From positions 864,001 through 928,000 of the forward strand of contig CAWHBU010000003.1 in the NCBI GenBank assembly GCA_963827685.1: DNA of 64,000 bases. The letters run 5' to 3'. Under the pieces are notes generated by a model. That model saw only the letters and a program-made list of their open reading frames with translations. It ran no database searches and was not told the origin of the DNA. Positions 1 through 64,000 of this stretch are shown piece by piece. The translations under genes and the position numbers were made by a program. The DNA comes from an uncultured delta proteobacterium (lineage in GTDB: Bacteria > Desulfobacterota > BSN033 > UBA1163). Positions within the stretch are counted from its first letter, which is position 1. Each line of letters starts with the position of its first letter.

Positions 1-129
1 ATCGCTGCTGGCGTCATCCACGACGACAATGTGGTCGATAAAGGTTGGGGTTGTTTGAAGAACCTTTCCAATTAATTTCTCTTCGTTATAGGCAGGAACA
101 ATGACAGCAATGACTTTATCTCGGTACAT
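1..129 (-). CDS. Glycosyltransferase family 2, N-terminal part (runs off window)
   Basis: Manual translation MYRDKVIAVIVPAYNEEKLIGKVLQTTPTFIDHIVVVDDASSD has the GT2 motifs PAYNEE and VVVDDxS. Confidence 0.85.
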   Translation of the reverse strand, partial: MYRDKVIAVIVPAYNEEKLIGKVLQTTPTFIDHIVVVDDASSD

Positions 130-144
130 GTTTTCTCCAAAAGA

Positions 145-268
145 CGTATCCGTGTCCGTTTTCCGTTTCCGGATTCGCTATGAGCATAGCGCCTGGAATA
201 GCCCCGGGAGAGCAGATTAGGTGCCTACGGTTTTATTTCAAGCGGACACGTCACACGCTCACGGACAC
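145..268. repeat. Inverted array of CGTGTC-like hexamer repeats
   Basis: CGTATCCGTGTCCGTTTTCCG (~145-170) faces CGGACACGTCACACGCTCACGGACAC (~243-268). Confidence 0.55.
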
Positions 269-572
269 ATTCTTATGAAGTCAATGGATATCACATAGAT
301 AGGAGGGTGTCAACCCTGCGGAGTATTCTTGTGGAGTATTCCTACCCAAATCACTTCTTGCAAAGAACAAAATTCAAAGGCTCGCAATCTAGGGTCTATT
401 GCCTTGGAGCTTACTCCACAGGGTCAACCCTGTCGTTGAAGGAAGATCTCGCCGAATTTACCAGAAACTCCGATAAAAAAATAAATATTTCGGGTGTAGA
501 CTTTCATACAACCATCGGGTCAATTGAGTTTCAAGAAATAGGAATGGAGAAATGTGAACTCATGAATGATTG

Positions 573-788
573 TTACTCAATCACGGCAATGGTCGCGTCC
601 GCTTCTACCTCCTGGCCTGCAGAGACGCATATCTGTTTCACCACCCCGCTCACTGGAGCAACCAGAGGCATTTCCATCTTCATGGCTTCCAATACGGCCA
701 CCTGATCATCCTCTCTTACGTGATCTCCCACTTTTACTGAAACCGACACAATCTTCCCTACCATGGGTACTGTCACGGGTGTTGCCAT
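573..788 (-). CDS. Stand-alone biotin carboxyl carrier protein (71 aa), copy 1
   Basis: EAMKM biotinylation motif; GGAGG SD before ATG at 788; near-identical paralog at 34424-34639. Confidence 0.9.
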   Translation of the reverse strand: MATPVTVPMVGKIVSVSVKVGDHVREDDQVAVLEAMKMEMPLVAPVSGVVKQICVSAGQEVEADATIAVIE

Positions 789-810
789 AAATACCTCCTC
801 CTTATTCCAT

Positions 811-917
811 CGTGTCCGTATTCGTTTTCCGTGTCCGTCTTGGTCATGGATAGAAAGATGAGTGTTCAATGGGCTTATTATCACGGACACGAAACACGCC
901 TGCCTGACGGTAGGCAG
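811..917. repeat. Inverted CGTGTC hexamer array plus GCCTGCC..GGTAGGCAG mini-palindrome
   Basis: CGTGTCCGTATTCGTTTTCCGTGTCCG faces CACGGACACGAAACACG; GCCTGCCTGACGGTAGGCAG at 898-917, with related copies at 2121-2137 and 32073-32093. Confidence 0.55.
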
Positions 918-978
918 CGCGATGCCGGACTCGTTGATTTAACCTGAATCGCCCCTTATTTGTCAAGGAATTTTTACG

Positions 979-1006
979 GAGATTTCTGAAAAAGTCCAGA
1001 GATCTC
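979..1006. promoter_or_regulatory. 28-bp palindromic operator candidate, site A
   Basis: GAGATTTCTGAA-AAAG-TCCAGAGATCTC, 12 bp upstream of a minus-strand TTGACA (966-961). Confidence 0.55.
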
Positions 1007-1041
1007 CGATTACACCGATTAGGAAATGATTGCACAGATCA

Positions 1042-1069
1042 GAAAGTTCTGAATTTTTTCGGAACTTTC
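1042..1069. promoter_or_regulatory. 28-bp palindromic operator candidate, site B
   Basis: GAAAGTTCTGAA-TTTT-TTCGGAACTTTC, 11 bp upstream of TTGACA at 1081. Confidence 0.6.
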
Positions 1070-1080
1070 AAAAAAAAGAA

Positions 1081-1127
1081 TTGACATCACGAATAGATTA
1101 TAATAATTTATGTGAAAAAATTAACTA
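1081..1127 (+). promoter_or_regulatory. Sigma70-like promoter of hbd with a possible Rex-type box
   Basis: TTGACA-17-TAATTT; ATGTGAA-AAAA-TTAACTA (1110-1127) resembles TTGTGAA-N4-TTCACAA. Confidence 0.4.
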
Positions 1128-1167
1128 AATCCTGTAAAGAAAGACCAAACACAGGGAAGGAGGGTTT

Positions 1168-2022
1168 ATGGACATTAAGACGATCGGCGTATTGGGTGCA
1201 GGTTCCATGGGGAACGGAATTGCTCAGGTGGCGGCACAAGCCGGATACCAAGTGGTAATGAGAGATATCGAAGACCGCTTCGTTGAAAACGGTCTGAAAG
1301 CCATCGGAAAGTTCCTTGCCAAAAGCGTTGAAAAAGGAAAAATGACCGAAGAACAGAAGAAAGGAGTTCTCGGCAGAATCAAAGGAACGATCCGAATGGA
1401 GGATCTCAGGGATGCGGACTTTGTGATTGAAGCGGTTTTCGAAGACCTGGAGTTAAAGAAAAACATCTTCAAACAATTAGATGAACTGACACGACCCGGT
1501 GTCATCCTCACCACCAATACTTCCTCCATGTCGATCACAGAAATCGCGATGTCTACCAAACGACCTGAGAAGGTGGCAGGAATGCACTTTTTCAACCCTG
1601 CCCCCATCATGAAATTGGTCGAGGTGATACGGGGATATCATACGAATGACGAAACAATCCACGCCGTCATGGAGATGACGAAGAAGATGGGAAAGGAACC
1701 TGTCGAGGTGAAAAAGGATACCCCAGGATTCATCGTCAACCGCCTGATGATTCCCCATATGGTAGAGGCGATCAAGATGCTCGAGGAAGGGGTGGCCACC
1801 GCCGAAGACATCGATAAAGCGGTCAAATTGGGGCTGAATTATCCTATGGGGCCATTCGAGTTGATGGACCTCACCGGAGTGGACATCACCCTTCATGTCA
1901 CAGAATATCTTTATAAAGAATTAAACAAGGAGAGCAAGTGGTCTGCCCCTACCCTCTTCAAGTCGATGGTTCGGGCAGGAAGACTGGGAAGAAAAACCGG
2001 AGCAGGCTGGTATAAATACTAA
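1168..2022 (+). CDS. hbd: 3-hydroxybutyryl-CoA / 3-hydroxyacyl-CoA dehydrogenase
   Basis: GxGxMG Rossmann fold, NTSS, GMHFFNPAPIMKLVE, PMGP, GRLGRKTGAGWY; 284 aa. Confidence 0.9.
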   Translation: MDIKTIGVLGAGSMGNGIAQVAAQAGYQVVMRDIEDRFVENGLKAIGKFLAKSVEKGKMTEEQKKGVLGRIKGTIRMEDLRDADFVIEAVFEDLELKKNIFKQLDELTRPGVILTTNTSSMSITEIAMSTKRPEKVAGMHFFNPAPIMKLVEVIRGYHTNDETIHAVMEMTKKMGKEPVEVKKDTPGFIVNRLMIPHMVEAIKMLEEGVATAEDIDKAVKLGLNYPMGPFELMDLTGVDITLHVTEYLYKELNKESKWSAPTLFKSMVRAGRLGRKTGAGWYKY

Positions 2023-2419
2023 AAAACGTGTCCGTCTTCCGTGTCGCGTGCCGAAAATAAAAAATAAATGCTAGCCGAAGATATGTGAATCTGCCCCTAT
2101 ATACTCCCTCGCCCTTCGATGCCTGCCGGTAGGCAGGGGTGAGCGTGGACAAAATCGATTGGTTCCCTCTCCCCTTCACCCTGTTAGATTAGGGTGTTTG
2201 TTCAGCCCCTTTGCTCAAGCAATCTTCTATCTAACAGGGTCAACCCCCTCCCACGGTGGGGAGGGGAGGCTTTCAGGGAAATTGTCTTAAGTGATAAAGA
2301 TAACTCCTCAGAATTTGGATTAAAATATCTTAATTTGACAAATTTCCATAAATAAATCATTATATCCTTACCGTGTCCGGCCCAGGACACGAAATCCAAG
2401 CCAGAAGAAAGGAATTCCA

Positions 2420-4018
2420 ATGAAACTTAAAGCAATATTCCTATGCTTGTTTCTCGCCCTTATTCTTACCCTTCCTTCTCCTTCGATCACCCAAACCAGA
2501 GATCCCAACAAGGTCTACAAGGTAGCCATCCTCCCTTTTATGATTTATAGCCAAGAAAATCTGGATTATCTGCGGGAAGGGATCTATGACATCCTCACTT
2601 CTCGAATTACCGTGCAGGAGAGAATCGTCGTCATGGAACGGTCCATCGTTGAACGGGCTCTTTACGAAGAGAAGCCGACGCGACTCGACGAGGCAGCGGC
2701 CGCGAAGATCGGGATGAAAATCGGAGCCGATTATATCGTTCTCGGAAGTATCACAAAGGTCGGCGATTATATTAGCCTTGACGCCCGCCTCGTCAGCATC
2801 ACCGAGGAGAAGCCTCCTCTCAGCGCCTTTACCCAGCATAAAGGTATTGATGATGTGATGGTGAAGATCGGCGATTTTGCCCAGGACATCGGATATAAGA
2901 TCCTGGGCCGTCGCACCATGGCTGGCCGCCCCGGTGAACCCGGACAAAGGAGGGGGATCGAGAGGTTTGAGCGCGGGAGCATCGATTTTAAGAAGAGTCA
3001 GACCTTCGGCTTTGAAATCAAAGGCCTCGACATCGGCGATGTGTACGGGGACGGGAAGAACGAAGTGGTGGTCATGGATAACCATGACCTCTACATTTTT
3101 AAATATGATGGGGAGAAATTAAGCTTCTTTCAAAAGATCGAGCAAGGGTTCGAACACAACTTTTTGACCCTTGATGTGGCCGATTTGAACCATAACGGAC
3201 ATGCAGAAATTATTGTAACCTCTGTCGTTGAAGATGACCTCCGTTCCTTCATCCTGGAATACGAAGAGGGGAAATTCAAGAAGATCACCGAAAAAGCTGG
3301 CTGGTTTTTTCGCGTGCTGGACCATCCAAAAGAAGGACCTATCTTACTGGGTCAACAGAGAGGTTCAGACGGCCTGCCCGTCGACCCGATCTACAGGATG
3401 GTCTGGAAGAAAAAATCTTTTGAGAAGGGACCCAAGATGAATTTCCCAAGTGGGACGATGATCTTCGGCTTCACCATGGCCGACCTCCGGGGAAAAGGGA
3501 AACCTGAGATCATTGCCCTCGATAAGTTTGATCGTTTGAATATCTTTTCAGAAGACGGAAAAGGCCAGTGGAAGAGCGGGGACCGATTTGGTGGAACAAA
3601 CAACTACTACGATACGAAAAGGAAAGCAGATACCGGTTCCCGGCCCGACGACCCCCGGGCCTTCCGGGTATTTATCCCCGGAAGAGTCCTTACCAGGGAT
3701 CTCTACGGGGACGGGACCCCTCAGATTATCGTCAACAGGAACGAATTTTCATCCGGAAAGCTCTCCGAAAGGATAAGAACTTACGAGAAAGGGGAAATCC
3801 ATGGTCTCATCTGGGAGGAAGAGGGCCTGACGGCCAGCTGGAAGACCCGGGAGATCAAAGGCTATATAGCCGATTACCAGATAAGAGATGTGGAGAATAA
3901 TGGTAATGAAGAGCTGGTCGTCGCGGTCGTTGCTCCCGCAGACAGCGAAGAAGGCATTATTACAGGAATTCTCTCCCCCAAATCGAGAAGCAACATCTAT
4001 TTTTTCAAGCTCTATTAG
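2420..4018 (+). CDS. Exported protein with N-terminal CsgG/TolB-N-like domain and FG-GAP/VCBS-like repeats
   Basis: Signal peptide; VAILPF...GADYIVLGSI; repeated DxxGDGxxE motifs. Confidence 0.7.
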   Translation: MKLKAIFLCLFLALILTLPSPSITQTRDPNKVYKVAILPFMIYSQENLDYLREGIYDILTSRITVQERIVVMERSIVERALYEEKPTRLDEAAAAKIGMKIGADYIVLGSITKVGDYISLDARLVSITEEKPPLSAFTQHKGIDDVMVKIGDFAQDIGYKILGRRTMAGRPGEPGQRRGIERFERGSIDFKKSQTFGFEIKGLDIGDVYGDGKNEVVVMDNHDLYIFKYDGEKLSFFQKIEQGFEHNFLTLDVADLNHNGHAEIIVTSVVEDDLRSFILEYEEGKFKKITEKAGWFFRVLDHPKEGPILLGQQRGSDGLPVDPIYRMVWKKKSFEKGPKMNFPSGTMIFGFTMADLRGKGKPEIIALDKFDRLNIFSEDGKGQWKSGDRFGGTNNYYDTKRKADTGSRPDDPRAFRVFIPGRVLTRDLYGDGTPQIIVNRNEFSSGKLSERIRTYEKGEIHGLIWEEEGLTASWKTREIKGYIADYQIRDVENNGNEELVVAVVAPADSEEGIITGILSPKSRSNIYFFKLY

Positions 4019-4019
4019 C

Positions 4020-4449
4020 AGTGATGGTGTTTAGTGATGGTGGTGCGTAAAATAAGGTTGAAGACCTGGAGGTTTTTAAATTGTCGCATTCATTAGTCCT
4101 GAATGTTTACAAATTGACAGAGAATTTTCCGAAGGAAGAAAGGTTCGGCCTCATTTCTCAGATGAGGCGGTCGGCCTATTCTATCCCTACGAATATTATT
4201 GAGGGAAGCAATCCTTTGGATACAAAAGATTATAGGCGTTTTGTCGGAATAGCGAAAGGTTCGGCAGGCGAAATCTCTTATCAGATACTGCTTGCAAAAG
4301 ACTTAGGCTATGTTTCGGAGGAAATTTATTCAGAGATGAGAGAAAAATATGAAATTGTGATTAAAATGCTCTCCAGTTTAGCCAAATCATTGGGTAAAAA
4401 GACTCAATAAATCACCTACTTACCTGCACCATCACTATACACTATCACT
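4020..4449. repeat. 23-bp inverted repeat made of GTGATG units bracketing the four-helix-bundle gene
   Basis: AGTGATGGTGTTTAGTGATGGTG (4020-4042) versus CACCATCACTATACACTATCACT (4427-4449), 2 mismatches. Confidence 0.8.
4081..4410 (+). CDS. Four-helix-bundle protein (23S rRNA IVP / Avd-like family)
   Basis: FPKEERFGLISQMRRSAYSIPTNIIEG...AKGSAGE motif; TTG start with GGAGG; in-frame EDLEVFK upstream is preceded by TAA. Confidence 0.85.
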   Translation: MSHSLVLNVYKLTENFPKEERFGLISQMRRSAYSIPTNIIEGSNPLDTKDYRRFVGIAKGSAGEISYQILLAKDLGYVSEEIYSEMREKYEIVIKMLSSLAKSLGKKTQ

Positions 4450-4464
4450 AACACAAAAAAATGC

Positions 4465-4493
4465 TTGACAACTTTTGGGAGGGGTGGTATAAA
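4465..4493 (+). promoter_or_regulatory. Sigma70 promoter of the porin-like gene
   Basis: TTGACA-17-TATAAA with extended TG. Confidence 0.65.
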
Positions 4494-4666
4494 ACCAAAA
4501 CATTAAAAATTTCTAATTTTGATGAAGTGATTTTTCACAAATCCAAACAAGAAAGGGGGTGAAGATTCAGGGGGTGTAGTGGCAGGGAATTTTGTTAGTG
4601 AGTTTTGAGTTTAGGAATCACGAAACACGATTCACCAATCACGAAATTAATTGAGGAGGAAAAGAG

Positions 4667-6295
4667 ATGAGAAAATTAATTGTTTTATCATTAGCTGGGC
4701 TCTTAATTTTGGCGTTTAGTGCGACAGGATATGCCCAGGCGCCAAAATTAGACTTCAGAGCATCAGGTTTTATCACTTTTCAATCGTTTATAGGCGAAGG
4801 CGTTCCGCAGTATGGTAGCGCCTCGACTATTTACGGGGTTGTCAACGGAAACTATAAGCAAATGGCATATGGATTGCCCGTTGGAGCGGTTGCCGTGAAC
4901 GCTCCAGGCTGGAACAGGACCCAGTCCAACTGGGAGGGACGCGCCCACCTCAAATTCGATGCGGTGATGGGCCCGAATTTGAGCGGAACCATCTGGTTTG
5001 AAATAGACACTATGCGATGGGGCGGCCCAATGAATTCATATGGCGCATGGCAGAGAGAGGCGAATAACTTTGGCACGTGGACGACTGACCGGACTGCCGT
5101 CGAGGTCAAGTGCATCTATATCGACGTCGGCCTCCCCTACTTTGGAATCCCGGTGCCCATGACGATGAGGATAGGTGCCCAGCCAATAGCCGTCCGGCCG
5201 AACATGATGGTCTATTCAGATGGTACAGGAATCACAGGCGGCATCAAGATTGACCCTGTGATGATCATGCCGATTTATGCCAAGGCCCTTGAAAACCTCG
5301 ATTTTGCCGACGACGATGTGGATGTCTATGGTCTTCATGCGAATGCCAAGATTGGTAAAATCACGGTAGGTGGCTATGGCCTGGTTTACAGAATGAACAC
5401 CTATCCGTTCAAAGTGGTACAATTACCGGGCATTATCTCCGCCCCTTTTGGTGGTGTACCAGCCGGTGCCACCGGTTTATATAGCGAAATCCCAGGGACC
5501 CTCAAATCCCATATGTGGTGGTTGGGAGCTTATTCGGATGGGAAGGTAGGTCCGGTTAATTACAATTACGACTTTGTGTATGACTACGGCTCGGTTGACG
5601 AGCGACTAACCCCAAATATGCACGATGTCAAATATGAGGGCTGGGCAACACGACTCCAAGTTGACTATCCGTGGGAGAAGTTCAACTTCGGAGTGGTTGG
5701 CATGTATGCTACGGGTGCTGACGCCAGAAGGAGTTCAACAAGTGGCCTCCCGGGAACCTCAACAGGCGCTTTTCCCGGTGCAGCTGCTGGGAAGCTTTCT
5801 ACCAGAAACACAAGCTTTGTCGTTCCACCTGGTTCAGAACAGGGACCAATACAAGGTGAATCGATGGTTGTCTATAGCATGGAGGGCAACACAGGCACCG
5901 GAGGCTACGGTATTGCCAACAATGCCAATTACGCCCAATTGAGCAGGGGCGGATTCGGTGGAACCTGGTTTACCAAGCTCTACGGCAGTGTGAAGTTAGC
6001 ACCGTGGTATAAAGTCACCGTTCAGGGACTTTATATTGGTGATACCACCGAACGCGGGAATACCTTCGGTAATGCTGTGAAGTACCAAGGTACCGGTATA
6101 CTGAGGGATGACACCAGCATCGGCTGGGAAATGGATCTGCTCCACGATTTCCAGATTTACCCAAACCTCAGGTTCTGGGTCGGTGCTGGATACCTCTTCG
6201 CTGGACCCGCACTGGATGTCAAAATGGCATCGGGAGGGAACCGCGCAGCGACCAACCCCTGGGCGGTCAGGACAAGCCTGACGTACACCTTCTAA
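4667..6295 (+). CDS. Probable outer-membrane beta-barrel (porin-like) protein
   Basis: Signal peptide ending AYA-like, Gly/aromatic-rich alternating strands, C-terminal SLTYTF beta-signal; strong SD. Confidence 0.7.
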   Translation: MRKLIVLSLAGLLILAFSATGYAQAPKLDFRASGFITFQSFIGEGVPQYGSASTIYGVVNGNYKQMAYGLPVGAVAVNAPGWNRTQSNWEGRAHLKFDAVMGPNLSGTIWFEIDTMRWGGPMNSYGAWQREANNFGTWTTDRTAVEVKCIYIDVGLPYFGIPVPMTMRIGAQPIAVRPNMMVYSDGTGITGGIKIDPVMIMPIYAKALENLDFADDDVDVYGLHANAKIGKITVGGYGLVYRMNTYPFKVVQLPGIISAPFGGVPAGATGLYSEIPGTLKSHMWWLGAYSDGKVGPVNYNYDFVYDYGSVDERLTPNMHDVKYEGWATRLQVDYPWEKFNFGVVGMYATGADARRSSTSGLPGTSTGAFPGAAAGKLSTRNTSFVVPPGSEQGPIQGESMVVYSMEGNTGTGGYGIANNANYAQLSRGGFGGTWFTKLYGSVKLAPWYKVTVQGLYIGDTTERGNTFGNAVKYQGTGILRDDTSIGWEMDLLHDFQIYPNLRFWVGAGYLFAGPALDVKMASGGNRAATNPWAVRTSLTYTF

Positions 6296-6308
6296 CCGAA
6301 GTGTAGCT

Positions 6309-6341
6309 AAAAGGGCGGTCATTTTGGCCGCCCTTTTTTTT
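6309..6341 (+). terminator. Rho-independent terminator
   Basis: AAGGGCGGTCA-TTT-TGGCCGCCCTT followed by a T-run. Confidence 0.85.
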
Positions 6342-6505
6342 GTCCCAAAAATAATCTCACTTGACTTTTGAAAGACAATATATCACCATCCATTCACTTA
6401 GCTTGACATCTCCATCAAAGTTGGTAATATAGCACTAAATTTTAACTCCTTCTCAACCTCCCTCCGGGTAGAGGAAGGTTGAGGGATGAAAGGAAGGAAG
6501 ACTTT

Positions 6506-7597
6506 ATGGCTCAAAAGAAGAAGTTCATCGCGACCATTTTTATTTTCTCAACAGCGTTCCTCTTCACCCTCACCTCCTGTTCTAATCTTTTCGGAAGTAA
6601 GAAGGACGAGAAGATAGTAAAGCTACCTGAGGGAAGGACCGTAACCGTCGAAGGGATGGAGACGATAAAAGGCGTTAATCCACCGAAGTCGGAGACCCCC
6701 TCCACTAAAAAATCTCCCACGCCAATACCTCCTGCGATGAAAGAAACAGAAACCAAGGTCGCTTCCACTCCCTCCAGGCCTTTATATAGCCCCTCCGTTC
6801 CCATGTTCCAAATGGGGTTTAAGAAAAAGGTGGCCATCTTAGACTTCGAGAATAATACCAATTATAAAGAGGAAAAGATTGGAGAGGCCGTGGCTAAGAA
6901 GCTTTCTGATAAATTGGAGGCAACCCAGCGAGTGGTAACTTTGGATAAGACCGTTGTCTCGGAGATGTTCAATCGGGAGGGCATTAAATTCGAAACCCTT
7001 TCAGATCCTTCGGTGATAAAACGTGCTCGCCAATCCTTGGGAATCCAGGCATTTGCCCTGGGAACCGTGACGGATGTAAGCCTCCTTTCGGCTAAAGCCT
7101 CCGAAACCTCAGACGAGGAAGTTGCTTTTGCCACAACCAAAGTGGAGATCCGTCTCATCGATGCCTCTACCGGAAACCTGCTGAAAACCTTTATCGGGAG
7201 AAGCCCCATCTTCGGTGCCAAAGAGACGGGAGAAAATTGCCGGGGAAAGGCTGTGCTCAAAGCGATTGAGATCGGTCTGGATGACGTCTTGGATGGCTTT
7301 CTTCGACAGCTCGACCTCTTGGATTGGACCACCACCATCGCCAAGGTCGATGGAGAGAATATTTACCTGAATGCAGGCAAATTATCCGGCGTTCGCATTG
7401 GAGATACCTTAGAAGTCTTCGAACCCGGGAAGGAGATCTTTCATCCAACCACAAACCTCTCCCTCGGATGGACCACCGGCAAAACAAAGGGGACAGTAAG
7501 AGTCACCGACCTGTTCGGTGTGGATGCCGCTGTCGCAAAAATAGTTCAAGGCGCCGGGTTCAGTACCAATGATGTGGTCAAGTCCACAACGAGATAG
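6506..7597 (+). CDS. Lipoprotein with CsgG/FlgT-like domains
   Basis: Lipobox LTSC; KKKVAILDFEN; C-terminal IYLNAGKLSGVRIGD. Confidence 0.7.
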   Translation: MAQKKKFIATIFIFSTAFLFTLTSCSNLFGSKKDEKIVKLPEGRTVTVEGMETIKGVNPPKSETPSTKKSPTPIPPAMKETETKVASTPSRPLYSPSVPMFQMGFKKKVAILDFENNTNYKEEKIGEAVAKKLSDKLEATQRVVTLDKTVVSEMFNREGIKFETLSDPSVIKRARQSLGIQAFALGTVTDVSLLSAKASETSDEEVAFATTKVEIRLIDASTGNLLKTFIGRSPIFGAKETGENCRGKAVLKAIEIGLDDVLDGFLRQLDLLDWTTTIAKVDGENIYLNAGKLSGVRIGDTLEVFEPGKEIFHPTTNLSLGWTTGKTKGTVRVTDLFGVDAAVAKIVQGAGFSTNDVVKSTTR

Positions 7598-8023
7598 TGT
7601 TTAAAATGATGTAAGAACTATCCTCCATGATCTGGATCATTCTCATCCTTCGGTTTTACGAAGTAAAGAAGACCAGCGGAAACGTGGAGCCTTCATTCGG
7701 ACCTACTTCAGTCTTGGTGGAAAACCTGCCTCATTCAACCCGATAAACAAAAAAACCTTACTTCAGGCTCAGCTAAAATCCGGAGCACTACGGTGGACCA
7801 GATCAAGAGGGGTTTATCCGTTTCTGCCAAGAAATAAGTCTTGCTTTTTCGGGGAGCTGTTTGATAAAGTAACCTCGTTTTTTTAAGGATGAGATCATCA
7901 TGGCCCTAAAGGTAACGCGAGGGGAGGAAGGAGGTGAGAGCTGCATAATGAGAGGAATTGGCCGCTATAGGACTTTAACCAAAAACGGGATGGACTCGTA
8001 CTATTAAAACCAAAGGAGGATCT

Positions 8024-9181
8024 ATGAAGAGAAGAATTCTTATCGTCGCATTTTTGTTGCTCTTGTGCCTTGTGGTAACTCATCAGCCCCCCACTGCAGA
8101 AGCAGCGGGGAAAGAACCATACAAAATTGGAGCGGTTCTTCCCCTAACCGGACCTGTTTCTTGGCTTGGAGGACTGGCCGATGAGGGGACTAAGTTAAAG
8201 GTGGAAATGATCAATAAGGCAGGGGGGGTCAATGGCCACCCTCTCAAACTCATCACCTATGATAGCCAATCTAAGCCTGAAGAGGCGAACATGGTGGCCC
8301 AGAGGTTGATCACACGGGATCAGGTTGTTGCTATCATTGGTGACGGTTCTGTTCCTATCGCGGCCCCGGTGTTTGCTTTGGGGAACCAGAAAAAGGTCCC
8401 GGTTCTCTTCGCCTGCGGTTATGCAATCGATACTCAGAAGGAGCCGTATTCTTTTAACCAGGCGCATCCGACCGAATTTGCGGCGGCGCGTCCGTTCAAG
8501 TACTTTAAGGAAAAAGGGATGACCAAGGTTGCCTTTCTGATGGTTGTGGGGTCGTTGGGTGAACTGGGCAGCAGGATTGGGAACAAAGTGGCAAAGGAGT
8601 ATGGTATCACAGTGGTGGGCGAGGAGAAATTTGAAGCGCAAGCAACAGATGTAACGCCACAACTGACAAAACTGCGAGGGTTAAAACCGGATGTGATCTT
8701 TTCATTTTCAACGGGCGAGCCGGCTGCCATGATCGCCCGCAACATGGCACAGGTTAATATGACTATTCCTCTGCTCGTCAGTCACGGCAATGCGTCGCCG
8801 GGGTTTCTGAAGATGGTTGGCGACCTGCCGACGATGGTCATTGTGCCTTCGGGAAAAATCACTGTGGTGGATCAGGTTCCTGACACCGATCCGGCGAAAA
8901 AGGTGTTGCAGGCATTTAACAAGCTGTATATGGAGCGGTTCAAAGCCCCTGCTACGTATTATGCTGGTCAGTCGGCAGATGGAGTGGCCCTGATCGCCGA
9001 GGCCTTGAGGATCGCCAAGTCAGGTGATCCGGTAAAAGTACGTGATGCCCTGGAGGGAATCAAAAATTTTGTCGGGAATAATGGCGTCTTTAACATGTCT
9101 CCAAAGGATCACCAGGGTACTCGCCTGGAGGATATGGTCAACGTGACCATCAAGAATGGAAAGTGGCAACTGTTGCAATAA
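8024..9181 (+). CDS. Liv-type ABC transporter substrate-binding protein
   Basis: KIGAVLPLTGP, INKAGGVNG, YDSQSKP; signal peptide. Confidence 0.9.
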   Translation: MKRRILIVAFLLLLCLVVTHQPPTAEAAGKEPYKIGAVLPLTGPVSWLGGLADEGTKLKVEMINKAGGVNGHPLKLITYDSQSKPEEANMVAQRLITRDQVVAIIGDGSVPIAAPVFALGNQKKVPVLFACGYAIDTQKEPYSFNQAHPTEFAAARPFKYFKEKGMTKVAFLMVVGSLGELGSRIGNKVAKEYGITVVGEEKFEAQATDVTPQLTKLRGLKPDVIFSFSTGEPAAMIARNMAQVNMTIPLLVSHGNASPGFLKMVGDLPTMVIVPSGKITVVDQVPDTDPAKKVLQAFNKLYMERFKAPATYYAGQSADGVALIAEALRIAKSGDPVKVRDALEGIKNFVGNNGVFNMSPKDHQGTRLEDMVNVTIKNGKWQLLQ

Positions 9182-9343
9182 CTCTAAAGTGTGATAGGCC
9201 CAGGATGCCTCAGATTCTAGACGCAAGGGTAACCTGCTCTGCCGAGTAAGACCTTGAATCCCTGCCAATGCATGAAATGTGCGGCATTCTGGGCGTTCTT
9301 TTGTATATGAAAAAGAGCTGCTTGTATCCGTGGAGGACTGGCT

Positions 9344-10222
9344 TTGATTGACCGATCGGTTCTTTTACAGTTTCTGTTTAGCGGTATTACACTGGGGAGC
9401 GTCTATGCGCTGATCGCCATTAGCCTCGTGATTGTCTACAACGTCTCCCGGGTCCTCTGTTTTGCACAGGGTGAATTTTTCGTGTTCGGGGCCCTGACCA
9501 TGATTGCCCTGACTGCTTTGGGTATACCGATGTCGATTGGGTTCATCCTCACCATCGTCCTCGTCTCGGGACTTGGAGTGGTCATTGAAAGATTGTTGAT
9601 TAGGCCCGTGCAAAATTCTTCCGTTGGAACGGTGATCACCATGACAGTAGCGATTTCGCTGTGCCTGCGGGGTTTAGGGCTGCTCATCTGGGGGAGAGAA
9701 GCTCACACATTACCTGCTTTTACAAAGAGTAAAGCACTGGGCATTTTCGGGGCCTACCTCTCGGTACAGGTGCTCTGGATTATTGGTGCCGCGGCGATCG
9801 TTCTGCTGATCATCTGGTTGTTTTTCGAAAAGACACTTTTAGGATTGTCTATGAGGGCTTGTGCTGAGAATCGTTTAGGCGCCAGCCTGGTTGGGATCAG
9901 TGTCTGGAAAACCACGCTCTTTGCGTGGGCCTGGGGTGCCGCACTGGGCGCTTTAGCGGGTATGGTCATAGCCCCCTTGATATTTGTGCGGTACATCAGT
10001 GGGACCATGCCCATGTTAAAGGGGTTCACGGCAATAGCCATTGGCGGACTAACGACGGTCGGATCAGTCATGGCCGGGTTGCTGCTGGGGATTATGGAGG
10101 CGTACACCGTGGGTCTGATCTCATCAGAGTTCGCAGACGCAATCGTTTTCTCTGTTTTGATCCTTGTACTGCTTGGCCGGTCTTACGGCCTATTAGGAAG
10201 AACTGAGGATGGTGGAATGTGA
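9344..10222 (+). CDS. livH: Liv-type ABC permease (LivH-like)
   Basis: GSVYALIAISL...FAQGEF; MRACAEN; hydrophobic. Confidence 0.85.
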   Translation: MIDRSVLLQFLFSGITLGSVYALIAISLVIVYNVSRVLCFAQGEFFVFGALTMIALTALGIPMSIGFILTIVLVSGLGVVIERLLIRPVQNSSVGTVITMTVAISLCLRGLGLLIWGREAHTLPAFTKSKALGIFGAYLSVQVLWIIGAAAIVLLIIWLFFEKTLLGLSMRACAENRLGASLVGISVWKTTLFAWAWGAALGALAGMVIAPLIFVRYISGTMPMLKGFTAIAIGGLTTVGSVMAGLLLGIMEAYTVGLISSEFADAIVFSVLILVLLGRSYGLLGRTEDGGM

Positions 10223-11205
10223 AAGTGAAAAGGAATTTATGGTGGCTGGCCCTTTTGCTTTTCATCGCCCTGTTCCCTGCTACAGTGGGGAGGATCAGCC
10301 CTTACTACAATACTGTTTTGATCCTCGTGGGCATTTACGTGATTCTGGCCGTGAGCCTTGATTTACTCATTGGATTTGCCGGTCAGATATCAGTAGGTCA
10401 TGCGGCTTTTTTTGCTCTGGGAGCGTATACTTCGGGTATTTTGACTGCCAAGCATAGTATCTCTCCCTCCATCGCTCTCCTTGGTGGTCTTTTCGTAAGT
10501 GGGCTTGTCGCATGGGGAATAGGGCGAGCGGTGTTGAGGCTCAAGGGTTATTATTTGGCAATGGCCACGCTGGGTTTGAATGCGGTTGTCGTCAAACTCA
10601 TTACAGGCTTTGCCTCCATCACTGGAGGCGCTTCCGGCCTTCTTAATATTCCCCCGTTCCAGATTTTTGGTTTGACGCTTCAAGATCACACTTATTATTA
10701 CTATTTCGTATGGGGGATTGTGATTCTCGTGATTACCTGTTGCCTGGCACTGACCAAATCCCCCTTTGGCAGTACACTGATTGCTATCCATTCTGATGAA
10801 GAGGCGGCCAGCACACTCGGTATAGACTGCCCAAAGTACAAATTGCATGTTTTTGTGATTTCCAGCATGCTTGCAGGGGTGGCTGGGTCTCTCTTCGCAC
10901 ACTTCATGGGATTTATTGCACCGGACGATTTTGATATTTTTACCTCTATCCTGATTTTGGTGATGCTTTTCTTGGGAGGCGTTGGGACCATTTACGGAGC
11001 TGCTCTTGGAGCTGCCTTTCTTAAACTCCTCCCTGAGGTAACGTATCGATTTCAGACTTATGAGCTGTTTTTCCACGGATTGATATTGATTCTGGTACTG
11101 ATCTTCATGCCAAAGGGGCTGCTGGGTATTCTAACAAACGTAAAGAATCGGTTGCTGGGATCCGAGTACCTATCGAATCCTCCTTCTTTGGGAACGGATC
11201 GATAA
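10219..11205 (+). CDS. livM: Liv-type ABC permease (LivM-like)
   Basis: GQISVGHAAFF, RLKGYYLAMATL, PKGLLG. Confidence 0.85.
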   Translation: MKVKRNLWWLALLLFIALFPATVGRISPYYNTVLILVGIYVILAVSLDLLIGFAGQISVGHAAFFALGAYTSGILTAKHSISPSIALLGGLFVSGLVAWGIGRAVLRLKGYYLAMATLGLNAVVVKLITGFASITGGASGLLNIPPFQIFGLTLQDHTYYYYFVWGIVILVITCCLALTKSPFGSTLIAIHSDEEAASTLGIDCPKYKLHVFVISSMLAGVAGSLFAHFMGFIAPDDFDIFTSILILVMLFLGGVGTIYGAALGAAFLKLLPEVTYRFQTYELFFHGLILILVLIFMPKGLLGILTNVKNRLLGSEYLSNPPSLGTDR

Positions 11206-11239
11206 AGGTCTTGAGGATCGGGTTTAGGAGTGCGTCAGA

Positions 11240-12079
11240 ATGCACGATGAGGCATACGAAAATAACCGATTGCATGGAAAGCATTTACTTTGGGTAGACA
11301 ATATAACCAAAAGCTTCTCAGGCCTGACGGCGCTCCTCGATGTCAGTTTTGGGATTGAGCGCGGTCACATCAAGGCCTTAATCGGGCCAAATGGGGCAGG
11401 AAAGACAACGCTTCTTAATGTCATCAGCGGTATTCTCTCTCCGGATAGCGGTCACGTGTATTACCGAGGAAAGGACCTCTCGAGATTGAGACCACATGAG
11501 ATTGCTGCCCAGGGTCTTTCCCGGACCTTTCAACTCGTTCGCCTGTTTAGGGCCAACAACGCGAAGGTTCTGGATAACCTGATGATAGGCGCTCATTTGA
11601 AATTGAAGCCCTCGTTTGCGAAGTCCCTTTTTTTGAGGGGTACAATACATCATCAAGATCGTGTTATGCGGGAAACCGCCTATGAAAAGCTCAGATTTGT
11701 GGGGTTGGAACGGGCAGTGGGTGATACCTCACCCTCTAACTTGCCTTTTGGGAACCAGCGGTTGCTTGAAATTGCGCGGGCACTGATGGCAGAACCTGAA
11801 ATGCTGTTACTCGACGAGCCGGCCTCTGGGCTGAATGACGCCGAGGTAGAGGATTTTAAAAAACTTCTCCTGGCCGTGAAAGAGAAAGGGATGACAATTC
11901 TGCTGGTTGAACACAACATGAAGCTCGTCATGGACGTAGCCGATGAAATTGTAGTCCTCAATTTTGGCCGGAAGTTGGCAGAGGGAAATTGCGATGAAAT
12001 ATCCTGTAACCGGAAAGTGATCGAAGCGTATCTTGGCTCTGGTTACGTGAACGTAGCTGGAGGGAATCATTCGGGATGA
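11240..12079 (+). CDS. livG: ABC ATP-binding protein (LivG-like)
   Basis: GPNGAGKTT, RTFQ, LLDEPASG, VIEAYLG. Confidence 0.9.
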   Translation: MHDEAYENNRLHGKHLLWVDNITKSFSGLTALLDVSFGIERGHIKALIGPNGAGKTTLLNVISGILSPDSGHVYYRGKDLSRLRPHEIAAQGLSRTFQLVRLFRANNAKVLDNLMIGAHLKLKPSFAKSLFLRGTIHHQDRVMRETAYEKLRFVGLERAVGDTSPSNLPFGNQRLLEIARALMAEPEMLLLDEPASGLNDAEVEDFKKLLLAVKEKGMTILLVEHNMKLVMDVADEIVVLNFGRKLAEGNCDEISCNRKVIEAYLGSGYVNVAGGNHSG

Positions 12080-12786
12080 TGCTTCGGGTCAACGATCTCC
12101 ATGCCGCATACGGGGATATCGGAGTGCTTAAAGGGATAACCATCGAAATTTGCACAGGCGAGATTGTCTGTCTATTAGGGGCAAACGGGGGCGGAAAGTC
12201 AACTCTGTTGAAGGTGATATCGGGTGTTCTTCACCCACTCCAGGGGAATGTGTTGTTCCAAGACCAGGAGATCACCCGATACAGTCCTCATAAGATCGTG
12301 CGAATGGGTCTCAGCCATGTTCCAGAGGGGAGGCAGATTTTTTCGCGCCTGACGGTTATGCAAAACCTGCTCCTGGGCGGTTACCCCCGGAAAAGCAAAA
12401 AGGCTGAGGCGCAAGAGCTTTTCGACTTCATTTTCAACCTCTTTCCCATCCTAAAGGAGAGATTGAAACAAAAGGCAGGCACGCTCTCCGGTGGGGAGCA
12501 GCAGATGCTTGCTATTTCAAGAAGCCTCATGTCTCGACCCAGGCTGTTGCTCCTTGACGAACCATCCCTTGGGTTGGCTCCATTGATTGTGGAGGAAATA
12601 TTCAGAGTGATCAAGGATCTTCGTTCGCGCGGTATCTCGATACTCCTGGTCGAACAGAATGTGATAGGGGCTCTCAAGATTGCTGACCGGGGCTATATCA
12701 TGGAGATCGGAAAAATTGCAACCCATGGGAAGGCCGCGGATATGCGAGGAGATGACGAAGTCCGAAGAAGATACCTCGGGAAATAA
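12076..12786 (+). CDS. livF: ABC ATP-binding protein (LivF-like)
   Basis: GANGGGKST, VPEGRQIF, LSGGEQQM, DEPSLGLAP. Confidence 0.9.
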   Translation: MMLRVNDLHAAYGDIGVLKGITIEICTGEIVCLLGANGGGKSTLLKVISGVLHPLQGNVLFQDQEITRYSPHKIVRMGLSHVPEGRQIFSRLTVMQNLLLGGYPRKSKKAEAQELFDFIFNLFPILKERLKQKAGTLSGGEQQMLAISRSLMSRPRLLLLDEPSLGLAPLIVEEIFRVIKDLRSRGISILLVEQNVIGALKIADRGYIMEIGKIATHGKAADMRGDDEVRRRYLGK

Positions 12787-12848
12787 CCGGAAGAGAGCCA
12801 GCACCCACTTCGGGAAACTTCAACTCAGCCCGAGAGGAGGATTCAACC

Positions 12849-13523
12849 ATGTTTTACGAAGCGAAAAAAAACAATCACGGACTGGCACACGATCCTTTTA
12901 AATCCTGTGTGGTACCCCGGCCGATCGGGTGGATCTCTACTGTGGGGGCCGATGGGGTGGCCAACCTCGCTCCCTACAGCCAGTTCCAGAATCTCACCTT
13001 CGATCCCCCCTATGTCATGTTCGCAGCAAACCAGACACCCAACGGTCGTCGCAAGGATAGCGTGGTCAACGCCGAACAGAGCGGGGAGTTCGTCTACAAC
13101 ATGGCGACCTATGACCTGAAAGAGGCAATCAATCTGTCTGCTCAACAGGTGCCCCCCGAGGTCGACGAGTTTGAACTGGCGGGTGTCACCAAGGCTCCTT
13201 CAAAGCTCGTGAAAGCTCCCCGTGTGGCGGAATCACCTATCCATTTTGAATGCCGTTATCACCAGACGATTCGATTGCCCGGTAACGGCACGATGGGCAC
13301 GGTGGACATCGTTGTCGGCCAGGTCATTGGCATTCACATCAAAGACGAGTTTATCCAACCGGACGGCAAGCTAAATATTCTCAAGATCCGGCCGTTAGCG
13401 CGTCTGGGCTACTACGACTACACCAGCATAGAGTCCGTCTTTGAAATGGTCATTCCAGGCCCGGATGAGAAGCTTCGTTCAGGGATGGAAGGGAAAAAGG
13501 AGACCACAGGGTCGAAGGATTGA
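12849..13523 (+). CDS. Flavin reductase-like FMN-binding protein
   Basis: VVPRPIGWIST, NLAPYS, APRVAESPIHFEC, PLARLG. Confidence 0.85.
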   Translation: MFYEAKKNNHGLAHDPFKSCVVPRPIGWISTVGADGVANLAPYSQFQNLTFDPPYVMFAANQTPNGRRKDSVVNAEQSGEFVYNMATYDLKEAINLSAQQVPPEVDEFELAGVTKAPSKLVKAPRVAESPIHFECRYHQTIRLPGNGTMGTVDIVVGQVIGIHIKDEFIQPDGKLNILKIRPLARLGYYDYTSIESVFEMVIPGPDEKLRSGMEGKKETTGSKD

Positions 13524-13668
13524 AACCCTGAGCCATATACGGTATATCTCAACGGTAAAGGAGAGGTGGGAGATAGTTTGTCATTTGAGAACTATTAAGA
13601 ACATAACAGGCAGAGACTTCGCCTTTGAGACAGAGCCCGGAAACCACGCCAACTAAAAGGAGCCAAGG

Positions 13669-14140
13669 ATGCGTCTTCCTAAATTTGAGTATTTGGAACC
13701 GAGGACTCTCAAAGAGGCGGCCAATGCCCTTGCCTCAGACAGGAAAGGTGAAAGTTTTAAAGATGGTGGCAAGCCATGATTGCGGCAAGGCCATCAATCC
13801 CATGCTGGTAGAAGGTCAACTGGAAGGTTCCGTCGTTGGAGGGATGGGCCAAGCGCTCTATGAAGAAGTGATCACAGAGAAAGGGCAGGCTCTGAATCCC
13901 TCCTTCCTGGATTATGGCATCCCAACTGCCATGGAGATCCCTTCCATTACTTCTGTGGAGGTCGAGACAAACGATCCTGAAGGTCCTTTCGGTGCCAAAG
14001 AATCAGGAGAGGGAACCCGGTTGGCCCCTGCGCCGGCAATTATCAATGCCATTTATGATGCCATCGGAGTGAGATTTAAAACCCTCCCGGTCACACCTGA
14101 AAAGATTCTCCAGGCCCTCGATGAGAAGGAGAAAGAGTAG
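13669..14140 (+). pseudogene. Deletion relic of a xanthine-oxidase-family (4-hydroxybenzoyl-CoA reductase-like) operon: 5' end of FAD subunit joined out of frame to 3' end of Mo subunit
   Basis: AAGGAG SD plus MRLPKFEYLEPRTLKEAANALASD (FAD-subunit N-terminus), then in another frame HDCGKAINPMLVEGQLEG...GPFGAKESGEG...LPVTPEKI. Confidence 0.75.
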
Positions 14141-14545
14141 TCGGTGTCATATCCATGTCGGTTTCAATTCAAGTTCTACCACTTTCTCATCGGTCTGCCA
14201 TGGGAAAAATTCTCCCCAAATGTGATGCCTCAGTTAACTGGGGCGATGGTTTGGTAGGGGTCTGAGGGAGTACTCCCAAACCCATCTTCTTTGACAGCTC
14301 CTTCTAGAACATGAACTCTGATTTGCTTTCGTATAGGGGCTCAATCGCTTTCTATCTCACTATAAGATACGGAAGTCCGGGGCATACATGGGGATATTTC
14401 ATGGTTATCACGGAAAATAGACGCTTCCGTCCCTCAAAAAATGCTTGACAATATCTTTTCATGCAAATGATAATAGAGACTCCAATTCGTATTTTGGATG
14501 AAAACATCCAAAATTTTCAGACATTCAACTTTAGGAGGTGGGAAG

Positions 14546-15733
14546 ATGAAAGAGCTTTCAATTATTTTTGCCGTGGCGTTTCTATCAACTTTTCTTACGG
14601 CCAATCTCTTCGCACAAGATGTCAAGTTTAGCATTCCCCTTCCACTGACAGGGACGAATGCAAAATTTGGCGAAATAGAGAAGAGGTCTTATGAGATTGC
14701 CATGGAAGAGATCAACGCCAAAGGAGGTATCAAAGGCAAAAAAATTGTCCTGGAGTTCGAAGATTCTCAGGGCAAACCAGAGGTATCGCGGTCTATCGCA
14801 GAGAAGTTGATTGATGTGAAGAAGCAGCCTGTTATTTTCGGGGAGTACAGTTCCTCCTGCTCAAAGGCGATTGCACCCGTGGCAGAGGAGAGGAAAATTC
14901 CTTATATGGTGGTGACCGGGGCGACCGATGACATCACCCAGCAGAAGTATAAATATGTTTTCCGAATGAATCCCACGAACGCCTATTACGCCAGTGGGTT
15001 GCTTTCTTTCTTTAAAGAGGTCGTCAAACCCACATCGATTGCTGTTCTTTACGAAAGTTCAGATTTTGGCACCTCCGGTGCAGAAGACATGGTGAAACAG
15101 GCTGAAAAATTCCCGATGAAAGTCCTGGTGAAAGAAAAGTATGAGAAGGGAGCCGTCGATTTTAAGCCCATCCTTTCGAAGGTGAAAGCGGAAAGGCCCG
15201 ATGTCATTTATATGGTCTCTTATGTCATGGATGCAGCTCTTCTGATGAAACAGATCAAGGAACTCCGGATTGACGCAAAACTCTTTGCAGGGGGTGCTGC
15301 AGGTTTTGCCATCCCGGAATTTATAGACAATGCCAAAGAGGCCTCTGAATATGTCGTCTCAGCCACACTCTGGAGCCCCCAGGTCGCTTATCTTGGAGCA
15401 AAGGAATTTGCAGAAAAGTATAAGAAACTCTATAAAGACTACCCCTCCTATCACGGGGCCGAGGCTTATTCGGCGCTTTACATCATCAGGGACGTTCTGA
15501 ATAGGGCCAAGTCTATGACCCCCGATGATATTCGTGTTGCGATGAAGGCGACGAATATGATGACTGCCTTTGGCCCGATTAAATTCGACGATAAAGAGGG
15601 TTATACCAATCAGAACTTCATGGATACTTTGGTGATGCAGGTCATCAACGGCCAGCATGAGACTATCTGGCCACAAAAGTATGCAAGCAAGAAATATATC
15701 TTCCCTATTCCAAGATGGAGAGATAGGAAATAA
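14546..15733 (+). CDS. Liv-type ABC transporter substrate-binding protein
   Basis: PLPLTG, INAKGGIKG, EDSQGKP; AGGAGG SD before ATG 14546. Confidence 0.9.
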   Translation: MKELSIIFAVAFLSTFLTANLFAQDVKFSIPLPLTGTNAKFGEIEKRSYEIAMEEINAKGGIKGKKIVLEFEDSQGKPEVSRSIAEKLIDVKKQPVIFGEYSSSCSKAIAPVAEERKIPYMVVTGATDDITQQKYKYVFRMNPTNAYYASGLLSFFKEVVKPTSIAVLYESSDFGTSGAEDMVKQAEKFPMKVLVKEKYEKGAVDFKPILSKVKAERPDVIYMVSYVMDAALLMKQIKELRIDAKLFAGGAAGFAIPEFIDNAKEASEYVVSATLWSPQVAYLGAKEFAEKYKKLYKDYPSYHGAEAYSALYIIRDVLNRAKSMTPDDIRVAMKATNMMTAFGPIKFDDKEGYTNQNFMDTLVMQVINGQHETIWPQKYASKKYIFPIPRWRDRK

Positions 15734-15740
15734 TCAAGCA

Positions 15741-15890
15741 ATTTCAAATGTCAAAGCTCAAGGTTCAAAAGACTTCCAAAGTTCAAAATGGAAAACGTAC
15801 AGCCTTAGGTCTGCTTGCTGAAAAGAAAAATGTTTTGCCATTTGTCATTTGAGCTTCATTTGACATTTGGATTTTGAAATTTGGATTTGA
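15741..15890. repeat. Inverted heptamer-repeat array (TCAAATG / CATTTGA)
   Basis: CAAATGTCAAAGCTCAA faces TTGAGCTTCATTTGACATTTG, between the SBP gene and livH. Confidence 0.7.
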
Positions 15891-15900
15891 GAATTCTCAT

Positions 15901-16827
15901 ATGGCTGTCCAGATTGAACTCTTTTTACAGACCCTGATCGCTGGAATATTGCTCGGCGGTCTGTATGCTCTCATCGGTATCGGAATGACCCTCATCATGG
16001 GCGTGATGAAGATCATCAATCTCGCCCATGGCGAGCTCATGATGGTGGGCATGTATATCGCCTTCTGGCTCTTTACTCTCCTCCATATCGATCCCTACAT
16101 TTCCGTATTTGTTGCCGCCCCGGCGTTATTCTTTCTGGGGGTCGCCTTACAGAAGTTTCTCATCAATCCTGTATTAAGGGTGGAATCAATCCTGCCCGAG
16201 AATCAGGTGATCCTCACTGTTGGCATCGGAATGGTTTTGGCCAATTTGGCGACTATTTTCTTCACGTCCAATTACCGTTCGACACCGGTCGACTACGCCA
16301 CGAAGGCTTTCTATCTGACCGACTTTTGGAAAAACGCTCCCATTGAACTCTCTCTCTCGATGGCATGGTCCTTGTCTTTTTTGATTGCTGTGTTCATCAC
16401 CGTGATGCTCTGGTTTTTTCTAACCCGAACGGATACGGGGAAATCGATCCGGGCAACCGCACAGGATCTCGATGCCGCACTCCTCATGGGCGTGAACGTA
16501 AGAAAGATGAGAGTGGTGACCTTTGGTATTGGATGTGCCCTGGTGGGGGCAGCAGGTTGTCTTTTCCTTCCTATTTACTATTTGTTTCCATCCCTGGGAG
16601 GACAATTCACCTTGATCGCCTTTGTCATCACCATTCTCGGTGGACTCGGCTCCACCAATGGAGCGATCATCGGAGGAATCATTCTTGGAATCTTTGAGTC
16701 GATGACCGCTACCTATGTAGGCATGGGATGGGCTCCTGTGGGTAGGTTTCTCATCTTCGTAGCAGCGCTGATCTTTCTGCCAGGGGGGGTCGCCTCTCTG
16801 TTACGAAGTAAAAAGCTGGGAAAATGA
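15901..16827 (+). CDS. livH: Liv-type ABC permease (LivH-like)
   Basis: GGLYALIGIG...INLAHGE; IRATAQD. Confidence 0.85.
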   Translation: MAVQIELFLQTLIAGILLGGLYALIGIGMTLIMGVMKIINLAHGELMMVGMYIAFWLFTLLHIDPYISVFVAAPALFFLGVALQKFLINPVLRVESILPENQVILTVGIGMVLANLATIFFTSNYRSTPVDYATKAFYLTDFWKNAPIELSLSMAWSLSFLIAVFITVMLWFFLTRTDTGKSIRATAQDLDAALLMGVNVRKMRVVTFGIGCALVGAAGCLFLPIYYLFPSLGGQFTLIAFVITILGGLGSTNGAIIGGIILGIFESMTATYVGMGWAPVGRFLIFVAALIFLPGGVASLLRSKKLGK

Positions 16828-17765
16828 AAAAAAGTCTGCCCATACTTATTGTCATTTTGCTCGCTGTCTTGCCCCTGATTGGGTTGAGTTCCTATCTGAT
16901 GCACATCTTCATTCTGGTCATCATGTATTCGATGATTGGGATGGCATGGAATCTCCTTGGAGGATACTGTGGTCAGGTCTCCTTTGGCCATGCCGCTTTC
17001 TTCGGTGTAGGAGCTTACACCGCAGGTCTCCTCTATTCCAAACTCGGAGTCTCTGGCTGGTGGGGTTTGCTCCTTAGCCTATTTGTCGTCACGGCTTTTT
17101 CCCTCATCATCGGTTTTATCTGTTTGAGATTAAGAGGCCCCTACTTTGCTCTTGCCACCTTGGCGATGGGAGAGGTTCTCAGGGTGACCTCTGAGAATCT
17201 TGTAAAATTCACTGGCGGCGATGTGGGGATACTGATCCGAGAAAGGACCTGGGTGGATAAGACTTGGTTCTACTATATCATCCTGTTATTGGCGATTGGA
17301 GCTTTCATATTGGTGAAGAAAGTGATCGAATCGAAGCTCGGCTACTATTTTGTATCGATCCGGGAAGATCAGGATGCGGCAGAATCGTTGGGAATAGACA
17401 CCACCTTTTATAAAACGATTGCCCTTTGTTTGAGCGGTGCCATCACAGGGCTGGCGGGCGCCTTCTATACAAACTACATGGGATATATCGATCCAAAAGT
17501 CGTCTTTAACCTTCACGATATCTCCATCGTAACCATTATGGTTGTGATGGTCGGAGGGGTGGCCACTTATTGGGGCCCCACCGTAGGAGCCGTTATCATG
17601 GTCTTTCTGGCAGAACTGATCAGGTCGAATCCAGGACTGGGAGCAGCCCATCAAACCCTTTTTGGTATCCTTCTCATCTTCATCATCATCTTTTTACCAA
17701 ATGGGATTGTAGGAGATTTTCCTAAATTGACAAGGCTTTTCAAAATGGGGAGAGCTTCGTCATGA
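16824..17765 (+). CDS. livM: Liv-type ABC permease (LivM-like)
   Basis: GQVSFGHAAFFG, RLRGPYFALATL. Confidence 0.85.
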   Translation: MKKSLPILIVILLAVLPLIGLSSYLMHIFILVIMYSMIGMAWNLLGGYCGQVSFGHAAFFGVGAYTAGLLYSKLGVSGWWGLLLSLFVVTAFSLIIGFICLRLRGPYFALATLAMGEVLRVTSENLVKFTGGDVGILIRERTWVDKTWFYYIILLLAIGAFILVKKVIESKLGYYFVSIREDQDAAESLGIDTTFYKTIALCLSGAITGLAGAFYTNYMGYIDPKVVFNLHDISIVTIMVVMVGGVATYWGPTVGAVIMVFLAELIRSNPGLGAAHQTLFGILLIFIIIFLPNGIVGDFPKLTRLFKMGRASS

Positions 17766-18484
17766 GTTTACTCGAAATTCGGGATGTGTCAAAGCGATTT
17801 GGAGGACTCGCCGCCCTCGTGGATTTATCCTATGCTGTCCAGAAAGGCGAAATCCTCGGTCTGATCGGTCCAAATGGTGCAGGCAAGACCACCCTGTTCA
17901 ATGTGGTAAATGGATTCTACCCGCCGACAAAGGGGGAGGTTCTCTTCAAGGGAGAGAAGATATCTCACTTAAAGCCCCATCAGATTTGCAAATTGGGAAT
18001 TGGGAGAACCTTTCAGGTGGTGAGGCCCCTGCAAAGAATGACCGTGCTTGACAATGTCGTCGCCTCTGCCTTTCTCCGGGCAAAGGATAAGGCAGGGGCT
18101 GAGAGGATAGCTCTCGACGCTCTCCAATTTACCGGTCTCTATGAGGACCGAAGTCTTGTTTCGAAAGGCCTTCCGCTGGGCAAGAGAAAAAAACTTGAGA
18201 TAGCGAGAGCCCTTGCCACACAACCCGAAATGCTTCTTCTCGACGAGTCGTTTGCTGGACTCAATCCCTTCGAGCAAAATGAACTGATCGATATTATCAG
18301 AAAGGTGAAAGCCAAGGGCATAACGATTATGATCATAGAACATCACATGAAGGTGATCATGTCTCTTTCCGACCGGGTGGTCGTCCTGAACTATGGTGAG
18401 AAAATAGCAGAAGGAACTCCCAAGGAGATAGGGAATAACCCTCTTGTGATTGAAGCGTATCTTGGAGAGGCGGAAAGTGCTTGA
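17762..18484 (+). CDS. livG: ABC ATP-binding protein (LivG-like)
   Basis: GPNGAGKTT, RTFQ, VIEAYLG. Confidence 0.9.
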   Translation: MSLLEIRDVSKRFGGLAALVDLSYAVQKGEILGLIGPNGAGKTTLFNVVNGFYPPTKGEVLFKGEKISHLKPHQICKLGIGRTFQVVRPLQRMTVLDNVVASAFLRAKDKAGAERIALDALQFTGLYEDRSLVSKGLPLGKRKKLEIARALATQPEMLLLDESFAGLNPFEQNELIDIIRKVKAKGITIMIIEHHMKVIMSLSDRVVVLNYGEKIAEGTPKEIGNNPLVIEAYLGEAESA

Positions 18485-19181
18485 AATCAAAAATATCGAT
18501 GTCCTTTATGGAGATGTTCAGGTCATCTGGGGTGTCTCTTTTGAGGTGAAGGAGAGGGAGGTCGTAGCGATGATTGGCGCCAACGGTGCGGGAAAGTCTA
18601 CGATTCTAAAAACCATCTCCGGCATTCTAAGACCGAAGAGGGGAGAGATATTATTCGAGGGCAAACCGATCTACAAAATGGATCCTTTCAGGCTGACCGA
18701 ACTGGGGATCGCCCACGTGCCAGAAGCCAGGAGACTCTTTGTGGAGATGACCGTTGAAGAAAATTTAGACATGGGGTCCCTCAGAGGAGAGGCAAGGGCT
18801 CAACGTGAAAAGACAAAGGAGATGGTCTTCGAGCTATTGCCGAGGCTGAGAGAGCGAAGGAGACAACTCGCCGGAACCCTAAGCGGTGGAGAACAACAGA
18901 TGCTCGCCGTAGGAAGGGGACTGATGTCATTACCCAAACTTCAGATGTTTGACGAACCTTCCCTGGGACTTGCCCCTCTTCTTGTCAGGGAGATATTCAA
19001 TACGATCAGAAAGATCAATGGTGAAGGGACAACGGTCCTCATCGTAGAGCAGAATGTAAAACAGACCCTTTTGGTAGCCAATAGAGGATATGTGCTCGAA
19101 ACGGGCAAGATCACCAAACAGGGAACAGGTCAATCGTTACTCAGTGATGAGCACGTCAAGACAGCCTACCTCGGCGTTTAA
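18477..19181 (+). CDS. livF: ABC ATP-binding protein (LivF-like)
   Basis: GANGAGKST, LSGGEQQM, DEPSLGLAP; GTG start. Confidence 0.9.
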   Translation: MLEIKNIDVLYGDVQVIWGVSFEVKEREVVAMIGANGAGKSTILKTISGILRPKRGEILFEGKPIYKMDPFRLTELGIAHVPEARRLFVEMTVEENLDMGSLRGEARAQREKTKEMVFELLPRLRERRRQLAGTLSGGEQQMLAVGRGLMSLPKLQMFDEPSLGLAPLLVREIFNTIRKINGEGTTVLIVEQNVKQTLLVANRGYVLETGKITKQGTGQSLLSDEHVKTAYLGV

Positions 19182-19285
19182 TTCTTCTTGAAACCCCAGC
19201 CAGTCATGAATCTTAGCCATCATCACGTCATGCCCTCCGATCTCTGAGGTCTTCAAGAAAATATCTATGAAGGCTTTCTTCCCTC

Positions 19286-20056
19286 TCACCTGCCGTGGTC
19301 CTTCACGGAACGATTAATCTCTTGTGCCGTTTTCCGAATCTCCAGGATCACCTTCTCCATTTTCTCATCATTGAGGCTTGAAGTGAATCCCACCACCCAG
19401 ATCGCAGCCGGAGGAAGTAAAGCCGTTTGAATGGGTGCGGCGACCGCTCTTACACCAGGAAGATATTCCTCATCATCAATCGCACAACCTTTTTTCTTCG
19501 TTTCTTCAAGTTCTTTAAAAAATTTTTTCGGATCGACAATCGACTTTGAAGTATATCTTTTTAACCCCATCTTCTGCAGAATTTCCTTAACCTTCTTCTC
19601 CTCAAATTGAGCGAGAAAAATCTTCCCGATCGCTCCAGCCAGAAGTGGAAGCCTGGTCCCCGGGGGCGACGTAATCTTCATCTCACGATACGATTCCACC
19701 ACATCCAAAATCGTGATGTGATCCCCGTTCATGATCCCCAGAAAAACGCTCTCCTCAACCTTTTCCATCAGCTTTTCCATGGGGATTCTGGCAATATCCC
19801 TCAATTCCATCCTTCTATAGAACTTGCGATTGAGTTCCAAAAGGGAATATCCCAACTGATATTTCTTGTGAAGGGGGTCCCGCACCAAAAGGCCTAACTC
19901 TACTAAAGCAGCTGTGACCCCGTGGACCGTGCTTTTCCCGATTTTCAATTTTTTCGCGATCTCACTGATCCCGAAACCGTTTTTGGAATCGGAAACGGTT
20001 TGTAAGATTCTAAAGGCTTTTTTTACGGACGGTGCAGAATAAGAATTTTTTCCCAT
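19286..20056 (-). CDS. IclR-family transcriptional regulator
   Basis: SVKKAFRIL, HTH KSTVH, AGAIGK, GVRAVAAPI. Confidence 0.9.
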   Translation of the reverse strand: MGKNSYSAPSVKKAFRILQTVSDSKNGFGISEIAKKLKIGKSTVHGVTAALVELGLLVRDPLHKKYQLGYSLLELNRKFYRRMELRDIARIPMEKLMEKVEESVFLGIMNGDHITILDVVESYREMKITSPPGTRLPLLAGAIGKIFLAQFEEKKVKEILQKMGLKRYTSKSIVDPKKFFKELEETKKKGCAIDDEEYLPGVRAVAAPIQTALLPPAAIWVVGFTSSLNDEKMEKVILEIRKTAQEINRSVKDHGR

Positions 20057-20074
20057 TGTTCAACTTGCTGAACA
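20057..20074. promoter_or_regulatory. TGTTCA-N6-TGAACA operator 1 (at the iclR start)
   Basis: TGTTCA-ACTTGC-TGAACA. Confidence 0.65.
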
Positions 20075-20187
20075 CATTTTGAGCAAACTTAACAGGATCA
20101 TTGACTTATGTCAATATAATCTATTAGAATTCTATTCAAATACTTGACAAGAATGATTTGTGTGCTATCCTTTCTACTAGGACTGCT

Positions 20188-20205
20188 TGTTCACTATGGA
20201 GAACT
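20188..20205. promoter_or_regulatory. TGTTCA-N6-TGAACA operator 2 (before the nrfD-like gene)
   Basis: TGTTCA-CTATGG-AGAACT, downstream of TTGACA(20144)-16-TATCCT. Confidence 0.55.
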
Positions 20206-20267
20206 ATTGATCCAGGGGTCATAATCCAAAGGAGCCTTCAAAGTAATTTCTGAGACATGATACTCGT

Positions 20268-21275
20268 ATGATTACCGACCCCACACTTCCCATTGGAAAC
20301 CCCAAAGTTCAGCGACCCCAGAGAGAGTGGGGGTGGGAGATTGCCATCTATCTCTATATGGCAGGTATGGGGGCGGGGTCCTTTGTTGTAGGGATGTTCA
20401 CAAATTGGCTTGAGAATCCCTCCATCACGATTCAAGTCTGGGGTTTTTCTTTCGATATCGCCAAATTCGCCCTTTTTGGCGGACCTATCCTCGTTGCCAT
20501 GGGTGCCCCCTTCCTCATTATGGATCTTGGAATAAAAAGAAGATTCCTTTACGCCTGTCTCAACCCAAGATCCTCTTGGGTAGCCCGCGGGTTCCTCATT
20601 CTTTCCACCTTTATCGTTCTCGGATTAGCCGTCTTAGTCATTTCCTTTTTTTATCCAACTGTATTTATTAAAAGACCAGCCTCTTGGCTGGCCTTAGAGA
20701 TCCTCAGTCTTGTTTTCGCCTTTGCAACCGCCATCTATACGGGTGTTCTCCTGAAATCGGTCAAATATGTGTCCCTCTGGAACACTCCCCTTCTCCCGAT
20801 CCTATTCTTGGTTTCCGCTCTCTCCACAGGAACGCTGGTCCTCCTGCTCTCCACTCTTGGATATGGATACTTGGTCCCACGTGGAGAATGGTTCTACAAG
20901 ATGATAGATCTATGGGTCTGTTTTGGACAAATACTGATTCTCATAGAGTGTTTTGTGCTCGCTCTCTACTTTATGGTTTACCGGAAAGACGATCGAGAAC
21001 CAAGCCAGGTGTATCATTTCGTATTAAGAGAAATAGGATGGCTGATCTGTGGGGGCATTGCCTTATTTCTATATGCTTATTTTTTCAAACATCCCATTCT
21101 TTTAATAGCTGCTGGCCTATTTCTGTTTATCGGAGGGTTCTCTCTTCGATTGCAGGTTCTCGCCCAGGGGGTAAAAGAACAGCCTCCTATGTATCGATGG
21201 ATTGAAATGATGGCAAACATCAGGTCTTCGGAAAGGGTTGATCACCAAGTGAGAAAGTCGTTATGGCGGGGGTGA
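20268..21275 (+). CDS. NrfD/PsrC-family integral membrane protein
   Basis: WGWEIAIYLYMAGMGAG, DLG...NPRSSWVARG, YTGVLL, W...LP; many TM segments. Confidence 0.85.
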   Translation: MITDPTLPIGNPKVQRPQREWGWEIAIYLYMAGMGAGSFVVGMFTNWLENPSITIQVWGFSFDIAKFALFGGPILVAMGAPFLIMDLGIKRRFLYACLNPRSSWVARGFLILSTFIVLGLAVLVISFFYPTVFIKRPASWLALEILSLVFAFATAIYTGVLLKSVKYVSLWNTPLLPILFLVSALSTGTLVLLLSTLGYGYLVPRGEWFYKMIDLWVCFGQILILIECFVLALYFMVYRKDDREPSQVYHFVLREIGWLICGGIALFLYAYFFKHPILLIAAGLFLFIGGFSLRLQVLAQGVKEQPPMYRWIEMMANIRSSERVDHQVRKSLWRG

Positions 21276-21289
21276 TGAGGATTTTTTCA

Positions 21290-21775
21290 ATGCTTGAGAA
21301 GGTATTGGTCATAGATCTTGAGCGATGTACGGGTTGCCGGCAGTGTGAGATGGTTTGCTCGGTGTTTCATACAGGCGCAAGCAATCCAAGCCGTTCCCGC
21401 ATCAAAGTTATCAAGTGGGAGAATGTCGGGGTGTACCTTCCGATGGCCTGCAACCATTGTGAACAAGCCTATTGCGTGGAGGTATGCCCGACCAAAGCCT
21501 GTCACAGGGAACCTGTAAATCATAACCGAGTGATGATCGATAAAAAACGGTGCATCGGATGCAGGACCTGCATCCTTGCTTGCCCTTTTGGTCATCCGTT
21601 CTTTGATGTGCAGGAACGGGTGACGGTGAAGTGCGACTACTGTGACGGAGATCCTCAGTGTGTTCGTTTCTGCGAGGTCAAGGCCATTTCTTTCACGGAT
21701 GCGGATAAGGCAAACATCTCCAGAAGACGAGAATTCGCCAACAAGTTGGCCGATCTCATGAGACAGGGAAAGTAA
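21290..21775 (+). CDS. 4Fe-4S dicluster electron-transfer subunit
   Basis: Four cluster motifs CTGCRQC, CNHC, CIGCRTC, KCDYC. Confidence 0.9.
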   Translation: MLEKVLVIDLERCTGCRQCEMVCSVFHTGASNPSRSRIKVIKWENVGVYLPMACNHCEQAYCVEVCPTKACHREPVNHNRVMIDKKRCIGCRTCILACPFGHPFFDVQERVTVKCDYCDGDPQCVRFCEVKAISFTDADKANISRRREFANKLADLMRQGK

Positions 21776-21807
21776 GTAAGAACCATTCAGATCTGTTCGT
21801 AGAACCC

Positions 21808-21890
21808 TTGGTTCCTTGTGTTACTTGGGTTGCTTGGGTTCTTTGGGCTTCTTGCGTTAACCCAACAAACCCAATAAGCCCAATAAACTA
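21808..21890. repeat. Inverted 9-mer repeat array (TTGGGTT / AACCCAA)
   Basis: GTTACTTGGGTTGCTTGGGTTCTTTGGGCTT faces AACCCAACAAACCCAATAAGCCCAATAAAC. Confidence 0.7.
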
Positions 21891-22025
21891 CTGTGGCTCA
21901 TTCCAGGCATGTTTTAGTCGTTCACGATTGTGACCCCGACTCTGTCACAGAGACAAAGGTTGTCCTTGACAAAGAAACAAATGTGCTTTATTTATTTGCT
22001 TATAGTTAGTCTGTTCCGCTTCGGT

Positions 22026-22043
22026 TGTTCACTATTGTGAACA
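22026..22043. promoter_or_regulatory. TGTTCA-N6-TGAACA operator 3 (before the AOR operon)
   Basis: TGTTCA-CTATTG-TGAACA. Confidence 0.65.
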
Positions 22044-22112
22044 TTGCTCAAAAGGTGCTGAGTTCTGCAATACTTCTATCATTCATTCCTTGTATTGACA
22101 AAGGAGGTTGAT

Positions 22113-22391
22113 ATGGGAAACGAGAAAGAAGGACTTTCAACGGCTGAGAGTCTGCGAAAGACTCGCACCTATGGCCAGGTGAGGTGCCATAATCCCAGTT
22201 GCATGGGAAGACTACAGCCAGAGTCAGGGGCGAATCAAGTGAAATGTCCTGCTTGTGGGATGGAATATCGCCTGGTCTGGCTCAAAAGTGGTTTTCCGCG
22301 TATCAGAGGCCCGGTGTGGGATGTAAACAAAAGATTAGCCGATGAGGAGTTCGAGAGAAAAATGAAGGAGGTTAAGAAAGATGGCCCTTAA
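22113..22391 (+). CDS. Small zinc-ribbon-like protein
   Basis: CHNPSC...CPAC; AAGGAGG SD; overlaps the start of the AOR gene. Confidence 0.7.
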   Translation: MGNEKEGLSTAESLRKTRTYGQVRCHNPSCMGRLQPESGANQVKCPACGMEYRLVWLKSGFPRIRGPVWDVNKRLADEEFERKMKEVKKDGP

Positions 22392-24321
22392 TAGGAAGTT
22401 GGCAATTATTGATCTCTCCACAGGTAAAATAGAAATCAAGTCCATCCCGATTGAGGTCCGGAAAAAATTCCTGGGGGGCCGGGGACTCGATGCCTATCTG
22501 CTTTATAATCACACAAAACAAGGATGCGACCCTCTTGGTCCTGACAACACAGTCATGGTGAGTGGCGGATTTTTGGCGGCCACATTGGCTTCAGCAACCG
22601 CCAGAACCCATGTGATGGCTAAATCTCCGCTCGGAGGCATGCTGGGGAGTTGCAACATGGGAGGGTTCTTCGCTCCTGAGTTGGCCTGGGCAGGCTTCCA
22701 TCATCTCGTCATCAAGGGTAAAGCAGAAAGGCCGGTCTACTTATGGATCCACAATGGCAAAATTGAGATCCGTGATGCCAAAAATATTTGGGGGAAAACG
22801 GTCACGGATGCCCAATGGGCGATCCGGGATGATCTGGGAGATGAAGACGTCAAGAGTCTGGTCATCGGTCCGGCCGGTGAAAATCTCGTCAGGTTTGCCA
22901 ATGTCATGACCGGAATTAAGAATTCGGGCGGAAGAACCGGTATGGGAGCGGTCATGGGTTCAAAAAATTTGAAGGCCATTGCTGCCCGGGGCACCATGGA
23001 TATAAAAATCGCCTATCCAAGGGAAGCCCTCGATTACAACAAACGCTTTATTGACCAAATTACGAGCGCTAAGGTGAATCAAACTCAGGGGGCCCTCGGA
23101 ACCCCCTTTATTTGGGGAGCCACCAACTGCTGGGGGGGTGTCCGAACCAGAAACTTTCAGTATAACCAAATGCTCTACTGTGACGAAGTTGAGCCGGAAT
23201 CGATCGATGAGAATTGTACAGAGACGATCGGTCCCTACCACATGACAGGCTGCTTTGGTTGCCAGGTACACTGCCGGGCCAAGTATAAAATTCCTACCGG
23301 GCCCTATACGGGAAAATATGACGAGGGTCCCGAATATACGTCCCAGGGCGCCTTTTCTTCAGAGCCGGATATTCCAAGCCTGGAGAACCTATTGGTGGCA
23401 AATCACCTGGTCAATCAGTGGGGCGTGGATAATCTGGAAATCGGGAGCATCATCTCTTGGGCAATGGAGCTCTATGAGTTGGGAATTCTTACCAACAAAG
23501 AGACCGATGGCCTCGAATTGCGGTTTGGCAGCAGCGAGGCTCTCTTAGAGATGATTGAGCGTATCTGCTTTAGAAAGGGCTGGCTAGGTAATGTCTTGGC
23601 TGACGGGGGAATCATCGCTTCTGAAAAGATTGGAAAGAATTCATTTGACTACCTGATTCAGGTAAAAGGGGTAAACAATCTTCACTCTGATGAGCGAGCA
23701 ACGCCCGCCCTTGCGCTGAATATTGCGACCGCTTCCCGTGGTTCAGACCACTTAAGAAGCCGCCCTGCGATCGACCTGTACCATTTACCGGAAGAGGTGA
23801 TGAGAAAAATCTACGGCAACCCAGTCCCTTACGACGGACCCTTGAGTTCAGAGCATACGGAATACATTGGCAAGCCGTGGCAGGTCTTCTGGCAGGAGAA
23901 CTGTTATATGGCCGTGGATTGCCTCGGCATCTGTAAATATCACACGGTCTTCCTGGGGGCGACACTTCCGAATTTTGAAGATTGGTCGAAAGTGCTTTAC
24001 TACAATACGGGACTGGAGTTTACTCCCCGGGAAATTTGGGACATTGCTGAGCGATGTAACATGATCGAGCGCCTCTTTAACCTCCGCGAAGGTTTGCAGA
24101 GAGAGGATCTCAAGAAGGGCGATATGCTTAATCACCGCTACTTCGATGAACCCGTCCGAAGGGGCGCTCCCGATGTCGTGGGAACAGTCATCGATCGAGA
24201 AAAATTCAAGAAGATGGTTGATGAATTTTACGAATACAAGGGCCTTGATCGGGATGGCGTCCCGAAGCCGGAAACGCTTAAGAGGCTTGGCCTGGAAAAT
24301 GAGCCTTCCCACTTGCTGTAA
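22381..24321 (+). CDS. Aldehyde:ferredoxin oxidoreductase-family (W/Mo-bis-pterin) catalytic subunit
   Basis: LGGRGL, KSPL, GRTGMGAVMGSKNLKAI, CFGCQVHC, GPEY, DCLGIC, ERLFNLREG. Confidence 0.9.
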   Translation: MALNRKLAIIDLSTGKIEIKSIPIEVRKKFLGGRGLDAYLLYNHTKQGCDPLGPDNTVMVSGGFLAATLASATARTHVMAKSPLGGMLGSCNMGGFFAPELAWAGFHHLVIKGKAERPVYLWIHNGKIEIRDAKNIWGKTVTDAQWAIRDDLGDEDVKSLVIGPAGENLVRFANVMTGIKNSGGRTGMGAVMGSKNLKAIAARGTMDIKIAYPREALDYNKRFIDQITSAKVNQTQGALGTPFIWGATNCWGGVRTRNFQYNQMLYCDEVEPESIDENCTETIGPYHMTGCFGCQVHCRAKYKIPTGPYTGKYDEGPEYTSQGAFSSEPDIPSLENLLVANHLVNQWGVDNLEIGSIISWAMELYELGILTNKETDGLELRFGSSEALLEMIERICFRKGWLGNVLADGGIIASEKIGKNSFDYLIQVKGVNNLHSDERATPALALNIATASRGSDHLRSRPAIDLYHLPEEVMRKIYGNPVPYDGPLSSEHTEYIGKPWQVFWQENCYMAVDCLGICKYHTVFLGATLPNFEDWSKVLYYNTGLEFTPREIWDIAERCNMIERLFNLREGLQREDLKKGDMLNHRYFDEPVRRGAPDVVGTVIDREKFKKMVDEFYEYKGLDRDGVPKPETLKRLGLENEPSHLL

Positions 24322-24325
24322 TACA

Positions 24326-24418
24326 AGCGAATTTAGCGAATGGCAGCGAAATAATCGAACTTTAAGTAGTTCTTTTAGTTAATTCGCCAAATTCGGTTTG
24401 ATTCGTGTAATTCGCTCA
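24326..24418. repeat. Inverted 9-10-mer repeat array (GCGAAT / ATTCGC)
   Basis: AGCGAATTTAGCGAATGGCAGCGAAA faces ATTCGCCAAATTCGGTTTGATTCGTGTAATTCGCT. Confidence 0.7.
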
Positions 24419-24437
24419 CTATGAAAGGAGAGGGCTA

Positions 24438-24947
24438 ATGGAACCCATGGGTAAAGTTCTTGCAATCAGTCCTGAGAAATGCACTGGCTGTAGGCTGTGT
24501 GAGCTTGTCTGCTCGGTTTTCCATGATGGCGTATCGAATGCGAATCGGAGCCGGATAAAAATTGTTAAATGGGAGTCAGAAGGCCTTTACATCCCCATGT
24601 GCTGCCAACAGTGTCAGGATGCCCCGTGTATGACGGTTTGCCCGGTGAAGGCCATCACCCGGGATGAGAAACTCAGTCGGGTGACGGTGAATCACAATGT
24701 GTGCATTGGATGCCGTTCCTGCGTGGCGGTTTGCCCTTTTGGTGCGATGAATTTCAACGTCATTGACCGAAAGAATTTCAAGTGCGACCTCTGCGACGGG
24801 GATCCGCAGTGCGTTCGTTTCTGCGAACTCAAAGCCGTGGATTATGTGGAGGCGGACCGGGTGAGTGGTTTGAAAAAGAAGGCGGCCGCCGAGAAAATCT
24901 CCGCTGCTCGAAGAGAGGCTGCCGCATTAGAGTCAGAATCCCGCTGA
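24438..24947 (+). CDS. 4Fe-4S dicluster subunit (paralog of 21290-21775)
   Basis: CTGCRLCELVCS, CQQC, CIGCRSC, KCDLC. Confidence 0.9.
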   Translation: MEPMGKVLAISPEKCTGCRLCELVCSVFHDGVSNANRSRIKIVKWESEGLYIPMCCQQCQDAPCMTVCPVKAITRDEKLSRVTVNHNVCIGCRSCVAVCPFGAMNFNVIDRKNFKCDLCDGDPQCVRFCELKAVDYVEADRVSGLKKKAAAEKISAARREAAALESESR

Positions 24948-24986
24948 GGCTCCCCCTCCTGCAACCCCGAATTCCGGCGTGAGCCG

Positions 24987-25928
24987 TCAGACCGGTTTGA
25001 ATGCCTCGAGGTTTTCGAGAAAATCGAGCATCTTCAGGTAAAGAAGGTCCCTCTTCCTGAGAATCTCTTCTTCACTTCGTCCGCCATAATCGTAGATCCC
25101 TTTGGAAGTCCTTGCACCCAGATGCCCCTGCTTCACCTTTTCTTCAATGAGGGGGTTATCCGTCCCCGAGCTTTTTGTGATGTCATAAACCAAATTAAGT
25201 CCGGTAAAATCCAGGCTCTGGACGATGCCCACGATGGGCAGGCGGATTCCCAGACTGGTCTTCACGGCGAGATCAATTTGGTCGGGAGTGGCCCACCCGT
25301 TCCTCATCATCTCCATAGCCGCCGAGATCATTGCGTTCTGAATTCGGTTGACAATGAAACGCTTGACGAATTGTTTCATGACCAACGGTTTTTTGCCGAT
25401 CCTCTCCATCAGTGTTGCGGCAAATTGCAGAACATCGGGAGCAGTCGCTGGTCCAGGAACCACTTCCACCAGGGGAATGATATGCGGAGGAGCAAACCAG
25501 TGGGTAACCACAACGCGGGAAGGATTTTTGACCTCTATGATGTTGAAGATTTCCAAACCTGAGGTGTTGCTGGCTAGGACCGTTTTTTCAGGGCAGGCTG
25601 CTTCCAATTGGGCAAAGACTTTTTTCTTCACTTCAGGAATTTCGACCACCGCTTCCAAAACGAAATCAACCTCCTTGACTGCACTTGCCAGGTCGGTCAT
25701 GGGACGGATGCGCTCCAAAATAACAGGGATCTCCTGAGAATTCACCCGTCCGTATTCGGACAGGGTCTGAAGATTCGACTTCACCAACTTGAGCGCATGA
25801 GCCAGAAGCTCATTCTTTAAATCAACCAAATGTACCAGAATGCCGGCCTGGGCGAAGACCTGAGCGATGGAATGACCCATCACCCCGGCCCCGATCACAG
25901 CGGCCCGTTTAACATTTTGGGGATCCAC
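24987..25928 (-). CDS. 3-hydroxyacyl-CoA dehydrogenase family protein
   Basis: GAGVMG, ASNTS, HWFAPPHIIPLVE. Confidence 0.85.
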   Translation of the reverse strand: MDPQNVKRAAVIGAGVMGHSIAQVFAQAGILVHLVDLKNELLAHALKLVKSNLQTLSEYGRVNSQEIPVILERIRPMTDLASAVKEVDFVLEAVVEIPEVKKKVFAQLEAACPEKTVLASNTSGLEIFNIIEVKNPSRVVVTHWFAPPHIIPLVEVVPGPATAPDVLQFAATLMERIGKKPLVMKQFVKRFIVNRIQNAMISAAMEMMRNGWATPDQIDLAVKTSLGIRLPIVGIVQSLDFTGLNLVYDITKSSGTDNPLIEEKVKQGHLGARTSKGIYDYGGRSEEEILRKRDLLYLKMLDFLENLEAFKPV

Positions 25929-26038
25929 TCATAGCCTCCTTGTTTTTCGCGTAAAATGGGTAACGAAGTATTTTCCCTATAACACAATATAAGGTATTCG
26001 TTTTCAACACTCCTTTTGCCTTTGGCCTTTGATGCCGC

Positions 26039-26311
26039 TTATCCTCCAGCGAGCATCACGACCAGGTGAATCTCGTCACCATCCTTAACGGGCTTAACGA
26101 GTTCGTTCGGATACGCACTGGTATGATTTACAAAAACTTCAACGACGTTGAGCAGTTTATCTTTTTTGGCAAACAGGGCCTTCTCCATTCCAGGGAACTG
26201 CTTGATGAGCTGATTCAGACATTCACCCACTGTTCTTCCCTCTACCGCTACCATCTCCAAGCCATTGGTGAATTGACGATGAGTTTTATGAATGTGAACA
26301 TTAACAGGCAT
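26039..26311 (-). CDS. MoaD/ThiS-family sulfur carrier
   Basis: 90 aa, ubiquitin-like, C-terminal AGG. Confidence 0.85.
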   Translation of the reverse strand: MPVNVHIHKTHRQFTNGLEMVAVEGRTVGECLNQLIKQFPGMEKALFAKKDKLLNVVEVFVNHTSAYPNELVKPVKDGDEIHLVVMLAGG

Positions 26312-26340
26312 ATTTACCCCTTTCCTGCCAATTCGAACGC

Positions 26341-26427
26341 CCCTCTCACCCTAACTCCCCTTCATCCCCCTCTTGTAACCCCCCTCTATTCCCCCCTTAA
26401 ATTAAGGGGGGATGAAGGGGGGTTATA
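26341..26427. repeat. GC-rich REP-like palindrome
   Basis: TAACCCCCCTCTATTCCCCCCTTAA-A-TTAAGGGGGGATGAAGGGGGGTTA; related C/G-run palindromes near 2243-2270 and 38320-38374. Confidence 0.55.
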
Positions 26428-26436
26428 GTGATTCGT

Positions 26437-27582
26437 TTATTTCGATTTTAAGAGCGTATGGGCCACCACCATCCTCTGGATTTGATTCGTTCCTTCAAAA
26501 ATCTGGATGACCTTTGCATCTCTCATCATTCTTTCCACCGGATGATTCCTGGTAAGACCTTGCCATTGCAAGATCTGGACAGCATCGGTCGTCACTTTCA
26601 TGGCCACATCCGAAGCGAAGTATTTGGACATCGCGGAGAACATCTGAACCGGAGTGCCCTTCACCTTTTCATCCATCATATTCGCCGCCTTATAGACAAG
26701 CGCTCTGGATGCCTCAATCTCAACAGCCATATCCGCCAGCATCAATGGAACTCCCAGGCTGTTTCCCTTTCCCCTTGCCCAGCCTTCTTCCTTACCAAAC
26801 CGAATGAGATAATCCAAGGCACCTTGAGCCAAACCCACCGCTTGGGCCCCAATGGCCGGCCTTGAACGATTTAGCGTTCTCATCATTTGCCACCAGCCTG
26901 CTCCTTCATCTCCAATCCTTTGGGCAACGGGAACCTTGACATCCTCAAAAATGACTTCCGTGGTATTGGAACCTCGAATGCCCATCTTTTCTTCCGCCTT
27001 TCCGACGGAAAGGCCGGGAGTTCCTTTTTCCACCACGAAGCCTGTTATTCCTTCTATTTTGTTACCAGAATGAGTCGTAGTAAAGACCGTATAGAAATCA
27101 GCGACGCCACCGTTCGTGATGAAGCATTTTTGCCCGTTGATGACATAATGGTCACCTTTTAATATGGCTTTCGTTTGGACAGACGCCGCATCCGAACCCG
27201 CTTCAGGTTCGGTCAAGCAAAAACAAATCAGACCTCTCTCTCTGGCCAATCTGGGCAACACCTTCTCCTTCAGTTCATTGCCCCCTCCTAAAACCACAGG
27301 CATCGTCCCCACCGCCTGAACGATCACGAGGAGGGCAGAAGAAGCACAGATGTTGGCAATCTCTTCTGTAACCAAACAGAAAGAAGTAATATCCGTATCC
27401 ATTCCTCCGTACTCTTTGGGAATGAGGAGGCTCAAAAAACCATACTTGGAATACACTTCGGCGAGATCCCAAGCAAATTCGCCCTTGGCATCGATCTCTG
27501 CTGCCCGCGGGGCGATAACATTCTTGGCGACTTCTCTGGCCTTCGTTCTCCAACTTTCTCTTTGTTGTTCGATATCATTCAT
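26437..27582 (-). CDS. Acyl-CoA dehydrogenase family protein with atypical C-terminal motifs
   Basis: LTEPEAGSD, NGQKCFITNG, KMGIRGS, QIFEGTNQIQR. Confidence 0.85.
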   Translation of the reverse strand: MNDIEQQRESWRTKAREVAKNVIAPRAAEIDAKGEFAWDLAEVYSKYGFLSLLIPKEYGGMDTDITSFCLVTEEIANICASSALLVIVQAVGTMPVVLGGGNELKEKVLPRLARERGLICFCLTEPEAGSDAASVQTKAILKGDHYVINGQKCFITNGGVADFYTVFTTTHSGNKIEGITGFVVEKGTPGLSVGKAEEKMGIRGSNTTEVIFEDVKVPVAQRIGDEGAGWWQMMRTLNRSRPAIGAQAVGLAQGALDYLIRFGKEEGWARGKGNSLGVPLMLADMAVEIEASRALVYKAANMMDEKVKGTPVQMFSAMSKYFASDVAMKVTTDAVQILQWQGLTRNHPVERMMRDAKVIQIFEGTNQIQRMVVAHTLLKSK

Positions 27583-27603
27583 GGGCCCACACTCCTCAGT
27601 GCT

Positions 27604-28344
27604 CTACATATTCGACCCGCCGGAGACATCCACCGTAGCTCCGGTCATGAAACTCGCTTCATCCGATGCCAGGAAAGCCACGACATTGGCAACTTCCTCG
27701 GGTTGGCCAATCCGACCAAGGGGAGTATGATCGAGAATTAATTTTTTGTATTTCTCAGCCATTTTGGCAATGGTGGGGGTTAAAATCAATCCTGGCACAA
27801 CCACGTTGACATTGATCTGATAACGGCCGAGTTCCCTGGCAATGCTCTTCGTCAGACCGATTATCCCTGCTTTCGCAGCACTGTAACTGATCGCGGCCAT
27901 TCCCCCACTTTTCCCGTAAATGGAAGAAATATTTATGATCTTGCCGTATCGATTCTCGATCATATGAGGAGCAACGGCTTGAATACAATTCAGGGTCCCT
28001 TTCAGGTGGACGCCCAATACGGCATCCCAATCCTCCTCTTTCACTTTCAGAAGCGTCGCCCCTCGGTCAAATCCTGCATTGTTGACTAAGATATCGATCC
28101 TTTTCCAGACACCCAATACCTGCTTTACCATGTTCTGGACCGATCTTTGATCTGATACATCCACGGCAACGAACATGGCTTTTCTACCCAGAGCCTCAAT
28201 CTCTCTCGTCGTTTGACCACCGGTATCAGGATTCAGCTCAGCAATGACCACATCCGCTCCTCCTTGGGCCACCTTCAATGCAATGCTCCGACCGATCCCC
28301 TGCCCTGCTCCGGTGACAATCGCCTTCTTGTCTTTCAGTCTCAT
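27604..28344 (-). CDS. SDR-family oxidoreductase (FabG-like)
   Basis: TGAGQGIG, NNAG, YSAAK. Confidence 0.9.
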   Translation of the reverse strand: MRLKDKKAIVTGAGQGIGRSIALKVAQGGADVVIAELNPDTGGQTTREIEALGRKAMFVAVDVSDQRSVQNMVKQVLGVWKRIDILVNNAGFDRGATLLKVKEEDWDAVLGVHLKGTLNCIQAVAPHMIENRYGKIINISSIYGKSGGMAAISYSAAKAGIIGLTKSIARELGRYQINVNVVVPGLILTPTIAKMAEKYKKLILDHTPLGRIGQPEEVANVVAFLASDEASFMTGATVDVSGGSNM

Positions 28345-28444
28345 CTCTCCACCTTAGGAGACTAAAATATCTCTAAGTTGTTAAACTTTCAAAATTTCAA
28401 AAATTCTAACAGATGGGCCTATGGTCGTCAATCTGTTTGTTATT

Positions 28445-28718
28445 CTTGCCCTCCCCCAGTTTTTTAGAAGCTCTGAGCTTTTTAGGAACATGTTACCTGG
28501 CCGAGCCCCTCAGAGAGGCTTCACAGGCCGCACCGCTCTGCGCCTAGGCACATGGATCTCAACGTTATAAGCAAGTCCCCCATGTTCCTCGGTCGGGTTA
28601 CAAAATACTCTCTAAGAAATCGGCCTTATGAAGCCATGAAGAGGGGGTTGGCCAGGGGGCATGTTCCATTTATTCCACCAAACCTGGAGGGGGTAAGGAA
28701 AAACTGGGGGTGGGCAAG
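28445..28718 (+). other. Nested rod-like structured element (ncRNA or MITE-like)
   Basis: 20-bp outer IR (28445-28464 / 28699-28718) plus three nested inner stems containing G-U pairs on the + strand. Confidence 0.55.
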
Positions 28719-28794
28719 GTTTGTTATTAAAAAGAAGTAGGTTGGAAAAAGAAAAGGTGGGTTTGGGAGGTCAAAGAGAGACCTCCCCTTTGGA

Positions 28795-29562
28795 TCAGTT
28801 ATCTTTCCAGGTTGGTTTTCGTTTATCCAAGAAGGCTTTAAGTCCCTCGATCGCATCATGAGTCTTCATTAAACGATCCAAATAGATTTTCTCAATAGCT
28901 TTGAGCCCCTTATCCATATCATCATTGAGTCCAGCGAGCATCGCCTCCTTCGTCAATTTCAAAACGATTCCGCTCAGTTTCCTAAACTTCTCAATAAATC
29001 CCCTCGCTTCTTCAGTGAGGGAAGCTTCGGGAACTATCTTATTGACCAATCCCAATGATAATGCCTCTTGAGCGCTGATGACATCGCCGGAGAGAATTAG
29101 TTCCAGCGCCTTCTTTCGTCCGATCATTCTCGGAAAGGCCAGAGCGGCAATAGGGGGAAAGACCCCAACCTGGATCTCAGGTTGTCCAAACTTTGCCTTC
29201 TCTGTGGCAATGACCATATCGCAATAGAGGGCCAGTTCGCATCCACCTCCAAGGGCTGAACCATTCACCACCGCAATGGATGGAACCTTCAGGGCGTCCA
29301 TCAAGCGGAACATTTTATGAAAAACTTCAATCATCTTATAAACCAAATCGCCGAGATGTTCTCCGACATCCACACCAGCAGAAAATGCCTTTCCCGCTGC
29401 CTGAATGACCAGGAGCTTCAGAGCCTTCTCTTTCAAGAGCTCAGCAAAGCAGGTATTGATCTCCTCCATCATCTCGATATTGAGGACATTAAGGGGAGGC
29501 CGGTTCAGTGTAAGAGTTGCCACTCCATCTTTCAGCTCTGTCTGAATATGTTTGAATGCCAT
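28795..29562 (-). CDS. dch: Cyclohexa-1,5-diene-1-carbonyl-CoA hydratase (crotonase family)
   Basis: LNRPPLNVLN, FSAGVDV, LGGGCEL, GQPEIQVGVFPP; follows oah and had. Confidence 0.8.
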   Translation of the reverse strand: MAFKHIQTELKDGVATLTLNRPPLNVLNIEMMEEINTCFAELLKEKALKLLVIQAAGKAFSAGVDVGEHLGDLVYKMIEVFHKMFRLMDALKVPSIAVVNGSALGGGCELALYCDMVIATEKAKFGQPEIQVGVFPPIAALAFPRMIGRKKALELILSGDVISAQEALSLGLVNKIVPEASLTEEARGFIEKFRKLSGIVLKLTKEAMLAGLNDDMDKGLKAIEKIYLDRLMKTHDAIEGLKAFLDKRKPTWKDN

Positions 29563-29617
29563 TGGATTCACCTCCTATTACCATGACTCGTGATTCGTGA
29601 ATGGTGATTCGCAAATG

Positions 29618-29692
29618 GGAGATTTGCCTTTGGCAAATCTCCGAAAAAGATACCCTTTGGGCGAAAGATAATTTTTAGCCCAAAGGGTATCT
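29618..29692. other. Two tandem perfect hairpins between oah and dch
   Basis: GGAGATTTGCC-TTT-GGCAAATCTCC (11 bp) and AGATACCCTTTGGGC-N15-GCCCAAAGGGTATCT (15 bp). Confidence 0.7.
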
Positions 29693-29713
29693 GCGTCACC
29701 AACCATGCTTATC

Positions 29714-30859
29714 CTACTTCTGCGGTTTGCCTAACACTTCCTCAAAGAATTTTTCATCCAGGATCTTACCTTCTGCAATATTCTGACGGTACTTGATGAA
29801 GTCGATAACATCCTGGCCGGTAATCTTCTTGGTATTGAAGGCCCCGAAGCCAAGGAATGCCTCGCCCATCATGTTGGCTGCCAGCCAGTGCCTGTTGTAG
29901 TTCTTCGAATAATCCCAGAAAAATTTCTTTTTAGCCCTGATCGAGTCAATCGACTTAATCAGGCAACCGGGAAACAGGTTGGCGAAAGTCCAAACGATCT
30001 TATCCACCTCGCCGTCGAGCAAAGAGAAATCATAATCGTTGTTTTTCAGTTTGTTATTAACCCATTCCCTGGCCTTTTTGAATTCCTCACCTGTCTTAAA
30101 TTCCCCGTAGACGATCTCGCCATTCTCAACATACTTATCGGTGATGACCTGCGGGTTGCGAACCCAATTTCCTTTCTCGTCTTTGAGTACCGGCACGCAC
30201 TTGGAGATGAGGGTCTTCATCTTCATCTTGTAAGCACTCCACATCTCGCAGCTTACGCAGTTCCACATGGCGTCCTCCATTCCCAAGAACCACGGCAGAA
30301 AGTCGGAAGAGCCGCCATCTGGAGCAGAGCCATGCCGGGGACCCGCCTGTCCAAAGATGGCCAAGTCCGAGGCAATGGCAAGATCACAGGCCATTCCAAT
30401 TTCCTGTCCCCCCGCCACCCTCATGCCATTCACACGGCAAATGACAGGCTTCTTACACATCAGGATGGCGTCCACCATGTTGTTAAAAAGCTCCATATAA
30501 GCCCCGTACTCCTCTGGACGCCTGCTGTAATATTCGGAGTACTCTTTCGTGTTCCCACCCGTGCAGAACGCATTGGGACCGGCTCCGGTAAAAATGGTAC
30601 AAACAACGGAGCGGTCCGTTGAAGAATTCTCCATGCCGGCAATAACACCCTTTACCATTTCAGTGGTATAGGAATTATACTGAGCTGGATTATTCAGCGT
30701 AATCCATGCGACGTATATGCCGGGTACCACGTTCCCTTTCGGATCTTTTAAAGGTCTTTTTTCATAGATTGTGCAGGGAGCCTTTGTCCCCCAGTGTTCC
30801 GAACCATATCGATCATGATTCTTCTCTTCACTCTCTCTTGGAACCCAATCTATCGACAT
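29714..30859 (-). CDS. oah: 6-oxocyclohex-1-ene-1-carbonyl-CoA hydrolase (BamA/Oah)
   Basis: NNPAQYNSYTT, FCTGGNTKEY, GQAGPRHGSAP signatures. Confidence 0.95.
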   Translation of the reverse strand: MSIDWVPRESEEKNHDRYGSEHWGTKAPCTIYEKRPLKDPKGNVVPGIYVAWITLNNPAQYNSYTTEMVKGVIAGMENSSTDRSVVCTIFTGAGPNAFCTGGNTKEYSEYYSRRPEEYGAYMELFNNMVDAILMCKKPVICRVNGMRVAGGQEIGMACDLAIASDLAIFGQAGPRHGSAPDGGSSDFLPWFLGMEDAMWNCVSCEMWSAYKMKMKTLISKCVPVLKDEKGNWVRNPQVITDKYVENGEIVYGEFKTGEEFKKAREWVNNKLKNNDYDFSLLDGEVDKIVWTFANLFPGCLIKSIDSIRAKKKFFWDYSKNYNRHWLAANMMGEAFLGFGAFNTKKITGQDVIDFIKYRQNIAEGKILDEKFFEEVLGKPQK

Positions 30860-30923
30860 AAAAATTCCTCCTTTCTATTTTCGGATAAGACTTTCTCATT
30901 CATCTTTCTCTCAACCCTGACCG

Positions 30924-32036
30924 CTAAAAATCAGGTGTCAGAACCATCCTCTTCGCCGGAGAACCGGCCTTGTGAACCTCTTCAAAGACCGACTGGATCT
31001 GGCTCATCGGCCTGGTCTCCACAAACGGACCGATATCGATCTTCTTCGAAAGGACCATATCCAGCACGATGGGATAGTACTCGGGCAGACATCCCCATGT
31101 CCCGATCATTTCTGCATCAAAGGCCATGAGTCGAGAAATGCTATATTCACTCTTGGCCATCCCAAATCCAATCAAAACCAACTTTCCGGTGAAGGAGAGC
31201 ATCTCAAGAGCGATTTCTTGCCCTGCCTTGGTTCCGGTTACCTCAAAAATCTTCCAGCCAAAACTAGCCTCCAAACCATTCTTTTTGCAGATATCTCGAA
31301 ATTCATTTCGGAGATCCTTGATGGCCTTATCTTGAGAACTGATTACAAAATCGACCCCGTATTTTAAGGCCCTCTGCAATTTCTCTGGATTTCTTGCAAT
31401 CCCGATGACCGCTCTCGCACCCAGAGCCTTTGCCGTTTGAGCCATATAGACACCTACCCCTCCAGTCACCCCGATGATGATGACTTGATCTCCCGGCTGA
31501 AGCTCTGCTCTCTTGGCGGCCTGGTAGGGCGTGGTCACAGCATCCGCTACAACTGCTAATTGCTCCAAAGGAATATTCCCGCGGTTTCTTACTTCGCAGA
31601 GGTCAATGGAGGGTACAGGAATGTGACTCGAAAATCCACCGTAAAGGCCCAAGCTGTTTCCAGGCATCTTCTGAACTAAACAACGATTTCCTCTACCGGT
31701 TTTACAGAGGAGGCATTTTCGGCAAGGCATCACGGCTGGGATGATCACTTCCTTTCCCATCCATTTCTCATCTCCAGCCACGACTGTCCCACTGATCTCA
31801 TGTCCGAGAGTTAAAGGTGGTTTTTGTACGGTTGGCACGCCATCGTAAAAATAACCGAGATCGGTATGACAGACCCCGCATCCTGCCACCTTCACCAACA
31901 CTTCACCGGGAGCCAAAGATGGAACTGGAATGGAAGCCTTGGCTAACTTACCGGGCTTCACCTCTCCAGTCTCTTTATCCTTTGACGTCGGCTGAATCAT
32001 TTGCCAGGTCTCAATCTTATCAGGTATTGTTGCCAT
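30924..32036 (-). CDS. had: 6-hydroxycyclohex-1-ene-1-carbonyl-CoA dehydrogenase (BamQ/Had)
   Basis: CGVCHTDLGYFYDGV, LGHEISG, QKMPGN, ADAVTTP, LMAFDA...GTWGC. Confidence 0.92.
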   Translation of the reverse strand: MATIPDKIETWQMIQPTSKDKETGEVKPGKLAKASIPVPSLAPGEVLVKVAGCGVCHTDLGYFYDGVPTVQKPPLTLGHEISGTVVAGDEKWMGKEVIIPAVMPCRKCLLCKTGRGNRCLVQKMPGNSLGLYGGFSSHIPVPSIDLCEVRNRGNIPLEQLAVVADAVTTPYQAAKRAELQPGDQVIIIGVTGGVGVYMAQTAKALGARAVIGIARNPEKLQRALKYGVDFVISSQDKAIKDLRNEFRDICKKNGLEASFGWKIFEVTGTKAGQEIALEMLSFTGKLVLIGFGMAKSEYSISRLMAFDAEMIGTWGCLPEYYPIVLDMVLSKKIDIGPFVETRPMSQIQSVFEEVHKAGSPAKRMVLTPDF

Positions 32037-32145
32037 TTATTTCACCCCTTTCTTGTTTTGAAATATTAATTTCCTGCCTACCGCAATCAGGCATTTCGTG
32101 TTTTATTCGCATTCCTCCTTTCTGATCAAATTTTCGCAATTGCGT

Positions 32146-32901
32146 TTAGGTCATTCCGAGTCCGCCATCTACACAGAAGAGCTGGCCGGTGATATAGTTC
32201 GACTCGTCCGATGCCAAGAAGACGAAGGTGAAAGCTACCTCTTCTGGTTCCGCAAATCGGCCCAGCAAGATCCTGCCCGTATAAATCCCCATCAGCTTTG
32301 GGTCTGCTTTAACCTTCTCAAACATCTCGGTACTGACATATCCCGGCTGGACCACATTCACCGTAATCCCATAACCCGCCAATTCTCGTGCAGCCGACTT
32401 GGTTAGAGCGACGATCCCTCCTTTTGCTGAACTATAGTTGATCTGTCCTTTTGTGCCCCACAACCCAGCTGAGGAAGTCATATTGATGATCTTACCACTT
32501 TTTTGTTCCATCATGTACTTAGAAGCTGCCTGGATGCACAGGAAGGGTCCTTTGAGGTGGATGTCGATCACTTCGTTCCACTGTTCCTCTGTCATTTTGT
32601 AGAGCATATTGGGTTTCGATACTCCTGCATTGTTCACCAGAATGTCAATCTTTCCGAAGTGGTCAATGGCTGTTTGGATAATTCTTTCTACGTCGGCCTT
32701 CACTGCCACATTCCCCTTCACAGCTACTGCTCTTCTTCCCATCTTTTTAATCATTTCAACAACTTCTTGTGCTGGTTGATCTTTACTCGCATAATTGACG
32801 ACAACGTCGGCTCCTTCCTTTGCATAGGCAAGGCAAACCGCCCTGCCGATACCTCTTCCTCCACCCGTAACGACTGCAACCTTACCTTCGAGTCTACCCA
32901 T
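32146..32901 (-). CDS. SDR-family oxidoreductase (FabG-like)
   Basis: TGGGRGIG, NNAG, NYSSAK. Confidence 0.9.
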   Translation of the reverse strand: MGRLEGKVAVVTGGGRGIGRAVCLAYAKEGADVVVNYASKDQPAQEVVEMIKKMGRRAVAVKGNVAVKADVERIIQTAIDHFGKIDILVNNAGVSKPNMLYKMTEEQWNEVIDIHLKGPFLCIQAASKYMMEQKSGKIINMTSSAGLWGTKGQINYSSAKGGIVALTKSAARELAGYGITVNVVQPGYVSTEMFEKVKADPKLMGIYTGRILLGRFAEPEEVAFTFVFLASDESNYITGQLFCVDGGLGMT

Positions 32902-33034
32902 CAGATCCTCCTTCTTTCACTTTTTTCTAAAAACCTCCGTGATATTTAACTCTTCCTGTCAAGGCCTGCTTCTCGTTTGATCAAACATCCTTCACCTTCA
33001 TTCATTGTCAACACTTCTCTTTCATAAACAGCCA

Positions 33035-33673
33035 TCACGGATTCTTCCCTTTCACGTTCGTTTTCCCCTTTACCTTATACCCTATCAATCCCCTGCATAA
33101 AATGTCAATGATAATCCCCGAAAGCTCTCTGGGAGTCATGGATCCTTTCGGATCGTACCAAAAATAGATTCCATTGCATGTCCCGAACAGAATGAAGGTG
33201 AGCACTTTCAATCGATCTTCCGAAACCTGGCCACCCAAAAAGTTTGAAAGAACGCTGCTGACAATTCGGTGATATTGCCTCTCTTGTTCACCAATGATTT
33301 TGAAATACTCTGAAGGGAGCAGGTGCCCTTCGTGGATCGTTGTTTTGGCTTCAGCAATATATTTCGTGTAAAATCCTATATGACGGGAGATGATAAATTG
33401 AATTTTCTCAAAATGATCCTCGATCTTCGTCAATTCCTGCTCCAAATCTTTCAAAAGGAGACCCATGAAATTGGTCGAAATAAAATAGAGGATTTCATTC
33501 TTGCTTGAAAAATAATGGTAAATGCCCCCTTTGCTCAATTTGGCTGCCGTCGAAATATCGTCCATACTCGTTTCCAAAAAGCCTCTCTCGTTGAATAGCT
33601 TGGCAGCTACTTTGGCGATGCCCGTCATTTTACCCAATTCCTTTTGGGTTAGCTGTTTCAGGTATTTTTCCAT
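33035..33673 (-). CDS. TetR/AcrR-family regulator (KstR2-like C-terminus)
   Basis: LFNERGFLETSMDDI...SKGGIYHYFSSKNEIL; WYDPKG. Confidence 0.9.
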   Translation of the reverse strand: MEKYLKQLTQKELGKMTGIAKVAAKLFNERGFLETSMDDISTAAKLSKGGIYHYFSSKNEILYFISTNFMGLLLKDLEQELTKIEDHFEKIQFIISRHIGFYTKYIAEAKTTIHEGHLLPSEYFKIIGEQERQYHRIVSSVLSNFLGGQVSEDRLKVLTFILFGTCNGIYFWYDPKGSMTPRELSGIIIDILCRGLIGYKVKGKTNVKGKNP

Positions 33674-33721
33674 AGAGACGTGTCAAAAAGCGTTCTAGAA
33701 AAAACGACTATTTGGTTTAAT

Positions 33722-33733
33722 CCGACTGGTCGG
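33722..33733. promoter_or_regulatory. Probable TetR autoregulatory operator
   Basis: CCGAC-TG-GTCGG between a minus-strand TTGACA (33766-33761) and the tetR start. Confidence 0.55.
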
Positions 33734-33936
33734 TCGAAAAATAGCACAGGCGTTTTTCTTTGTCAAGAAAAAATTCCCGCACAGAAAGATTAATATTCCC
33801 GGGATGTCAATCTGGATGGAGGGGGCTTAAGAAAGGACGAGGGGGACAAGGTTGAATTTGAAACAGGATGGGTTACGGGAAGACTTAAATGGACACCTCT
33901 ATGCACAGAGTGGAGGAATGCCTGTCGATGGCTGAA

Positions 33937-34395
33937 TTATTCAAGTTTCAGTTGTAAGTTAATCAAATCACTTCCTCTTGTAAATCCCATCGCATGGTAG
34001 AATTTGAGGAGATCCCAATCGTTCCAATTTACTAAGGTGTAAACGACATTCGCGCCAATCGCTTTGAGATTTTTGATAAATTCTTGACTCAATTTTCTGG
34101 CAACACCTTTATGTTGGTAATCCGGGTCGACACCAATCGTGCTGATCCATCCCACTATTTCCGGAATGCCAAACTCCCAACCACTCACCTCACCCACGAT
34201 AAACCCTATCACTTTCCCTTCGAGTTCAGCGGCTAGACCCGATAGGGGGTATCGGGAGCTAGGAACCTCGATCTTCTCTCCCCAAAAATCTCGCCTGGCT
34301 TCACCCGAGACCTTCAGATCAATTTCAACAATCGCGTCCAGATCCCCAATGGTCAGAGGTCGTATATTCAATTTTGCCAAAAATTCCTCTTCCAT
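33937..34395 (-). CDS. GNAT-family acetyltransferase
   Basis: IGVDPDYQHKGVA, KFYHAMGF; SD before ATG 34395. Confidence 0.85.
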   Translation of the reverse strand: MEEEFLAKLNIRPLTIGDLDAIVEIDLKVSGEARRDFWGEKIEVPSSRYPLSGLAAELEGKVIGFIVGEVSGWEFGIPEIVGWISTIGVDPDYQHKGVARKLSQEFIKNLKAIGANVVYTLVNWNDWDLLKFYHAMGFTRGSDLINLQLKLE

Positions 34396-34423
34396 CGGCT
34401 GCCCCTCCCCTTTTACTTTGTGA

Positions 34424-34639
34424 CTATTCAATCACAGCGATCACTGCCTCTGCCTCGACCTCCTGACCTGCGGCCACATGAATCTCCTTCACCGTTCCGG
34501 TGACCGGAGCCACAATAGGCATCTCCATTTTCATCGCCTCTAATACAGCGACCTGATCATCCTCCTTGATCTTATCTCCCACCTTTACTGAAACTGAGAC
34601 AATCTTGCCTACCATCGGTACAGTCACTGGTGTCCCCAT
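34424..34639 (-). CDS. Stand-alone biotin carboxyl carrier protein, copy 2
   Basis: EAMKM motif; paralog of 573-788. Confidence 0.9.
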   Translation of the reverse strand: MGTPVTVPMVGKIVSVSVKVGDKIKEDDQVAVLEAMKMEMPIVAPVTGTVKEIHVAAGQEVEAEAVIAVIE

Positions 34640-35140
34640 GATATTCTCCTCCCAAGAAACAAATTTTTATTTAAAACCTCCCATTTCTTGCAATGGCGAT
34701 TTCTCGTTTTGTTTCCTGTCCTTTTGCAAACTTAGAATCCATGGAATCGCATTTTTGCGATTAGATTGTGCAATGAATAACAAACTCTTCCTTTTTTGTC
34801 AAGATAATTGAAATGGCGTCTCCGAGTTTTTGGCAGCCATACGGAGGTTCCCCAAGATTTTGAGGAAAGAAAGTTTAGTTAGCATTTTAGTTATGTTAGT
34901 TTTTCTGAACGATTGAAGGGAGATTTGATATCCTTCTTCCTTCAACATATCGATATTTGTGCATAATAACATTTCTTAAAACCTAAGGAAACTCCAGAAA
35001 AAGTTTGAAAAAGAATTCATCTATTGAATTTATCCCAAAAAAGATGCATAATTCCCCCACTCATTTAAGCACTAATCGAATGAAGGTCACTTCATTCGGT
35101 CATATTTTTCACATAGATATAATCGAAAGGCAGGACGGAG

Positions 35141-36322
35141 ATGGACTTTGATCTAACCCCGGAACAGGCAGCTTTGGAGCAGGCAGTCATTGATTTTGCC
35201 AAGAAAGAGATTGTCCCGAATTTGGAAAATGAAGAATTTAACCGAGAACTTGTAAGGAAAATGGGAGCCTTAGGCTTTTTTGGCTGTGCATTTCCTTTGG
35301 GTATGGGAGGAACAGATTTTGGTTCCCTTACCCATTCCATTGTCTGTGAAATCGTCTCCACATACGATTCTGGGTTACGCAGCCTTTTCAACCTTCAGGC
35401 CATGACCGTGCCTTATACCATGATGGAATGGGGGAACGAAGTTGTCCGAAAGAAATACGTTAAACCCTTGGTCTTGGCCGAGAAACTGGGTTGCACATGT
35501 TTCTCCGAACCCAATGCGGGATCAGACATTGCCGCGATTGAAACCCAAGTGGTGGACAAGGGAGATCATTACGTTTTCAATGGGACGAAGACCTGGATCT
35601 CTAACGGAACATTAGCCGATTATGCCTTGGTCTATTGTACCCATGATCGATCCCTCAAACGTAATGGCCTCTGTGCCATCGTCGTGGAGACAAATCAGCC
35701 TGGCTGGCAGGCCAGTGAAATTAAGAAGTTGGGTGACAAATCCTCACCCATCGCCGAGATCTTTCTTGACGATGTCATCGCACCAAAAGAGAACCTCTTG
35801 GGTGAATGGGGAGGTGGTTTCAAAATCGCCATGGCTGCCCTGGACAGAGGTCGGATCAGTGTAGCCAGTGGTGCTTTGGGAATTTGTCAGGCCTGCCTCA
35901 ATGACTCTGTGAAGTACGCTAACGAGCGTAAACAATTTGGCAGGCACATCCGTGACTATCAGATGGTAAAGCAAATCATTGCCGATATGTCCACGTATAT
36001 GGAGGCTGCCCGTTTACTGGTTCGGTGGGCTGCCTGGCGGAATGATCAGGGAAAGCCATTTACCCGGGAGATCGCCATTGCCAAGTACTTTGCAGGTGAA
36101 GCGGCTGTGCGCGCCGCAGGATGGGCTATGGAGATTTACGGTGGGATGGGCTATTCTTTAGATCTTCCTGCAGAAAAATATTACCGCGACTGCAAAGCCT
36201 ACCAGATCGCTGAAGGAACGGCCAACATCATGCGCTTAATCATCGCTGACGACGCACTGGGAGTGAAGAAGGCCAATCGCCCCCGGTTGAAGATTCCCAG
36301 CGACTTTAAAGATCTGGAATGA
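35141..36322 (+). CDS. Acyl-CoA dehydrogenase, probably glutaryl-CoA dehydrogenase (non-decarboxylating type)
   Basis: SEPNAGSD, RKQFG, SGLR Arg, xEG without Tyr, C-terminal LGVKKANR; context next to biotin carrier and had/oah/dch. Confidence 0.7.
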   Translation: MDFDLTPEQAALEQAVIDFAKKEIVPNLENEEFNRELVRKMGALGFFGCAFPLGMGGTDFGSLTHSIVCEIVSTYDSGLRSLFNLQAMTVPYTMMEWGNEVVRKKYVKPLVLAEKLGCTCFSEPNAGSDIAAIETQVVDKGDHYVFNGTKTWISNGTLADYALVYCTHDRSLKRNGLCAIVVETNQPGWQASEIKKLGDKSSPIAEIFLDDVIAPKENLLGEWGGGFKIAMAALDRGRISVASGALGICQACLNDSVKYANERKQFGRHIRDYQMVKQIIADMSTYMEAARLLVRWAAWRNDQGKPFTREIAIAKYFAGEAAVRAAGWAMEIYGGMGYSLDLPAEKYYRDCKAYQIAEGTANIMRLIIADDALGVKKANRPRLKIPSDFKDLE

Positions 36323-36664
36323 TAGTTAAACCAGAAATGGCTTAGAAAACCAAACCTCTATCGCTTTGATTACTCTCAGAACCTTCCGGAGTTGTGTTTC
36401 TTTCCACAGCCGTCTATCCCTTGCTGATGGAACGGTGGAAGATGGGTTAGAGGTCAATCTTCGTTTCATTTGGATGAAAAGATCCAAGGCCGCGTACTTG
36501 CCTCATCTCCATGGATAGCGAAGGATAGTGAAGGTGTCCCACGACATTTCATCATCACCGCGATGTGGGTGCTTTCGGAACCGATCTGTCTATTTCGATG
36601 CCACGTTATCAGAGACCTCGGCAATAGCCTTGACAAAGGCAGATGAATGGGCAATAAGTAAAAA

Positions 36665-37099
36665 ATGAGAACAATGGGTTTAGACGTTGGTTCACATACC
36701 ATCGGGATTGCGATCAGCGATGAGTTGGGGATAACAGCCCAAGGTCTCAAAACCCTCAAGAGGAAATCGACGGAAGACGATTTAAAAGAAATCGCCACGA
36801 TCATTGGTCAATTCGAAATTGAAAAAATTGTGGTCGGACTTCCTAAAAACATGGACGGAACTTTTGGGAAACAGGTAGAATTCGTCCTCAAGTGGATTAA
36901 CGTCTTAATGGATACGATTCAAGTTCCGGTGGTCACTTGGGATGAACGGCTCTCAACCGTTGGTGCCTCCAAGGTTTTATTGGAAGCAGATCTCTCGAGA
37001 AGAAAAAGGAAGAAGGTCATCGACAAACTGGCCGCCGTCCTCATCCTTCAAGGATACTTAGACCAAAGCAGGAGAACAAACCATGGCGCGCTCTCTTAG
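36665..37099 (+). CDS. ruvX: YqgF/RuvX nuclease
   Basis: GLDVG..IGIAISD, VVGLPKNMDG, WDERLST, IDKLAAVLILQ. Confidence 0.95.
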   Translation: MRTMGLDVGSHTIGIAISDELGITAQGLKTLKRKSTEDDLKEIATIIGQFEIEKIVVGLPKNMDGTFGKQVEFVLKWINVLMDTIQVPVVTWDERLSTVGASKVLLEADLSRRKRKKVIDKLAAVLILQGYLDQSRRTNHGALS

Positions 37100-38114
37100 G
37101 AGCAAATTCCTGCTCCTCACGTCGGGTCTTCTCCTTTTCTTTTTTATTTTCGTTCTCTGTTGGTTCCTCTTTGTCCCCCCTTCGAAAACGGCGTCCACCA
37201 AGATCATCTTCATCAAAAAAGGAACTCCTCTCAAAAAGATTTCAGAAATACTCGAACAAGAAGGGATCATCAAAAATAGACGTTTTTTCGTTTTTCTCAC
37301 CACGATTCTCGGGAAAAAAACCAAGGTCAAAGCAGGGGAATATGAATTCCATACTCAAATGCTTCCCCTCGAAGTATTTGATGCTCTGGTCAAGGGGCAG
37401 GTGAAGCGTCATCTGGTGACCATCCCTGAAGGGTATACCCTTTCTCAAATTGCTCAGTTGCTGGAGGATTTAAATCTTGTGAAAAAAGAAGAGTTCCTCC
37501 AAAAGGCCTCTTCTCCTGCTTTCATCAACGTGCTCGGCCTCTCTCAATTAGCAGGACCGACCTTGGAAGGCTACCTCTTCCCTGACAGCTATCACCTGGT
37601 CAGGGAGATGGACCCGGAGGAAGCGATCCAGATGATGGTCCATCAGTTTAAAAAAGTCTTCGGACCAAACCTTTCGCATCGGGCATCTGAATTGGGAATT
37701 TCTGAAAGGGAAACAGTCATTCTGGCCTCCATCATCGAAAAAGAAACTTCCCTGCCCGAGGAGAAACCTTTGATCTCTGCTGTCTTCCACAATCGTTTAA
37801 AAAAGAAAATCCCTCTCCAAAGCGATCCCACCGTCATCTATGGCATTAAGAACTTTAGCCGGAATTTAACCAAAGAACATCTGTTGAGACCCACTCCTTA
37901 TAACACCTATCGCATCGCAGGACTTCCTCCCACCCCCATCTGTAACCCTGGGAAAGACTCCCTGCTGGCTGCCGTCCACCCTGCTTCTGTTCCTTATCTT
38001 TATTTCGTCTCCAAAAACGACGGGTCCCACTATTTTTCCTGCGATATCGAAGAACATAATCGAGCCGTTTGGAAATATCAAAAAAAGAGGTCTCCAAGAG
38101 AGGCGTTGAAATGA
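37083..38114 (+). CDS. mltG: Endolytic transglycosylase MltG (YceG)
   Basis: TIPEG, LEGYLFPDSY, ASIIEKE, LQSDPT, PYNTY...GLPPTPICNPG. Confidence 0.95.
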   Translation: MARSLRSKFLLLTSGLLLFFFIFVLCWFLFVPPSKTASTKIIFIKKGTPLKKISEILEQEGIIKNRRFFVFLTTILGKKTKVKAGEYEFHTQMLPLEVFDALVKGQVKRHLVTIPEGYTLSQIAQLLEDLNLVKKEEFLQKASSPAFINVLGLSQLAGPTLEGYLFPDSYHLVREMDPEEAIQMMVHQFKKVFGPNLSHRASELGISERETVILASIIEKETSLPEEKPLISAVFHNRLKKKIPLQSDPTVIYGIKNFSRNLTKEHLLRPTPYNTYRIAGLPPTPICNPGKDSLLAAVHPASVPYLYFVSKNDGSHYFSCDIEEHNRAVWKYQKKRSPREALK

Positions 38115-38129
38115 TATCGAAGACCTCTG

Positions 38130-38221
38130 ATAACACGGATTTCAAAAAATGATTAAACAGATTTTCTCCGTTTTCAATGTGTTTTTTTATCTGTGTAATC
38201 GTTTCATAATTTATGTAATCA
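38130..38221. repeat. Inverted ACAGAT / ATCTGT-type repeat array
   Basis: AACACGGATTT...AAACAGATTTT faces ATCTGTGTAATC...ATGTAATCAG. Confidence 0.5.
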
Positions 38222-38289
38222 GAGATTTCCGGATTTTTCCGGGAATCTCCAAAAAATGACTTGAAAAAAAATGAATTCTCATTTATCTT
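38222..38289 (+). promoter_or_regulatory. 28-bp palindromic operator candidate, site C, plus thiolase promoter
   Basis: GAGATTTCCGGA-TTTT-TCCGGGAATCTC (38222-38249), 11 bp before TTGAAA-17-TATCTT. Confidence 0.6.
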
Positions 38290-38380
38290 TAATCCTCGTT
38301 AATCAATAAAAACATTTTCTCACCCCTCCCCTCTCCCCTCGGTGGAAAGGGTGGTGGGGAGAGTAAAAGGGAGGTTTATA

Positions 38381-39565
38381 ATGAAGAAAGACGTAGCGGT
38401 CATTGGTGTGGGCCAGAGCAGCTTCGTTAGAGGTTACGAGGGGTCTATCCGGGAACTGGCCTTCGAGGCCTTCAGGGAAGCCATGCAAGATGCAGGCATC
38501 ACCCAGAAAGATGTTGACGCTTCTGTTTTCTGTTCGGCCCCTGAATATGACAAACAACGCTCCCCAGCAGGCGTCCTCGCCGAATACCTGGGTCTTATTC
38601 CTCAGCCGACGTTTTACGTGGAGACCGTATGCTCTTCGAGTAGCACCGGTGTAAAAGTGGGATACAGCATGATCAAGTCTGGCCTCCACGACGTCGTCGT
38701 CGTCCTCGGGTTCCAGAAGATGTCCGAGATCACGTCTGCGGAATCCCAGGAGAGGATGGGCCGGGGCGCTGACATCCAGTGGGAGGCACCCTTTGGAACC
38801 ATGATGCCCGCGTATTACGCCCTCTATGCACAGGCCTACATGGCGAAGCACGGCTTGACCCACGATGACCTGATGGGTGTCAGGCTCAAATCGTCAACCT
38901 ATGGTGTGGTCAACGAGAGGGCGGTCTACAGGAAAGCGATCAAGCCGGAGGACTTTAAACAAGGCGATCCGGAAGCAAAGATGGCAGGCCCCGTGGCATG
39001 GCCGCTCCGGGTAGGTGACTGTTGTGCAAACGCGGACGGAAGTTCCTGTATCATTCTTGCCAATGCCAAAAAGGCAAAGGCCTTTTCCAACAAACCAATC
39101 TGGATCTTAGGTATCGGTGCGGTGTCAGAGGCAGTCAACATGGCAGCGAGACCCGATTTCGCCAAGGGGCTGAGTGTTGGCTACGGAGCAGCCGCTCAGG
39201 CATACAAGATGGCTGGAATCACCTCGAAGGATGTCAAAGTGGCCGAAGTGCATGACTGCTTCACCATCGCAGAGATCATGGCGTATGAGGGTCTTGGATT
39301 CGCGCCGGTGGGTGAAGGCAAGCAGCTTATTCGCGAGAAAGCGACGTACAAAGAAGGAAAGATCCCCGTGAACGTCGATGGCGGCCTCCTTTCAAAAGGC
39401 CATCCCATTGGTGCAACGGGTGGATCCCAGATCCGTACCATCGTTCTGCAGCTTCGCGGTGAGGCAGGCCCCATGCAGGTGCCGGGGGAGCCGGATATTG
39501 GCCTGGTACACAACATTGGCGGCGTTGGACTTTACGGAAACGTTACGATATTTGGCAGAAACTAA
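38381..39565 (+). CDS. Thiolase (archaeal/SCP2-like type)
   Basis: ETVCSSS catalytic Cys, EVHDCFT, GHPIGATG, HNIGG. Confidence 0.9.
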   Translation: MKKDVAVIGVGQSSFVRGYEGSIRELAFEAFREAMQDAGITQKDVDASVFCSAPEYDKQRSPAGVLAEYLGLIPQPTFYVETVCSSSSTGVKVGYSMIKSGLHDVVVVLGFQKMSEITSAESQERMGRGADIQWEAPFGTMMPAYYALYAQAYMAKHGLTHDDLMGVRLKSSTYGVVNERAVYRKAIKPEDFKQGDPEAKMAGPVAWPLRVGDCCANADGSSCIILANAKKAKAFSNKPIWILGIGAVSEAVNMAARPDFAKGLSVGYGAAAQAYKMAGITSKDVKVAEVHDCFTIAEIMAYEGLGFAPVGEGKQLIREKATYKEGKIPVNVDGGLLSKGHPIGATGGSQIRTIVLQLRGEAGPMQVPGEPDIGLVHNIGGVGLYGNVTIFGRN

Positions 39566-39574
39566 GAAAAGATC

Positions 39575-39747
39575 AATGCAAAATTAGCAGTGATCAATTA
39601 GCAATTTTCAATGAAAAACATAAAGAGAAATTACTTTTCTCAGGTTGTGATGAAGGGATGAAAATAGAAGCCTCTCATTCCTACGGGAAAAGAGATCTGT
39701 TTTCTTTTACTGCAAATTGATAATTGCTAATTGCCCATTTTGCACTG
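39575..39747. repeat. Inverted heptamer-repeat array (CAATTAG / CTAATTG)
   Basis: TGCAAAAT...CAATTAGCAATT faces AATTGCTAATTG...ATTTTGCA, between thiolase and DUF35. Confidence 0.7.
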
Positions 39748-39769
39748 ATTATTTAAATGGAGGTGAGGT

Positions 39770-40183
39770 ATGGGGTTCGAGAAATTCGGAAGGAAAAGCT
39801 TTACGGCCGTCACCAAGACGGCAAAGTTTGTCGATCTTCTTGCAGAAGGGAAAATTGAAGGGACCGTTTGTAAAGATTGCGGTGCAAGATTCTTCCCTCC
39901 ACGGGCCGACTGCGCAAAATGTTTCTCAAAGAACATGGACTGGTTTGAGATGCCCAAGAAAGGCAAACTCGAAACCTTTACCACCGCCTATTATGCACCG
40001 TTTGGCTTTGAGGCGGACCCGCCCTATACCATGGGTGTTGTGGACTTTGGCAATGGTCTGAAGCTCTTCGCCCGGATGGCAAAAGACATAAAGCCTGAAG
40101 AGGTAAAGATGGGCATGGACGTGATCGTCAGACCTTTGAAATACGCAGATGATCAGCTTTCCTTTGAGATTGCGAAGGCCTGA
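39770..40183 (+). CDS. DUF35 Zn-ribbon/OB-fold thiolase partner
   Basis: CKDCG...FPPRADCAKC; OB-fold C-terminus. Confidence 0.9.
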   Translation: MGFEKFGRKSFTAVTKTAKFVDLLAEGKIEGTVCKDCGARFFPPRADCAKCFSKNMDWFEMPKKGKLETFTTAYYAPFGFEADPPYTMGVVDFGNGLKLFARMAKDIKPEEVKMGMDVIVRPLKYADDQLSFEIAKA

Positions 40184-40218
40184 CCGTCAGAATCTGCTAT
40201 CGGAGGCCAGGGTGATCC

Positions 40219-40476
40219 ATGTCCCCTCCATTTAATCGTCTTGACGGATACAGCATTTTCGATGATAAAGGCGAGGTGAAGCGTCTCGTCGAAGGCTTAA
40301 TCCGGGACAGGGACCCCGATGTAACCATTGAAAGTATGAGAAAGATGGATTATTGCTACCTCTTTACACTTTCTAAAAGAGGCATGACCACAGAAGTTGA
40401 ACTGCTCCGAGCTGGAATCGAAGAGAGCGGGGAGTGGAGAAAAGGGAAAATCGACGAAGCCCTCATCGGGCTTTAA
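40219..40476 (+). CDS. Hypothetical protein
   Basis: 85-aa ORF in the same direction; no recognisable motif. Confidence 0.4.
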   Translation: MSPPFNRLDGYSIFDDKGEVKRLVEGLIRDRDPDVTIESMRKMDYCYLFTLSKRGMTTEVELLRAGIEESGEWRKGKIDEALIGL

Positions 40477-40501
40477 CCCCTTTGTCTTTCGAAAAACCTT
40501 G

Positions 40502-41302
40502 TTACCGATACATCTCCTTGGCAGCCAAATTTTCAGGATCAACTTCGGTCGTTGAAAGATCAACGATCCACGTCCTGATTAAGGACGGACCCGCCCCTTC
40601 TCCCGAAGACTGCGTGACCCGATACTTATTCTTTCCGATCTCCTTCGCTTCATACTTCCATTTTAGATTTGGAAAAGATCGTGTTCTCTCTTCGATCATC
40701 CTCATTTCGACAGATCTCTTCTTACCCGTTGCGGGATCAGTCAGAGTGGGATGACTCCTTACCAACTCCACGGCCTTAGAAGCACGAGCCTTCGATTGAC
40801 TCAAACTTGTCTTGCTCGCACTTGCTTTCATCGGAACGGAGATGAGACTCCCTTCCGTAATCTTTATCTCCAAATAGTTCCCATCCGCACTCAAGTAGCC
40901 TATTTGACCCGTGTCAAATTTTACCTGATAGAAATTCATTGTCCCCAAACGATTCTTAACCACCTCCATAATGACGAGCCCTTCCTTCTCTCTCTTCACT
41001 CTCAATTTTCTTCCCAGATCATCCGGGGATTCATAGAACTCTGCGGGATTAACTGTCGGAACGGTCATCAACCGTTTGCCAATGTTTCTTTTCAATTTGG
41101 CAAGCTTCTCTTTTTCATACTCCTCGATGGCCGGAATAGGACCGACTTTCGAATCCTCCTTAGGAGAAGACCCTTCCTCATTCTTCGCCAATAGGGATAA
41201 AGAATCTTTAAGAGAATGCTGACCGAGGCACGGGTAGGTTGGAATGAAGGAGAAATAGAGAAAAGCAATGAATACGATCAAAATAGGCAGGCGGGTATTC
41301 AT
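40502..41302 (-). CDS. Hypothetical exported/membrane-anchored protein
   Basis: N-terminal hydrophobic segment; GGGAGG SD. Confidence 0.65.
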   Translation of the reverse strand: MNTRLPILIVFIAFLYFSFIPTYPCLGQHSLKDSLSLLAKNEEGSSPKEDSKVGPIPAIEEYEKEKLAKLKRNIGKRLMTVPTVNPAEFYESPDDLGRKLRVKREKEGLVIMEVVKNRLGTMNFYQVKFDTGQIGYLSADGNYLEIKITEGSLISVPMKASASKTSLSQSKARASKAVELVRSHPTLTDPATGKKRSVEMRMIEERTRSFPNLKWKYEAKEIGKNKYRVTQSSGEGAGPSLIRTWIVDLSTTEVDPENLAAKEMYR

Positions 41303-41330
41303 GGATCAATCCTCCCGTTAAATTATCGCA

Positions 41331-41346
41331 TGCAAATACGATGCCC
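41331..41346 (-). promoter_or_regulatory. Sigma54-type promoter candidate
   Basis: GGGCATCGTATTTGCA (GG-N10-GC) just upstream of 41302. Confidence 0.45.
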
Positions 41347-41438
41347 TCTTCCAAAATTCATAACTCATTGAAATTCCTAAATCCGTAAAGGAGTACTTTT
41401 AAGGAGCTTGATCCGAAACATATCTTTTGTCCAATTTT

Positions 41439-41550
41439 GTGAAGCTCCACGCCCTATAGGGCGGGGCTTCCCGGCGAGGTAGTTTCCGTTTGTATTGTGC
41501 CCCTCGACCCCACCCTAAAAGGGTAGGACCGGGGCAGTTGCCGGCCAAAA
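41439..41550. mobile_element. Short non-autonomous palindromic element (IS200/IS605-end- or REP-like)
   Basis: GAAGCTCCACGCCCTATAGGGCGGGGCTTC hairpin plus second TGCCCC...GGGGCA hairpin; no transposase. Confidence 0.5.
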
Positions 41551-41735
41551 TCATAATCTGTTGCAGGCAACACGCAAAACCCAGTGAGACGAAAGAAAGG
41601 AACAATTAGAAAACCAGAATGTTTCTTCCAACTGCAAAGCGTGCGGGTTAGCCTACGATAGAATTCGCTGATTTACGATTGAAAGAGAAAGTAATGGTAT
41701 TTAGTAAGTTGGAGCAGTTCTGAGATATTGGGTCA

Positions 41736-42866
41736 CTATCGCATACTTTTTAAAGTTGTCTCCTGTTGATAAAGTTGCCATTCAAATAGCTCCAAAAGCC
41801 AAATTGTGCTCTGGCTTAAGAATCCGTCGATTAATAGCCAATATCTCGATTCTTGTAACGCAGCAACGCTATGTGGGTCGTAACGGACCAAAGAACTAAG
41901 CCAGAAAATCAAAGAATAAAGGATGGAGATTTGAGGAAGTCGCAACGGAAATTGCGTTTGGACTGGTATTTTGTAGACAAGCTTACCATCTTCCATGTGA
42001 GGAAATAGATTCATTGCTTTTATCTCATTTTCGATAAATCTAAAAAGCCCCTCTCTCTTCTTCTTGGGTATTTTCTTCGGCTTTTGGAGTTCAAAAGTCA
42101 ATAAATTATCTTTATATGATTGAACCTGAATATACTTACTGTCCCTATATGTAATTATCTCAAGGAACTTTTGACGAGTTAATTTTAAGTCCTTTAAATC
42201 ATCTCGACTGACTGAGAAGCGCATCCAGTAATCATTACTGGCCGGGGCAACAAAAGTATCTATCTTTTTGAGGGAGACTAACCTGATTGGTTCGTTATAA
42301 GTTCTTTCATATTCCGTACCCGTATCAGCTGAATAAGCAAACAGGTCCTTTATTTTTAGCTTCGTAGGATTTCGGATAGTAACTGGGTTTCCAATGACTG
42401 CTTCATATAATTCGTGCCATACGCCTCTGGTCGTGAGGCTCACGAATTCTTTTTCCATATTTACTAAATAGTCCATATTTGGTGTCCAGCTTATTCCGTG
42501 TCGATAATTCTCATTTGTCTGGTGAAAATTTGGCTTCTTAATTTCACAGACAGCCTTTGCAAGGTTGAGAAAGGCGTAATAATAGAAAAGAGGTGCTGTA
42601 TTTGGTTTAGCGACACGGGCAGCTTGGTAGAATTCATTTGCTTGGGTCAAATATACTTTCAAATTGTTTGCAATGGCCAAACGCGCACTCCTTTTTTTTA
42701 TTCCATAATAATTAAATAAAACCATATCCGCTACTTCCTTAGCGCATAGATGACTAATAGATGACCATACTATCTTCTCAGGATCTCCGATGGTTTGTTC
42801 TTGGATTTGCCATGGCAAGAAGGAAAATCCAGAGGATTCTCCAATTCGGGGTTTGGGAAGCACCAT
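41736..42866 (-). CDS. YaaC-like protein
   Basis: PLFYYYAFLNLAKA...RHG and LSSLVRYDP motifs; AT-rich. Confidence 0.7.
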   Translation of the reverse strand: MVLPKPRIGESSGFSFLPWQIQEQTIGDPEKIVWSSISHLCAKEVADMVLFNYYGIKKRSARLAIANNLKVYLTQANEFYQAARVAKPNTAPLFYYYAFLNLAKAVCEIKKPNFHQTNENYRHGISWTPNMDYLVNMEKEFVSLTTRGVWHELYEAVIGNPVTIRNPTKLKIKDLFAYSADTGTEYERTYNEPIRLVSLKKIDTFVAPASNDYWMRFSVSRDDLKDLKLTRQKFLEIITYRDSKYIQVQSYKDNLLTFELQKPKKIPKKKREGLFRFIENEIKAMNLFPHMEDGKLVYKIPVQTQFPLRLPQISILYSLIFWLSSLVRYDPHSVAALQESRYWLLIDGFLSQSTIWLLELFEWQLYQQETTLKSMR

Positions 42867-42962
42867 TTTATTGACCTACTATATCTTTTAGTTTGGGTAA
42901 CAAAGCCTTACCATTTGAAATCTATAACTTTGGAGAGCTTCTGTCAACCAACGATTTCAGGA

Positions 42963-43023
42963 AGGAGTCTTCATTTTCCCAAATCCCACCAATCAAAAAA
43001 ACCATGTTGAGGCTTTCACCTAC
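42963..43023. repeat. 59-bp duplicated coding relic containing an empty IS110 target (copy 2 at 51500-51558)
   Basis: 51/59 identical by manual alignment; ends TTTCAC-CT-AC. Confidence 0.8.
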
Positions 43024-43148
43024 CTCGGTCCAAGGAAATTCAGGAGATTGGCGATTATTGACAGAAATATTCATAAATAAAAAAACAAGGCGAAGCAGAC
43101 TGTAAATGGCAGCCTACCTCGCCCTGCAAGATTAGAGTCTTGCCTTTC

Positions 43149-44213
43149 TTAAACTGTAAACAGGTATCTCGTTCCAACAGTGTTTAGGATAAACTGGCCT
43201 GGCATTTCCCTATCAAAGACGGTAATTGCTTCATATCCCGTACAGTGTGTAGGAACAATATAGTCTGGATTGACAGCCTTAATATCTGCTACTGTCCTCT
43301 GGATAAGCTCTGGTTTAGCTCCAGTCAAATGGAATCCACCCATGACTGCATGAACCTTATCAATACCTGTCATTTTTTGGGCATGCTTCACGATATTGAC
43401 AATCCCAACGTGTGCACAGCCTACGAGGACGATTAATCCTTTTCCTTTCAGATTCAGAACTACCGCATACTCCCCTATGAAATTGTCTGGCACTAATTTC
43501 CCTCCTCTTTCGATTAAAAGATAAGGAGAACCTTTTTCATACTCCGTCACTCTTTCTACGCTCCCTGTCAAATAAGCTCCAGGAACTATTGGGGTTGGGT
43601 CTTTGATTTCCACAATGTTAACAAAACCCAAGCGTTCAACATTTTCTCTTTTTAATTGTCCCAGGCTGACAACTCCAGCTGGAAATTGACCAAATCTTTC
43701 AACAAAACCCTCCTCTCCCATGTATAGAGGGATTCCCTTGCGGAATTCTTCTTTTTTCGATTTTAGGATTTCAAGGAATGTCCCCCAATGGTCAAAGTGC
43801 CCGTGACTCAATCCAAGAGCTTCTACTGTCCTGAAGTCAATATTTAATAGCTCCATATTCCTGCTGACCCCTTGAAAATCTACACCGTAATCAAACAGGA
43901 AGGAATGGGGATTGCCACTTAACACCGTTTCAATGTGATAGGACAAACCATGTTCGGCATGCAGATTTAATTTATAAATATCAGTCCCAGGCTTGATCCC
44001 GATTCCATATCTTCTGGCAATTTTATAATGCTGTTTGAGTGCATCATAGTAATTGTCCGTGATGACTGTAACCGTAGCTTTCTCCACCTCTGGAATCTTG
44101 ACTGCCCCATAAGCCAAATTCATTCCCCCTTTGACCATATCACCTGCTAAGACCAGAGCACCTGTGGCTAAAGAGGCCTTTACGAATTCTCTTCGATTCA
44201 TCTTCTTTTCCAT
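43149..44213 (-). CDS. Tat-exported MBL-fold metallohydrolase
   Basis: NRREFVK; AEHGLS, SHGHFDH, GCAH, GGFHL, PTHCTG. Confidence 0.85.
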   Translation of the reverse strand: MEKKMNRREFVKASLATGALVLAGDMVKGGMNLAYGAVKIPEVEKATVTVITDNYYDALKQHYKIARRYGIGIKPGTDIYKLNLHAEHGLSYHIETVLSGNPHSFLFDYGVDFQGVSRNMELLNIDFRTVEALGLSHGHFDHWGTFLEILKSKKEEFRKGIPLYMGEEGFVERFGQFPAGVVSLGQLKRENVERLGFVNIVEIKDPTPIVPGAYLTGSVERVTEYEKGSPYLLIERGGKLVPDNFIGEYAVVLNLKGKGLIVLVGCAHVGIVNIVKHAQKMTGIDKVHAVMGGFHLTGAKPELIQRTVADIKAVNPDYIVPTHCTGYEAITVFDREMPGQFILNTVGTRYLFTV

Positions 44214-44580
44214 AATTATTACCTCCTTGTTGTGTATTTGCTGAGATTCTCCTAAGCAAAATTAGAATATCAAAAGTGACCTTCTTGTCAATACCTAAAA
44301 TGAGATTGTGAAAATTATCTTTTTGAGGATTACCCTTTGAAAGGTTGTATAGAGGGGTAATTTCGAGGATTCACGATAACAGGAAGGAATCGTCGGAGCT
44401 TCTACGTGGGGAAACCCTTCAATGGGTGAGCTCTTGGCTAAAGCGGGGTTCTAATGAAACGGAGAAGGTAATTGCACCAAGAAGAGGACACACACTTAAG
44501 CTGAGGAAAACGAGCAGGCATAAGGTTTAAGGTCTGCTCGTTTTCAACTTAAATTGTCCTGAACGAAAGTTAATCTAAGA

Positions 44581-44617
44581 GAGCTGTCAATTGAACCCTC
44601 GACCTACTGATTACGAA
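44581..44617 (-). pseudogene. tRNA-Thr(CGT) 3'-half fragment
   Basis: Minus strand TT-CGT-AA-TCAGT-AGGTC-GAGGG-TTCAATT...CAGCTC gives anticodon loop, variable loop and T-arm 5' side; no D-arm or 5' half. Confidence 0.7.
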
Positions 44618-44911
44618 ACCTGAAAAATGATATTTATTGCATCTGGTGTATTTTACTTACTTATGGCTTATTAGGGTCTTTCTCTGTCTTGATTACTCTT
44701 TGTTCATAAGGTTCAGACATAAGCCGCTTCCAATCATCAAGTGGTCTGTCACCTTTGCCACTCTCAGGATGCCATTCCTTAACCCGTCTTGGCTTAGATT
44801 TACTGTTTGTCTTAATTGCCATTTGTCTTTGCCTCTTTTTGAATTTTAACATACTTCGTCAGTTTGTACCAGACCCTATTAGGCCTTTCCCCTTTATCTG
44901 AGACCTCAAAC

Positions 44912-45014
44912 TCAGCGTCGTTCGATCATTCGCCTGGTATCGGATTCGATAAGAAATCCCTTTTTTCTCTTCCAGGATAGGGGGCTCTTGATAAATATCG
45001 AAGAGGGTAACTGC
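44912..45014 (-). pseudogene. pheT: Fragment of PheT C-terminal anticodon-binding domain
   Basis: AVTLFDIYQEPPILEEKKGISYRIRYQANDRT. Confidence 0.7.
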
Positions 45015-45289
45015 TCCAAAAAGAGGACACACACTTAAGATTGATGTTAGCGGTAGGCTTTTTTTCCCCTTGTGCAAAGGCTCTAAAAATGCACAATCTG
45101 TGATGCCTGCATAGAATTATGCCAATATGCCTAAGACTTGGAATAAGGCCATTTTTTAAATCTTAGGAGCACTTTTTCCATCAATTTACTAACCAACATC
45201 TTACAACTTCTTAACATTGCACGAGTTTTTAAACACTCTGATTCCAAGCCCGATAAGCCTACTTGTAGTTCACGTGATGGAACAGTAAT

Positions 45290-45305
45290 TGGCATAATGT
45301 TTGCT
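45290..45305 (+). promoter_or_regulatory. Sigma54 promoter
   Basis: TGGCATAATGTTTGCT matches -24/-12 TGGCA-N7-TTGC. Confidence 0.65.
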
Positions 45306-45354
45306 CTTAACCACCTTAGAGGAAAGTAAAATGACCGTAAAAAAAGGAGACAAG

Positions 45355-45462
45355 ATGAAAAAGAGTAGAAAGAAGCAGGCAAAGAAGGCGAAAGATCCGA
45401 AGAAAGTAGCGGCGGCAAAGAAAGGGTGGAAGACCATTAGAACGAAAGCGAAGAAACGGTAA
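45355..45462 (+). CDS. 35-aa Lys/Arg-rich microprotein (not in ORF track)
   Basis: AAGGAG SD; MKKSRKKQAKKAKDPKKVAAAKKGWKTIRTKAKKR; promoter upstream and hairpin downstream. Confidence 0.6.
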   Translation: MKKSRKKQAKKAKDPKKVAAAKKGWKTIRTKAKKR

Positions 45463-45873
45463 GAACTTTTTGTTCTCCGAAACAATGCTTCCGAGGGTTG
45501 AGAAGGAAACGAGCAGGCACAAAGTTTAAGGTCTGCTCGTTTTACTCAAATTTTCCTAAACGAAACTTAATCCTAAAGAGATAGTGGATTGACTCCTCGA
45601 CCTAACGAGTACACTTACTTATCTTCAGTCCAAGATGAGTGATAGATTCAACGATTACGGGTAGAAATGCGCACAAAAAAGGCAGGACCATTTCTGACCC
45701 TGCCTTTAATATCTATCTCGCTAATTCGATTTACCCCTGCTCATGGTGGTTCTGGGTCTCTATCTGCCCGCCAATTCTGAAGAACAAACTTGACATGATA
45801 CGATCTCTGCGAGAACTCCCCTTGCGGGTAAAACGACGGGCAGGAAGATCTCCAGGGATGCTCAGGGCGACTA

Positions 45874-47115
45874 CTATTGCATCTTGGCCCGACACGCCAA
45901 AGCAGTGCCTACCGGCAGGCAGGCGTTGCAGGATATACATTCCGCCTTGTCTGGTCCCTCTCCGGATCGCCAAAGGATGGGGAGATCCGGCTGGCGGATA
46001 AGGGGCCTGGACATTGAGACGAAATCCGCCGCCTTTGAAGTCAACACTTCTTCGATTTTACTAAATGACCTGAGCCCACCCACCAGGATGACCGTAGCGT
46101 TCGTCTTTTCTTTGAGCGCCTTGCCCCCCTGTAGGAAGTAGGCTTCTTGATCCTGAGCCTTGATGCCAGTCCGCGACTCGGGAACCATCACAGGAAGCCA
46201 GCCCAGCTCCTCCTTCTTCCGGGTCACTGCCTCCCACATGCCTCCGCTGGTCTCAATAGCGGCGAACCCAACCTCTGAGAGCATTTTCCCCACCCGGACC
46301 GCTTCATTGAGGTCTACACCTCCAGGAAGGAAGTCTGTGGTGTTTATTTTGATCAAGATGGGAAAACGATCACCGACCTTCCTTCTGGCGCGTTGATAGA
46401 TATCTTTAATAATCCTGGTCCGATTCTCAGTCGAACCTCCGTATTGATCCTCACGTTGATTGGTCCGTGGCGACAAAAAAGTGCTTAAAAGATAGCCGTG
46501 AGCAGCATGTAATTGAACCCCGTCAAAACCAGCCTCTTGTGCCCGCCGTACGCCCTCGGCAAAGGCCTCGATGATTTCGTTTATTTCGTCCAGGGTCAAC
46601 GCCCTTGGCGTCCGACCAAAGGTAGCATCGTAGACCGCGGATGGCGCGGTTGGCTCCACCACAGGGGGCGCTTCTCTCGGAGGTGCCATGACCTCAGGGT
46701 GCTTTTGAATATAAGCCAAAAAGGCTGGCGGGAGTACCGGCATTAATTTGGCAGCGTCTTCTCGATGAATGACCTGCCTTCCAGGATGGACCAATTGCAG
46801 CATCACCCTGCAGTCCGGAGCAGCTTCGTGCACTGCCTGTGGGATCTTTCGAAGACTCGCGATGAAATCGTCGTTATCCGCCCGTATGCTGAGATCGGGT
46901 GCCAGCGCCTTGGAGTATACGCCCGCGTAGCCGGTGATTATGAGACCCACACCCCCTTTGGCCAAAGTACCGTAAAGGTCAACCAAAAAGTCCGATACCT
47001 CACCTTTACTTGTGGCTGCGCTCTCGTAGGTGGCCGAACGAACTAAACGATTTTTGATTTCGAGCTGTCCAATGCGTGCCGGAGTGAAGACAATCGAGTC
47101 CTTTCTGATAACCAT
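45874..47115 (-). CDS. NADH:flavin oxidoreductase (Old Yellow Enzyme family)
   Basis: NRLVRSAT, AGFDGVQLHAAHGYLLSTFLSP, NQREDQYGGS, C-terminal CISCNAC. Confidence 0.9.
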   Translation of the reverse strand: MVIRKDSIVFTPARIGQLEIKNRLVRSATYESAATSKGEVSDFLVDLYGTLAKGGVGLIITGYAGVYSKALAPDLSIRADNDDFIASLRKIPQAVHEAAPDCRVMLQLVHPGRQVIHREDAAKLMPVLPPAFLAYIQKHPEVMAPPREAPPVVEPTAPSAVYDATFGRTPRALTLDEINEIIEAFAEGVRRAQEAGFDGVQLHAAHGYLLSTFLSPRTNQREDQYGGSTENRTRIIKDIYQRARRKVGDRFPILIKINTTDFLPGGVDLNEAVRVGKMLSEVGFAAIETSGGMWEAVTRKKEELGWLPVMVPESRTGIKAQDQEAYFLQGGKALKEKTNATVILVGGLRSFSKIEEVLTSKAADFVSMSRPLIRQPDLPILWRSGEGPDKAECISCNACLPVGTALACRAKMQ

Positions 47116-47132
47116 ATCCCCTCCTTGGATTT

Positions 47133-47432
47133 TTAACCCATTCCAATTGCTTTAAGAGCTTCCTTAGCTTCAAGCCATATGTTTAAAGAATAGGTGAGGC
47201 CAGGCACCCCATAATATTTTGTGTAACGGGCAGTGAGAACCTCCATCGCCGCTGAAACTTTGGATTTGTCGAACTCATAAATAACAATGGATTTAATTCC
47301 CGCCCCTACTTCGCTGCTGACATAAGGTCCTTTCATGGTTATGTATGCAGGTAGAGGGGGTTGCTCAATAAAACGCTTAGCGTGTTCTTTTACACTTTCC
47401 GGGGGATACGACAAAATACCTATGATAACCAT
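47133..47432 (-). CDS. Hypothetical protein (99 aa)
   Basis: AGGAGG SD before ATG 47432; same direction as the OYE gene. Confidence 0.6.
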   Translation of the reverse strand: MVIIGILSYPPESVKEHAKRFIEQPPLPAYITMKGPYVSSEVGAGIKSIVIYEFDKSKVSAAMEVLTARYTKYYGVPGLTYSLNIWLEAKEALKAIGMG

Positions 47433-47777
47433 TTTTAACCTCCTTTTCTGTGGCAAAGAAATAGATGAGTTCATTTAATCGGACTAAAATCCCGAACATC
47501 AAAAAAGTATGCCCCCAAGAAGTCATAGCAACCCCTTAGAGGCTTCATATGGGCATCTTGTGATAACCCCATTTCATACGGCACCCAAGAAGGTTAGAGG
47601 TTAAGTTGTAAGGTTAATTAGGGACAGGTGGGAAATACTATAAATACACCATACTCTCATCTGCATGGAAAATCAAGGGAAAAATTCCATCCATAATTTA
47701 CCCCATATTGCTGATTTTCGTTTGAAATGTTGCATAGAAGGGCAGAAATCGAAAAACAAGATTACAGTCAACTATTT

Positions 47778-48969
47778 TTATATAGCCTCCTTTACATTGA
47801 AACATGTTCGCTGAGAAAGCATTGCAAAGATCACTCGAATGAGTTTATGAGCTACAGCAAATAAGGCTTTTTGAGGGGGGAGTCCTTCCTTCCTTCTTTC
47901 TCCTCAGGAAATAGGCTTTAAAGAAAACATTTTGAGACACCACAGAGGTCGTCATAAGATAAATCGCTCTTCTTAAATGCCGATTGCCTCGTTTCGACAG
48001 TTTGCTGGCACCCAGAAATTTCCCTGACTGATGAATCGAAGGATCCAATCCCGCAAAGGCAATCAGCTTCTTAGAAGAAGTAAAATTCTTCACCTCCCCC
48101 ACTTCCGCAAGAAAAGGGACAGCGGTATTTGGACCTACTCCCTTGATCGATTGGAGGATCTTCAAATCTTCTACTCTCGTCGCTTTGCATAAGTCGGTCA
48201 GAAGTTTAGTCAATCCCTCCATCCGCTCTTGAAGATGTAACAAGGTGGCAATCTTCCCTTGAACAATGACCTCTTTTGCTGGACTCGCCACGGCCACGGA
48301 ACTCTGGGCCGCCTTAACGATATCCTCCGCCGTAAACGTCAGTTTGTCCCCCACATAGGGCCCCCTCAACGCCTTTGCGATCGCCTTCCGTTTCGCCCCT
48401 CTCACCAAACGAGCCGATGGATACTGCTGCAAAAAACGAAGCATCACACCTGTATAGAGATTCCCGATGGATTCAAGCTCCGGAAAGATCGTTCTCAGTA
48501 CCCTCTTGATCTCTACCTTGGTCGCTGAAATGAGATGACAGAGTGACTCCCTTTCTCGGGACAGATCCCTCAGATCCTGATGATCTTGGGAAATAGAGAA
48601 TTGCGAAATCTCTTCATGGTGATCCAAAAGAAATCTCGCGATCGTCAGAGCGTCCTTTTTATCCGTCTTCGTTTTCCTCAGGGAAAGCTTCGCAAAATTG
48701 GAAATCAACAGAGGATTCACCACGACCGTACGGATTCCTTGGGAACTAAGAAACGAGAAAAGATTGATATGATAGCACCCGGTAGACTCCATGGCCACGA
48801 TCATCTGATCCAGTCTCTCACCATGAGAAGAAAGGGCCTTCAGGAACTCTGAAAACCCATGGGAGTTCATTTCATAAGTCCCCGAGAAATGCCCTTTGCC
48901 CTCCTCATCCAGGCCAGCTGCAGAGAAGAAATCCTTTGAAACATCCGCTCCAACCAAAAGCTTATACAT
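47778..48969 (-). pseudogene. IS110 recombinase/transposase with C-terminal frameshift
   Basis: GADVSK, MESTG, KTDKKDA, FAGLDPSIHQSG; an extra 4 nt in the AAGG run near 47885 diverts from ...EGLPPQKALFAVAHKLIRVIFAML. Confidence 0.85.
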
Positions 48970-48989
48970 CTTTCTCCCTCCTTTCCTGA

Positions 48990-49135
48990 ATCGGCAGGAC
49001 AATGCCTCCCAACCAAACCTCCACCGTGACCAGGGTTCACAGACCCAATCAACCTATTAGGGTTAAGGGAGGCAGGGAACACACTGTACTAAGGGTTCTC
49101 AGACCCAGGAAGTAGTTCGTTCTCCTGCCTTTCCA
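48990..49135 (-). ncRNA. Predicted bridge RNA of IS110 element A
   Basis: Two-loop scaffold shared with 51622-51762; guides ACTTCCT and TACAG match the element's own flanks. Confidence 0.75.
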
Positions 49136-49267
49136 ATCTCTGATTCTTCTATAACACAATTGTTAGTAGGAGGAAGTTATCTTCAGAAAGAAGGATGAGG
49201 ATTTTATCTTCAATTCAGGCTGACCTGCGTTTATGGGTAGGCCGAAGACCAAAGATGGGAAGAAATC

Positions 49268-51307
49268 TTATCTCCTTCTAATCTTCATTGCAGAAAGGTA
49301 TACGGCTACTCCCACAATAAGAAATAAACCAACTACCATTCCAAAGGCTATCCCTGTCAAATAGGTGCCCCTGGATAGGAGCGCAATAGGATTCCAGCTC
49401 GGTTCTCTGATAATTCGACCAAGTTTCCCGCTATATTTTTCAGGAATGTCGGGAATCCCATCGCCTTTCTTGCCCGGAAAGCTCTTCACATACTCCATGA
49501 GGCAAACCCACTCCTTGAGTTCCTGAATTCCAGGTTTTTCCTTATCTCTATCCACCCTTAACGGGAGCAGAAGATCAAAGGGATTGCCCTTTAAAAATTT
49601 TGTGGCGATTGCGTTTCCATTTCGATCCTTCGGGACAATTTCAAGAATACCATAGGTAAAACGACCCACAAATTTGAGAAAGGTCGCGTTATAGAGGTTG
49701 GCTGCAACTCTATAAAGGGTCTTATTCGATTCCGAATAATCGAGAGGTTCATATCCTTCCTCCTCACTTCCCATCAAGATATCCGTTACCCTGTCAAAGA
49801 TCACCCGATTAGGGTTGTATTTGAATCTTAATCCTGAAACCTGGAGAAAGTAGTTGCTCCCTTTTTTGGGATAGATGCTCGTCGACACCTCGAGGATCTT
49901 CTTAATCTCGTGAGCGTAGAGGTAACAAGTGATAAGAGGATATCCCATGGTATCCTCCCCTCTGCTGATCCCGAGCGGGATGGTGCGAAAGAGATCGCAC
50001 ACGGCTATTCTCCCTGTCTTCCCCTTGAGAAGATCATCACGGATCACTCCGTTTGATTCAATGGCAGCCACCACCTTGGTTACAGGATCCTTCTGGTCAT
50101 AATCCAATCGATTAATCGCCCATCGCATAGCATCCGTGATGAGGTTTCCTAAATTGCATTCCTCCTCCAGAAGTCGCAAGTCAAATTGTGTTTTTCCGAT
50201 TACCTCGTAGAAGCTCACATGAAGATCCTTGAGAAACTTCTCATTCACGATCCCAATGTAGGATTCGATTCTCTTTTGAATCTTCTCATCCCCGAGAATG
50301 GTATCATCGATATCCACCAGCCTATATCCTTTCAACTTTACCTTACCCTTTTCATAGGCGATATCAAGGACACCCACATGTTCCCCAAAGGCACCCGCTT
50401 GAACAATCATCGTTTCATTCACGATCAGAGGGGTTTTCAGTTTTGTATGGGTATGGCCGCTTACAATAATATCAATGCCTGGCACCTCCCTCGCCAATCG
50501 ATCATCTTCGGAGAGAGACTTTTTTTGTTGAATACCGCTGTGCGACAGACAGATGACCATATCGACCTTTTCCTTCTCTCTCAGTGTCTTGACCATTTCA
50601 CGAGAAGTGTCGATGGGATCCCTGAATTTGACAGGGGCTGCAAAGGGCGAGACCTCCGCCGCCTCTTTTCCCAATATCCCGTAAATCCCGATCCTGATTC
50701 CCTGCATTTCCTTGATGATATAAGGTTTTACGAGACCCAGGTTGAATATCTCTTCAAGCGTATCATCTTCACGGTTCTGTTTATCGAAAATGACATTCGA
50801 AAAAACAATCTCTGGCATTCCCCCTTTCTGATGAGCCGAAGTGAGCATTTTCGCCAACCCCGAAGGCATGAGATCAAATTCATGGTTCCCCAGAGTCACC
50901 ACGTCATATCCCATCTCTTTCAACAATCGCAGCTCCAGCCCTTCCTCGCGAGCCACCATATGGAAGAGCGAACCCATAAGGAAGTCGCCGGCGTCTAAGA
51001 CAAGAGTTGGATTCGTTCTCTTGGCCTTCTCCGATCTTATCGTTGCCGCTATCCGGGCCCAGCCACCTACCGTTGCGTCATCATGGGTTTTTAAAGGAGT
51101 GTAGTCAATGTTCGGTGCAAAGCCGAGAAGATGGGAATGAAGATCATTGGTATGTAGGATGGTGAGGAGCCTTTCCTCCCCAAGAACCCGTATAGGATTG
51201 AGAATGGTACCAATCACCAATATCCAAAGAAATGCCCTCATTCCTTTCAACTCCATCGAGGTGAGGAGAGAACAAAATCCCTTTGGCCGCCATGACATGG
51301 TTGTCAA
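49268..51307 (-). CDS. 5'-nucleotidase / UDP-sugar hydrolase family, C-terminally membrane anchored
   Basis: LHTNDLHSH, LDAGD, LGNHEFD, VSGHTH; C-terminal TM; real start may be slightly downstream. Confidence 0.9.
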   Translation of the reverse strand: MTTMSWRPKGFCSLLTSMELKGMRAFLWILVIGTILNPIRVLGEERLLTILHTNDLHSHLLGFAPNIDYTPLKTHDDATVGGWARIAATIRSEKAKRTNPTLVLDAGDFLMGSLFHMVAREEGLELRLLKEMGYDVVTLGNHEFDLMPSGLAKMLTSAHQKGGMPEIVFSNVIFDKQNREDDTLEEIFNLGLVKPYIIKEMQGIRIGIYGILGKEAAEVSPFAAPVKFRDPIDTSREMVKTLREKEKVDMVICLSHSGIQQKKSLSEDDRLAREVPGIDIIVSGHTHTKLKTPLIVNETMIVQAGAFGEHVGVLDIAYEKGKVKLKGYRLVDIDDTILGDEKIQKRIESYIGIVNEKFLKDLHVSFYEVIGKTQFDLRLLEEECNLGNLITDAMRWAINRLDYDQKDPVTKVVAAIESNGVIRDDLLKGKTGRIAVCDLFRTIPLGISRGEDTMGYPLITCYLYAHEIKKILEVSTSIYPKKGSNYFLQVSGLRFKYNPNRVIFDRVTDILMGSEEEGYEPLDYSESNKTLYRVAANLYNATFLKFVGRFTYGILEIVPKDRNGNAIATKFLKGNPFDLLLPLRVDRDKEKPGIQELKEWVCLMEYVKSFPGKKGDGIPDIPEKYSGKLGRIIREPSWNPIALLSRGTYLTGIAFGMVVGLFLIVGVAVYLSAMKIRRR

Positions 51308-51621
51308 TCCTCAATTATGGGTTTTGATATACACCCCATTTTGCATTTTTGCCCGATAAAATCATTGGGAACGGTGTTATATTGCGTCAATATAATCTAC
51401 AAAGGAATTATTCAGATGGGCCTGGAGTATATCCCCGCTATCCGTTTGAGGTTGTAATATACACCTTTTTTAGGGTTTTGGGAAATGAATAGTCCAGCAA
51501 GAAGTCCTCTTTTTTCCAAATCCCGCCGATCAAAAAAGCCATGTTAAGGCTTTCACCTCCTACTCATCAAGTATGTTATAAGGGCATGACATAATGAATG
51601 GGTAAAGCCATTCAAGAGGAA

Positions 51622-51762
51622 GGGGCAGGAGGACTTGATTTTCACCTGGGTCATTGAATCCTTTTTGTAGTGTGTCCCCTGCCTCCCCAAACCCTGATAG
51701 GTTGGTTGGGTCTAAAGAACCCTTGTTATGATGGAGGTTTGGTGGGGAGGCTCATCCTGCCT
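51622..51762 (+). ncRNA. Predicted bridge RNA of IS110 element B
   Basis: Same scaffold; guides TTTCACCT (51640-51647) and GTAG (51667-51670) match the element's own flanks. Confidence 0.75.
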
Positions 51763-51794
51763 ATTCTCTAACAATTTAAAAAGGAGGTGTAACA

Positions 51795-52988
51795 GTGTCG
51801 ACACTTTTCGTTGGGATTGACGTTTCTAAGGATTATGCTTCAGCTCAAGGGTTAGATCGTGAAGGGAAGAAACTCTTTTATCTTGAGTTTTCAATGGATG
51901 GAGAGGGATTTTCTCGGTTTCTGGACAGGGTGAAGGCCCATTGTGGGAATCTTTCAGAGGTTACCGTGGCGATGGAATCCACGGGTTGTTACCACATCAA
52001 TCTATTTTCCTTTCTTTCTTCGGAAGGGATTCCCTGTGTGGTGATCAACCCTCTGCTGATTAGCAATTTTGCCAGGTTATCTTTAAGGAAGACCAAGACG
52101 GATAAGAAGGATGCTCTTACCATTGCTCAGTTCCTTTTGGCTCACAAAGATTCCCTTTCCAAGGTCGCGTTTTCACAGAATAGTCAGGATCTCAAGGACC
52201 TGGCCAGAGAGCGAGAATCTCTGACGGTGATGATCTCGGGGTTAAAGAATGACATCCGGAGGCTCCTCAAGATGACTTTTCCGGAGCTGGAGCATCGGTG
52301 TAAGATCTTTACGGAGACGATGCTCCACGTTCTGATCAAGTTTCCTTCGGCCAGGACCCTAACAGCGGCAAAGCCCAAAGAGATTGCCAAGGCCCTGATC
52401 CATGTCGAAGGGAAAAGGAAACGAGTATTGATCAGTGCCGAAGAGATTATTCAAATGGCCAAGGCCTCTGTGGCCACTGACAGTGCAGCCAAGGAACTAA
52501 TCCTCTCAGAGAAGATTTCCACCCTTCTTTATCTCGAAGAGAAGAGGAAAAAGATCACAGGGGTATTGGTGAAGACCTGCCAGTCGATGAGAGTGGAGGA
52601 TCTCGAGATTATCACCTCCATCGATGGGATCAAGCAGATTAACGGTTCTACTTTTTTAGCGGAGTTGGGAGAGATGAACCATTTCAAATCCCACAAGCAT
52701 GTGATTGCTTTTGCAGGGCTTGATCCCTCCATTCACCAGTCAGGTCAATATGAGGGAATCAGCAGAATATCCAAGAGAGGAAATCGTCACCTAAGACGAG
52801 TGATTTTCCTTATGACCACTTGTGTGGTAAGGAGCAATAATATTTTCAGGCAATATTTTCTTAAAAGGAAGGCAGAAGGATTACCGCCTAAAAAAGCAAT
52901 TCTTGCCACGGCTCATAAATTGCTGAGGGTCCTTTTTGCCATGCTAACAACTAAATCTTACTTTCAGAAGGAGGTGGTCGAAGTATAG
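51795..52988 (+). CDS. IS110 recombinase/transposase (intact)
   Basis: GIDVSK, MESTG, KTDKKDA, FAGLDPSIHQSG, SKRGN, AHKLLRV. Confidence 0.95.
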   Translation: MSTLFVGIDVSKDYASAQGLDREGKKLFYLEFSMDGEGFSRFLDRVKAHCGNLSEVTVAMESTGCYHINLFSFLSSEGIPCVVINPLLISNFARLSLRKTKTDKKDALTIAQFLLAHKDSLSKVAFSQNSQDLKDLARERESLTVMISGLKNDIRRLLKMTFPELEHRCKIFTETMLHVLIKFPSARTLTAAKPKEIAKALIHVEGKRKRVLISAEEIIQMAKASVATDSAAKELILSEKISTLLYLEEKRKKITGVLVKTCQSMRVEDLEIITSIDGIKQINGSTFLAELGEMNHFKSHKHVIAFAGLDPSIHQSGQYEGISRISKRGNRHLRRVIFLMTTCVVRSNNIFRQYFLKRKAEGLPPKKAILATAHKLLRVLFAMLTTKSYFQKEVVEV

Positions 52989-53205
52989 TTGACTACTACT
53001 TTTCAATCCAGGATAATCCCCAAAGCCGACGATTACGGGCTGAAATCAAGTACTTCAATACAAAAGATGAAAACCATATCGAAACATTTTTACCTGCTTA
53101 AAAACAGAAGATAGATAGCAGATATTCAAACTTCTGCGATATCATAATTCATGGTCTTCTCCCGTTTGAGCCCTTACGGTGTCTAATAGGATTGAGTTAC
53201 TCCGA

Positions 53206-53238
53206 TACGGGGACGGGTTTCAAAACCCGCCCCTGTAC
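53206..53238. repeat. REP-like palindrome
   Basis: TACGGGGACGGGTTT-C-AAAACCCGCCCCTGTA. Confidence 0.5.
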
Positions 53239-53244
53239 TGCCTT

Positions 53245-53529
53245 TTAGTACTCCGGAGGCATAGGTGGGGGCGGTGTCTCCTTTTTCGGTTTCTCAGCCA
53301 CAACCGCCTCTGAGGTGATCAAAAGAGAGGCCACGCTGGCCGCATTCTGTAAGGCTAACCTCACAACCTTCGTTGGGTCGATGATCCCTGTCTCCATCAT
53401 ATTTACATACTCTTATTTATCGGCATTTAATCCGAAGGCCCCTTTCTCCTGTTTCACCTTCTCCACCGCTACGGAGCCTTCCTTCCCGGCGTTCTCAGCT
53501 ATCTGACGAATGGGTTCAAGGGCCCTCAA
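53245..53529 (-). pseudogene. groL: 3'-terminal fragment of chaperonin groEL with internal stop
   Basis: [15 protein letters not shown]...NADK*EY...[34 protein letters not shown]. Confidence 0.85.
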
Positions 53530-53643
53530 GCCGCCAGCCTAAGGGTAGTTAGTTAAACGTCTATCTAATTTCGATGAAAGGATTCTCTCATCAGGCGTTC
53601 CTTTGGGGTCGGTTGACCGGATAGAGGGTTGAGGTAATGTTTT

Positions 53644-54726
53644 TCATAAAGCACGATCCATTAATGGAAGTGAAATTCCAAATGACTCACCAAGGACCGC
53701 CAACTCTTTTATCGTGGCCGGAACCAGAGGTATCCCATCTTTCAGCCGTTCTGTCTCGGTTCTCAATTCCGGTTCCCCAGGCATCAGAATCTCTGCGGCA
53801 TTCTGCGCTTTCGCGCTTTCTTTAATGCTTTTGATGTAACGGTCCATCTCTTTCTTAAAGTTTTCCCTTCCGATGAAGCAGTCTGGGTCGATGGCCATGA
53901 AGGAATGACAAGTGCCCTGAATACCCGTTTTATCCTCTTCATAGAGGCTTTTGATCTCTTTGGTCAGTTTGCCACCCGTGAGCACGGCGGTGAGCATTTC
54001 ATGGACCAGCACCATTCCATAGCCTTTATGGCCCCCCACCGGCGTCAGGGATCCCCCTCCTTCATACCCTTGATAGGGGTCGTCAGTCGGCAAGCCGTCT
54101 TTGTTAACGGCCCACCCCAGGGGAATTTTCTCCCCTTTTTTGCGGGCTAGGATGAGTTTCCCAGACGACACAACACTCAATGAAAAATCCAGAACTACAG
54201 GAGGGTATTGATCGGCGGGAATGGCATAAGCCATAGGATTATTGCCTATAATTCTCTCTCGTCCGCCCCAGGGGGACATCATGGGAGCAGAGTTGGAGAC
54301 GACGTAGCCGATGAAATCCTTCTGCAGAGCCATTATGGGGAAGAGGCCGGCCACGCCGAAGTGACCGCTGTCTTTCACCGAGACCCAACCGATGCCATAC
54401 TCTTCCGCCTTCGCGATCGCCTTCTCCATGCCCCGGTAGGCGGCGATATGTCCCATCGACCCGTGAGCTTCCAGGAAAACCGTGGGGCCTTTTTCCCTGA
54501 CGGCCGTCAGTTTGCACTCTTTGCGTACATACCCTTTCTGCAGCCTCAGGATATAAATAGGCAGGCGGGTGACGCCATGGGTTTCGATGCCCCTTAGGTC
54601 CGACCTTACCAGTAGGTCGGCTACAATCTCTGCATCGGCAGCGGGCACCCCTGCTTTCATGTAGGCCTGACAGCAGAAATCCTTAAGGTCGGCGAACAAA
54701 ACCCGCCGGACAGTATTTTTCTCCAT
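53644..54726 (-). CDS. Ldh_2-family (malate/L-sulfolactate/ureidoglycolate dehydrogenase-like) oxidoreductase
   Basis: DLRGIETHG, SGHFG, IGNNP, GGHKGYG, MPGEPE. Confidence 0.9.
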   Translation of the reverse strand: MEKNTVRRVLFADLKDFCCQAYMKAGVPAADAEIVADLLVRSDLRGIETHGVTRLPIYILRLQKGYVRKECKLTAVREKGPTVFLEAHGSMGHIAAYRGMEKAIAKAEEYGIGWVSVKDSGHFGVAGLFPIMALQKDFIGYVVSNSAPMMSPWGGRERIIGNNPMAYAIPADQYPPVVLDFSLSVVSSGKLILARKKGEKIPLGWAVNKDGLPTDDPYQGYEGGGSLTPVGGHKGYGMVLVHEMLTAVLTGGKLTKEIKSLYEEDKTGIQGTCHSFMAIDPDCFIGRENFKKEMDRYIKSIKESAKAQNAAEILMPGEPELRTETERLKDGIPLVPATIKELAVLGESFGISLPLMDRAL

Positions 54727-54888
54727 AACATGCCTCCTTGGAAGAAAGTGTCATTTTCTGTGTTAGGTGTCAGTCTTGGTCTTTTGCACCCACTCTCAGG
54801 GGACCTTAACGATCCCCATTCCCACCAATCCAAAATTGATGATACCTTGATGAAGACTCTCAATTTGACAGACTTTCTCCCCTGTCTA

Positions 54889-56322
54889 TCATTCAATTCC
54901 AGCCAGACGTTTAGCACATCTCTTCTTATAATCGATATCTGACTCCCTGAAGATTGTGACCCTGTGGGCCGCCGGTGAACCTCCTCCATGAATATCTGAA
55001 ATCGTATCCGCACTCTCCATGGCCATCTTTTCGATCAAACGAAGCATCTTGATCCTTTTCTCCACCGGCACTCCGGTAGCACCCTTCAAATATTTTTTCA
55101 GCAATTCTCCAATTTCGGAGTTTTCGAAATCCCTATCCGAAGGCAGATCGGCCACAAACCCACCTGTCACATCGATGAGAAGGCGGGTGACTTCAGCCAT
55201 CTCTTTCCCTTCGTGGATCTTGGAGGCATTGGCCAAGATCGGATCGATGAAATAGGTCCCCGAAGACTCTTTCTTCCCTTCATAAGAGGCTGCCAGGCTA
55301 CAACCGTAAAGGGTCTCTGCCATATGAATCATGTTGATAACCTTTTCCCTGTGTTGGCTTACTTTTGTAGTTCCGTTATACTCCATCATCAGCAGGGCTG
55401 CGCCAGTCATGACATCGATTTTCCCCGATTTACAACCGCCGTGGGATTGACGATGAAAGGCAGAAAAGCGGCTCACCACCTCTCCCGTAAATTCAACTTC
55501 TCTGAACATGAAGACTCGATCCCATGGTACCAACACCTCGTCAAAAATGAGTGTAGGACAGTATTTGCTATATCGGATATTACCGCAATCCACTCCTTCG
55601 ATCTCACGAGTGTCCATGGAATTTCTTCCCACCACATGGATGAGCCCTTCCGTATCCGAGGAAATGGCAAAAGCTAAGGCATAATCCTCATCCCCTTTCT
55701 GCATCACCCTTGTGGGAAGTACAATAATTTCGTGAGCACTCAAGGACCCTGTCTGGTGAACCTTTGCTCCCCTCACGATGATCCCTTCTTTGGTTTGTTC
55801 GACCACGCGGAGGTACATATCTTTATCGGGCTGTTCGTGAGGGCTCAGATTACGATCTCCTTTTACATCGGTCACGCTGGCATTTCCTGTCAGATCATTT
55901 TTCTGCATGTATTTCAGGAATTCCATGAACCGATCATAGTAATGGGTCCCGTATTTTTTATCGATGTCATAGGTCACAATCGAAAGGGTACAGAGGCAGT
56001 CCAAGCCCGTGCATCTCTGGTGGCATGTTCCTACATAGCCTCCCAAGATACGGTTGATCTTCACACGCATCACAAGATCTTCAATGGACTGTGGGGGCAG
56101 GGTAAATCGATTGATATGCTCTCCTGTTAAAGGAGAGATGGTGGTAATGAGATCCTTATATTTTTCGTGATTCGCCAACTCATAAGTTGCACCTGTGGCA
56201 TTAATCCCTGCGCGAATACGGGGATTATCCACCACATTCTCTATCTTCTCGCCAAACATGTAGGCCGTAGGTTTCAATCTTCTCAAACTCACCAGGTATT
56301 GTTCAAATGTCTTTAGGGCCAT
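54889..56322 (-). CDS. 4-hydroxybutyryl-CoA dehydratase (AbfD)-like FAD/[4Fe-4S] enzyme
   Basis: CHQRC, TDVKGDR, GAKVHQTG, HRQSHGGCK, HGGGSP. Confidence 0.8.
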   Translation of the reverse strand: MALKTFEQYLVSLRRLKPTAYMFGEKIENVVDNPRIRAGINATGATYELANHEKYKDLITTISPLTGEHINRFTLPPQSIEDLVMRVKINRILGGYVGTCHQRCTGLDCLCTLSIVTYDIDKKYGTHYYDRFMEFLKYMQKNDLTGNASVTDVKGDRNLSPHEQPDKDMYLRVVEQTKEGIIVRGAKVHQTGSLSAHEIIVLPTRVMQKGDEDYALAFAISSDTEGLIHVVGRNSMDTREIEGVDCGNIRYSKYCPTLIFDEVLVPWDRVFMFREVEFTGEVVSRFSAFHRQSHGGCKSGKIDVMTGAALLMMEYNGTTKVSQHREKVINMIHMAETLYGCSLAASYEGKKESSGTYFIDPILANASKIHEGKEMAEVTRLLIDVTGGFVADLPSDRDFENSEIGELLKKYLKGATGVPVEKRIKMLRLIEKMAMESADTISDIHGGGSPAAHRVTIFRESDIDYKKRCAKRLAGIE

Positions 56323-56343
56323 CTTTCTCCTCCTCCAATGAAT

Positions 56344-56877
56344 CTAAACCGGAAGTTCCAAACCTCTTCGAAAAGCATTGAGATTCAGGGCTGTCACCAT
56401 CTTCGGAACACTGACTTCAATCGCCTTCTCCATCGATTCCACAGAGAGAAGACCTGTCTTTTTAATCAGGGCCCCTAAGATGATCAAGTTAGCCACAATG
56501 ATATTCCCCATCTCCTTATCTGCAATGCTCGTTGCGGGAACGGAGAGAATTTCATAATCCCCTGGCCTCGCTCCCTTCACCAGATCGGAATCAATCACCA
56601 ACAACCCTTTGGGTTTAACCTTATCGATATATTTGGGGAGCGCTTCCTCAGCCAGGGCGATCAGGATATCCGGCCTTCTTACCTGGGGATCGGAGACAGG
56701 TTTTTCAGAGATAATCACCTCTGCCCTCGCGGAGCCACCCCTTAGCTCTGAGCTGTAGGATTGGGTCTGAACAGCCTTCTTGTCTTCAAACAGAGTTGCT
56801 GCCGTGCCCAGCAGAATCCCTGATAAGACAACTCCCTGGCCACCCACTCCTCCAATGAGTATCTCTGTTCGACTCAT
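56344..56877 (-). CDS. 2-oxoacid:ferredoxin oxidoreductase gamma subunit
   Basis: GVGGQG, QTQSYSSELRGG. Confidence 0.9.
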   Translation of the reverse strand: MSRTEILIGGVGGQGVVLSGILLGTAATLFEDKKAVQTQSYSSELRGGSARAEVIISEKPVSDPQVRRPDILIALAEEALPKYIDKVKPKGLLVIDSDLVKGARPGDYEILSVPATSIADKEMGNIIVANLIILGALIKKTGLLSVESMEKAIEVSVPKMVTALNLNAFRRGLELPV

Positions 56878-57707
56878 TCGACTCCTCCTCGGGTTTTATT
56901 CTTCATCTTCTCAACCTCCTCCAACATTTCTGGTTTCTCCATGTCGACCAACTCTCCGACCACGATCCTGTCCTTCAACTCCTCGTCTGAGAGTTTGGCT
57001 GCTTCCTTAGGTGAGATAGACCTCTGTTTATAATCCTCAAGCATCTGAACAGCACTCCCCATCCCTGTCTTTCTTCCAAACTGGATTGGGCATTGTGAAA
57101 AAACCTCAATGAAGGCAAACCCCTTCTTCTGGATGGCCTTCTTGATCGAGTTGGTTAACTGCCTCGGATGGGCCGTTGTCCAACAGGCAACGAAGGAGGC
57201 CCCTGCAGCCATGACGAGCTTCGAAATGTTAAATGTGTTTTCCACAGTACCGTAGGGTGTGGTTGTCGTCTTTATACCCATGGGCGTGGTCGGAGCCGCC
57301 TGACCCCCAGTCATTCCGTAAATCCCGTTATTAATGCAGAGGACAACCATCTCAACATTTCTTCGGGCATTCTGTATCAAGTGATTCCCACCAATGGCCA
57401 CCAAATCCCCATCCCCACTAACCACCATCACCTTCTTCTCAGGAAGGCCCATTTTAATTCCAAAGGCAAAAGCGATCGGTCTTCCGTGGGTGGTGTGAAG
57501 CACGTCTGCATTAAAAAGCGGACTGGGGATCCATGCCGCACAACCAATTCCTGAGACAAAGACAAAATCGTCCAGTTCCATATCGAGTCCGTCGATGGCA
57601 CGAAGAATCGCCTGAACAACGATTCCGTCTCCACAGCCCGGACAGAAGGTTGTATAGGTGACCGAAGGTCTTATAAAGCGGTGTAGGGGATGTACAAGCT
57701 CACTCAT
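56874..57707 (-). CDS. 2-oxoacid:ferredoxin oxidoreductase beta subunit
   Basis: FCPGCG, SGIGC, HTTHGR, GDGD...NN TPP motif, YGMTGGQ. Confidence 0.9.
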   Translation of the reverse strand: MSELVHPLHRFIRPSVTYTTFCPGCGDGIVVQAILRAIDGLDMELDDFVFVSGIGCAAWIPSPLFNADVLHTTHGRPIAFAFGIKMGLPEKKVMVVSGDGDLVAIGGNHLIQNARRNVEMVVLCINNGIYGMTGGQAAPTTPMGIKTTTTPYGTVENTFNISKLVMAAGASFVACWTTAHPRQLTNSIKKAIQKKGFAFIEVFSQCPIQFGRKTGMGSAVQMLEDYKQRSISPKEAAKLSDEELKDRIVVGELVDMEKPEMLEEVEKMKNKTRGGVE

Positions 57708-58858
57708 TTTGCAACCTCCCGTATCATTTTTAAAATATCCTCTGGATCTTGGATCTGCCCGATCAGTCTTGGAGGAAGAAAGGAGACTTCGGCAAAATGA
57801 GCCGCCTCTGCCCTGATGTATGGGTAGACTTGGCCGAGATTATTTTCCAGGACGATGACATGTTTTGCCTTTCTGGCCATGTTTCTGATCTCTTCCCCTG
57901 GAAAAGGCCACACAGTAATCAGTCGTAGCGTCCCGACAGGGATCCCATCGTCCCTTGCCTGAAAAGCTGCTGCCGCTGCTGCGCGGGCCACAGCCCCATA
58001 AGAGACCAAGACAATCTCCGCTCCCTCATAGTCGCGTTCAACCAGGGTGATCTCTCTCATGTGCTTGAGGATCTTATTACTGAGCTTCCGGATGAAATTG
58101 TCCAGCACAGAGATATCAATTAAGTTTCGCTTTCCAAATTCATCATGGCATGAACTGGTGACGTGGGCTTTAAATCCCTTTCCAAAGATCGGCATAGGAG
58201 CTACATCCTCATCGAGAAAACCTTTAATCTTCTGGATATCGGTCCCTGGTTCAGGAATCCTTCGATACTCTGTCTGGATTTTTTCAGATTCTGGGATGAT
58301 CACTTCCTCTCTCATATGTCCAACAAAAGCGTCGGAGAGGATAAAGACCGGAGTCCGGTACCTCTCGGCATAATTGAAAGCAATAACCGTGTAATCGAAC
58401 ATCTCCTGGGGAGAGGAAGGGCAAAGGGCGATAATCTCATAATCTCCATGGGAGCCCCTTTTTGCTTGAATCATATCTCCTTGAACTCCGACGGTAGGCA
58501 TCCCTGTCGATGGAGCCCCCCTCTGGACATTGACGATGACACACGGTGTCTCCACACTTATGCCAAACCCGATGTTTTCCAGCATCAGACTGATCCCTGG
58601 ACCAGATGTGACGGTCATCGACTTCTTGCCGGCCCAAGAGGCACCAATGACCGCTGCAATCGAACTGATCTCATCCTCCATCTGGAAAAAATCACCTCCA
58701 ACCTGTGGCAACCGTTCTGCTAATCTGTTGGCCACTTCAGTGGCCGGAGTAATCGGGTAGCCTGCTGTGAACTCACATCCAGCGGCTATGGCACCCTCAG
58801 CACAGGCTACATTGCCCATCATGAAATATCTTCCTGTAAGCACCCTCTTTCCATTCAT
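57704..58858 (-). CDS. 2-oxoacid:ferredoxin oxidoreductase alpha subunit
   Basis: GYPITPATE, QMEDE, TSGPG, QRGAPSTG. Confidence 0.9.
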   Translation of the reverse strand: MNGKRVLTGRYFMMGNVACAEGAIAAGCEFTAGYPITPATEVANRLAERLPQVGGDFFQMEDEISSIAAVIGASWAGKKSMTVTSGPGISLMLENIGFGISVETPCVIVNVQRGAPSTGMPTVGVQGDMIQAKRGSHGDYEIIALCPSSPQEMFDYTVIAFNYAERYRTPVFILSDAFVGHMREEVIIPESEKIQTEYRRIPEPGTDIQKIKGFLDEDVAPMPIFGKGFKAHVTSSCHDEFGKRNLIDISVLDNFIRKLSNKILKHMREITLVERDYEGAEIVLVSYGAVARAAAAAAFQARDDGIPVGTLRLITVWPFPGEEIRNMARKAKHVIVLENNLGQVYPYIRAEAAHFAEVSFLPPRLIGQIQDPEDILKMIREVAK

Positions 58859-59094
58859 TTTTTTGATCTCCTTTGCGACTTTTCTCCTGATACAACAATG
58901 GCTAAATCAGGACAGAAGATCATGCAGTTCTCGCATGCGGTACATTGATCGCCCCTCGCGACCACAGGTGGTCTGTAACCCTTCTGGTTCAACGTTTCGG
59001 AGGGCTCAAAGACCTCTTTCTGACAGACATAGAAGCATATCTTGCAATCCTCCGCACCTTTGCATAGCTCGCGATAGATCCGCAATGCGGCCAT
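58855..59094 (-). CDS. 2-oxoacid:ferredoxin oxidoreductase delta (ferredoxin) subunit
   Basis: CKG...CKIC...C and CTACENCMIFCPD. Confidence 0.85.
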   Translation of the reverse strand: MAALRIYRELCKGAEDCKICFYVCQKEVFEPSETLNQKGYRPPVVARGDQCTACENCMIFCPDLAIVVSGEKSQRRSKK

Positions 59095-59673
59095 CTTTTT
59101 CTCCTTTCAGTCTCTTCGGAAGTGGAGGCGAAGGAAGTCTCCGCTTTTTCCCTGAGAAGGGTTTTCCAACCTTGTACAAAGGAAATCAATCATGTATTAG
59201 AGGTATTTATTTTGACAGGATTTAAAGATCATTCAGTGAACTTCAGAATCTTTCTCAATCATGTAGTGTATCTTTTCACGAAGATAGCCCGGAAGAATGG
59301 TCTCTCCGATCTTCTTGGTGATCCTTATTGAATTAACATTTGACATATTATTTGAATTCAGCTATATTGGAGCAAATTTAATACGATTATGTATGCAATT
59401 TTTAAGAAATCCTGTCAAGCTTTTATCTCTCACAAGTATTTGTCATCGACACACAACGGTAGACTTACTATCCTCCCTCTTACAAGGGAAAGTTCTTATC
59501 GGCTATTGCCAAAATGTGCTAGACCTCGCTCAGTGGTTTCTCTATGATGGACTTCCTTCGAATCTGTTCAGCCGTGGGCTCTCTGTTGAGAGATGCCTGA
59601 AGCTCCGATGATAGAAGGTAATGGTGATTCAGCAGGAGAAAGTTTTAGAAACTCACAATGAAAGGAGGGGACT

Positions 59674-60141
59674 ATGATTTCTCTTCATGTCAATGGCAAG
59701 GTCTATCCGGTGGATGTTTCCAGCGACACGCCCTTGCTTTGGGTTCTCAGGGATTATCTGAACCTCAAGGGCACCAAGTACAGTTGCGGTATTGGGGAAT
59801 GCGGGTCCTGTACGGTCCATATTGACGGCAAGGCGGTGAGGTCCTGCACGATTACCGTTGGCGAGGCCCAGCGGAAGAAGATCACAACAATCGAAGGGCT
59901 ACCGGAGAACCATCCTGTGAAAAAGGCCTGGATCAAAGAACAGGTTGTCCAGTGCGGCTATTGCCAGCCCGGGGTGATCATGCAGGTAGCAGCTCTCCTC
60001 TCCCAGAGGCCCACTCTTGATGCAGATCAAATCATAACCAAGATGGATGATGTGATCTGCCGGTGCGGAACCTATCCGCGAATCAAACGGGGTATCAAGA
60101 CTGCCATTCAGATGACGAAAAAGGAGGTGAAGAAATCATGA
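59674..60141 (+). CDS. (2Fe-2S) small subunit, IorA-like
   Basis: TPLLWVLRD, CGIGECGSC, QCGYCQPG, CRCGTY. Confidence 0.9.
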   Translation: MISLHVNGKVYPVDVSSDTPLLWVLRDYLNLKGTKYSCGIGECGSCTVHIDGKAVRSCTITVGEAQRKKITTIEGLPENHPVKKAWIKEQVVQCGYCQPGVIMQVAALLSQRPTLDADQIITKMDDVICRCGTYPRIKRGIKTAIQMTKKEVKKS

Positions 60142-62327
60142 GAACATCCATGACAAGACGTACTTTTCTAAAAGGCTCCTTGGCAGCCGCTGGCTTAACC
60201 ATCGGAGTGTCTGTCACTCCTTTTGGCCATCGGCTTCTCAATGCGTCTGAAATAGACAGTTTCAGCCCGAATGCATGGTTTAAAATCACACCCGACAACA
60301 AGGTCGCCATATTCATTGGCAATTCCGAGATGGGACAGGGAGTTCTGACTGCCCATTCCATGATCATCGCGGATGAGCTTGAAGCAGATTGGAAACAGGT
60401 CAGGGTGTTTCAGGGCGGGGCAAAGGACGAATTCAAGAGCCCTATCTTGAAAGTACAAATTACAGTAGGAAGCGCCAGTGTTAGAGGGTTTTACGAGCCA
60501 TTGCGAAAAGTGGGCGCAGCCGGACGTGCGATGCTGATCAAAGCAGCAGCCGAGACCTGGAAAGTCCCTGAAAATGAGTGCAAAGCTTCACTGGGAACTG
60601 TAAAACATGAAAAGAGCGGGCGCACCCTCACCTACGGTCAACTCTGCCTGAAAGCAGCGAAACTCGAAATTCCAAAGGATCCTCCCCTTAAGAAAGAAGA
60701 AGAGTTCAGATATATGGGCAAACCCATGCCCCGTGTGGATGTACCGGAAAAGGTGAGCGGTAAGGCGGTCTATGGTCTCGATGTTACGCTCAAGGATTTA
60801 CATTATGCCGTTATCGCACGGCCTCCTGCTTATGGTGCAAAGCCCCTATCATTTGACCAGAAAGCGGCAGAGCAGGTGAGCGGGGTATATAAGGTTGTTC
60901 AGATCCCTCAGGGGATTGCAGTATGCGCGAAATCTGTTGGTACGGCTTTAAAAGGACGGGATGCGCTGAAGGTGAACTGGGACAAAGGTGTCCTTCCGGA
61001 CATGAATAACGATTATGTCGAGAAGTCTATGAGCGAAGACCTGAACAAACCAATGGTCTCCGTGGTGAACACAGGCGACACCAAAAAAGCCATCAGTGGG
61101 GCAGCTAAAAAGGTTGAAGCAAATTACTATGTTCCTTGTGTGGCACATGCGCTCATGGAACCCATAAACTGCACTGCCTATGTGCAAAATGACCAGTGCG
61201 ATGTGTGGGCACCTACCCAGACTCAGACAGTCACCCAAATGGTCGCCTCAGGCGTATCGGGATTACCTCCGACGAAGGTCAATGTGTACACCACCTTTCT
61301 CGGATGCGGCCTAGGTAGAAGGGCGAGGCCGGATTTCGTGGCGGAGGCAGTTGCTATTTCAAAAGCCACGGGGAAGCCGGTCAAGGTCATGTGGACAAGG
61401 GAAGAAGATATCAAGTACGATGCCTTTCGCGCGCCCGCGTCTCACCGGATTGAGGCCGGCCTTGATGCTAAGGGCCAGTTGATCGGATGGTCTCACAAGG
61501 TCGTCAGCCCTTCCATCTTGAAAGACATCGCTCCTGCTGCAATCAAAAGCGGGATCGATTTCTATTGTCTGTGGGGTCTTGCAGATGCACCAGACTCTCC
61601 AATGTGGAACAACAGGATCCAGTATGAAATACCGAACCTCAACATCGAGTTCCTCATATCCAATCTACCCATGCCTGTGGCTCCATGGCGTTCGGTCCAG
61701 AACGGTCCCAATGCCTTTGTCATTGAATCTTTCGTCGACGAGCTGGCGCATGCGGCAGGGAAGGATCCCCTCGAGTTTCGCCTACAGAATTTAAAGAACA
61801 ATATGCGCGCTCGCCGCGTGCTAGAGACGGTGGCTGAAAAGGCTGGCTGGGGCAAATCCATACCAAAGGGCCAAGGCAGGGGCATTGCCCAGCATGCATG
61901 CTTTGGAACCTGGACGGCCCAGGTGGCCGACATATCGGTGGACAAGAGAGACGGCACGATCAAGGTTCATCGGATTGTGGCGGCTGTGGATTGCGGACCC
62001 GTGGTGAACCCCGATCCCTTGGTAGCCCAGATTGAGGGGGGCATTATTATTTCTCTGGGCACGGCACTCAAGGAGGAGGTCAAGTTCGCGAATGGTGGCG
62101 TCAAATCTGCCAATTTTGACGATTATAGTGTTATGCGGATGAATGAAGTGCCTGAGATCGAGGTCCACATTGTCAAAAGCAATGAGAAGATCGGCGGTAT
62201 CGGAGAGGTGGGCGTTCCTGCTGCAGCACCTGCTGTTGCAAATGCGTTCTTCAATGCAACCGGTGTTCGGATAAGGCGTCTCCCCTTGAATCCTAAGACT
62301 GTTATGGAGGCCATGAAGAAAGTGTGA
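60138..62327 (+). CDS. Tat-exported molybdopterin oxidoreductase, IorB-like
   Basis: TRRTFLK, SEMGQG, HALMEP, WRSV, QIEGG, GGIGEVG. Confidence 0.9.
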   Translation: MRTSMTRRTFLKGSLAAAGLTIGVSVTPFGHRLLNASEIDSFSPNAWFKITPDNKVAIFIGNSEMGQGVLTAHSMIIADELEADWKQVRVFQGGAKDEFKSPILKVQITVGSASVRGFYEPLRKVGAAGRAMLIKAAAETWKVPENECKASLGTVKHEKSGRTLTYGQLCLKAAKLEIPKDPPLKKEEEFRYMGKPMPRVDVPEKVSGKAVYGLDVTLKDLHYAVIARPPAYGAKPLSFDQKAAEQVSGVYKVVQIPQGIAVCAKSVGTALKGRDALKVNWDKGVLPDMNNDYVEKSMSEDLNKPMVSVVNTGDTKKAISGAAKKVEANYYVPCVAHALMEPINCTAYVQNDQCDVWAPTQTQTVTQMVASGVSGLPPTKVNVYTTFLGCGLGRRARPDFVAEAVAISKATGKPVKVMWTREEDIKYDAFRAPASHRIEAGLDAKGQLIGWSHKVVSPSILKDIAPAAIKSGIDFYCLWGLADAPDSPMWNNRIQYEIPNLNIEFLISNLPMPVAPWRSVQNGPNAFVIESFVDELAHAAGKDPLEFRLQNLKNNMRARRVLETVAEKAGWGKSIPKGQGRGIAQHACFGTWTAQVADISVDKRDGTIKVHRIVAAVDCGPVVNPDPLVAQIEGGIIISLGTALKEEVKFANGGVKSANFDDYSVMRMNEVPEIEVHIVKSNEKIGGIGEVGVPAAAPAVANAFFNATGVRIRRLPLNPKTVMEAMKKV

Positions 62328-62620
62328 GATGATGAACGGAACTGAGTGTGACGGGATGCCACCGAGCTTTTGGCCGGCGACATCCCGTTTCTTTTCTGAC
62401 TATTGACATTGGCCAAAAACGAATCGCCGATAGCGCATGGCTCGTGGCCCTATTGAGATGCTGAAAAAGGTACGGTGAGGCAAGCGACTCAGTCTTTTAC
62501 TCTATTCAAGCGAGAAATAGAAAAAATTTTAACGATAGATCAGGAGGCATTAAACCTCTTCGCTTGCCTCCTGCCAACCCTCGACATGCGAACCTGTAAA
62601 TAGCGTAATCGAAAAACCTG

Positions 62621-63598
62621 CTACACATTCTTCAAAAACTTTCTACCATTCTCACTGAAAATCCCTTTAATCTGTTTCTGAGAGAGAGGCAGCCTTTTGA
62701 TCTCCCCGACAAATTTCTTAATCTCCTCCCCGCCTCGGATCTCCTGAGGATAATCGGTACCAAAAAGAAGTTTTTCGGGCCTGATCTCAACCAGGGCACA
62801 CTTCACAGGGTTGATGTTGCCAAAACATCCACCCATGTCAAAGTATAGCCTGTTCAGGTAATTCCTGAAGGGTTCCCGTGGCAATTTTCCATGCCTTGGA
62901 TGATCCGCTATTCCCCAAAAGACCTTATCCTGATAGGGCTCGATCCGACCCATGAGGGCCGAAATTCCGCCTCCCATGTGGGAGATAATAAAGTCTAATT
63001 CTGGAAACTCATCCAAAACACCGCCGTTGATCAGCCGTATGACCGCGAGCACCAGCTGAAATTCCCTGCCCACGCTCCGCCCCAGATCATAATCCAGATA
63101 GTTCCCTGACGAACTTAGGGCTGGATGAACAAAGATGAACAGGCCCAACTCTTGCACCCTACGGTAAAAAGGCCGCAATTCCGGTGCATCAAGTTCTGTC
63201 TCTCCAACGGCCGAAGCAATGACAACCCCTTTGAACCCCAGTTCAGACACCGTCCTCTCCAGTTCACGAAAAGATGCCTCTCCCCCCAGAGGAGGAACAT
63301 GAGCCATGCCTTGAAACCTACCTGGAAAACGTTCTTCAACCCATTTTAACTTATCATTCACCATATGACATTGATTCACATCATTGACCAAACCGGAAGG
63401 TGAGGATAGGATGGCTACATCGACACCAGCCTGATCCATACAGGCAATGTGCTCTTCCAAAGCGAATAATTGCCGGCGAGGCATGGAAGCAGGTACCCCA
63501 TTTACAAAAATGGTCCTGGGCGTACCGCCCGGCCCCAACTTATCACGCACCAATTCTTCCGGCGAATAATGAATGTGAAAATCAACAATCATACCCAT
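62621..63598 (-). CDS. Amidohydrolase family 2 (decarboxylase/hydrolase-like)
   Basis: DFHIH, FVHP, SHMGG, LFGTDYP. Confidence 0.85.
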   Translation of the reverse strand: MGMIVDFHIHYSPEELVRDKLGPGGTPRTIFVNGVPASMPRRQLFALEEHIACMDQAGVDVAILSSPSGLVNDVNQCHMVNDKLKWVEERFPGRFQGMAHVPPLGGEASFRELERTVSELGFKGVVIASAVGETELDAPELRPFYRRVQELGLFIFVHPALSSSGNYLDYDLGRSVGREFQLVLAVIRLINGGVLDEFPELDFIISHMGGGISALMGRIEPYQDKVFWGIADHPRHGKLPREPFRNYLNRLYFDMGGCFGNINPVKCALVEIRPEKLLFGTDYPQEIRGGEEIKKFVGEIKRLPLSQKQIKGIFSENGRKFLKNV

Positions 63599-63665
63599 TC
63601 TCCTTCGTTCTGCTTATGATTGTAGCTTTCTTTGAATTTGACGATTAAACACGCACCCCTTCTGC

Positions 63666-64000
63666 TCAGGTTGCTTTTATTACCTCCTCATCCTCAATCT
63701 TTTGAAATCGAGGAACAACTATGATTGAACTTATGATATATTGAATTTTTCCATATACAATAGAGGTCAAAGCCGTAAGCGGACTAAAGTGCCTCAACGC
63801 GACGAGCATGGCCATTGCCGCATTTTCTACACCGACTTCAAAACATATGGCCTTGCGTTGTTTATAATTAAACCCGAAGTATTTTGGGAGATAATATCCT
63901 AATGAAAGCCCCGCCACCGCCTGTATAACACAAACGACCACAAGATATAGAAGGATGGAAAATTGTTTGATCAATGTACTGGTCCCTTTGGACATGGTGC
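63666..64000 (-). CDS. Bile acid:sodium symporter-family transporter, C-terminal part (runs off window)
   Basis: GLSLGY...RKAICFEVGVENAAMA. Confidence 0.75.
   Translation of the reverse strand, partial: TMSKGTSTLIKQFSILLYLVVVCVIQAVAGLSLGYYLPKYFGFNYKQRKAICFEVGVENAAMAMLVALRHFSPLTALTSIVYGKIQYIISSIIVVPRFQKIEDEEVIKAT

Follow-up and report, generated by a model that had tools for sequence, protein, structure and literature searches.

The REP and BIME mosaic elements of enterobacteria and pseudomonads are intergenic, occur in many copies and are composed of modules in a fixed order, and REPs carry a 5' GTAG. ISPpu10 and ISPpu9 of Pseudomonas putida, elements of the IS110 type, insert in REP sequences, and the target of ISPpu10 includes a GC-rich 5' stem-loop that adds specificity (PMC1525189; bioRxiv 10.64898/2026.03.19.712850). 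IS621 of Escherichia coli is directed by a bridge RNA; its left target guide is 9 nt long and corresponds to the top strand of the left target plus the core, the right target guide is 4 nt long and is the complement of the core plus the right target, and the wild-type target is ATCAGGCCTAC, i.e. ATCAGGC-CT-AC (Durrant et al. 2024, PMC11208160).

The window analyzed here, a stretch of 64,000 nt (genome contig C3:864001-928000), contains two IS110 elements, called A and B, and several copies of an intergenic repeat. The features are listed in Table 1. The main result concerns the repeat copy at 43 kb: positions 43013-43023 are most probably (about 0.8) an empty, guide-compatible landing site for element B, located in a copy of an intergenic mosaic repeat. 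The occupied paralogue of this site is found 8.5 kb away, and such a pair would be a clean illustration from nature of targeting by bridge RNA, in sediment bacteria that have not been cultured.

Table 1. Position of the features in the window (T-run hairpins, guides and targets are predictions).
Feature	Position	Strand	Basis
Sigma-70-like promoter match TTGACA-17-TAGATT in the 62-nt core of the repeat	42919..42947	-	10/12 positions
Open frame of 50 codons, MNISVNN...SPKL, spanning the empty site, probably not a gene	42922..43074	-	no Pfam family, no homologue
Repeat unit of ~71 nt (the 'relic' of the original prediction), from GTAGGTG... to ...CTTCCTGAA on the minus strand	42953..43023	-	genome and 5 genus relatives
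CTTCCTG block, unoccupied target of the element A type (CTTC-CT-G), reads CTCCTTC-CT-GAAA	42958..42964	-	
Unoccupied 11-nt target of B, made up of the left target CTTTCAC, the core CT (43020-43021) and the right target AC	43013..43023	+	direct reading
Hairpin and T run resembling an intrinsic terminator, downstream of the metallo-beta-lactamase-fold gene (43149-44213, minus strand)	43085..43127	-	
IS110 element A, 1403 nt; recombinase 47845-49002	47768..49170	-	Pfam
Second repeat copy, portion to the left of B, interrupted after CT (51557-51558)	51452..51558	-	
IS110 element B, 1434 nt, CT at 51557-51558 and 52993-52994	51559..52992	+	
Left target guide of B, TTTTCACCT	51639..51647	+	placed as the IS621 left target guide (PMC11208160)
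Right target guide of B, GTAG (51667-51670), possible extension TTTGTAG pairing with CT-ACAAA/G	51664..51670	+	
Left donor guide of B, AGGTTGGTT	51699..51707	+	by inspection
Right donor guide of B, GGAG, complement of CT-CC at the right-end/left-end junction	51733..51736	+	by inspection
IS110 recombinase of B, 397 aa	51795..52988	+	Pfam
Second repeat copy, portion to the right of B: AC and diverged sequence that contains the CGATTACGGGCTGAAAT block	52995..53060	-	

The limits of B were fixed by comparing the flanks of its three copies in the genome, two of them identical and one nearly so, which have the same ends. CT borders all three at both ends, with AC coming next, and apart from the CT the left and right flanks are unrelated to each other. 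This comparison agreed with the original prediction as to the element boundary and the CT core, and also as to the interruption of the second repeat copy exactly at CT, since that copy ends with 51557-51558 and B starts at 51559. The recombinase of B matched the Pfam families DEDD_Tnp_IS110 (PF01548, E 7.3e-39) and Transposase_20 (PF02371, E 6.2e-25), the right end of the element extends only 4 nt past the stop codon, and no inverted repeats were reported by the repeat finder in the window. By these features of its sequence, B is an IS110 element.

The organization of B is close to that of IS621 (PMC11208160): a recombinase with the same two Pfam domains, a non-coding left end, two predicted guide loops, a CT core on both sides, a target of 7 nt + CT + AC (TTTTCAC-CT-AC is predicted for B) and the location of this target in a multi-copy intergenic repeat. 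As in IS621, the right end plus the core forms a -35-like TTGACT, 17 nt from TTATAA of the left end (by inspection), a pair that would be formed only in the circle. B differs from IS621 in its guide sequences, in the repeat that is targeted, in the short right end and in a possibly longer right target guide of 7 nt. Like ISPpu10 and ISPpu9, B is of the IS110 type and its insertions are confined to copies of a single conserved sequence lying between genes, which serves as a sort of safe harbour. The flanks folded here differ from the described ISPpu10 target: when 12 distinct left flanks (one of them twice) were folded, no consistent 5' stem-loop of the ISPpu10 kind was found among them (z from -2.1 to +1.0). 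B resembles both IS621 and ISPpu10 in being apparently directed by a bridge RNA to an intergenic sequence present in many copies, the ordinary habit of the IS110 family. This supports the view that such elements persist by targeting sequences of this kind. What the locus adds to the known biology of these elements is the pair of an occupied and an empty paralogue, and two lineages that split one repeat between them.

In the predicted fold, an internal loop closed by an inner hairpin GGGTC..ATCC has the left target guide of B on its 5' side and the right target guide on its other side, and the two donor guides fall in the second internal loop of the left end. Both target-guide segments, TTTTCACCT and (TTT)GTAG, were recovered in the left end and match TTTCAC-CT-AC, in agreement with the original prediction. 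The donor loop was assigned by inspection only: the left donor guide pairs with the donor TAGTTGA-CT through three G-T/U-G wobbles, and GGAG with CT-CC. The predicted target is TTTTCAC-CT-AC(AAA/G), and the predicted donor is TAGTTGA-CT-CC, the junction of the two ends of B. A consensus fold of five left ends gave two stem-loops whose internal loops hold the guide segments, with compensatory changes in only 3 of the 48 predicted pairs; the fold energy of the B left end, as a single sequence, was no better than that of shuffles (z -0.54), and nothing was detected by Rfam at E<=1 in 40000-56000. In the proposed mechanism, B would encode a DEDD/serine recombinase and a bridge RNA within its 236-nt left end, the second loop would pair with the donor junction made on circularisation of the element, and strand exchange at CT would leave B inserted with no target duplication beyond the core. 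Expression of the RNA, its pairing and recombination are those that we infer by analogy with IS621.

The similarity of the two repeat copies was as strong as originally noted. Segments 42963-43021 and 51500-51558 share 51 of 59 bases in an ungapped alignment, for which the chance expectation in a 64-kb window is ~1e-12 by a binomial estimate, and the repeat finder extended the pair to 42915-43021 and 51452-51558 (73% over 107 nt). To the left of 42963, beyond the 107-nt repeat, the similarity was no better than in shuffles, 568 of 1000 of which reached the score. To the right, after removing B in silico, the similarity to the 43 kb copy was weak (score 20, compared with 11.4 +/- 4.2 in shuffles) and was reached by 47 of 1000 shuffles.

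The 43 kb copy reads GGCTTTCAC-CT-AC-CTCGG, so that the uninterrupted continuation TTTCAC-CT-AC that had been reported for it was recovered as CTTTCAC-CT-AC. It is identical over 13 nt, GGCTTTCAC-CT-AC, to the site occupied by B (51546-51558 plus 52995-52996) and can pair with both target guides of B if a single G-U wobble is allowed at position 1. The site is located in the intergenic spacer between the terminator-like hairpin and the promoter-like stretch that precedes a YaaC-like gene (41736-42866, minus strand; Pfam YaaC).

The three copies of B in the genome occupy GGCTTTCAC-CT-ACTAC, GGACTTCAC-CT-ACAAG and GGAATACAC-CT-ACAAA; the target parts of these sites read CTTTCAC-CT-ACTAC, ACTTCAC-CT-ACAAG and AATACAC-CT-ACAAA. 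In the genus relatives, eight distinct B-like left junctions were found (left-end identity to B of 80-99%; three of them are contig ends in the relative G004), seven ending in CAC-CT and one in AAC-CT, and all three distinct right junctions were CT-ACAAG or CT-ACAAA. The motif is thus shared by 3/3 genome copies and by 8/8 left junctions of the relatives, and the outcome that the original prediction had named as speaking against it, copies of B at sites unrelated to TTTCAC-CT-AC, was not observed in this set.

Additionally, shortened relatives of B were observed. In L020/L036 (G002:C17:45729-46165), a B-like element of ~440 nt stands at ACTTCAC-CT / CT-ACAAAG and has positions 1-203 of the left end joined to 1200-1434 of the right end, with no recombinase gene; it is possible that this is a non-autonomous derivative keeping the bridge RNA. 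In L027 (G019), a truncated B-like left end is fused to repeat sequence.

The rank of the empty site among the possible targets was lower than originally proposed. Eighteen sites of the form [CT][CT]TTCAC-CT-AC in the genome pair fully with the 11-nt guide when wobble is allowed, about 6 or 7 of them within copies of the repeat family (by eye). Four of the eighteen are perfect, TTTTCACCTAC, and all four are empty; the counts of 10- and 11-mer targets in the genome were close to chance (20 versus 11, 4 versus 3 and 8 versus 2.6). Therefore, a guide match alone does not predict use. The second insertion site of the original prediction kept its credible guide match and lost its singularity, being 1 of 18 and lacking the CTACAAG/A match on the right. 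The 51.5 kb copy shows a single past use of a GGCTTTCAC-CT-AC site and, as the 43 kb copy is the closest paralogue of it, the latter is a plausible but not privileged future site. The empty site is a credible target, one of several.

The right side of the targets raises the question of whether the empty site fits the 11-nt guide and is nevertheless unusable, B needing a longer right pairing, CT-ACAAG/A, or some other context, in which case neither insertion nor rearrangement would be expected at this position. The right flank is CTACAAG or CTACAAA at 5 of the 6 distinct B-like right junctions of the genome and its relatives, which would pair with TTTGTAG, and the perfect 11-mers elsewhere are empty, as just described. 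The empty site continues as CT-AC-CTC, without the AAG/AAA extension. Among the contigs of four public runs, no B ends at 43020/43021 and no occupied allele were found, which is weak evidence and says nothing on absence. The single exception among the right junctions, ACTAC (52995-52999), argues in the opposite direction: it also lacks the extension, it belongs to the paralogue with the identical 13 nt, and it is occupied. Besides, IS621 works with a right target guide of 4 nt (PMC11208160). A requirement for longer pairing was considered rather unlikely.

In the same public runs, no contig of run X1 bridges 42993-43023. A large number of contigs depart from the window sequence at 42959/60 and 43022/23, as expected of paralogous repeat copies, and four loose-end strings taken from the contigs are absent from this genome. 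One contig of 186 nt (run X4, record 26) is identical to 42992-43023 and continues with ~30 letters, 23 of 30 of which agree with the right flank of B, 52997-53026 (by eye); it may be a B-free version of a copy like that at 51.5 kb, from another strain or organism.

Element A provided a comparison for the guide assignment. The recombinases of A and B are 55% identical, their ends are nearly the same (...TAGTTGA-CT, CCTACT...), and so are the donor guides, A having AGGTTGATT in place of the left donor guide of B. The differences between the two elements in both target guides correspond exactly to those between their flanks: the target guides of A are CTACTTCCT and GTACAG, and its flanks read CTTCTTC-CT-GTAC and TAACTTC-CT-GTAA. 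In the window, the insertion site of A is CTTC-CT-GTAA, within a third member of this repeat family, whose part on the right flank is covered by an nhmmer match (genome C3:911767-911641). The element (flanks 47640-47767 and 49171-49267) directly follows the stop codon of a 679-aa 5'-nucleotidase-like gene, and a second copy, 99.4% identical, is located on contig C1 near 68.2-69.6 kb. In the relatives and in other MAGs, elements resembling A occupy CTTC-CT-GAA/GTA, followed by the same repeat core. The lineage of A uses the neighbouring block of the same repeat, CTTC-CT-G(T/A)A, on the other strand. In the 43 kb copy this block mismatches the right guide of A (GAAA vs GTAC). A and B are two sister IS110 lineages whose predicted target guides have diverged to use two blocks of one repeat family.

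The relation between guides and flanks was extended to 80 related loci from public MAGs; the target loop was parsed by pattern in 28 of them, and the remaining 52 lay outside the test. In non-redundant pairs, the mean number of non-core matches in the left target was 4.96 of 7, against 3.51 +/- 0.32 after permutation (reached by 0 of 5000), and that of the right target was 2.93 of 4, against 2.00 +/- 0.25 (1 of 5000), figures that overstate independence because the related elements are kin. Clear agreement of guide and flank was seen, among others, in L099 (guide segment TTGCAACT, flank ATGCAACT), L128 (TTATAG and CTATAA), L060 and L066 (TCAG and CTGA) and L096 (GACTACAG and CTGTAGTC). One misfit was detected, L053, with right flank CTGA and guide GTAG. 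Within the parsed loci and with this exception, the predicted target guides match the insertion sites and covary with them, as expected of IS110 elements, and these guide/target pairs can be taken into standard plasmid assays.

The sequence targeted by both lineages is dispersed in the genome. The 59-nt segment recurs in six or more places at 75-90% identity, and the ~71-nt unit has copies of 78-92% identity in the genome and in five genus relatives, with the same limits throughout. Profile searches of the genome gave 21 matches at E<1e-3 for the module CACCTAC...GATTACGGnTTGAAAG and 53 nhmmer hits at E<0.01 for a five-copy model, and a strict repeat pattern was matched 19 times, compared with 0 in the shuffled genome. 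Forty-five copies share a 62-nt core, CTTCCTGaAaTC ... aTGCAACATTTCAAnnGGTAATC, and 41 of them lie clear of any ORF of at least 110 aa. On the minus strand the modules follow a fixed order: ...TTTCAAnCCGTAATC, ~30 nt, GTAGGTG (the B target on the other strand), a variable stretch of 20-60 nt, CTTCCTG (the A target), -35/-10-like hexamers and again TTTCAAnnGGTAATC. From these data, the repeat is a mosaic intergenic repeat that appears to provide a gene-free landing zone for IS110 elements.

The original prediction had regarded the 59-nt repeat as the relic of a duplicated, decayed protein-coding gene (GESLNM[V/A]FLIGGIW), into one copy of which B had inserted. The frame is open in both copies of the window, and in the 43 kb copy AGGTGA and an ATG precede MVFLIGGIW... 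within the 50-codon ORF. It was correct that 4 of the 8 differences are synonymous in this minus-strand frame, but the observation carries no weight, since at least 4 of 8 are expected with P ~0.16 under random placement of the changes and a plus-strand frame gives 5 of 8. Other copies of the repeat carry indels of 1 nt and other non-triplet lengths, stops, or ACG instead of ATG. The translated search that had been proposed as a check was performed in six frames on 41 genomes and gave 14 matches, all within the genus, in open frames of only 22-87 aa, 9 of them with internal stops. Searches of 5.8 billion clusters, over proteins of 27-88 aa and of 89-2000 aa, revealed no homologue, Pfam gave no family, and all the copies are intergenic. 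At the locus orthologous to the 50-codon frame in genome G008, ACG stands for ATG, and an indel and an in-frame TAG are present. With no conserved frame, no protein homologue and a dispersed intergenic distribution, the decayed-gene reading is rejected on the sequence evidence as highly improbable, and hence a pseudogene should not be annotated here.

The mosaic repeat meets the description of REP/BIME sequences in having many intergenic copies, and the block at which B inserts shows GTAG... when read on the opposite strand, which resembles the 5' GTAG of REPs. It differs from them in its longer units (62-190 nt), which contain promoter-like hexamers, and in that neither a conserved palindrome nor a RAYT flanked by repeats was found: the flanks of CACCTAC and CTTCCTG were no more self-complementary than those of control motifs. 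A placement of the targets in a hairpin loop, with a stem GACTT/AAGTC round CACCTAC or CTTCCTG, was considered and discarded, the complementarity of the flanks being equal to that of five control motifs. The 25 Y1_Tnp matches of the genome correspond to 21 IS200-like copies and 4 divergent ORFs, only one of which has a GTAGGTG close by, a single one at 220 nt.

The promoter-like and terminator-like modules of the family are the less understood part of the locus. They would be explained if the repeat were a shared regulatory module, either a promoter plus leader or a small-RNA gene with its terminator, that IS110 exploits as a conserved sequence, instead of a selfish or neutral element of the REP/MITE kind. 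The 62-nt core has a -35/-10-like pair, and its two most conserved positions coincide with those expected for A-11 and T-7 of a sigma-70 -10 box. Some copies read TTGACC-17-TATATT with a gene 95-130 nt after, and the match of the 43 kb copy precedes the YaaC-like gene. After GTAGGTG, four copies have a hairpin AAAGCC-N7-GGCTTT followed by a T run, and a fifth shows one compensatory change. Several results do not favor this interpretation. Gene orientation is only mildly biased, the upstream ORF being co-directional in 29 of 45 copies and the nearest downstream ORF in 27 of 45; no conserved RNA fold of the 62-nt core was obtained with RNAalifold on either strand; promoter-like matches in the region were no commoner than in shuffles; and the inner segment differs completely between orthologous loci. 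A regulatory module is possible, although somewhat doubtful, and the repeat is treated here as a mosaic intergenic family used by the two elements.

The orthologous locus of G008 keeps the terminator-like hairpin, the TTTCA..GTAATC module, GTAGG and the CTTCCTG core; from GTAGG to CTTCCTG its sequence is unrelated, and it does not preserve the 50-codon frame. The ends of this inner segment of ~60 nt fall within a few bases of the CT cores of both lineages, GT-AG-GTG for B and CTTC-CT-G for A; in G008 it is replaced by unrelated sequence between the retained flanking modules, and the same segment is found at other loci of several genomes with 78-92% identity. On this pattern, and with the nearly identical donor ends and donor guides of A and B, it could be conceived that these short intergenic cassettes are carried or exchanged from one landing pad to another by the bridge recombinases, which we regard as very improbable. 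If such swapping occurred, IS110 activity would have helped to generate the mosaic repeat and would not only have found a target in it.

Outside the genome, two MAGs labelled "delta proteobacterium" gave 12 and 27 matches to the strict pattern, compared with 0 in the controls. One of them, the only one matching the query, is a close relative, in which the Ldh_2-family protein (360 aa, 53647-54726, minus strand) is 75% identical, and a spread of the repeat across phyla was therefore not shown. Repeat-like flanks beside IS110 elements were also seen, by eye only, in MAGs titled Syntrophaceae, Thermodesulfovibrionales and Nitrospirota.

A relationship to CRISPR, suggested by the resemblance of GATTACGGnTTGAAAG to a repeat end, was discarded after a k-mer scan that found no array and only two tandem repeats. 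Eight exact tandem copies of a 66-nt unit are located at C3:1158448-1158975, outside the window. The Rfam search of four other repeat-bearing loci gave only an unrelated, sub-threshold c-di-GMP-I-GGC match and a chance match to twister-sister. The former (L013 2259-2336, C8:49258-49335, minus strand; 49.9 bits with a gathering score of 59, E 1.8e-9) is upstream of a dienelactone-hydrolase-like ORF, in a contig region with repeat units before several small genes.

Regarding the IS200-like elements, 18 identical copies of ~545 nt (Y1_Tnp, 143 bits) were detected on contigs C1, C2, C3, C4, C5, C6 and C9 (e.g. C4:636157-636519). They end in a GC-rich hairpin plus TTTACT, and their flanks are unrelated to the repeat family. 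A second Y1 type is present in 3 copies, and the 4 divergent ORFs are single and encode 170-334 aa.

Moreover, other features were observed around the empty site and elsewhere in the window. The metallo-beta-lactamase-fold gene has an orthologue in G008 (L142 1108-2150, G008:C53) that consists of two ORFs of 225 and 122 aa, which may be due to a frameshift or to an assembly error. Positions 44279-45668 form a 1.4-kb stretch without long ORFs, with direct repeats at a spacing of ~500 nt (44460-44544, 44999-45039 and 45502-45543) that include GC-rich hairpins followed by T runs; two weak matches to the repeat-family model are found in it (C3:908279-908351 and C3:909608-909668). Two further pairs of direct repeats, 574-801 / 34425-34652 and 21629-21705 / 24780-24856, have 75-77% identity, and the second of them resembles paralogous cysteine-rich (Fe-S type) coding sequence.

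What the first reader, a model, noticed from the sequence alone, without database searches (positions are those of the whole stretch)
47768..52992. Two IS110 elements with naturally reprogrammed bridge-RNA guides, each matching its own insertion site
Seen: A (minus strand) reads GGCAGGAGAAC-GAACT[ACTTCCT]-GGGTCTGAGAACCCTT-AG[TACAG]-TGTGTTCCCTGCC. B reads GGCAGGAGGAC-TTGAT[TTTCACCT]-GGGTCATTGAATCCTT-TTT[GTAG]-TGTGTCCCCTGCC. The scaffold is conserved with a compensatory A-U to G-C change, and the bracketed guides differ. A's rebuilt target is ACTTC-CT-GTA and B's is TTTCAC-CT-AC: the left guide equals the top strand and the right guide is its reverse complement. A second loop with the same GGGTC..GAACCC hairpin carries ATAGGTTG(A/G)TT and GGAG, fitting the shared donor junction ATAGTTGA-CT-CC with wobble. 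Known: this is the logic of IS110/IS621 bridge (seek) RNA recombination with a CT core. Inference: an uncharacterised programmable recombinase pair with guide-target covariation visible within one locus.
Basis: partly seen in the sequence, partly recalled or inferred. Interest (0 to 1): 0.88.

Follow-up and report, generated by a model that had tools for sequence, protein, structure and literature searches.

The report
Two IS110 bridge-RNA insertion sequences
The region holds two different IS110-family mobile elements, each carrying an upstream bridge RNA whose guide loops spell out its own insertion site; this is a clear natural example of a mechanism already described in 2024, not a new one.

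Summary
Element A (minus strand, 47766-49172) and element B (plus strand, 51557-52994) each encode a DEDD/Tnp IS110 recombinase. Each has a ~140-nt two-loop RNA in its left end.

The first loop matches the flanks and the second matches the element ends (ATAGTTGA-CT-CCTAC). I built a covariance model and found the same RNA upstream of 147 of 160 homologous loci. Its stems covary: 17 of 26 pairs show double changes.

In 105 loci the guide matches the flank at five positions left and five right of the CT core, 8.0 of 10 against 4.3 shuffled.

Corrections:
- A's recombinase carries a 4-nt insertion that removes the conserved C-terminal helix. A nevertheless has two identical copies, so it may be mobilised in trans.
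- B has three copies, with 0-1 differences, and is intact.
- An orphan left end with a third guide set lies elsewhere in the genome.

No RNA or circle data were available.

This is a new member of a known kind (IS621-type bridge recombination; Durrant 2024, Hiraizumi 2024). Interest is moderate.

The parts
47766..49172 (-). Element A1, 1407 bp including both CT core copies (RE core 47767-47766, LE core 49172-49171)
   Evidence: The ends CT-CCTACTAACAA and ATAGTTGA-CT were located. An identical 1407-bp copy lies at G000:C1. Contigs from other samples run through 47767 into uninterrupted GAAGTA..., i.e. empty sites.
47845..48969 (-). A recombinase ORF (374 aa from the ATG; 385 aa from an upstream TTG), with its C-terminus frameshifted
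   Evidence: PF01548 1.2e-36 and PF02371 1.4e-24. It is 55% identical to B. The conserved tail continues in another frame in both A copies.
47880..47895 (-). Site of the 4-nt insertion in a GGAA repeat that shifts the frame of A's recombinase
   Evidence: The 4 nt are absent from 7 of 7 homologues aligned. They are also absent from contigs of runs X2 and X4, and present in X1 (table 4, place 47883).
48993..49129 (-). A bridge RNA core, from GGCAGG to CCTGCC (covariance-model match 48985-49135, 171.5 bits)
49107..49113 (-). A left target guide ACTTC plus core CT
   Evidence: Identical to left flank plus core in A1. Sister copy A2 matches 4 of 5. Positions L-1 to L-5 covary with the flanks.
49084..49090 (-). 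A right target guide AGTAC plus core AG (reverse complement CT-GTACT)
   Evidence: A2's flank is CT-GTACT, 5/5. A1's is CT-GTAAT, 4/5. Positions R+1 to R+5 covary.
49047..49057 (-). A left donor guide ATAGGTTGATT
   Evidence: It matches the right end ATAGTTGA-CT with one bulged G and a U.G pair at the core C. Compensatory variants occur in homologues.
49019..49022 (-). A right donor guide core-pairing GGAG
   Evidence: It pairs with CT-CC of the left end. Homologues show GAAG with CT-TC (2 loci) and GGTG with CA-CC (3 loci).
49148..49153 (-). A -10-like hexamer TATAGA in the left end, 17 nt from the RE TTGACT once the ends are joined
   Evidence: A itself has 2 mismatches to TATAAT. The family pattern is 81 of 105 loci with at most 1 mismatch at spacer 17-18.
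51557..52994 (+). Element B1, 1438 bp including both CT core copies
   Evidence: Ends located. Copy B3 (C6) is identical and B2 (C3:474k) differs at 1 nt.
51795..52988 (+). B recombinase ORF, 397 aa, intact
   Evidence: PF01548 7.3e-39 and PF02371 6.2e-25. It aligns to the ISCro4 (9t56) and IS621 (8wt6) transposases at E about 1e-15, with D9, E61, D103, D106 and S316-G317 at the aligned motif positions.
51624..51761 (+). B bridge RNA core (covariance-model match 51618-51769, 167.6 bits)
51641..51647 (+). B left target guide TTCAC plus core CT
   Evidence: Flank matches: B1 5/5, B3 5/5, B2 4/5.
51664..51670 (+). B right target guide TTTGT plus core AG (reverse complement CT-ACAAA)
   Evidence: Flank matches: B2 CT-ACAAA 5/5, B3 CT-ACAAG 4/5, B1 CT-ACTAC 3/5.
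51697..51707 (+). B left donor guide ATAGGTTGGTT
51733..51736 (+). B right donor guide core-pairing GGAG
51577..51582 (+). B -10-like hexamer TATAAG, preceded by TGT, in the left end
   Evidence: Spacer of 18 nt from the RE TTGACT at the joined ends.
52989..52994 (+). B right-end TTGACT. It is the left-donor sequence plus core and also a -35-like hexamer of the predicted circle-junction promoter. The stop codon TAG lies just upstream at 52986-52988.
   Evidence: TTGACT is present in 99 of 105 homologous right ends.

Best explanation
A and B are two distinct members of one subfamily of IS110-group insertion sequences. They work like IS621. Each carries, between its left end and the recombinase gene, a bridge RNA of about 140 nt with two internal loops.

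The first loop specifies the insertion site. Its 5' strand has the sequence of the five bases left of a CT core plus the core, so it pairs with the bottom strand. Its 3' strand is complementary to the core plus the five bases to the right. The second loop recognises the element's own joined ends, ATAGTTGA-CT-CCTAC.

A DEDD/serine recombinase tetramer holds both loops and exchanges strands at the CT core. This inserts a circular copy of the element without target duplication.

Joining the ends is predicted to create a promoter for the RNA and the recombinase: TTGACT from the right end, and TATAAN 17-18 nt into the left end.

A and B keep the same scaffold and donor code but carry different target guides: ACTTC-CT-GTACT for A and TTCAC-CT-ACAAA for B. 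They therefore insert at two different sites of repeated intergenic sequences.

What is shown here: domain content, ends, RNA structure covariation, guide-flank and guide-end matching, and recent copying. What is inferred from published IS621 work: RNA expression, the circular intermediate, catalysis and programmability.
For: Recombinase:
- PF01548 and PF02371 are present in both ORFs.
- B aligns to the ISCro4 and IS621 transposases with the DEDD and Ser-Gly motifs in place.

Ends and copies:
- There is a CT core at both junctions and no inverted repeats. There are five copies in the genome, each at a different site.
- Uninterrupted paralogous sites span the predicted junctions. Contigs from other samples continue through 47767 into an empty site.
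- A1 equals A2 over 1407 bp. B1 equals B3, and B2 differs at 1 nt. Copying was therefore recent.

RNA:
- The covariance model built from A, B and an orphan copy finds the RNA just upstream of the recombinase gene, at E <= 1e-8, in 77 of 80 genome loci and 70 of 80 metagenome loci.
- 94.8% of cells are paired, and 17 of 26 pairs change on both sides. Slid controls reach at most 64.8%.

Guide versus flank, in 105 loci (106 usable of 155 hits, one duplicate removed):
- Left positions L-1 to L-5 match at .97/.93/.92/.74/.54, against .82/.51/.48/.47/.31 shuffled.
- Right positions R+1 to R+5 match at .98/.79/.82/.79/.73, against .45/.32/.60/.38/.39 shuffled.
- There is no signal at L-6, L-7, L-9, L-10, R+6 or R+7. 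L-8 is only marginal (.41 against .29 shuffled, shuffled maximum .42).
- Taking one locus for each of the 51 distinct guide pairs gives 8.04 of 10, against 4.29 shuffled (sd 0.27, max 5.16).

Donor side: GATGATT goes with GATGACT (2 loci), GGTGATT with GGTGACT (1), GAAG with CT-TC (2) and GGTG with CA-CC (3).

Promoter: a -10-like hexamer lies at spacer 17-18 in 81 of 105 joined ends, and none at spacers 10-16.

Published model: passages read from PMC11208160 and PMC11208158.
Against: - No RNA run holds the element, and only assembled contigs could be laid. There is therefore no evidence for the transcript, its ends, or a circle junction.
- A's recombinase is frameshifted, so A may not be autonomous.
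- B1, the window copy, matches its right guide at only 3 of 5 positions.
- Element ends in the homologues were located by conserved end motifs, and 49 of 155 RNA hits could not be used.
- The loci are related, so the shuffle test is not a probability.
- No Rfam family matched.
- An alternative fold, with the 5' GGCAGGA pairing with the 3' TCCTGCC, fits the alignment as well as the IS621-like fold does.
Confidence: 0.9

Rival explanations
1. A is a non-autonomous element. Its own recombinase is disabled by the 4-nt insertion, and it was copied by B's recombinase (55% identical) loaded with A's own bridge RNA. In this genome the RNAs would then act as exchangeable guide modules for one enzyme.
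For: - The frameshift removes the C-terminal helix, which is nearly invariant in 14 aligned family members.
- Both A copies carry the frameshift yet are identical over 1407 bp at different sites.
- A and B share scaffold and donor code, and their ends are both ATAGTTGA-CT-CCTAC.
- B is intact and was recently active.
- Bridge RNA supplied in trans works for IS621 (PMC11208160, passage).
Against: - The truncated A protein keeps both Pfam domains and all catalytic motifs and may still be active.
- Gene conversion between the two copies could also explain their identity.
- No cross-reactivity data exist for recombinases that are 55% identical.
Confidence: 0.25
2. The elements are inactive relics, and the guide-flank matches only record past insertions.
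For: A is frameshifted. No RNA or circle evidence was found. Perfect 12-mer targets remain unoccupied, 2 for A and 3 for B.
Against: Copies at different sites differ at 0-1 nt. B's ORF and RNA are intact. Close relatives at 70-97% protein identity are abundant in metagenomes.
Confidence: 0.07
3. The conserved upstream structure is only a cis-regulatory leader of the recombinase mRNA and not a guide.
For: It lies directly upstream of the ribosome-binding site. A conserved 3' TCCTGCC can pair with the 5' end.
Against: Loop positions match the flanking DNA at ten positions across 51 distinct guide pairs. They match the element ends with compensatory changes. A leader function does not predict either result.
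Confidence: 0.03

Closest known systems
IS621 (E. coli) bridge recombinase and bridge RNA (Durrant et al. 2024, PMC11208160; Hiraizumi et al. 2024, PMC11208158)
   Same: - DEDD RuvC-like domain plus Tnp domain with a Ser-Gly loop.
- CT core.
- RNA in a long left end, with the target loop first and the donor loop second.
- The 5' strand of each loop equals the top strand and the 3' strand is its complement.
- The core is included in all four pairings.
- The right-donor pairing is discontiguous or short.
- The promoter is rebuilt across the joined ends.
- Targets lie in repeated intergenic DNA.
   Different: - It is only a distant relative in sequence (E 1.4e-15). B has 397 aa; IS621 has 326 residues by the paper's domain ranges.
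- The flank signal here covers 5 bases on the left and 5 on the right of the core. The paper's analysis used a nine-base LTG and a four-base RTG. The same paper notes that some orthologues have a longer RTG.
- The left donor guide has one bulged G and a U.G pair at the core C.
- A lacks the 5' stem-loop that B-type left ends carry.
ISCro4 / IS622-type bridge recombinases used for genome engineering (structure 9t56; preprint 10.1101/2025.05.14.653916, seen in the search listing only)
   Same: Best solved-structure match of B (E 1e-15), with the catalytic motifs aligned.
   Different: It is a distant homologue. Nothing is known about the activity of the elements found here.
IS1111-group elements with seekRNA/bridge RNA in the right end (group described in PMC11208160; the name seekRNA is recalled from Siddiquee et al. 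2024, which I did not read here)
   Same: Same recombinase family and the same RNA-guided logic.
   Different: In that group the RNA lies in a long right end and there are long subterminal inverted repeats. Here the right end is 6-8 nt and the RNA is in the left end, so these elements are not members of the group.
ISPpu10 of Pseudomonas putida (preprint 10.64898/2026.03.19.712850, abstract start seen in the listing)
   Same: An IS110 element whose insertions all map to copies of one conserved intergenic sequence. The abstract raises the idea that specificity goes beyond RNA-DNA pairing.
   Different: Here I only saw conserved flank motifs beyond the guided positions and a palindromic 'ideal' target. 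No structural requirement was tested.

Membership tests
IS110 family, IS110 group (bridge-RNA-guided insertion sequences) | [quoted passage not shown] | tested here: met
   A 1.2e-36 and B 7.3e-39. D9, E61, D103 and D106 of B align to the motif positions of ISCro4. The same motifs are present in A.
IS110 family, IS110 group (bridge-RNA-guided insertion sequences) | C-terminal Tnp domain (PF02371) with a conserved serine | tested here: met
   A 1.4e-24 and B 6.2e-25. HQSG in both aligns to ESGS of ISCro4. A lacks the helix after the Pfam domain because of a frameshift.
IS110 family, IS110 group (bridge-RNA-guided insertion sequences) | No terminal inverted repeats, no target duplication beyond a shared core dinucleotide | tested here: met
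   CT occurs at both junctions of all 5 copies. The ends are CT-CCTAC... and ...ATAGTTGA-CT. 102 of 105 homologous loci have a CT core and 3 have CA.
IS110 family, IS110 group (bridge-RNA-guided insertion sequences) | Long left end carrying the non-coding RNA, and a short right end | tested here: met
   The left end is about 200 nt in A and 238 nt in B. The right end is 6-8 nt, with the stop codon inside ATAGTTGACT.
IS110 family, IS110 group (bridge-RNA-guided insertion sequences) | RNA with two internal loops, each closed by a hairpin, supported by covariation | tested here: met
   94.8% of cells paired, 17 of 26 pairs with double changes, slid controls at most 64.8%. The basal helices have an equally compatible alternative.
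IS110 family, IS110 group (bridge-RNA-guided insertion sequences) | Target-loop guides match the flanks (left guide equals the top strand, right guide is its complement) | tested here: met
   Own copies match at 8-9 of 10 positions. In 105 loci and 51 distinct guide pairs the mean is 8.04 of 10 against 4.29 shuffled.
IS110 family, IS110 group (bridge-RNA-guided insertion sequences) | Donor-loop guides match the joined element ends | tested here: met
   GTTGAUU pairs with GTTGACT and GGAG with CTCC. There are 8 loci with compensatory changes in four kinds. The ends vary little, so this test is thin.
IS110 family, IS110 group (bridge-RNA-guided insertion sequences) | Promoter rebuilt across the RE-LE junction of the circular form | tested here: met
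   By sequence only: TTGACT in 99 of 105 right ends, and a hexamer with at most 1 mismatch to TATAAT at spacer 17-18 in 81 of 105. No transcript data.
IS110 family, IS110 group (bridge-RNA-guided insertion sequences) | The RNA is expressed and binds the recombinase; recombination is programmable | not testable with these tools
   No RNA holder was listed, and only contigs could be laid.
IS110 family, IS1111 group | Guide RNA in a long right end, with subterminal inverted repeats of 7-17 bp | tested here: not met
   The RNA is in the left end and the right end is 6-8 nt. Group definition taken from PMC11208160.

The most novel reading that the evidence does not exclude
In this genome bridge RNAs behave as exchangeable guide modules for one enzyme. 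The frameshifted element A was copied recently, since its two copies are identical. An orphan left end with an intact third bridge RNA also exists: its 12-mer target has 12 perfect copies in the genome, against about 0.8 expected. Both would be served in trans by the intact recombinase of element B. This would be a natural multi-guide, single-recombinase arrangement.
Probability: 0.2. Interest if true: 0.55.

Novelty: new member of a known kind. Interest (0 to 1): 0.35.

Why it matters
It adds a well-documented subfamily of bridge recombinases. Loci carrying it are labelled Nitrospirota/Thermodesulfovibrionales, Syntrophales and other 'delta proteobacteria', Fervidobacterium and Cloacimonadota. 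The subfamily has a clear 5+2+5 target code, 51 naturally different guide pairs and natural CA-core variants.

Such natural series are useful for choosing and engineering new programmable recombinases. They can also be used to test how far recombinases and bridge RNAs of related elements are interchangeable. It does not change the current understanding of the mechanism.

Tried and rejected
- **Rfam:** no match at E <= 1 in 46000-55000 or in an uninterrupted target repeat, L166. I do not know whether Rfam holds a bridge-RNA family.
- **Strand folding:** the call on the two RNAs failed on a length limit (151 against 150). I did not repeat it, because the alignment fold and the pair counts replaced it.
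- **Expression:** no RNA holder was listed.
- **Laid contigs from 4 DNA runs:** they showed no RE-LE joint. Contigs cannot show rare circles. The short joints at 47634/47704, 48798/49001 and 53184/53200, and the 51535->49206 record, probably come from related organisms or repeats. I did not interpret them.
- **Composite transposon carrying the 5'-nucleotidase-like gene:** rejected. The two elements differ, are inverted with their left ends facing inward, and each sits in its own copy of the target repeat.
- **Programmed +1 frameshift at GGA-AGG-A in A:** considered and not supported. Relatives simply lack the 4 nt, and AGG codons are used freely in B's ORF.
- **Enrichment of the exact 12-mer targets:** A has 2 perfect sites and B has 3, against about 0.7-0.8 expected, with one-mismatch counts near expectation. 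This is too few to call enrichment.
- **Nature of the target repeat:** sigma-54 or sigma-70 promoter readings made by eye did not fit, and it remains unidentified.
- **An intermediate output I do not use:** one search's A1-versus-A2 difference list was an off-by-one artefact of my script. It was replaced, which shows 0 differences.
- **Literature:** a search for 'bridge RNA' with 'Nitrospir' gave one irrelevant paper. 'IS110' with 'Fervidobacterium' gave 4 papers, none on bridge RNA by title. Supplementary tables of PMC11208160 could not be seen, and this subfamily may be listed there.
Full report
**What is there.** The region holds two ORFs with the two domains of IS110-family recombinases. 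ORF 47845-49002 on the minus strand has PF01548 at 1.2e-36 and PF02371 at 1.4e-24. ORF 51795-52988 on the plus strand has them at 7.3e-39 and 6.2e-25. The two proteins are 55% identical (207 of 376). Between them lies a minus-strand gene with metallophosphoesterase and 5'-nucleotidase C-terminal domains.

Both elements begin CT-CCTAC and end ATAGTTGA-CT. With both core copies included, A spans 47766-49172 (1407 bp, minus strand) and B spans 51557-52994 (1438 bp, plus strand).

**Copies in the same genome.** The window is G000:C3:864001-928000. A has a second copy on contig C1. B has two more, on C3 near 475 kb and on C6 near 136 kb. A1 and A2 are identical over 1407 bp. B1 equals B3, and B2 differs at one base.

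All five copies sit at different places with the same boundaries:
- A1: aACTTC|CT|GTAatc
- A2: tCTTC|CT|GTACTc
- B1: TTTCAC|CT|ACtact
- B2: atACAC|CT|ACAAAg
- B3: cTTCAC|CT|ACAAgt

The guides are ACTTC-CT with AGTAC-AG for A, and TTCAC-CT with TTTGT-AG for B. Each guide matches its own sites at 8-9 of the 10 non-core positions and the other element's sites at 1-3 of 10 (read).

The window copies are the weaker right-side matches.

Rebuilt empty sites match uninterrupted paralogous sequences across the junction. Contigs from two other samples run through position 47767 straight into GAAGTA..., the uninterrupted target.

**The RNA in relatives.** B's protein has thousands of relatives: 4015 with E <= 1e-3 among 8000 scored, the top 120 at 70-100% identity. 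I fetched 80 genome loci and 80 metagenome loci. I built a covariance model from A, B and an orphan copy.

At E <= 1e-8 the model finds the RNA just upstream of the recombinase gene in 77 of 80 genome loci and 70 of 80 metagenome loci. That gives 155 distinct hits including the copies in the window's own genome. The hits include Fervidobacterium islandicum copies whose proteins are only 39% identical.

On the 84-row alignment, 94.8% of cells pair and 17 of 26 pairs change on both sides. Slid controls reach at most 64.8%.

A second fold fits equally well, with 94.9% paired and 11 of 19 double changes. In it the 5' GGCAGGA pairs with a conserved 3' TCCTGCC and the donor stem is longer. I cannot decide between the two folds.

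In each locus I located the left end by the [CT]CTA[CT] motif nearest the RNA. I located the right end by TAG[ATG]TG[AG] after the gene. Both motifs are independent of the guides.

Of 155 hits, 106 were usable. The rest were dropped for these reasons:
- 34 had an end or flank that was not found or lay off the contig;
- 7 had an element length outside 1380-1480 bp;
- 5 had unequal cores at the two ends;
- 1 had a short guide;
- 2 had a partial RNA.

Removing one exact duplicate left 105. Guide and flank agree as follows:

| Position | Observed | Shuffled |
|---|---|---|
| L-1 | .97 | .82 |
| L-2 | .93 | .51 |
| L-3 | .92 | .48 |
| L-4 | .74 | .47 |
| L-5 | .54 | .31 |
| R+1 | .98 | .45 |
| R+2 | .79 | .32 |
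| R+3 | .82 | .60 |
| R+4 | .79 | .38 |
| R+5 | .73 | .39 |

There is no signal at L-6, L-7, L-9, L-10, R+6 or R+7, and only a marginal one at L-8 (.41 against .29 shuffled, shuffled maximum .42).

There are 51 distinct guide pairs. With one locus per pair the mean is 8.04 of 10, against 4.29 shuffled (sd 0.27, max 5.16). Because the loci are related, the shuffles are not a probability. The agreement is identity at named positions across many different guides, however, not mere correlation.

**Donor side and promoter.** The right end is almost invariant: TTGACT in 99 of 105 loci. The left donor guide reads (A/G)GTTG(A/G)TT, with U.G pairing at the core C and one extra base against ATAGTTGACT.

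Where the ends vary, the loop follows:
- GATGATT with GATGACT (2 loci);
- GGTGATT with GGTGACT (1 locus);
- GAAG with CT-TC (2 loci);
- GGTG with CA-CC (3 loci that have a CA core).

The two bases after the right donor guide tend to complement the two bases left of the target core. GA goes with TC in 50 loci and GT with AC in 17, against 24 discordant. This fits the published handshake guides (passages of PMC11208158 read), but only weakly.

When the ends are joined in silico, a hexamer within one mismatch of TATAAT lies 17-18 nt after TTGACT in 81 of 105 loci, and none lies at spacers 10-16. This is the junction promoter described for IS110 elements (PMC11208160). It is predicted here, not observed.

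A's ORF has four extra bases in a GGAA repeat near 47883. They are absent from 7 of 7 aligned homologues and from contigs of two other samples. They are present in run X1, the likely source run.

The shift replaces the last ~35 residues. In B this tail aligns to the C-terminal helix of ISCro4, and it is nearly invariant in a 14-sequence family alignment. Both A copies carry the shift and yet are identical. There are three possibilities: the truncated enzyme still works, A was moved by B's enzyme, or the copies were homogenised.

Elsewhere in the genome there are two further remnants:
- an orphan left end with an intact RNA and a third guide pair, with no recombinase gene (C2 near 72.7 kb; 167.1 bits);
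- a remnant holding the target loop only (C2 near 1198.7 kb; 61.9 bits).

**Comparison with what is known.** The arrangement, strand logic, core and loop order are those of IS621. The published covariation analysis already covered 5,511 target pairs and 2,201 donor pairs. It noted that some orthologues have a longer right target guide and that the right donor pairing is discontiguous.

The elements here are only distant sequence relatives of the solved enzymes (E about 1e-15). They have a shorter left and a longer right guide signal, and they are not IS1111-type. Recent work on excision and half-match insertion (abstracts read) may bear on B1's weak right half. I did not test this.

**Limits.** There is no RNA evidence and there are no raw reads. 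Supplementary tables of the papers were closed, so this subfamily may already be listed there.

**Verdict.** The open points are A's autonomy, the orphan RNA and the RNA's basal fold.

Noticed in passing
L161:~330-542 (G000:C2:~72630-72841): An orphan IS110 left end (CT-CCTACCATCAA...) with a full bridge RNA (167.1 bits) but no recombinase gene or right end nearby. Its guides are TCTTC-CT and TTATTTC-AG. Both hairpins read GGATC..GAATCC, which is compensatory against A and B. Its 12-mer target TCTTCCTGAAAT has 12 perfect copies in the genome against about 0.8 expected.
   Followed up: partly
L162:232-341 (G000:C2:~1198731-1198840): A remnant holding only the target-binding loop of a bridge RNA (61.9 bits; guides TCTTC-CT and TAACTTC-AG). 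The sequence diverges after the first stem.
   Followed up: no
window 47880-47895 (minus strand), and G000:C1 copy: A's recombinase carries a 4-nt insertion in a GGAA repeat. It is absent from relatives and shared by both identical A copies. Homologues L005 (in-frame TAA) and L028 (shifted frame) are also broken within a few codons of the same place.
   Followed up: partly
window 47500-47767 and 49173-49260; 51480-51556; L166:180-360 (G000:C2:699580-699760): Both elements sit in copies of a repeated intergenic sequence. One uninterrupted copy (L166) carries a perfect B target (CTTTGT-AG-GTGAA, reverse strand) about 50 nt from a near-A target (CTTCTTC-CT-GTAATC). Across 62 right flanks of the CT-G class from several phyla, a motif aTTtcaa..gg.AAt recurs about 40 nt from the insertion point, beyond what the guide reads. 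The nature of the repeat is unknown. There was no Rfam match.
   Followed up: partly
bridge RNA, window 48993-49129 (-) and 51624-51761 (+): The 5' GGCAGG(A) can pair either with the CCTGCC that closes the target loop or with a second conserved TCCTGCC at the 3' end. In the second case the donor stem extends to TGCCTCCC/GGGAGGCA. Both folds show compensatory changes in different homologues.
   Followed up: partly
target-binding loops of the 105 loci (alignments A4, A5): The distal part of the 5' loop strand (positions L-4 to L-8) mirrors the right target guide. The guide-specified target is therefore a 5-bp palindrome around a TTCCT loop (0.58 complementarity in that register against 0.18-0.27 in the others). 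The real flanks are only weakly palindromic (0.42 against 0.36 shuffled).
   Followed up: partly
L015, L023, L108: Natural variants with a CA core in place of CT at both ends. There are matching changes in the right target guide (..CTG or ..GTG) and in the right donor guide (GGTG).
   Followed up: partly
window 49268-51307 (-): The gene between the two elements encodes a 679-aa protein with calcineurin-like phosphoesterase and 5'-nucleotidase C-terminal domains. Nothing links it to the elements.
   Followed up: no
G000:C2:566966-567994, C6:542008-542439, C2:758619-758870, C3:1043237-1043461: Further distant IS110-like reading frames (22-26% identity) and two short fragments (44-60% identity) of related recombinase genes elsewhere in the genome.
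   Followed up: no
L059-L068 (Fervidobacterium islandicum H-21 chromosome): Ten copies of a 39%-identical relative carrying the same RNA (76-80 bits), in two variants. The variants differ in the right target guide: reverse complement CT-CCCAA against CT-CCTTA.
   Followed up: no
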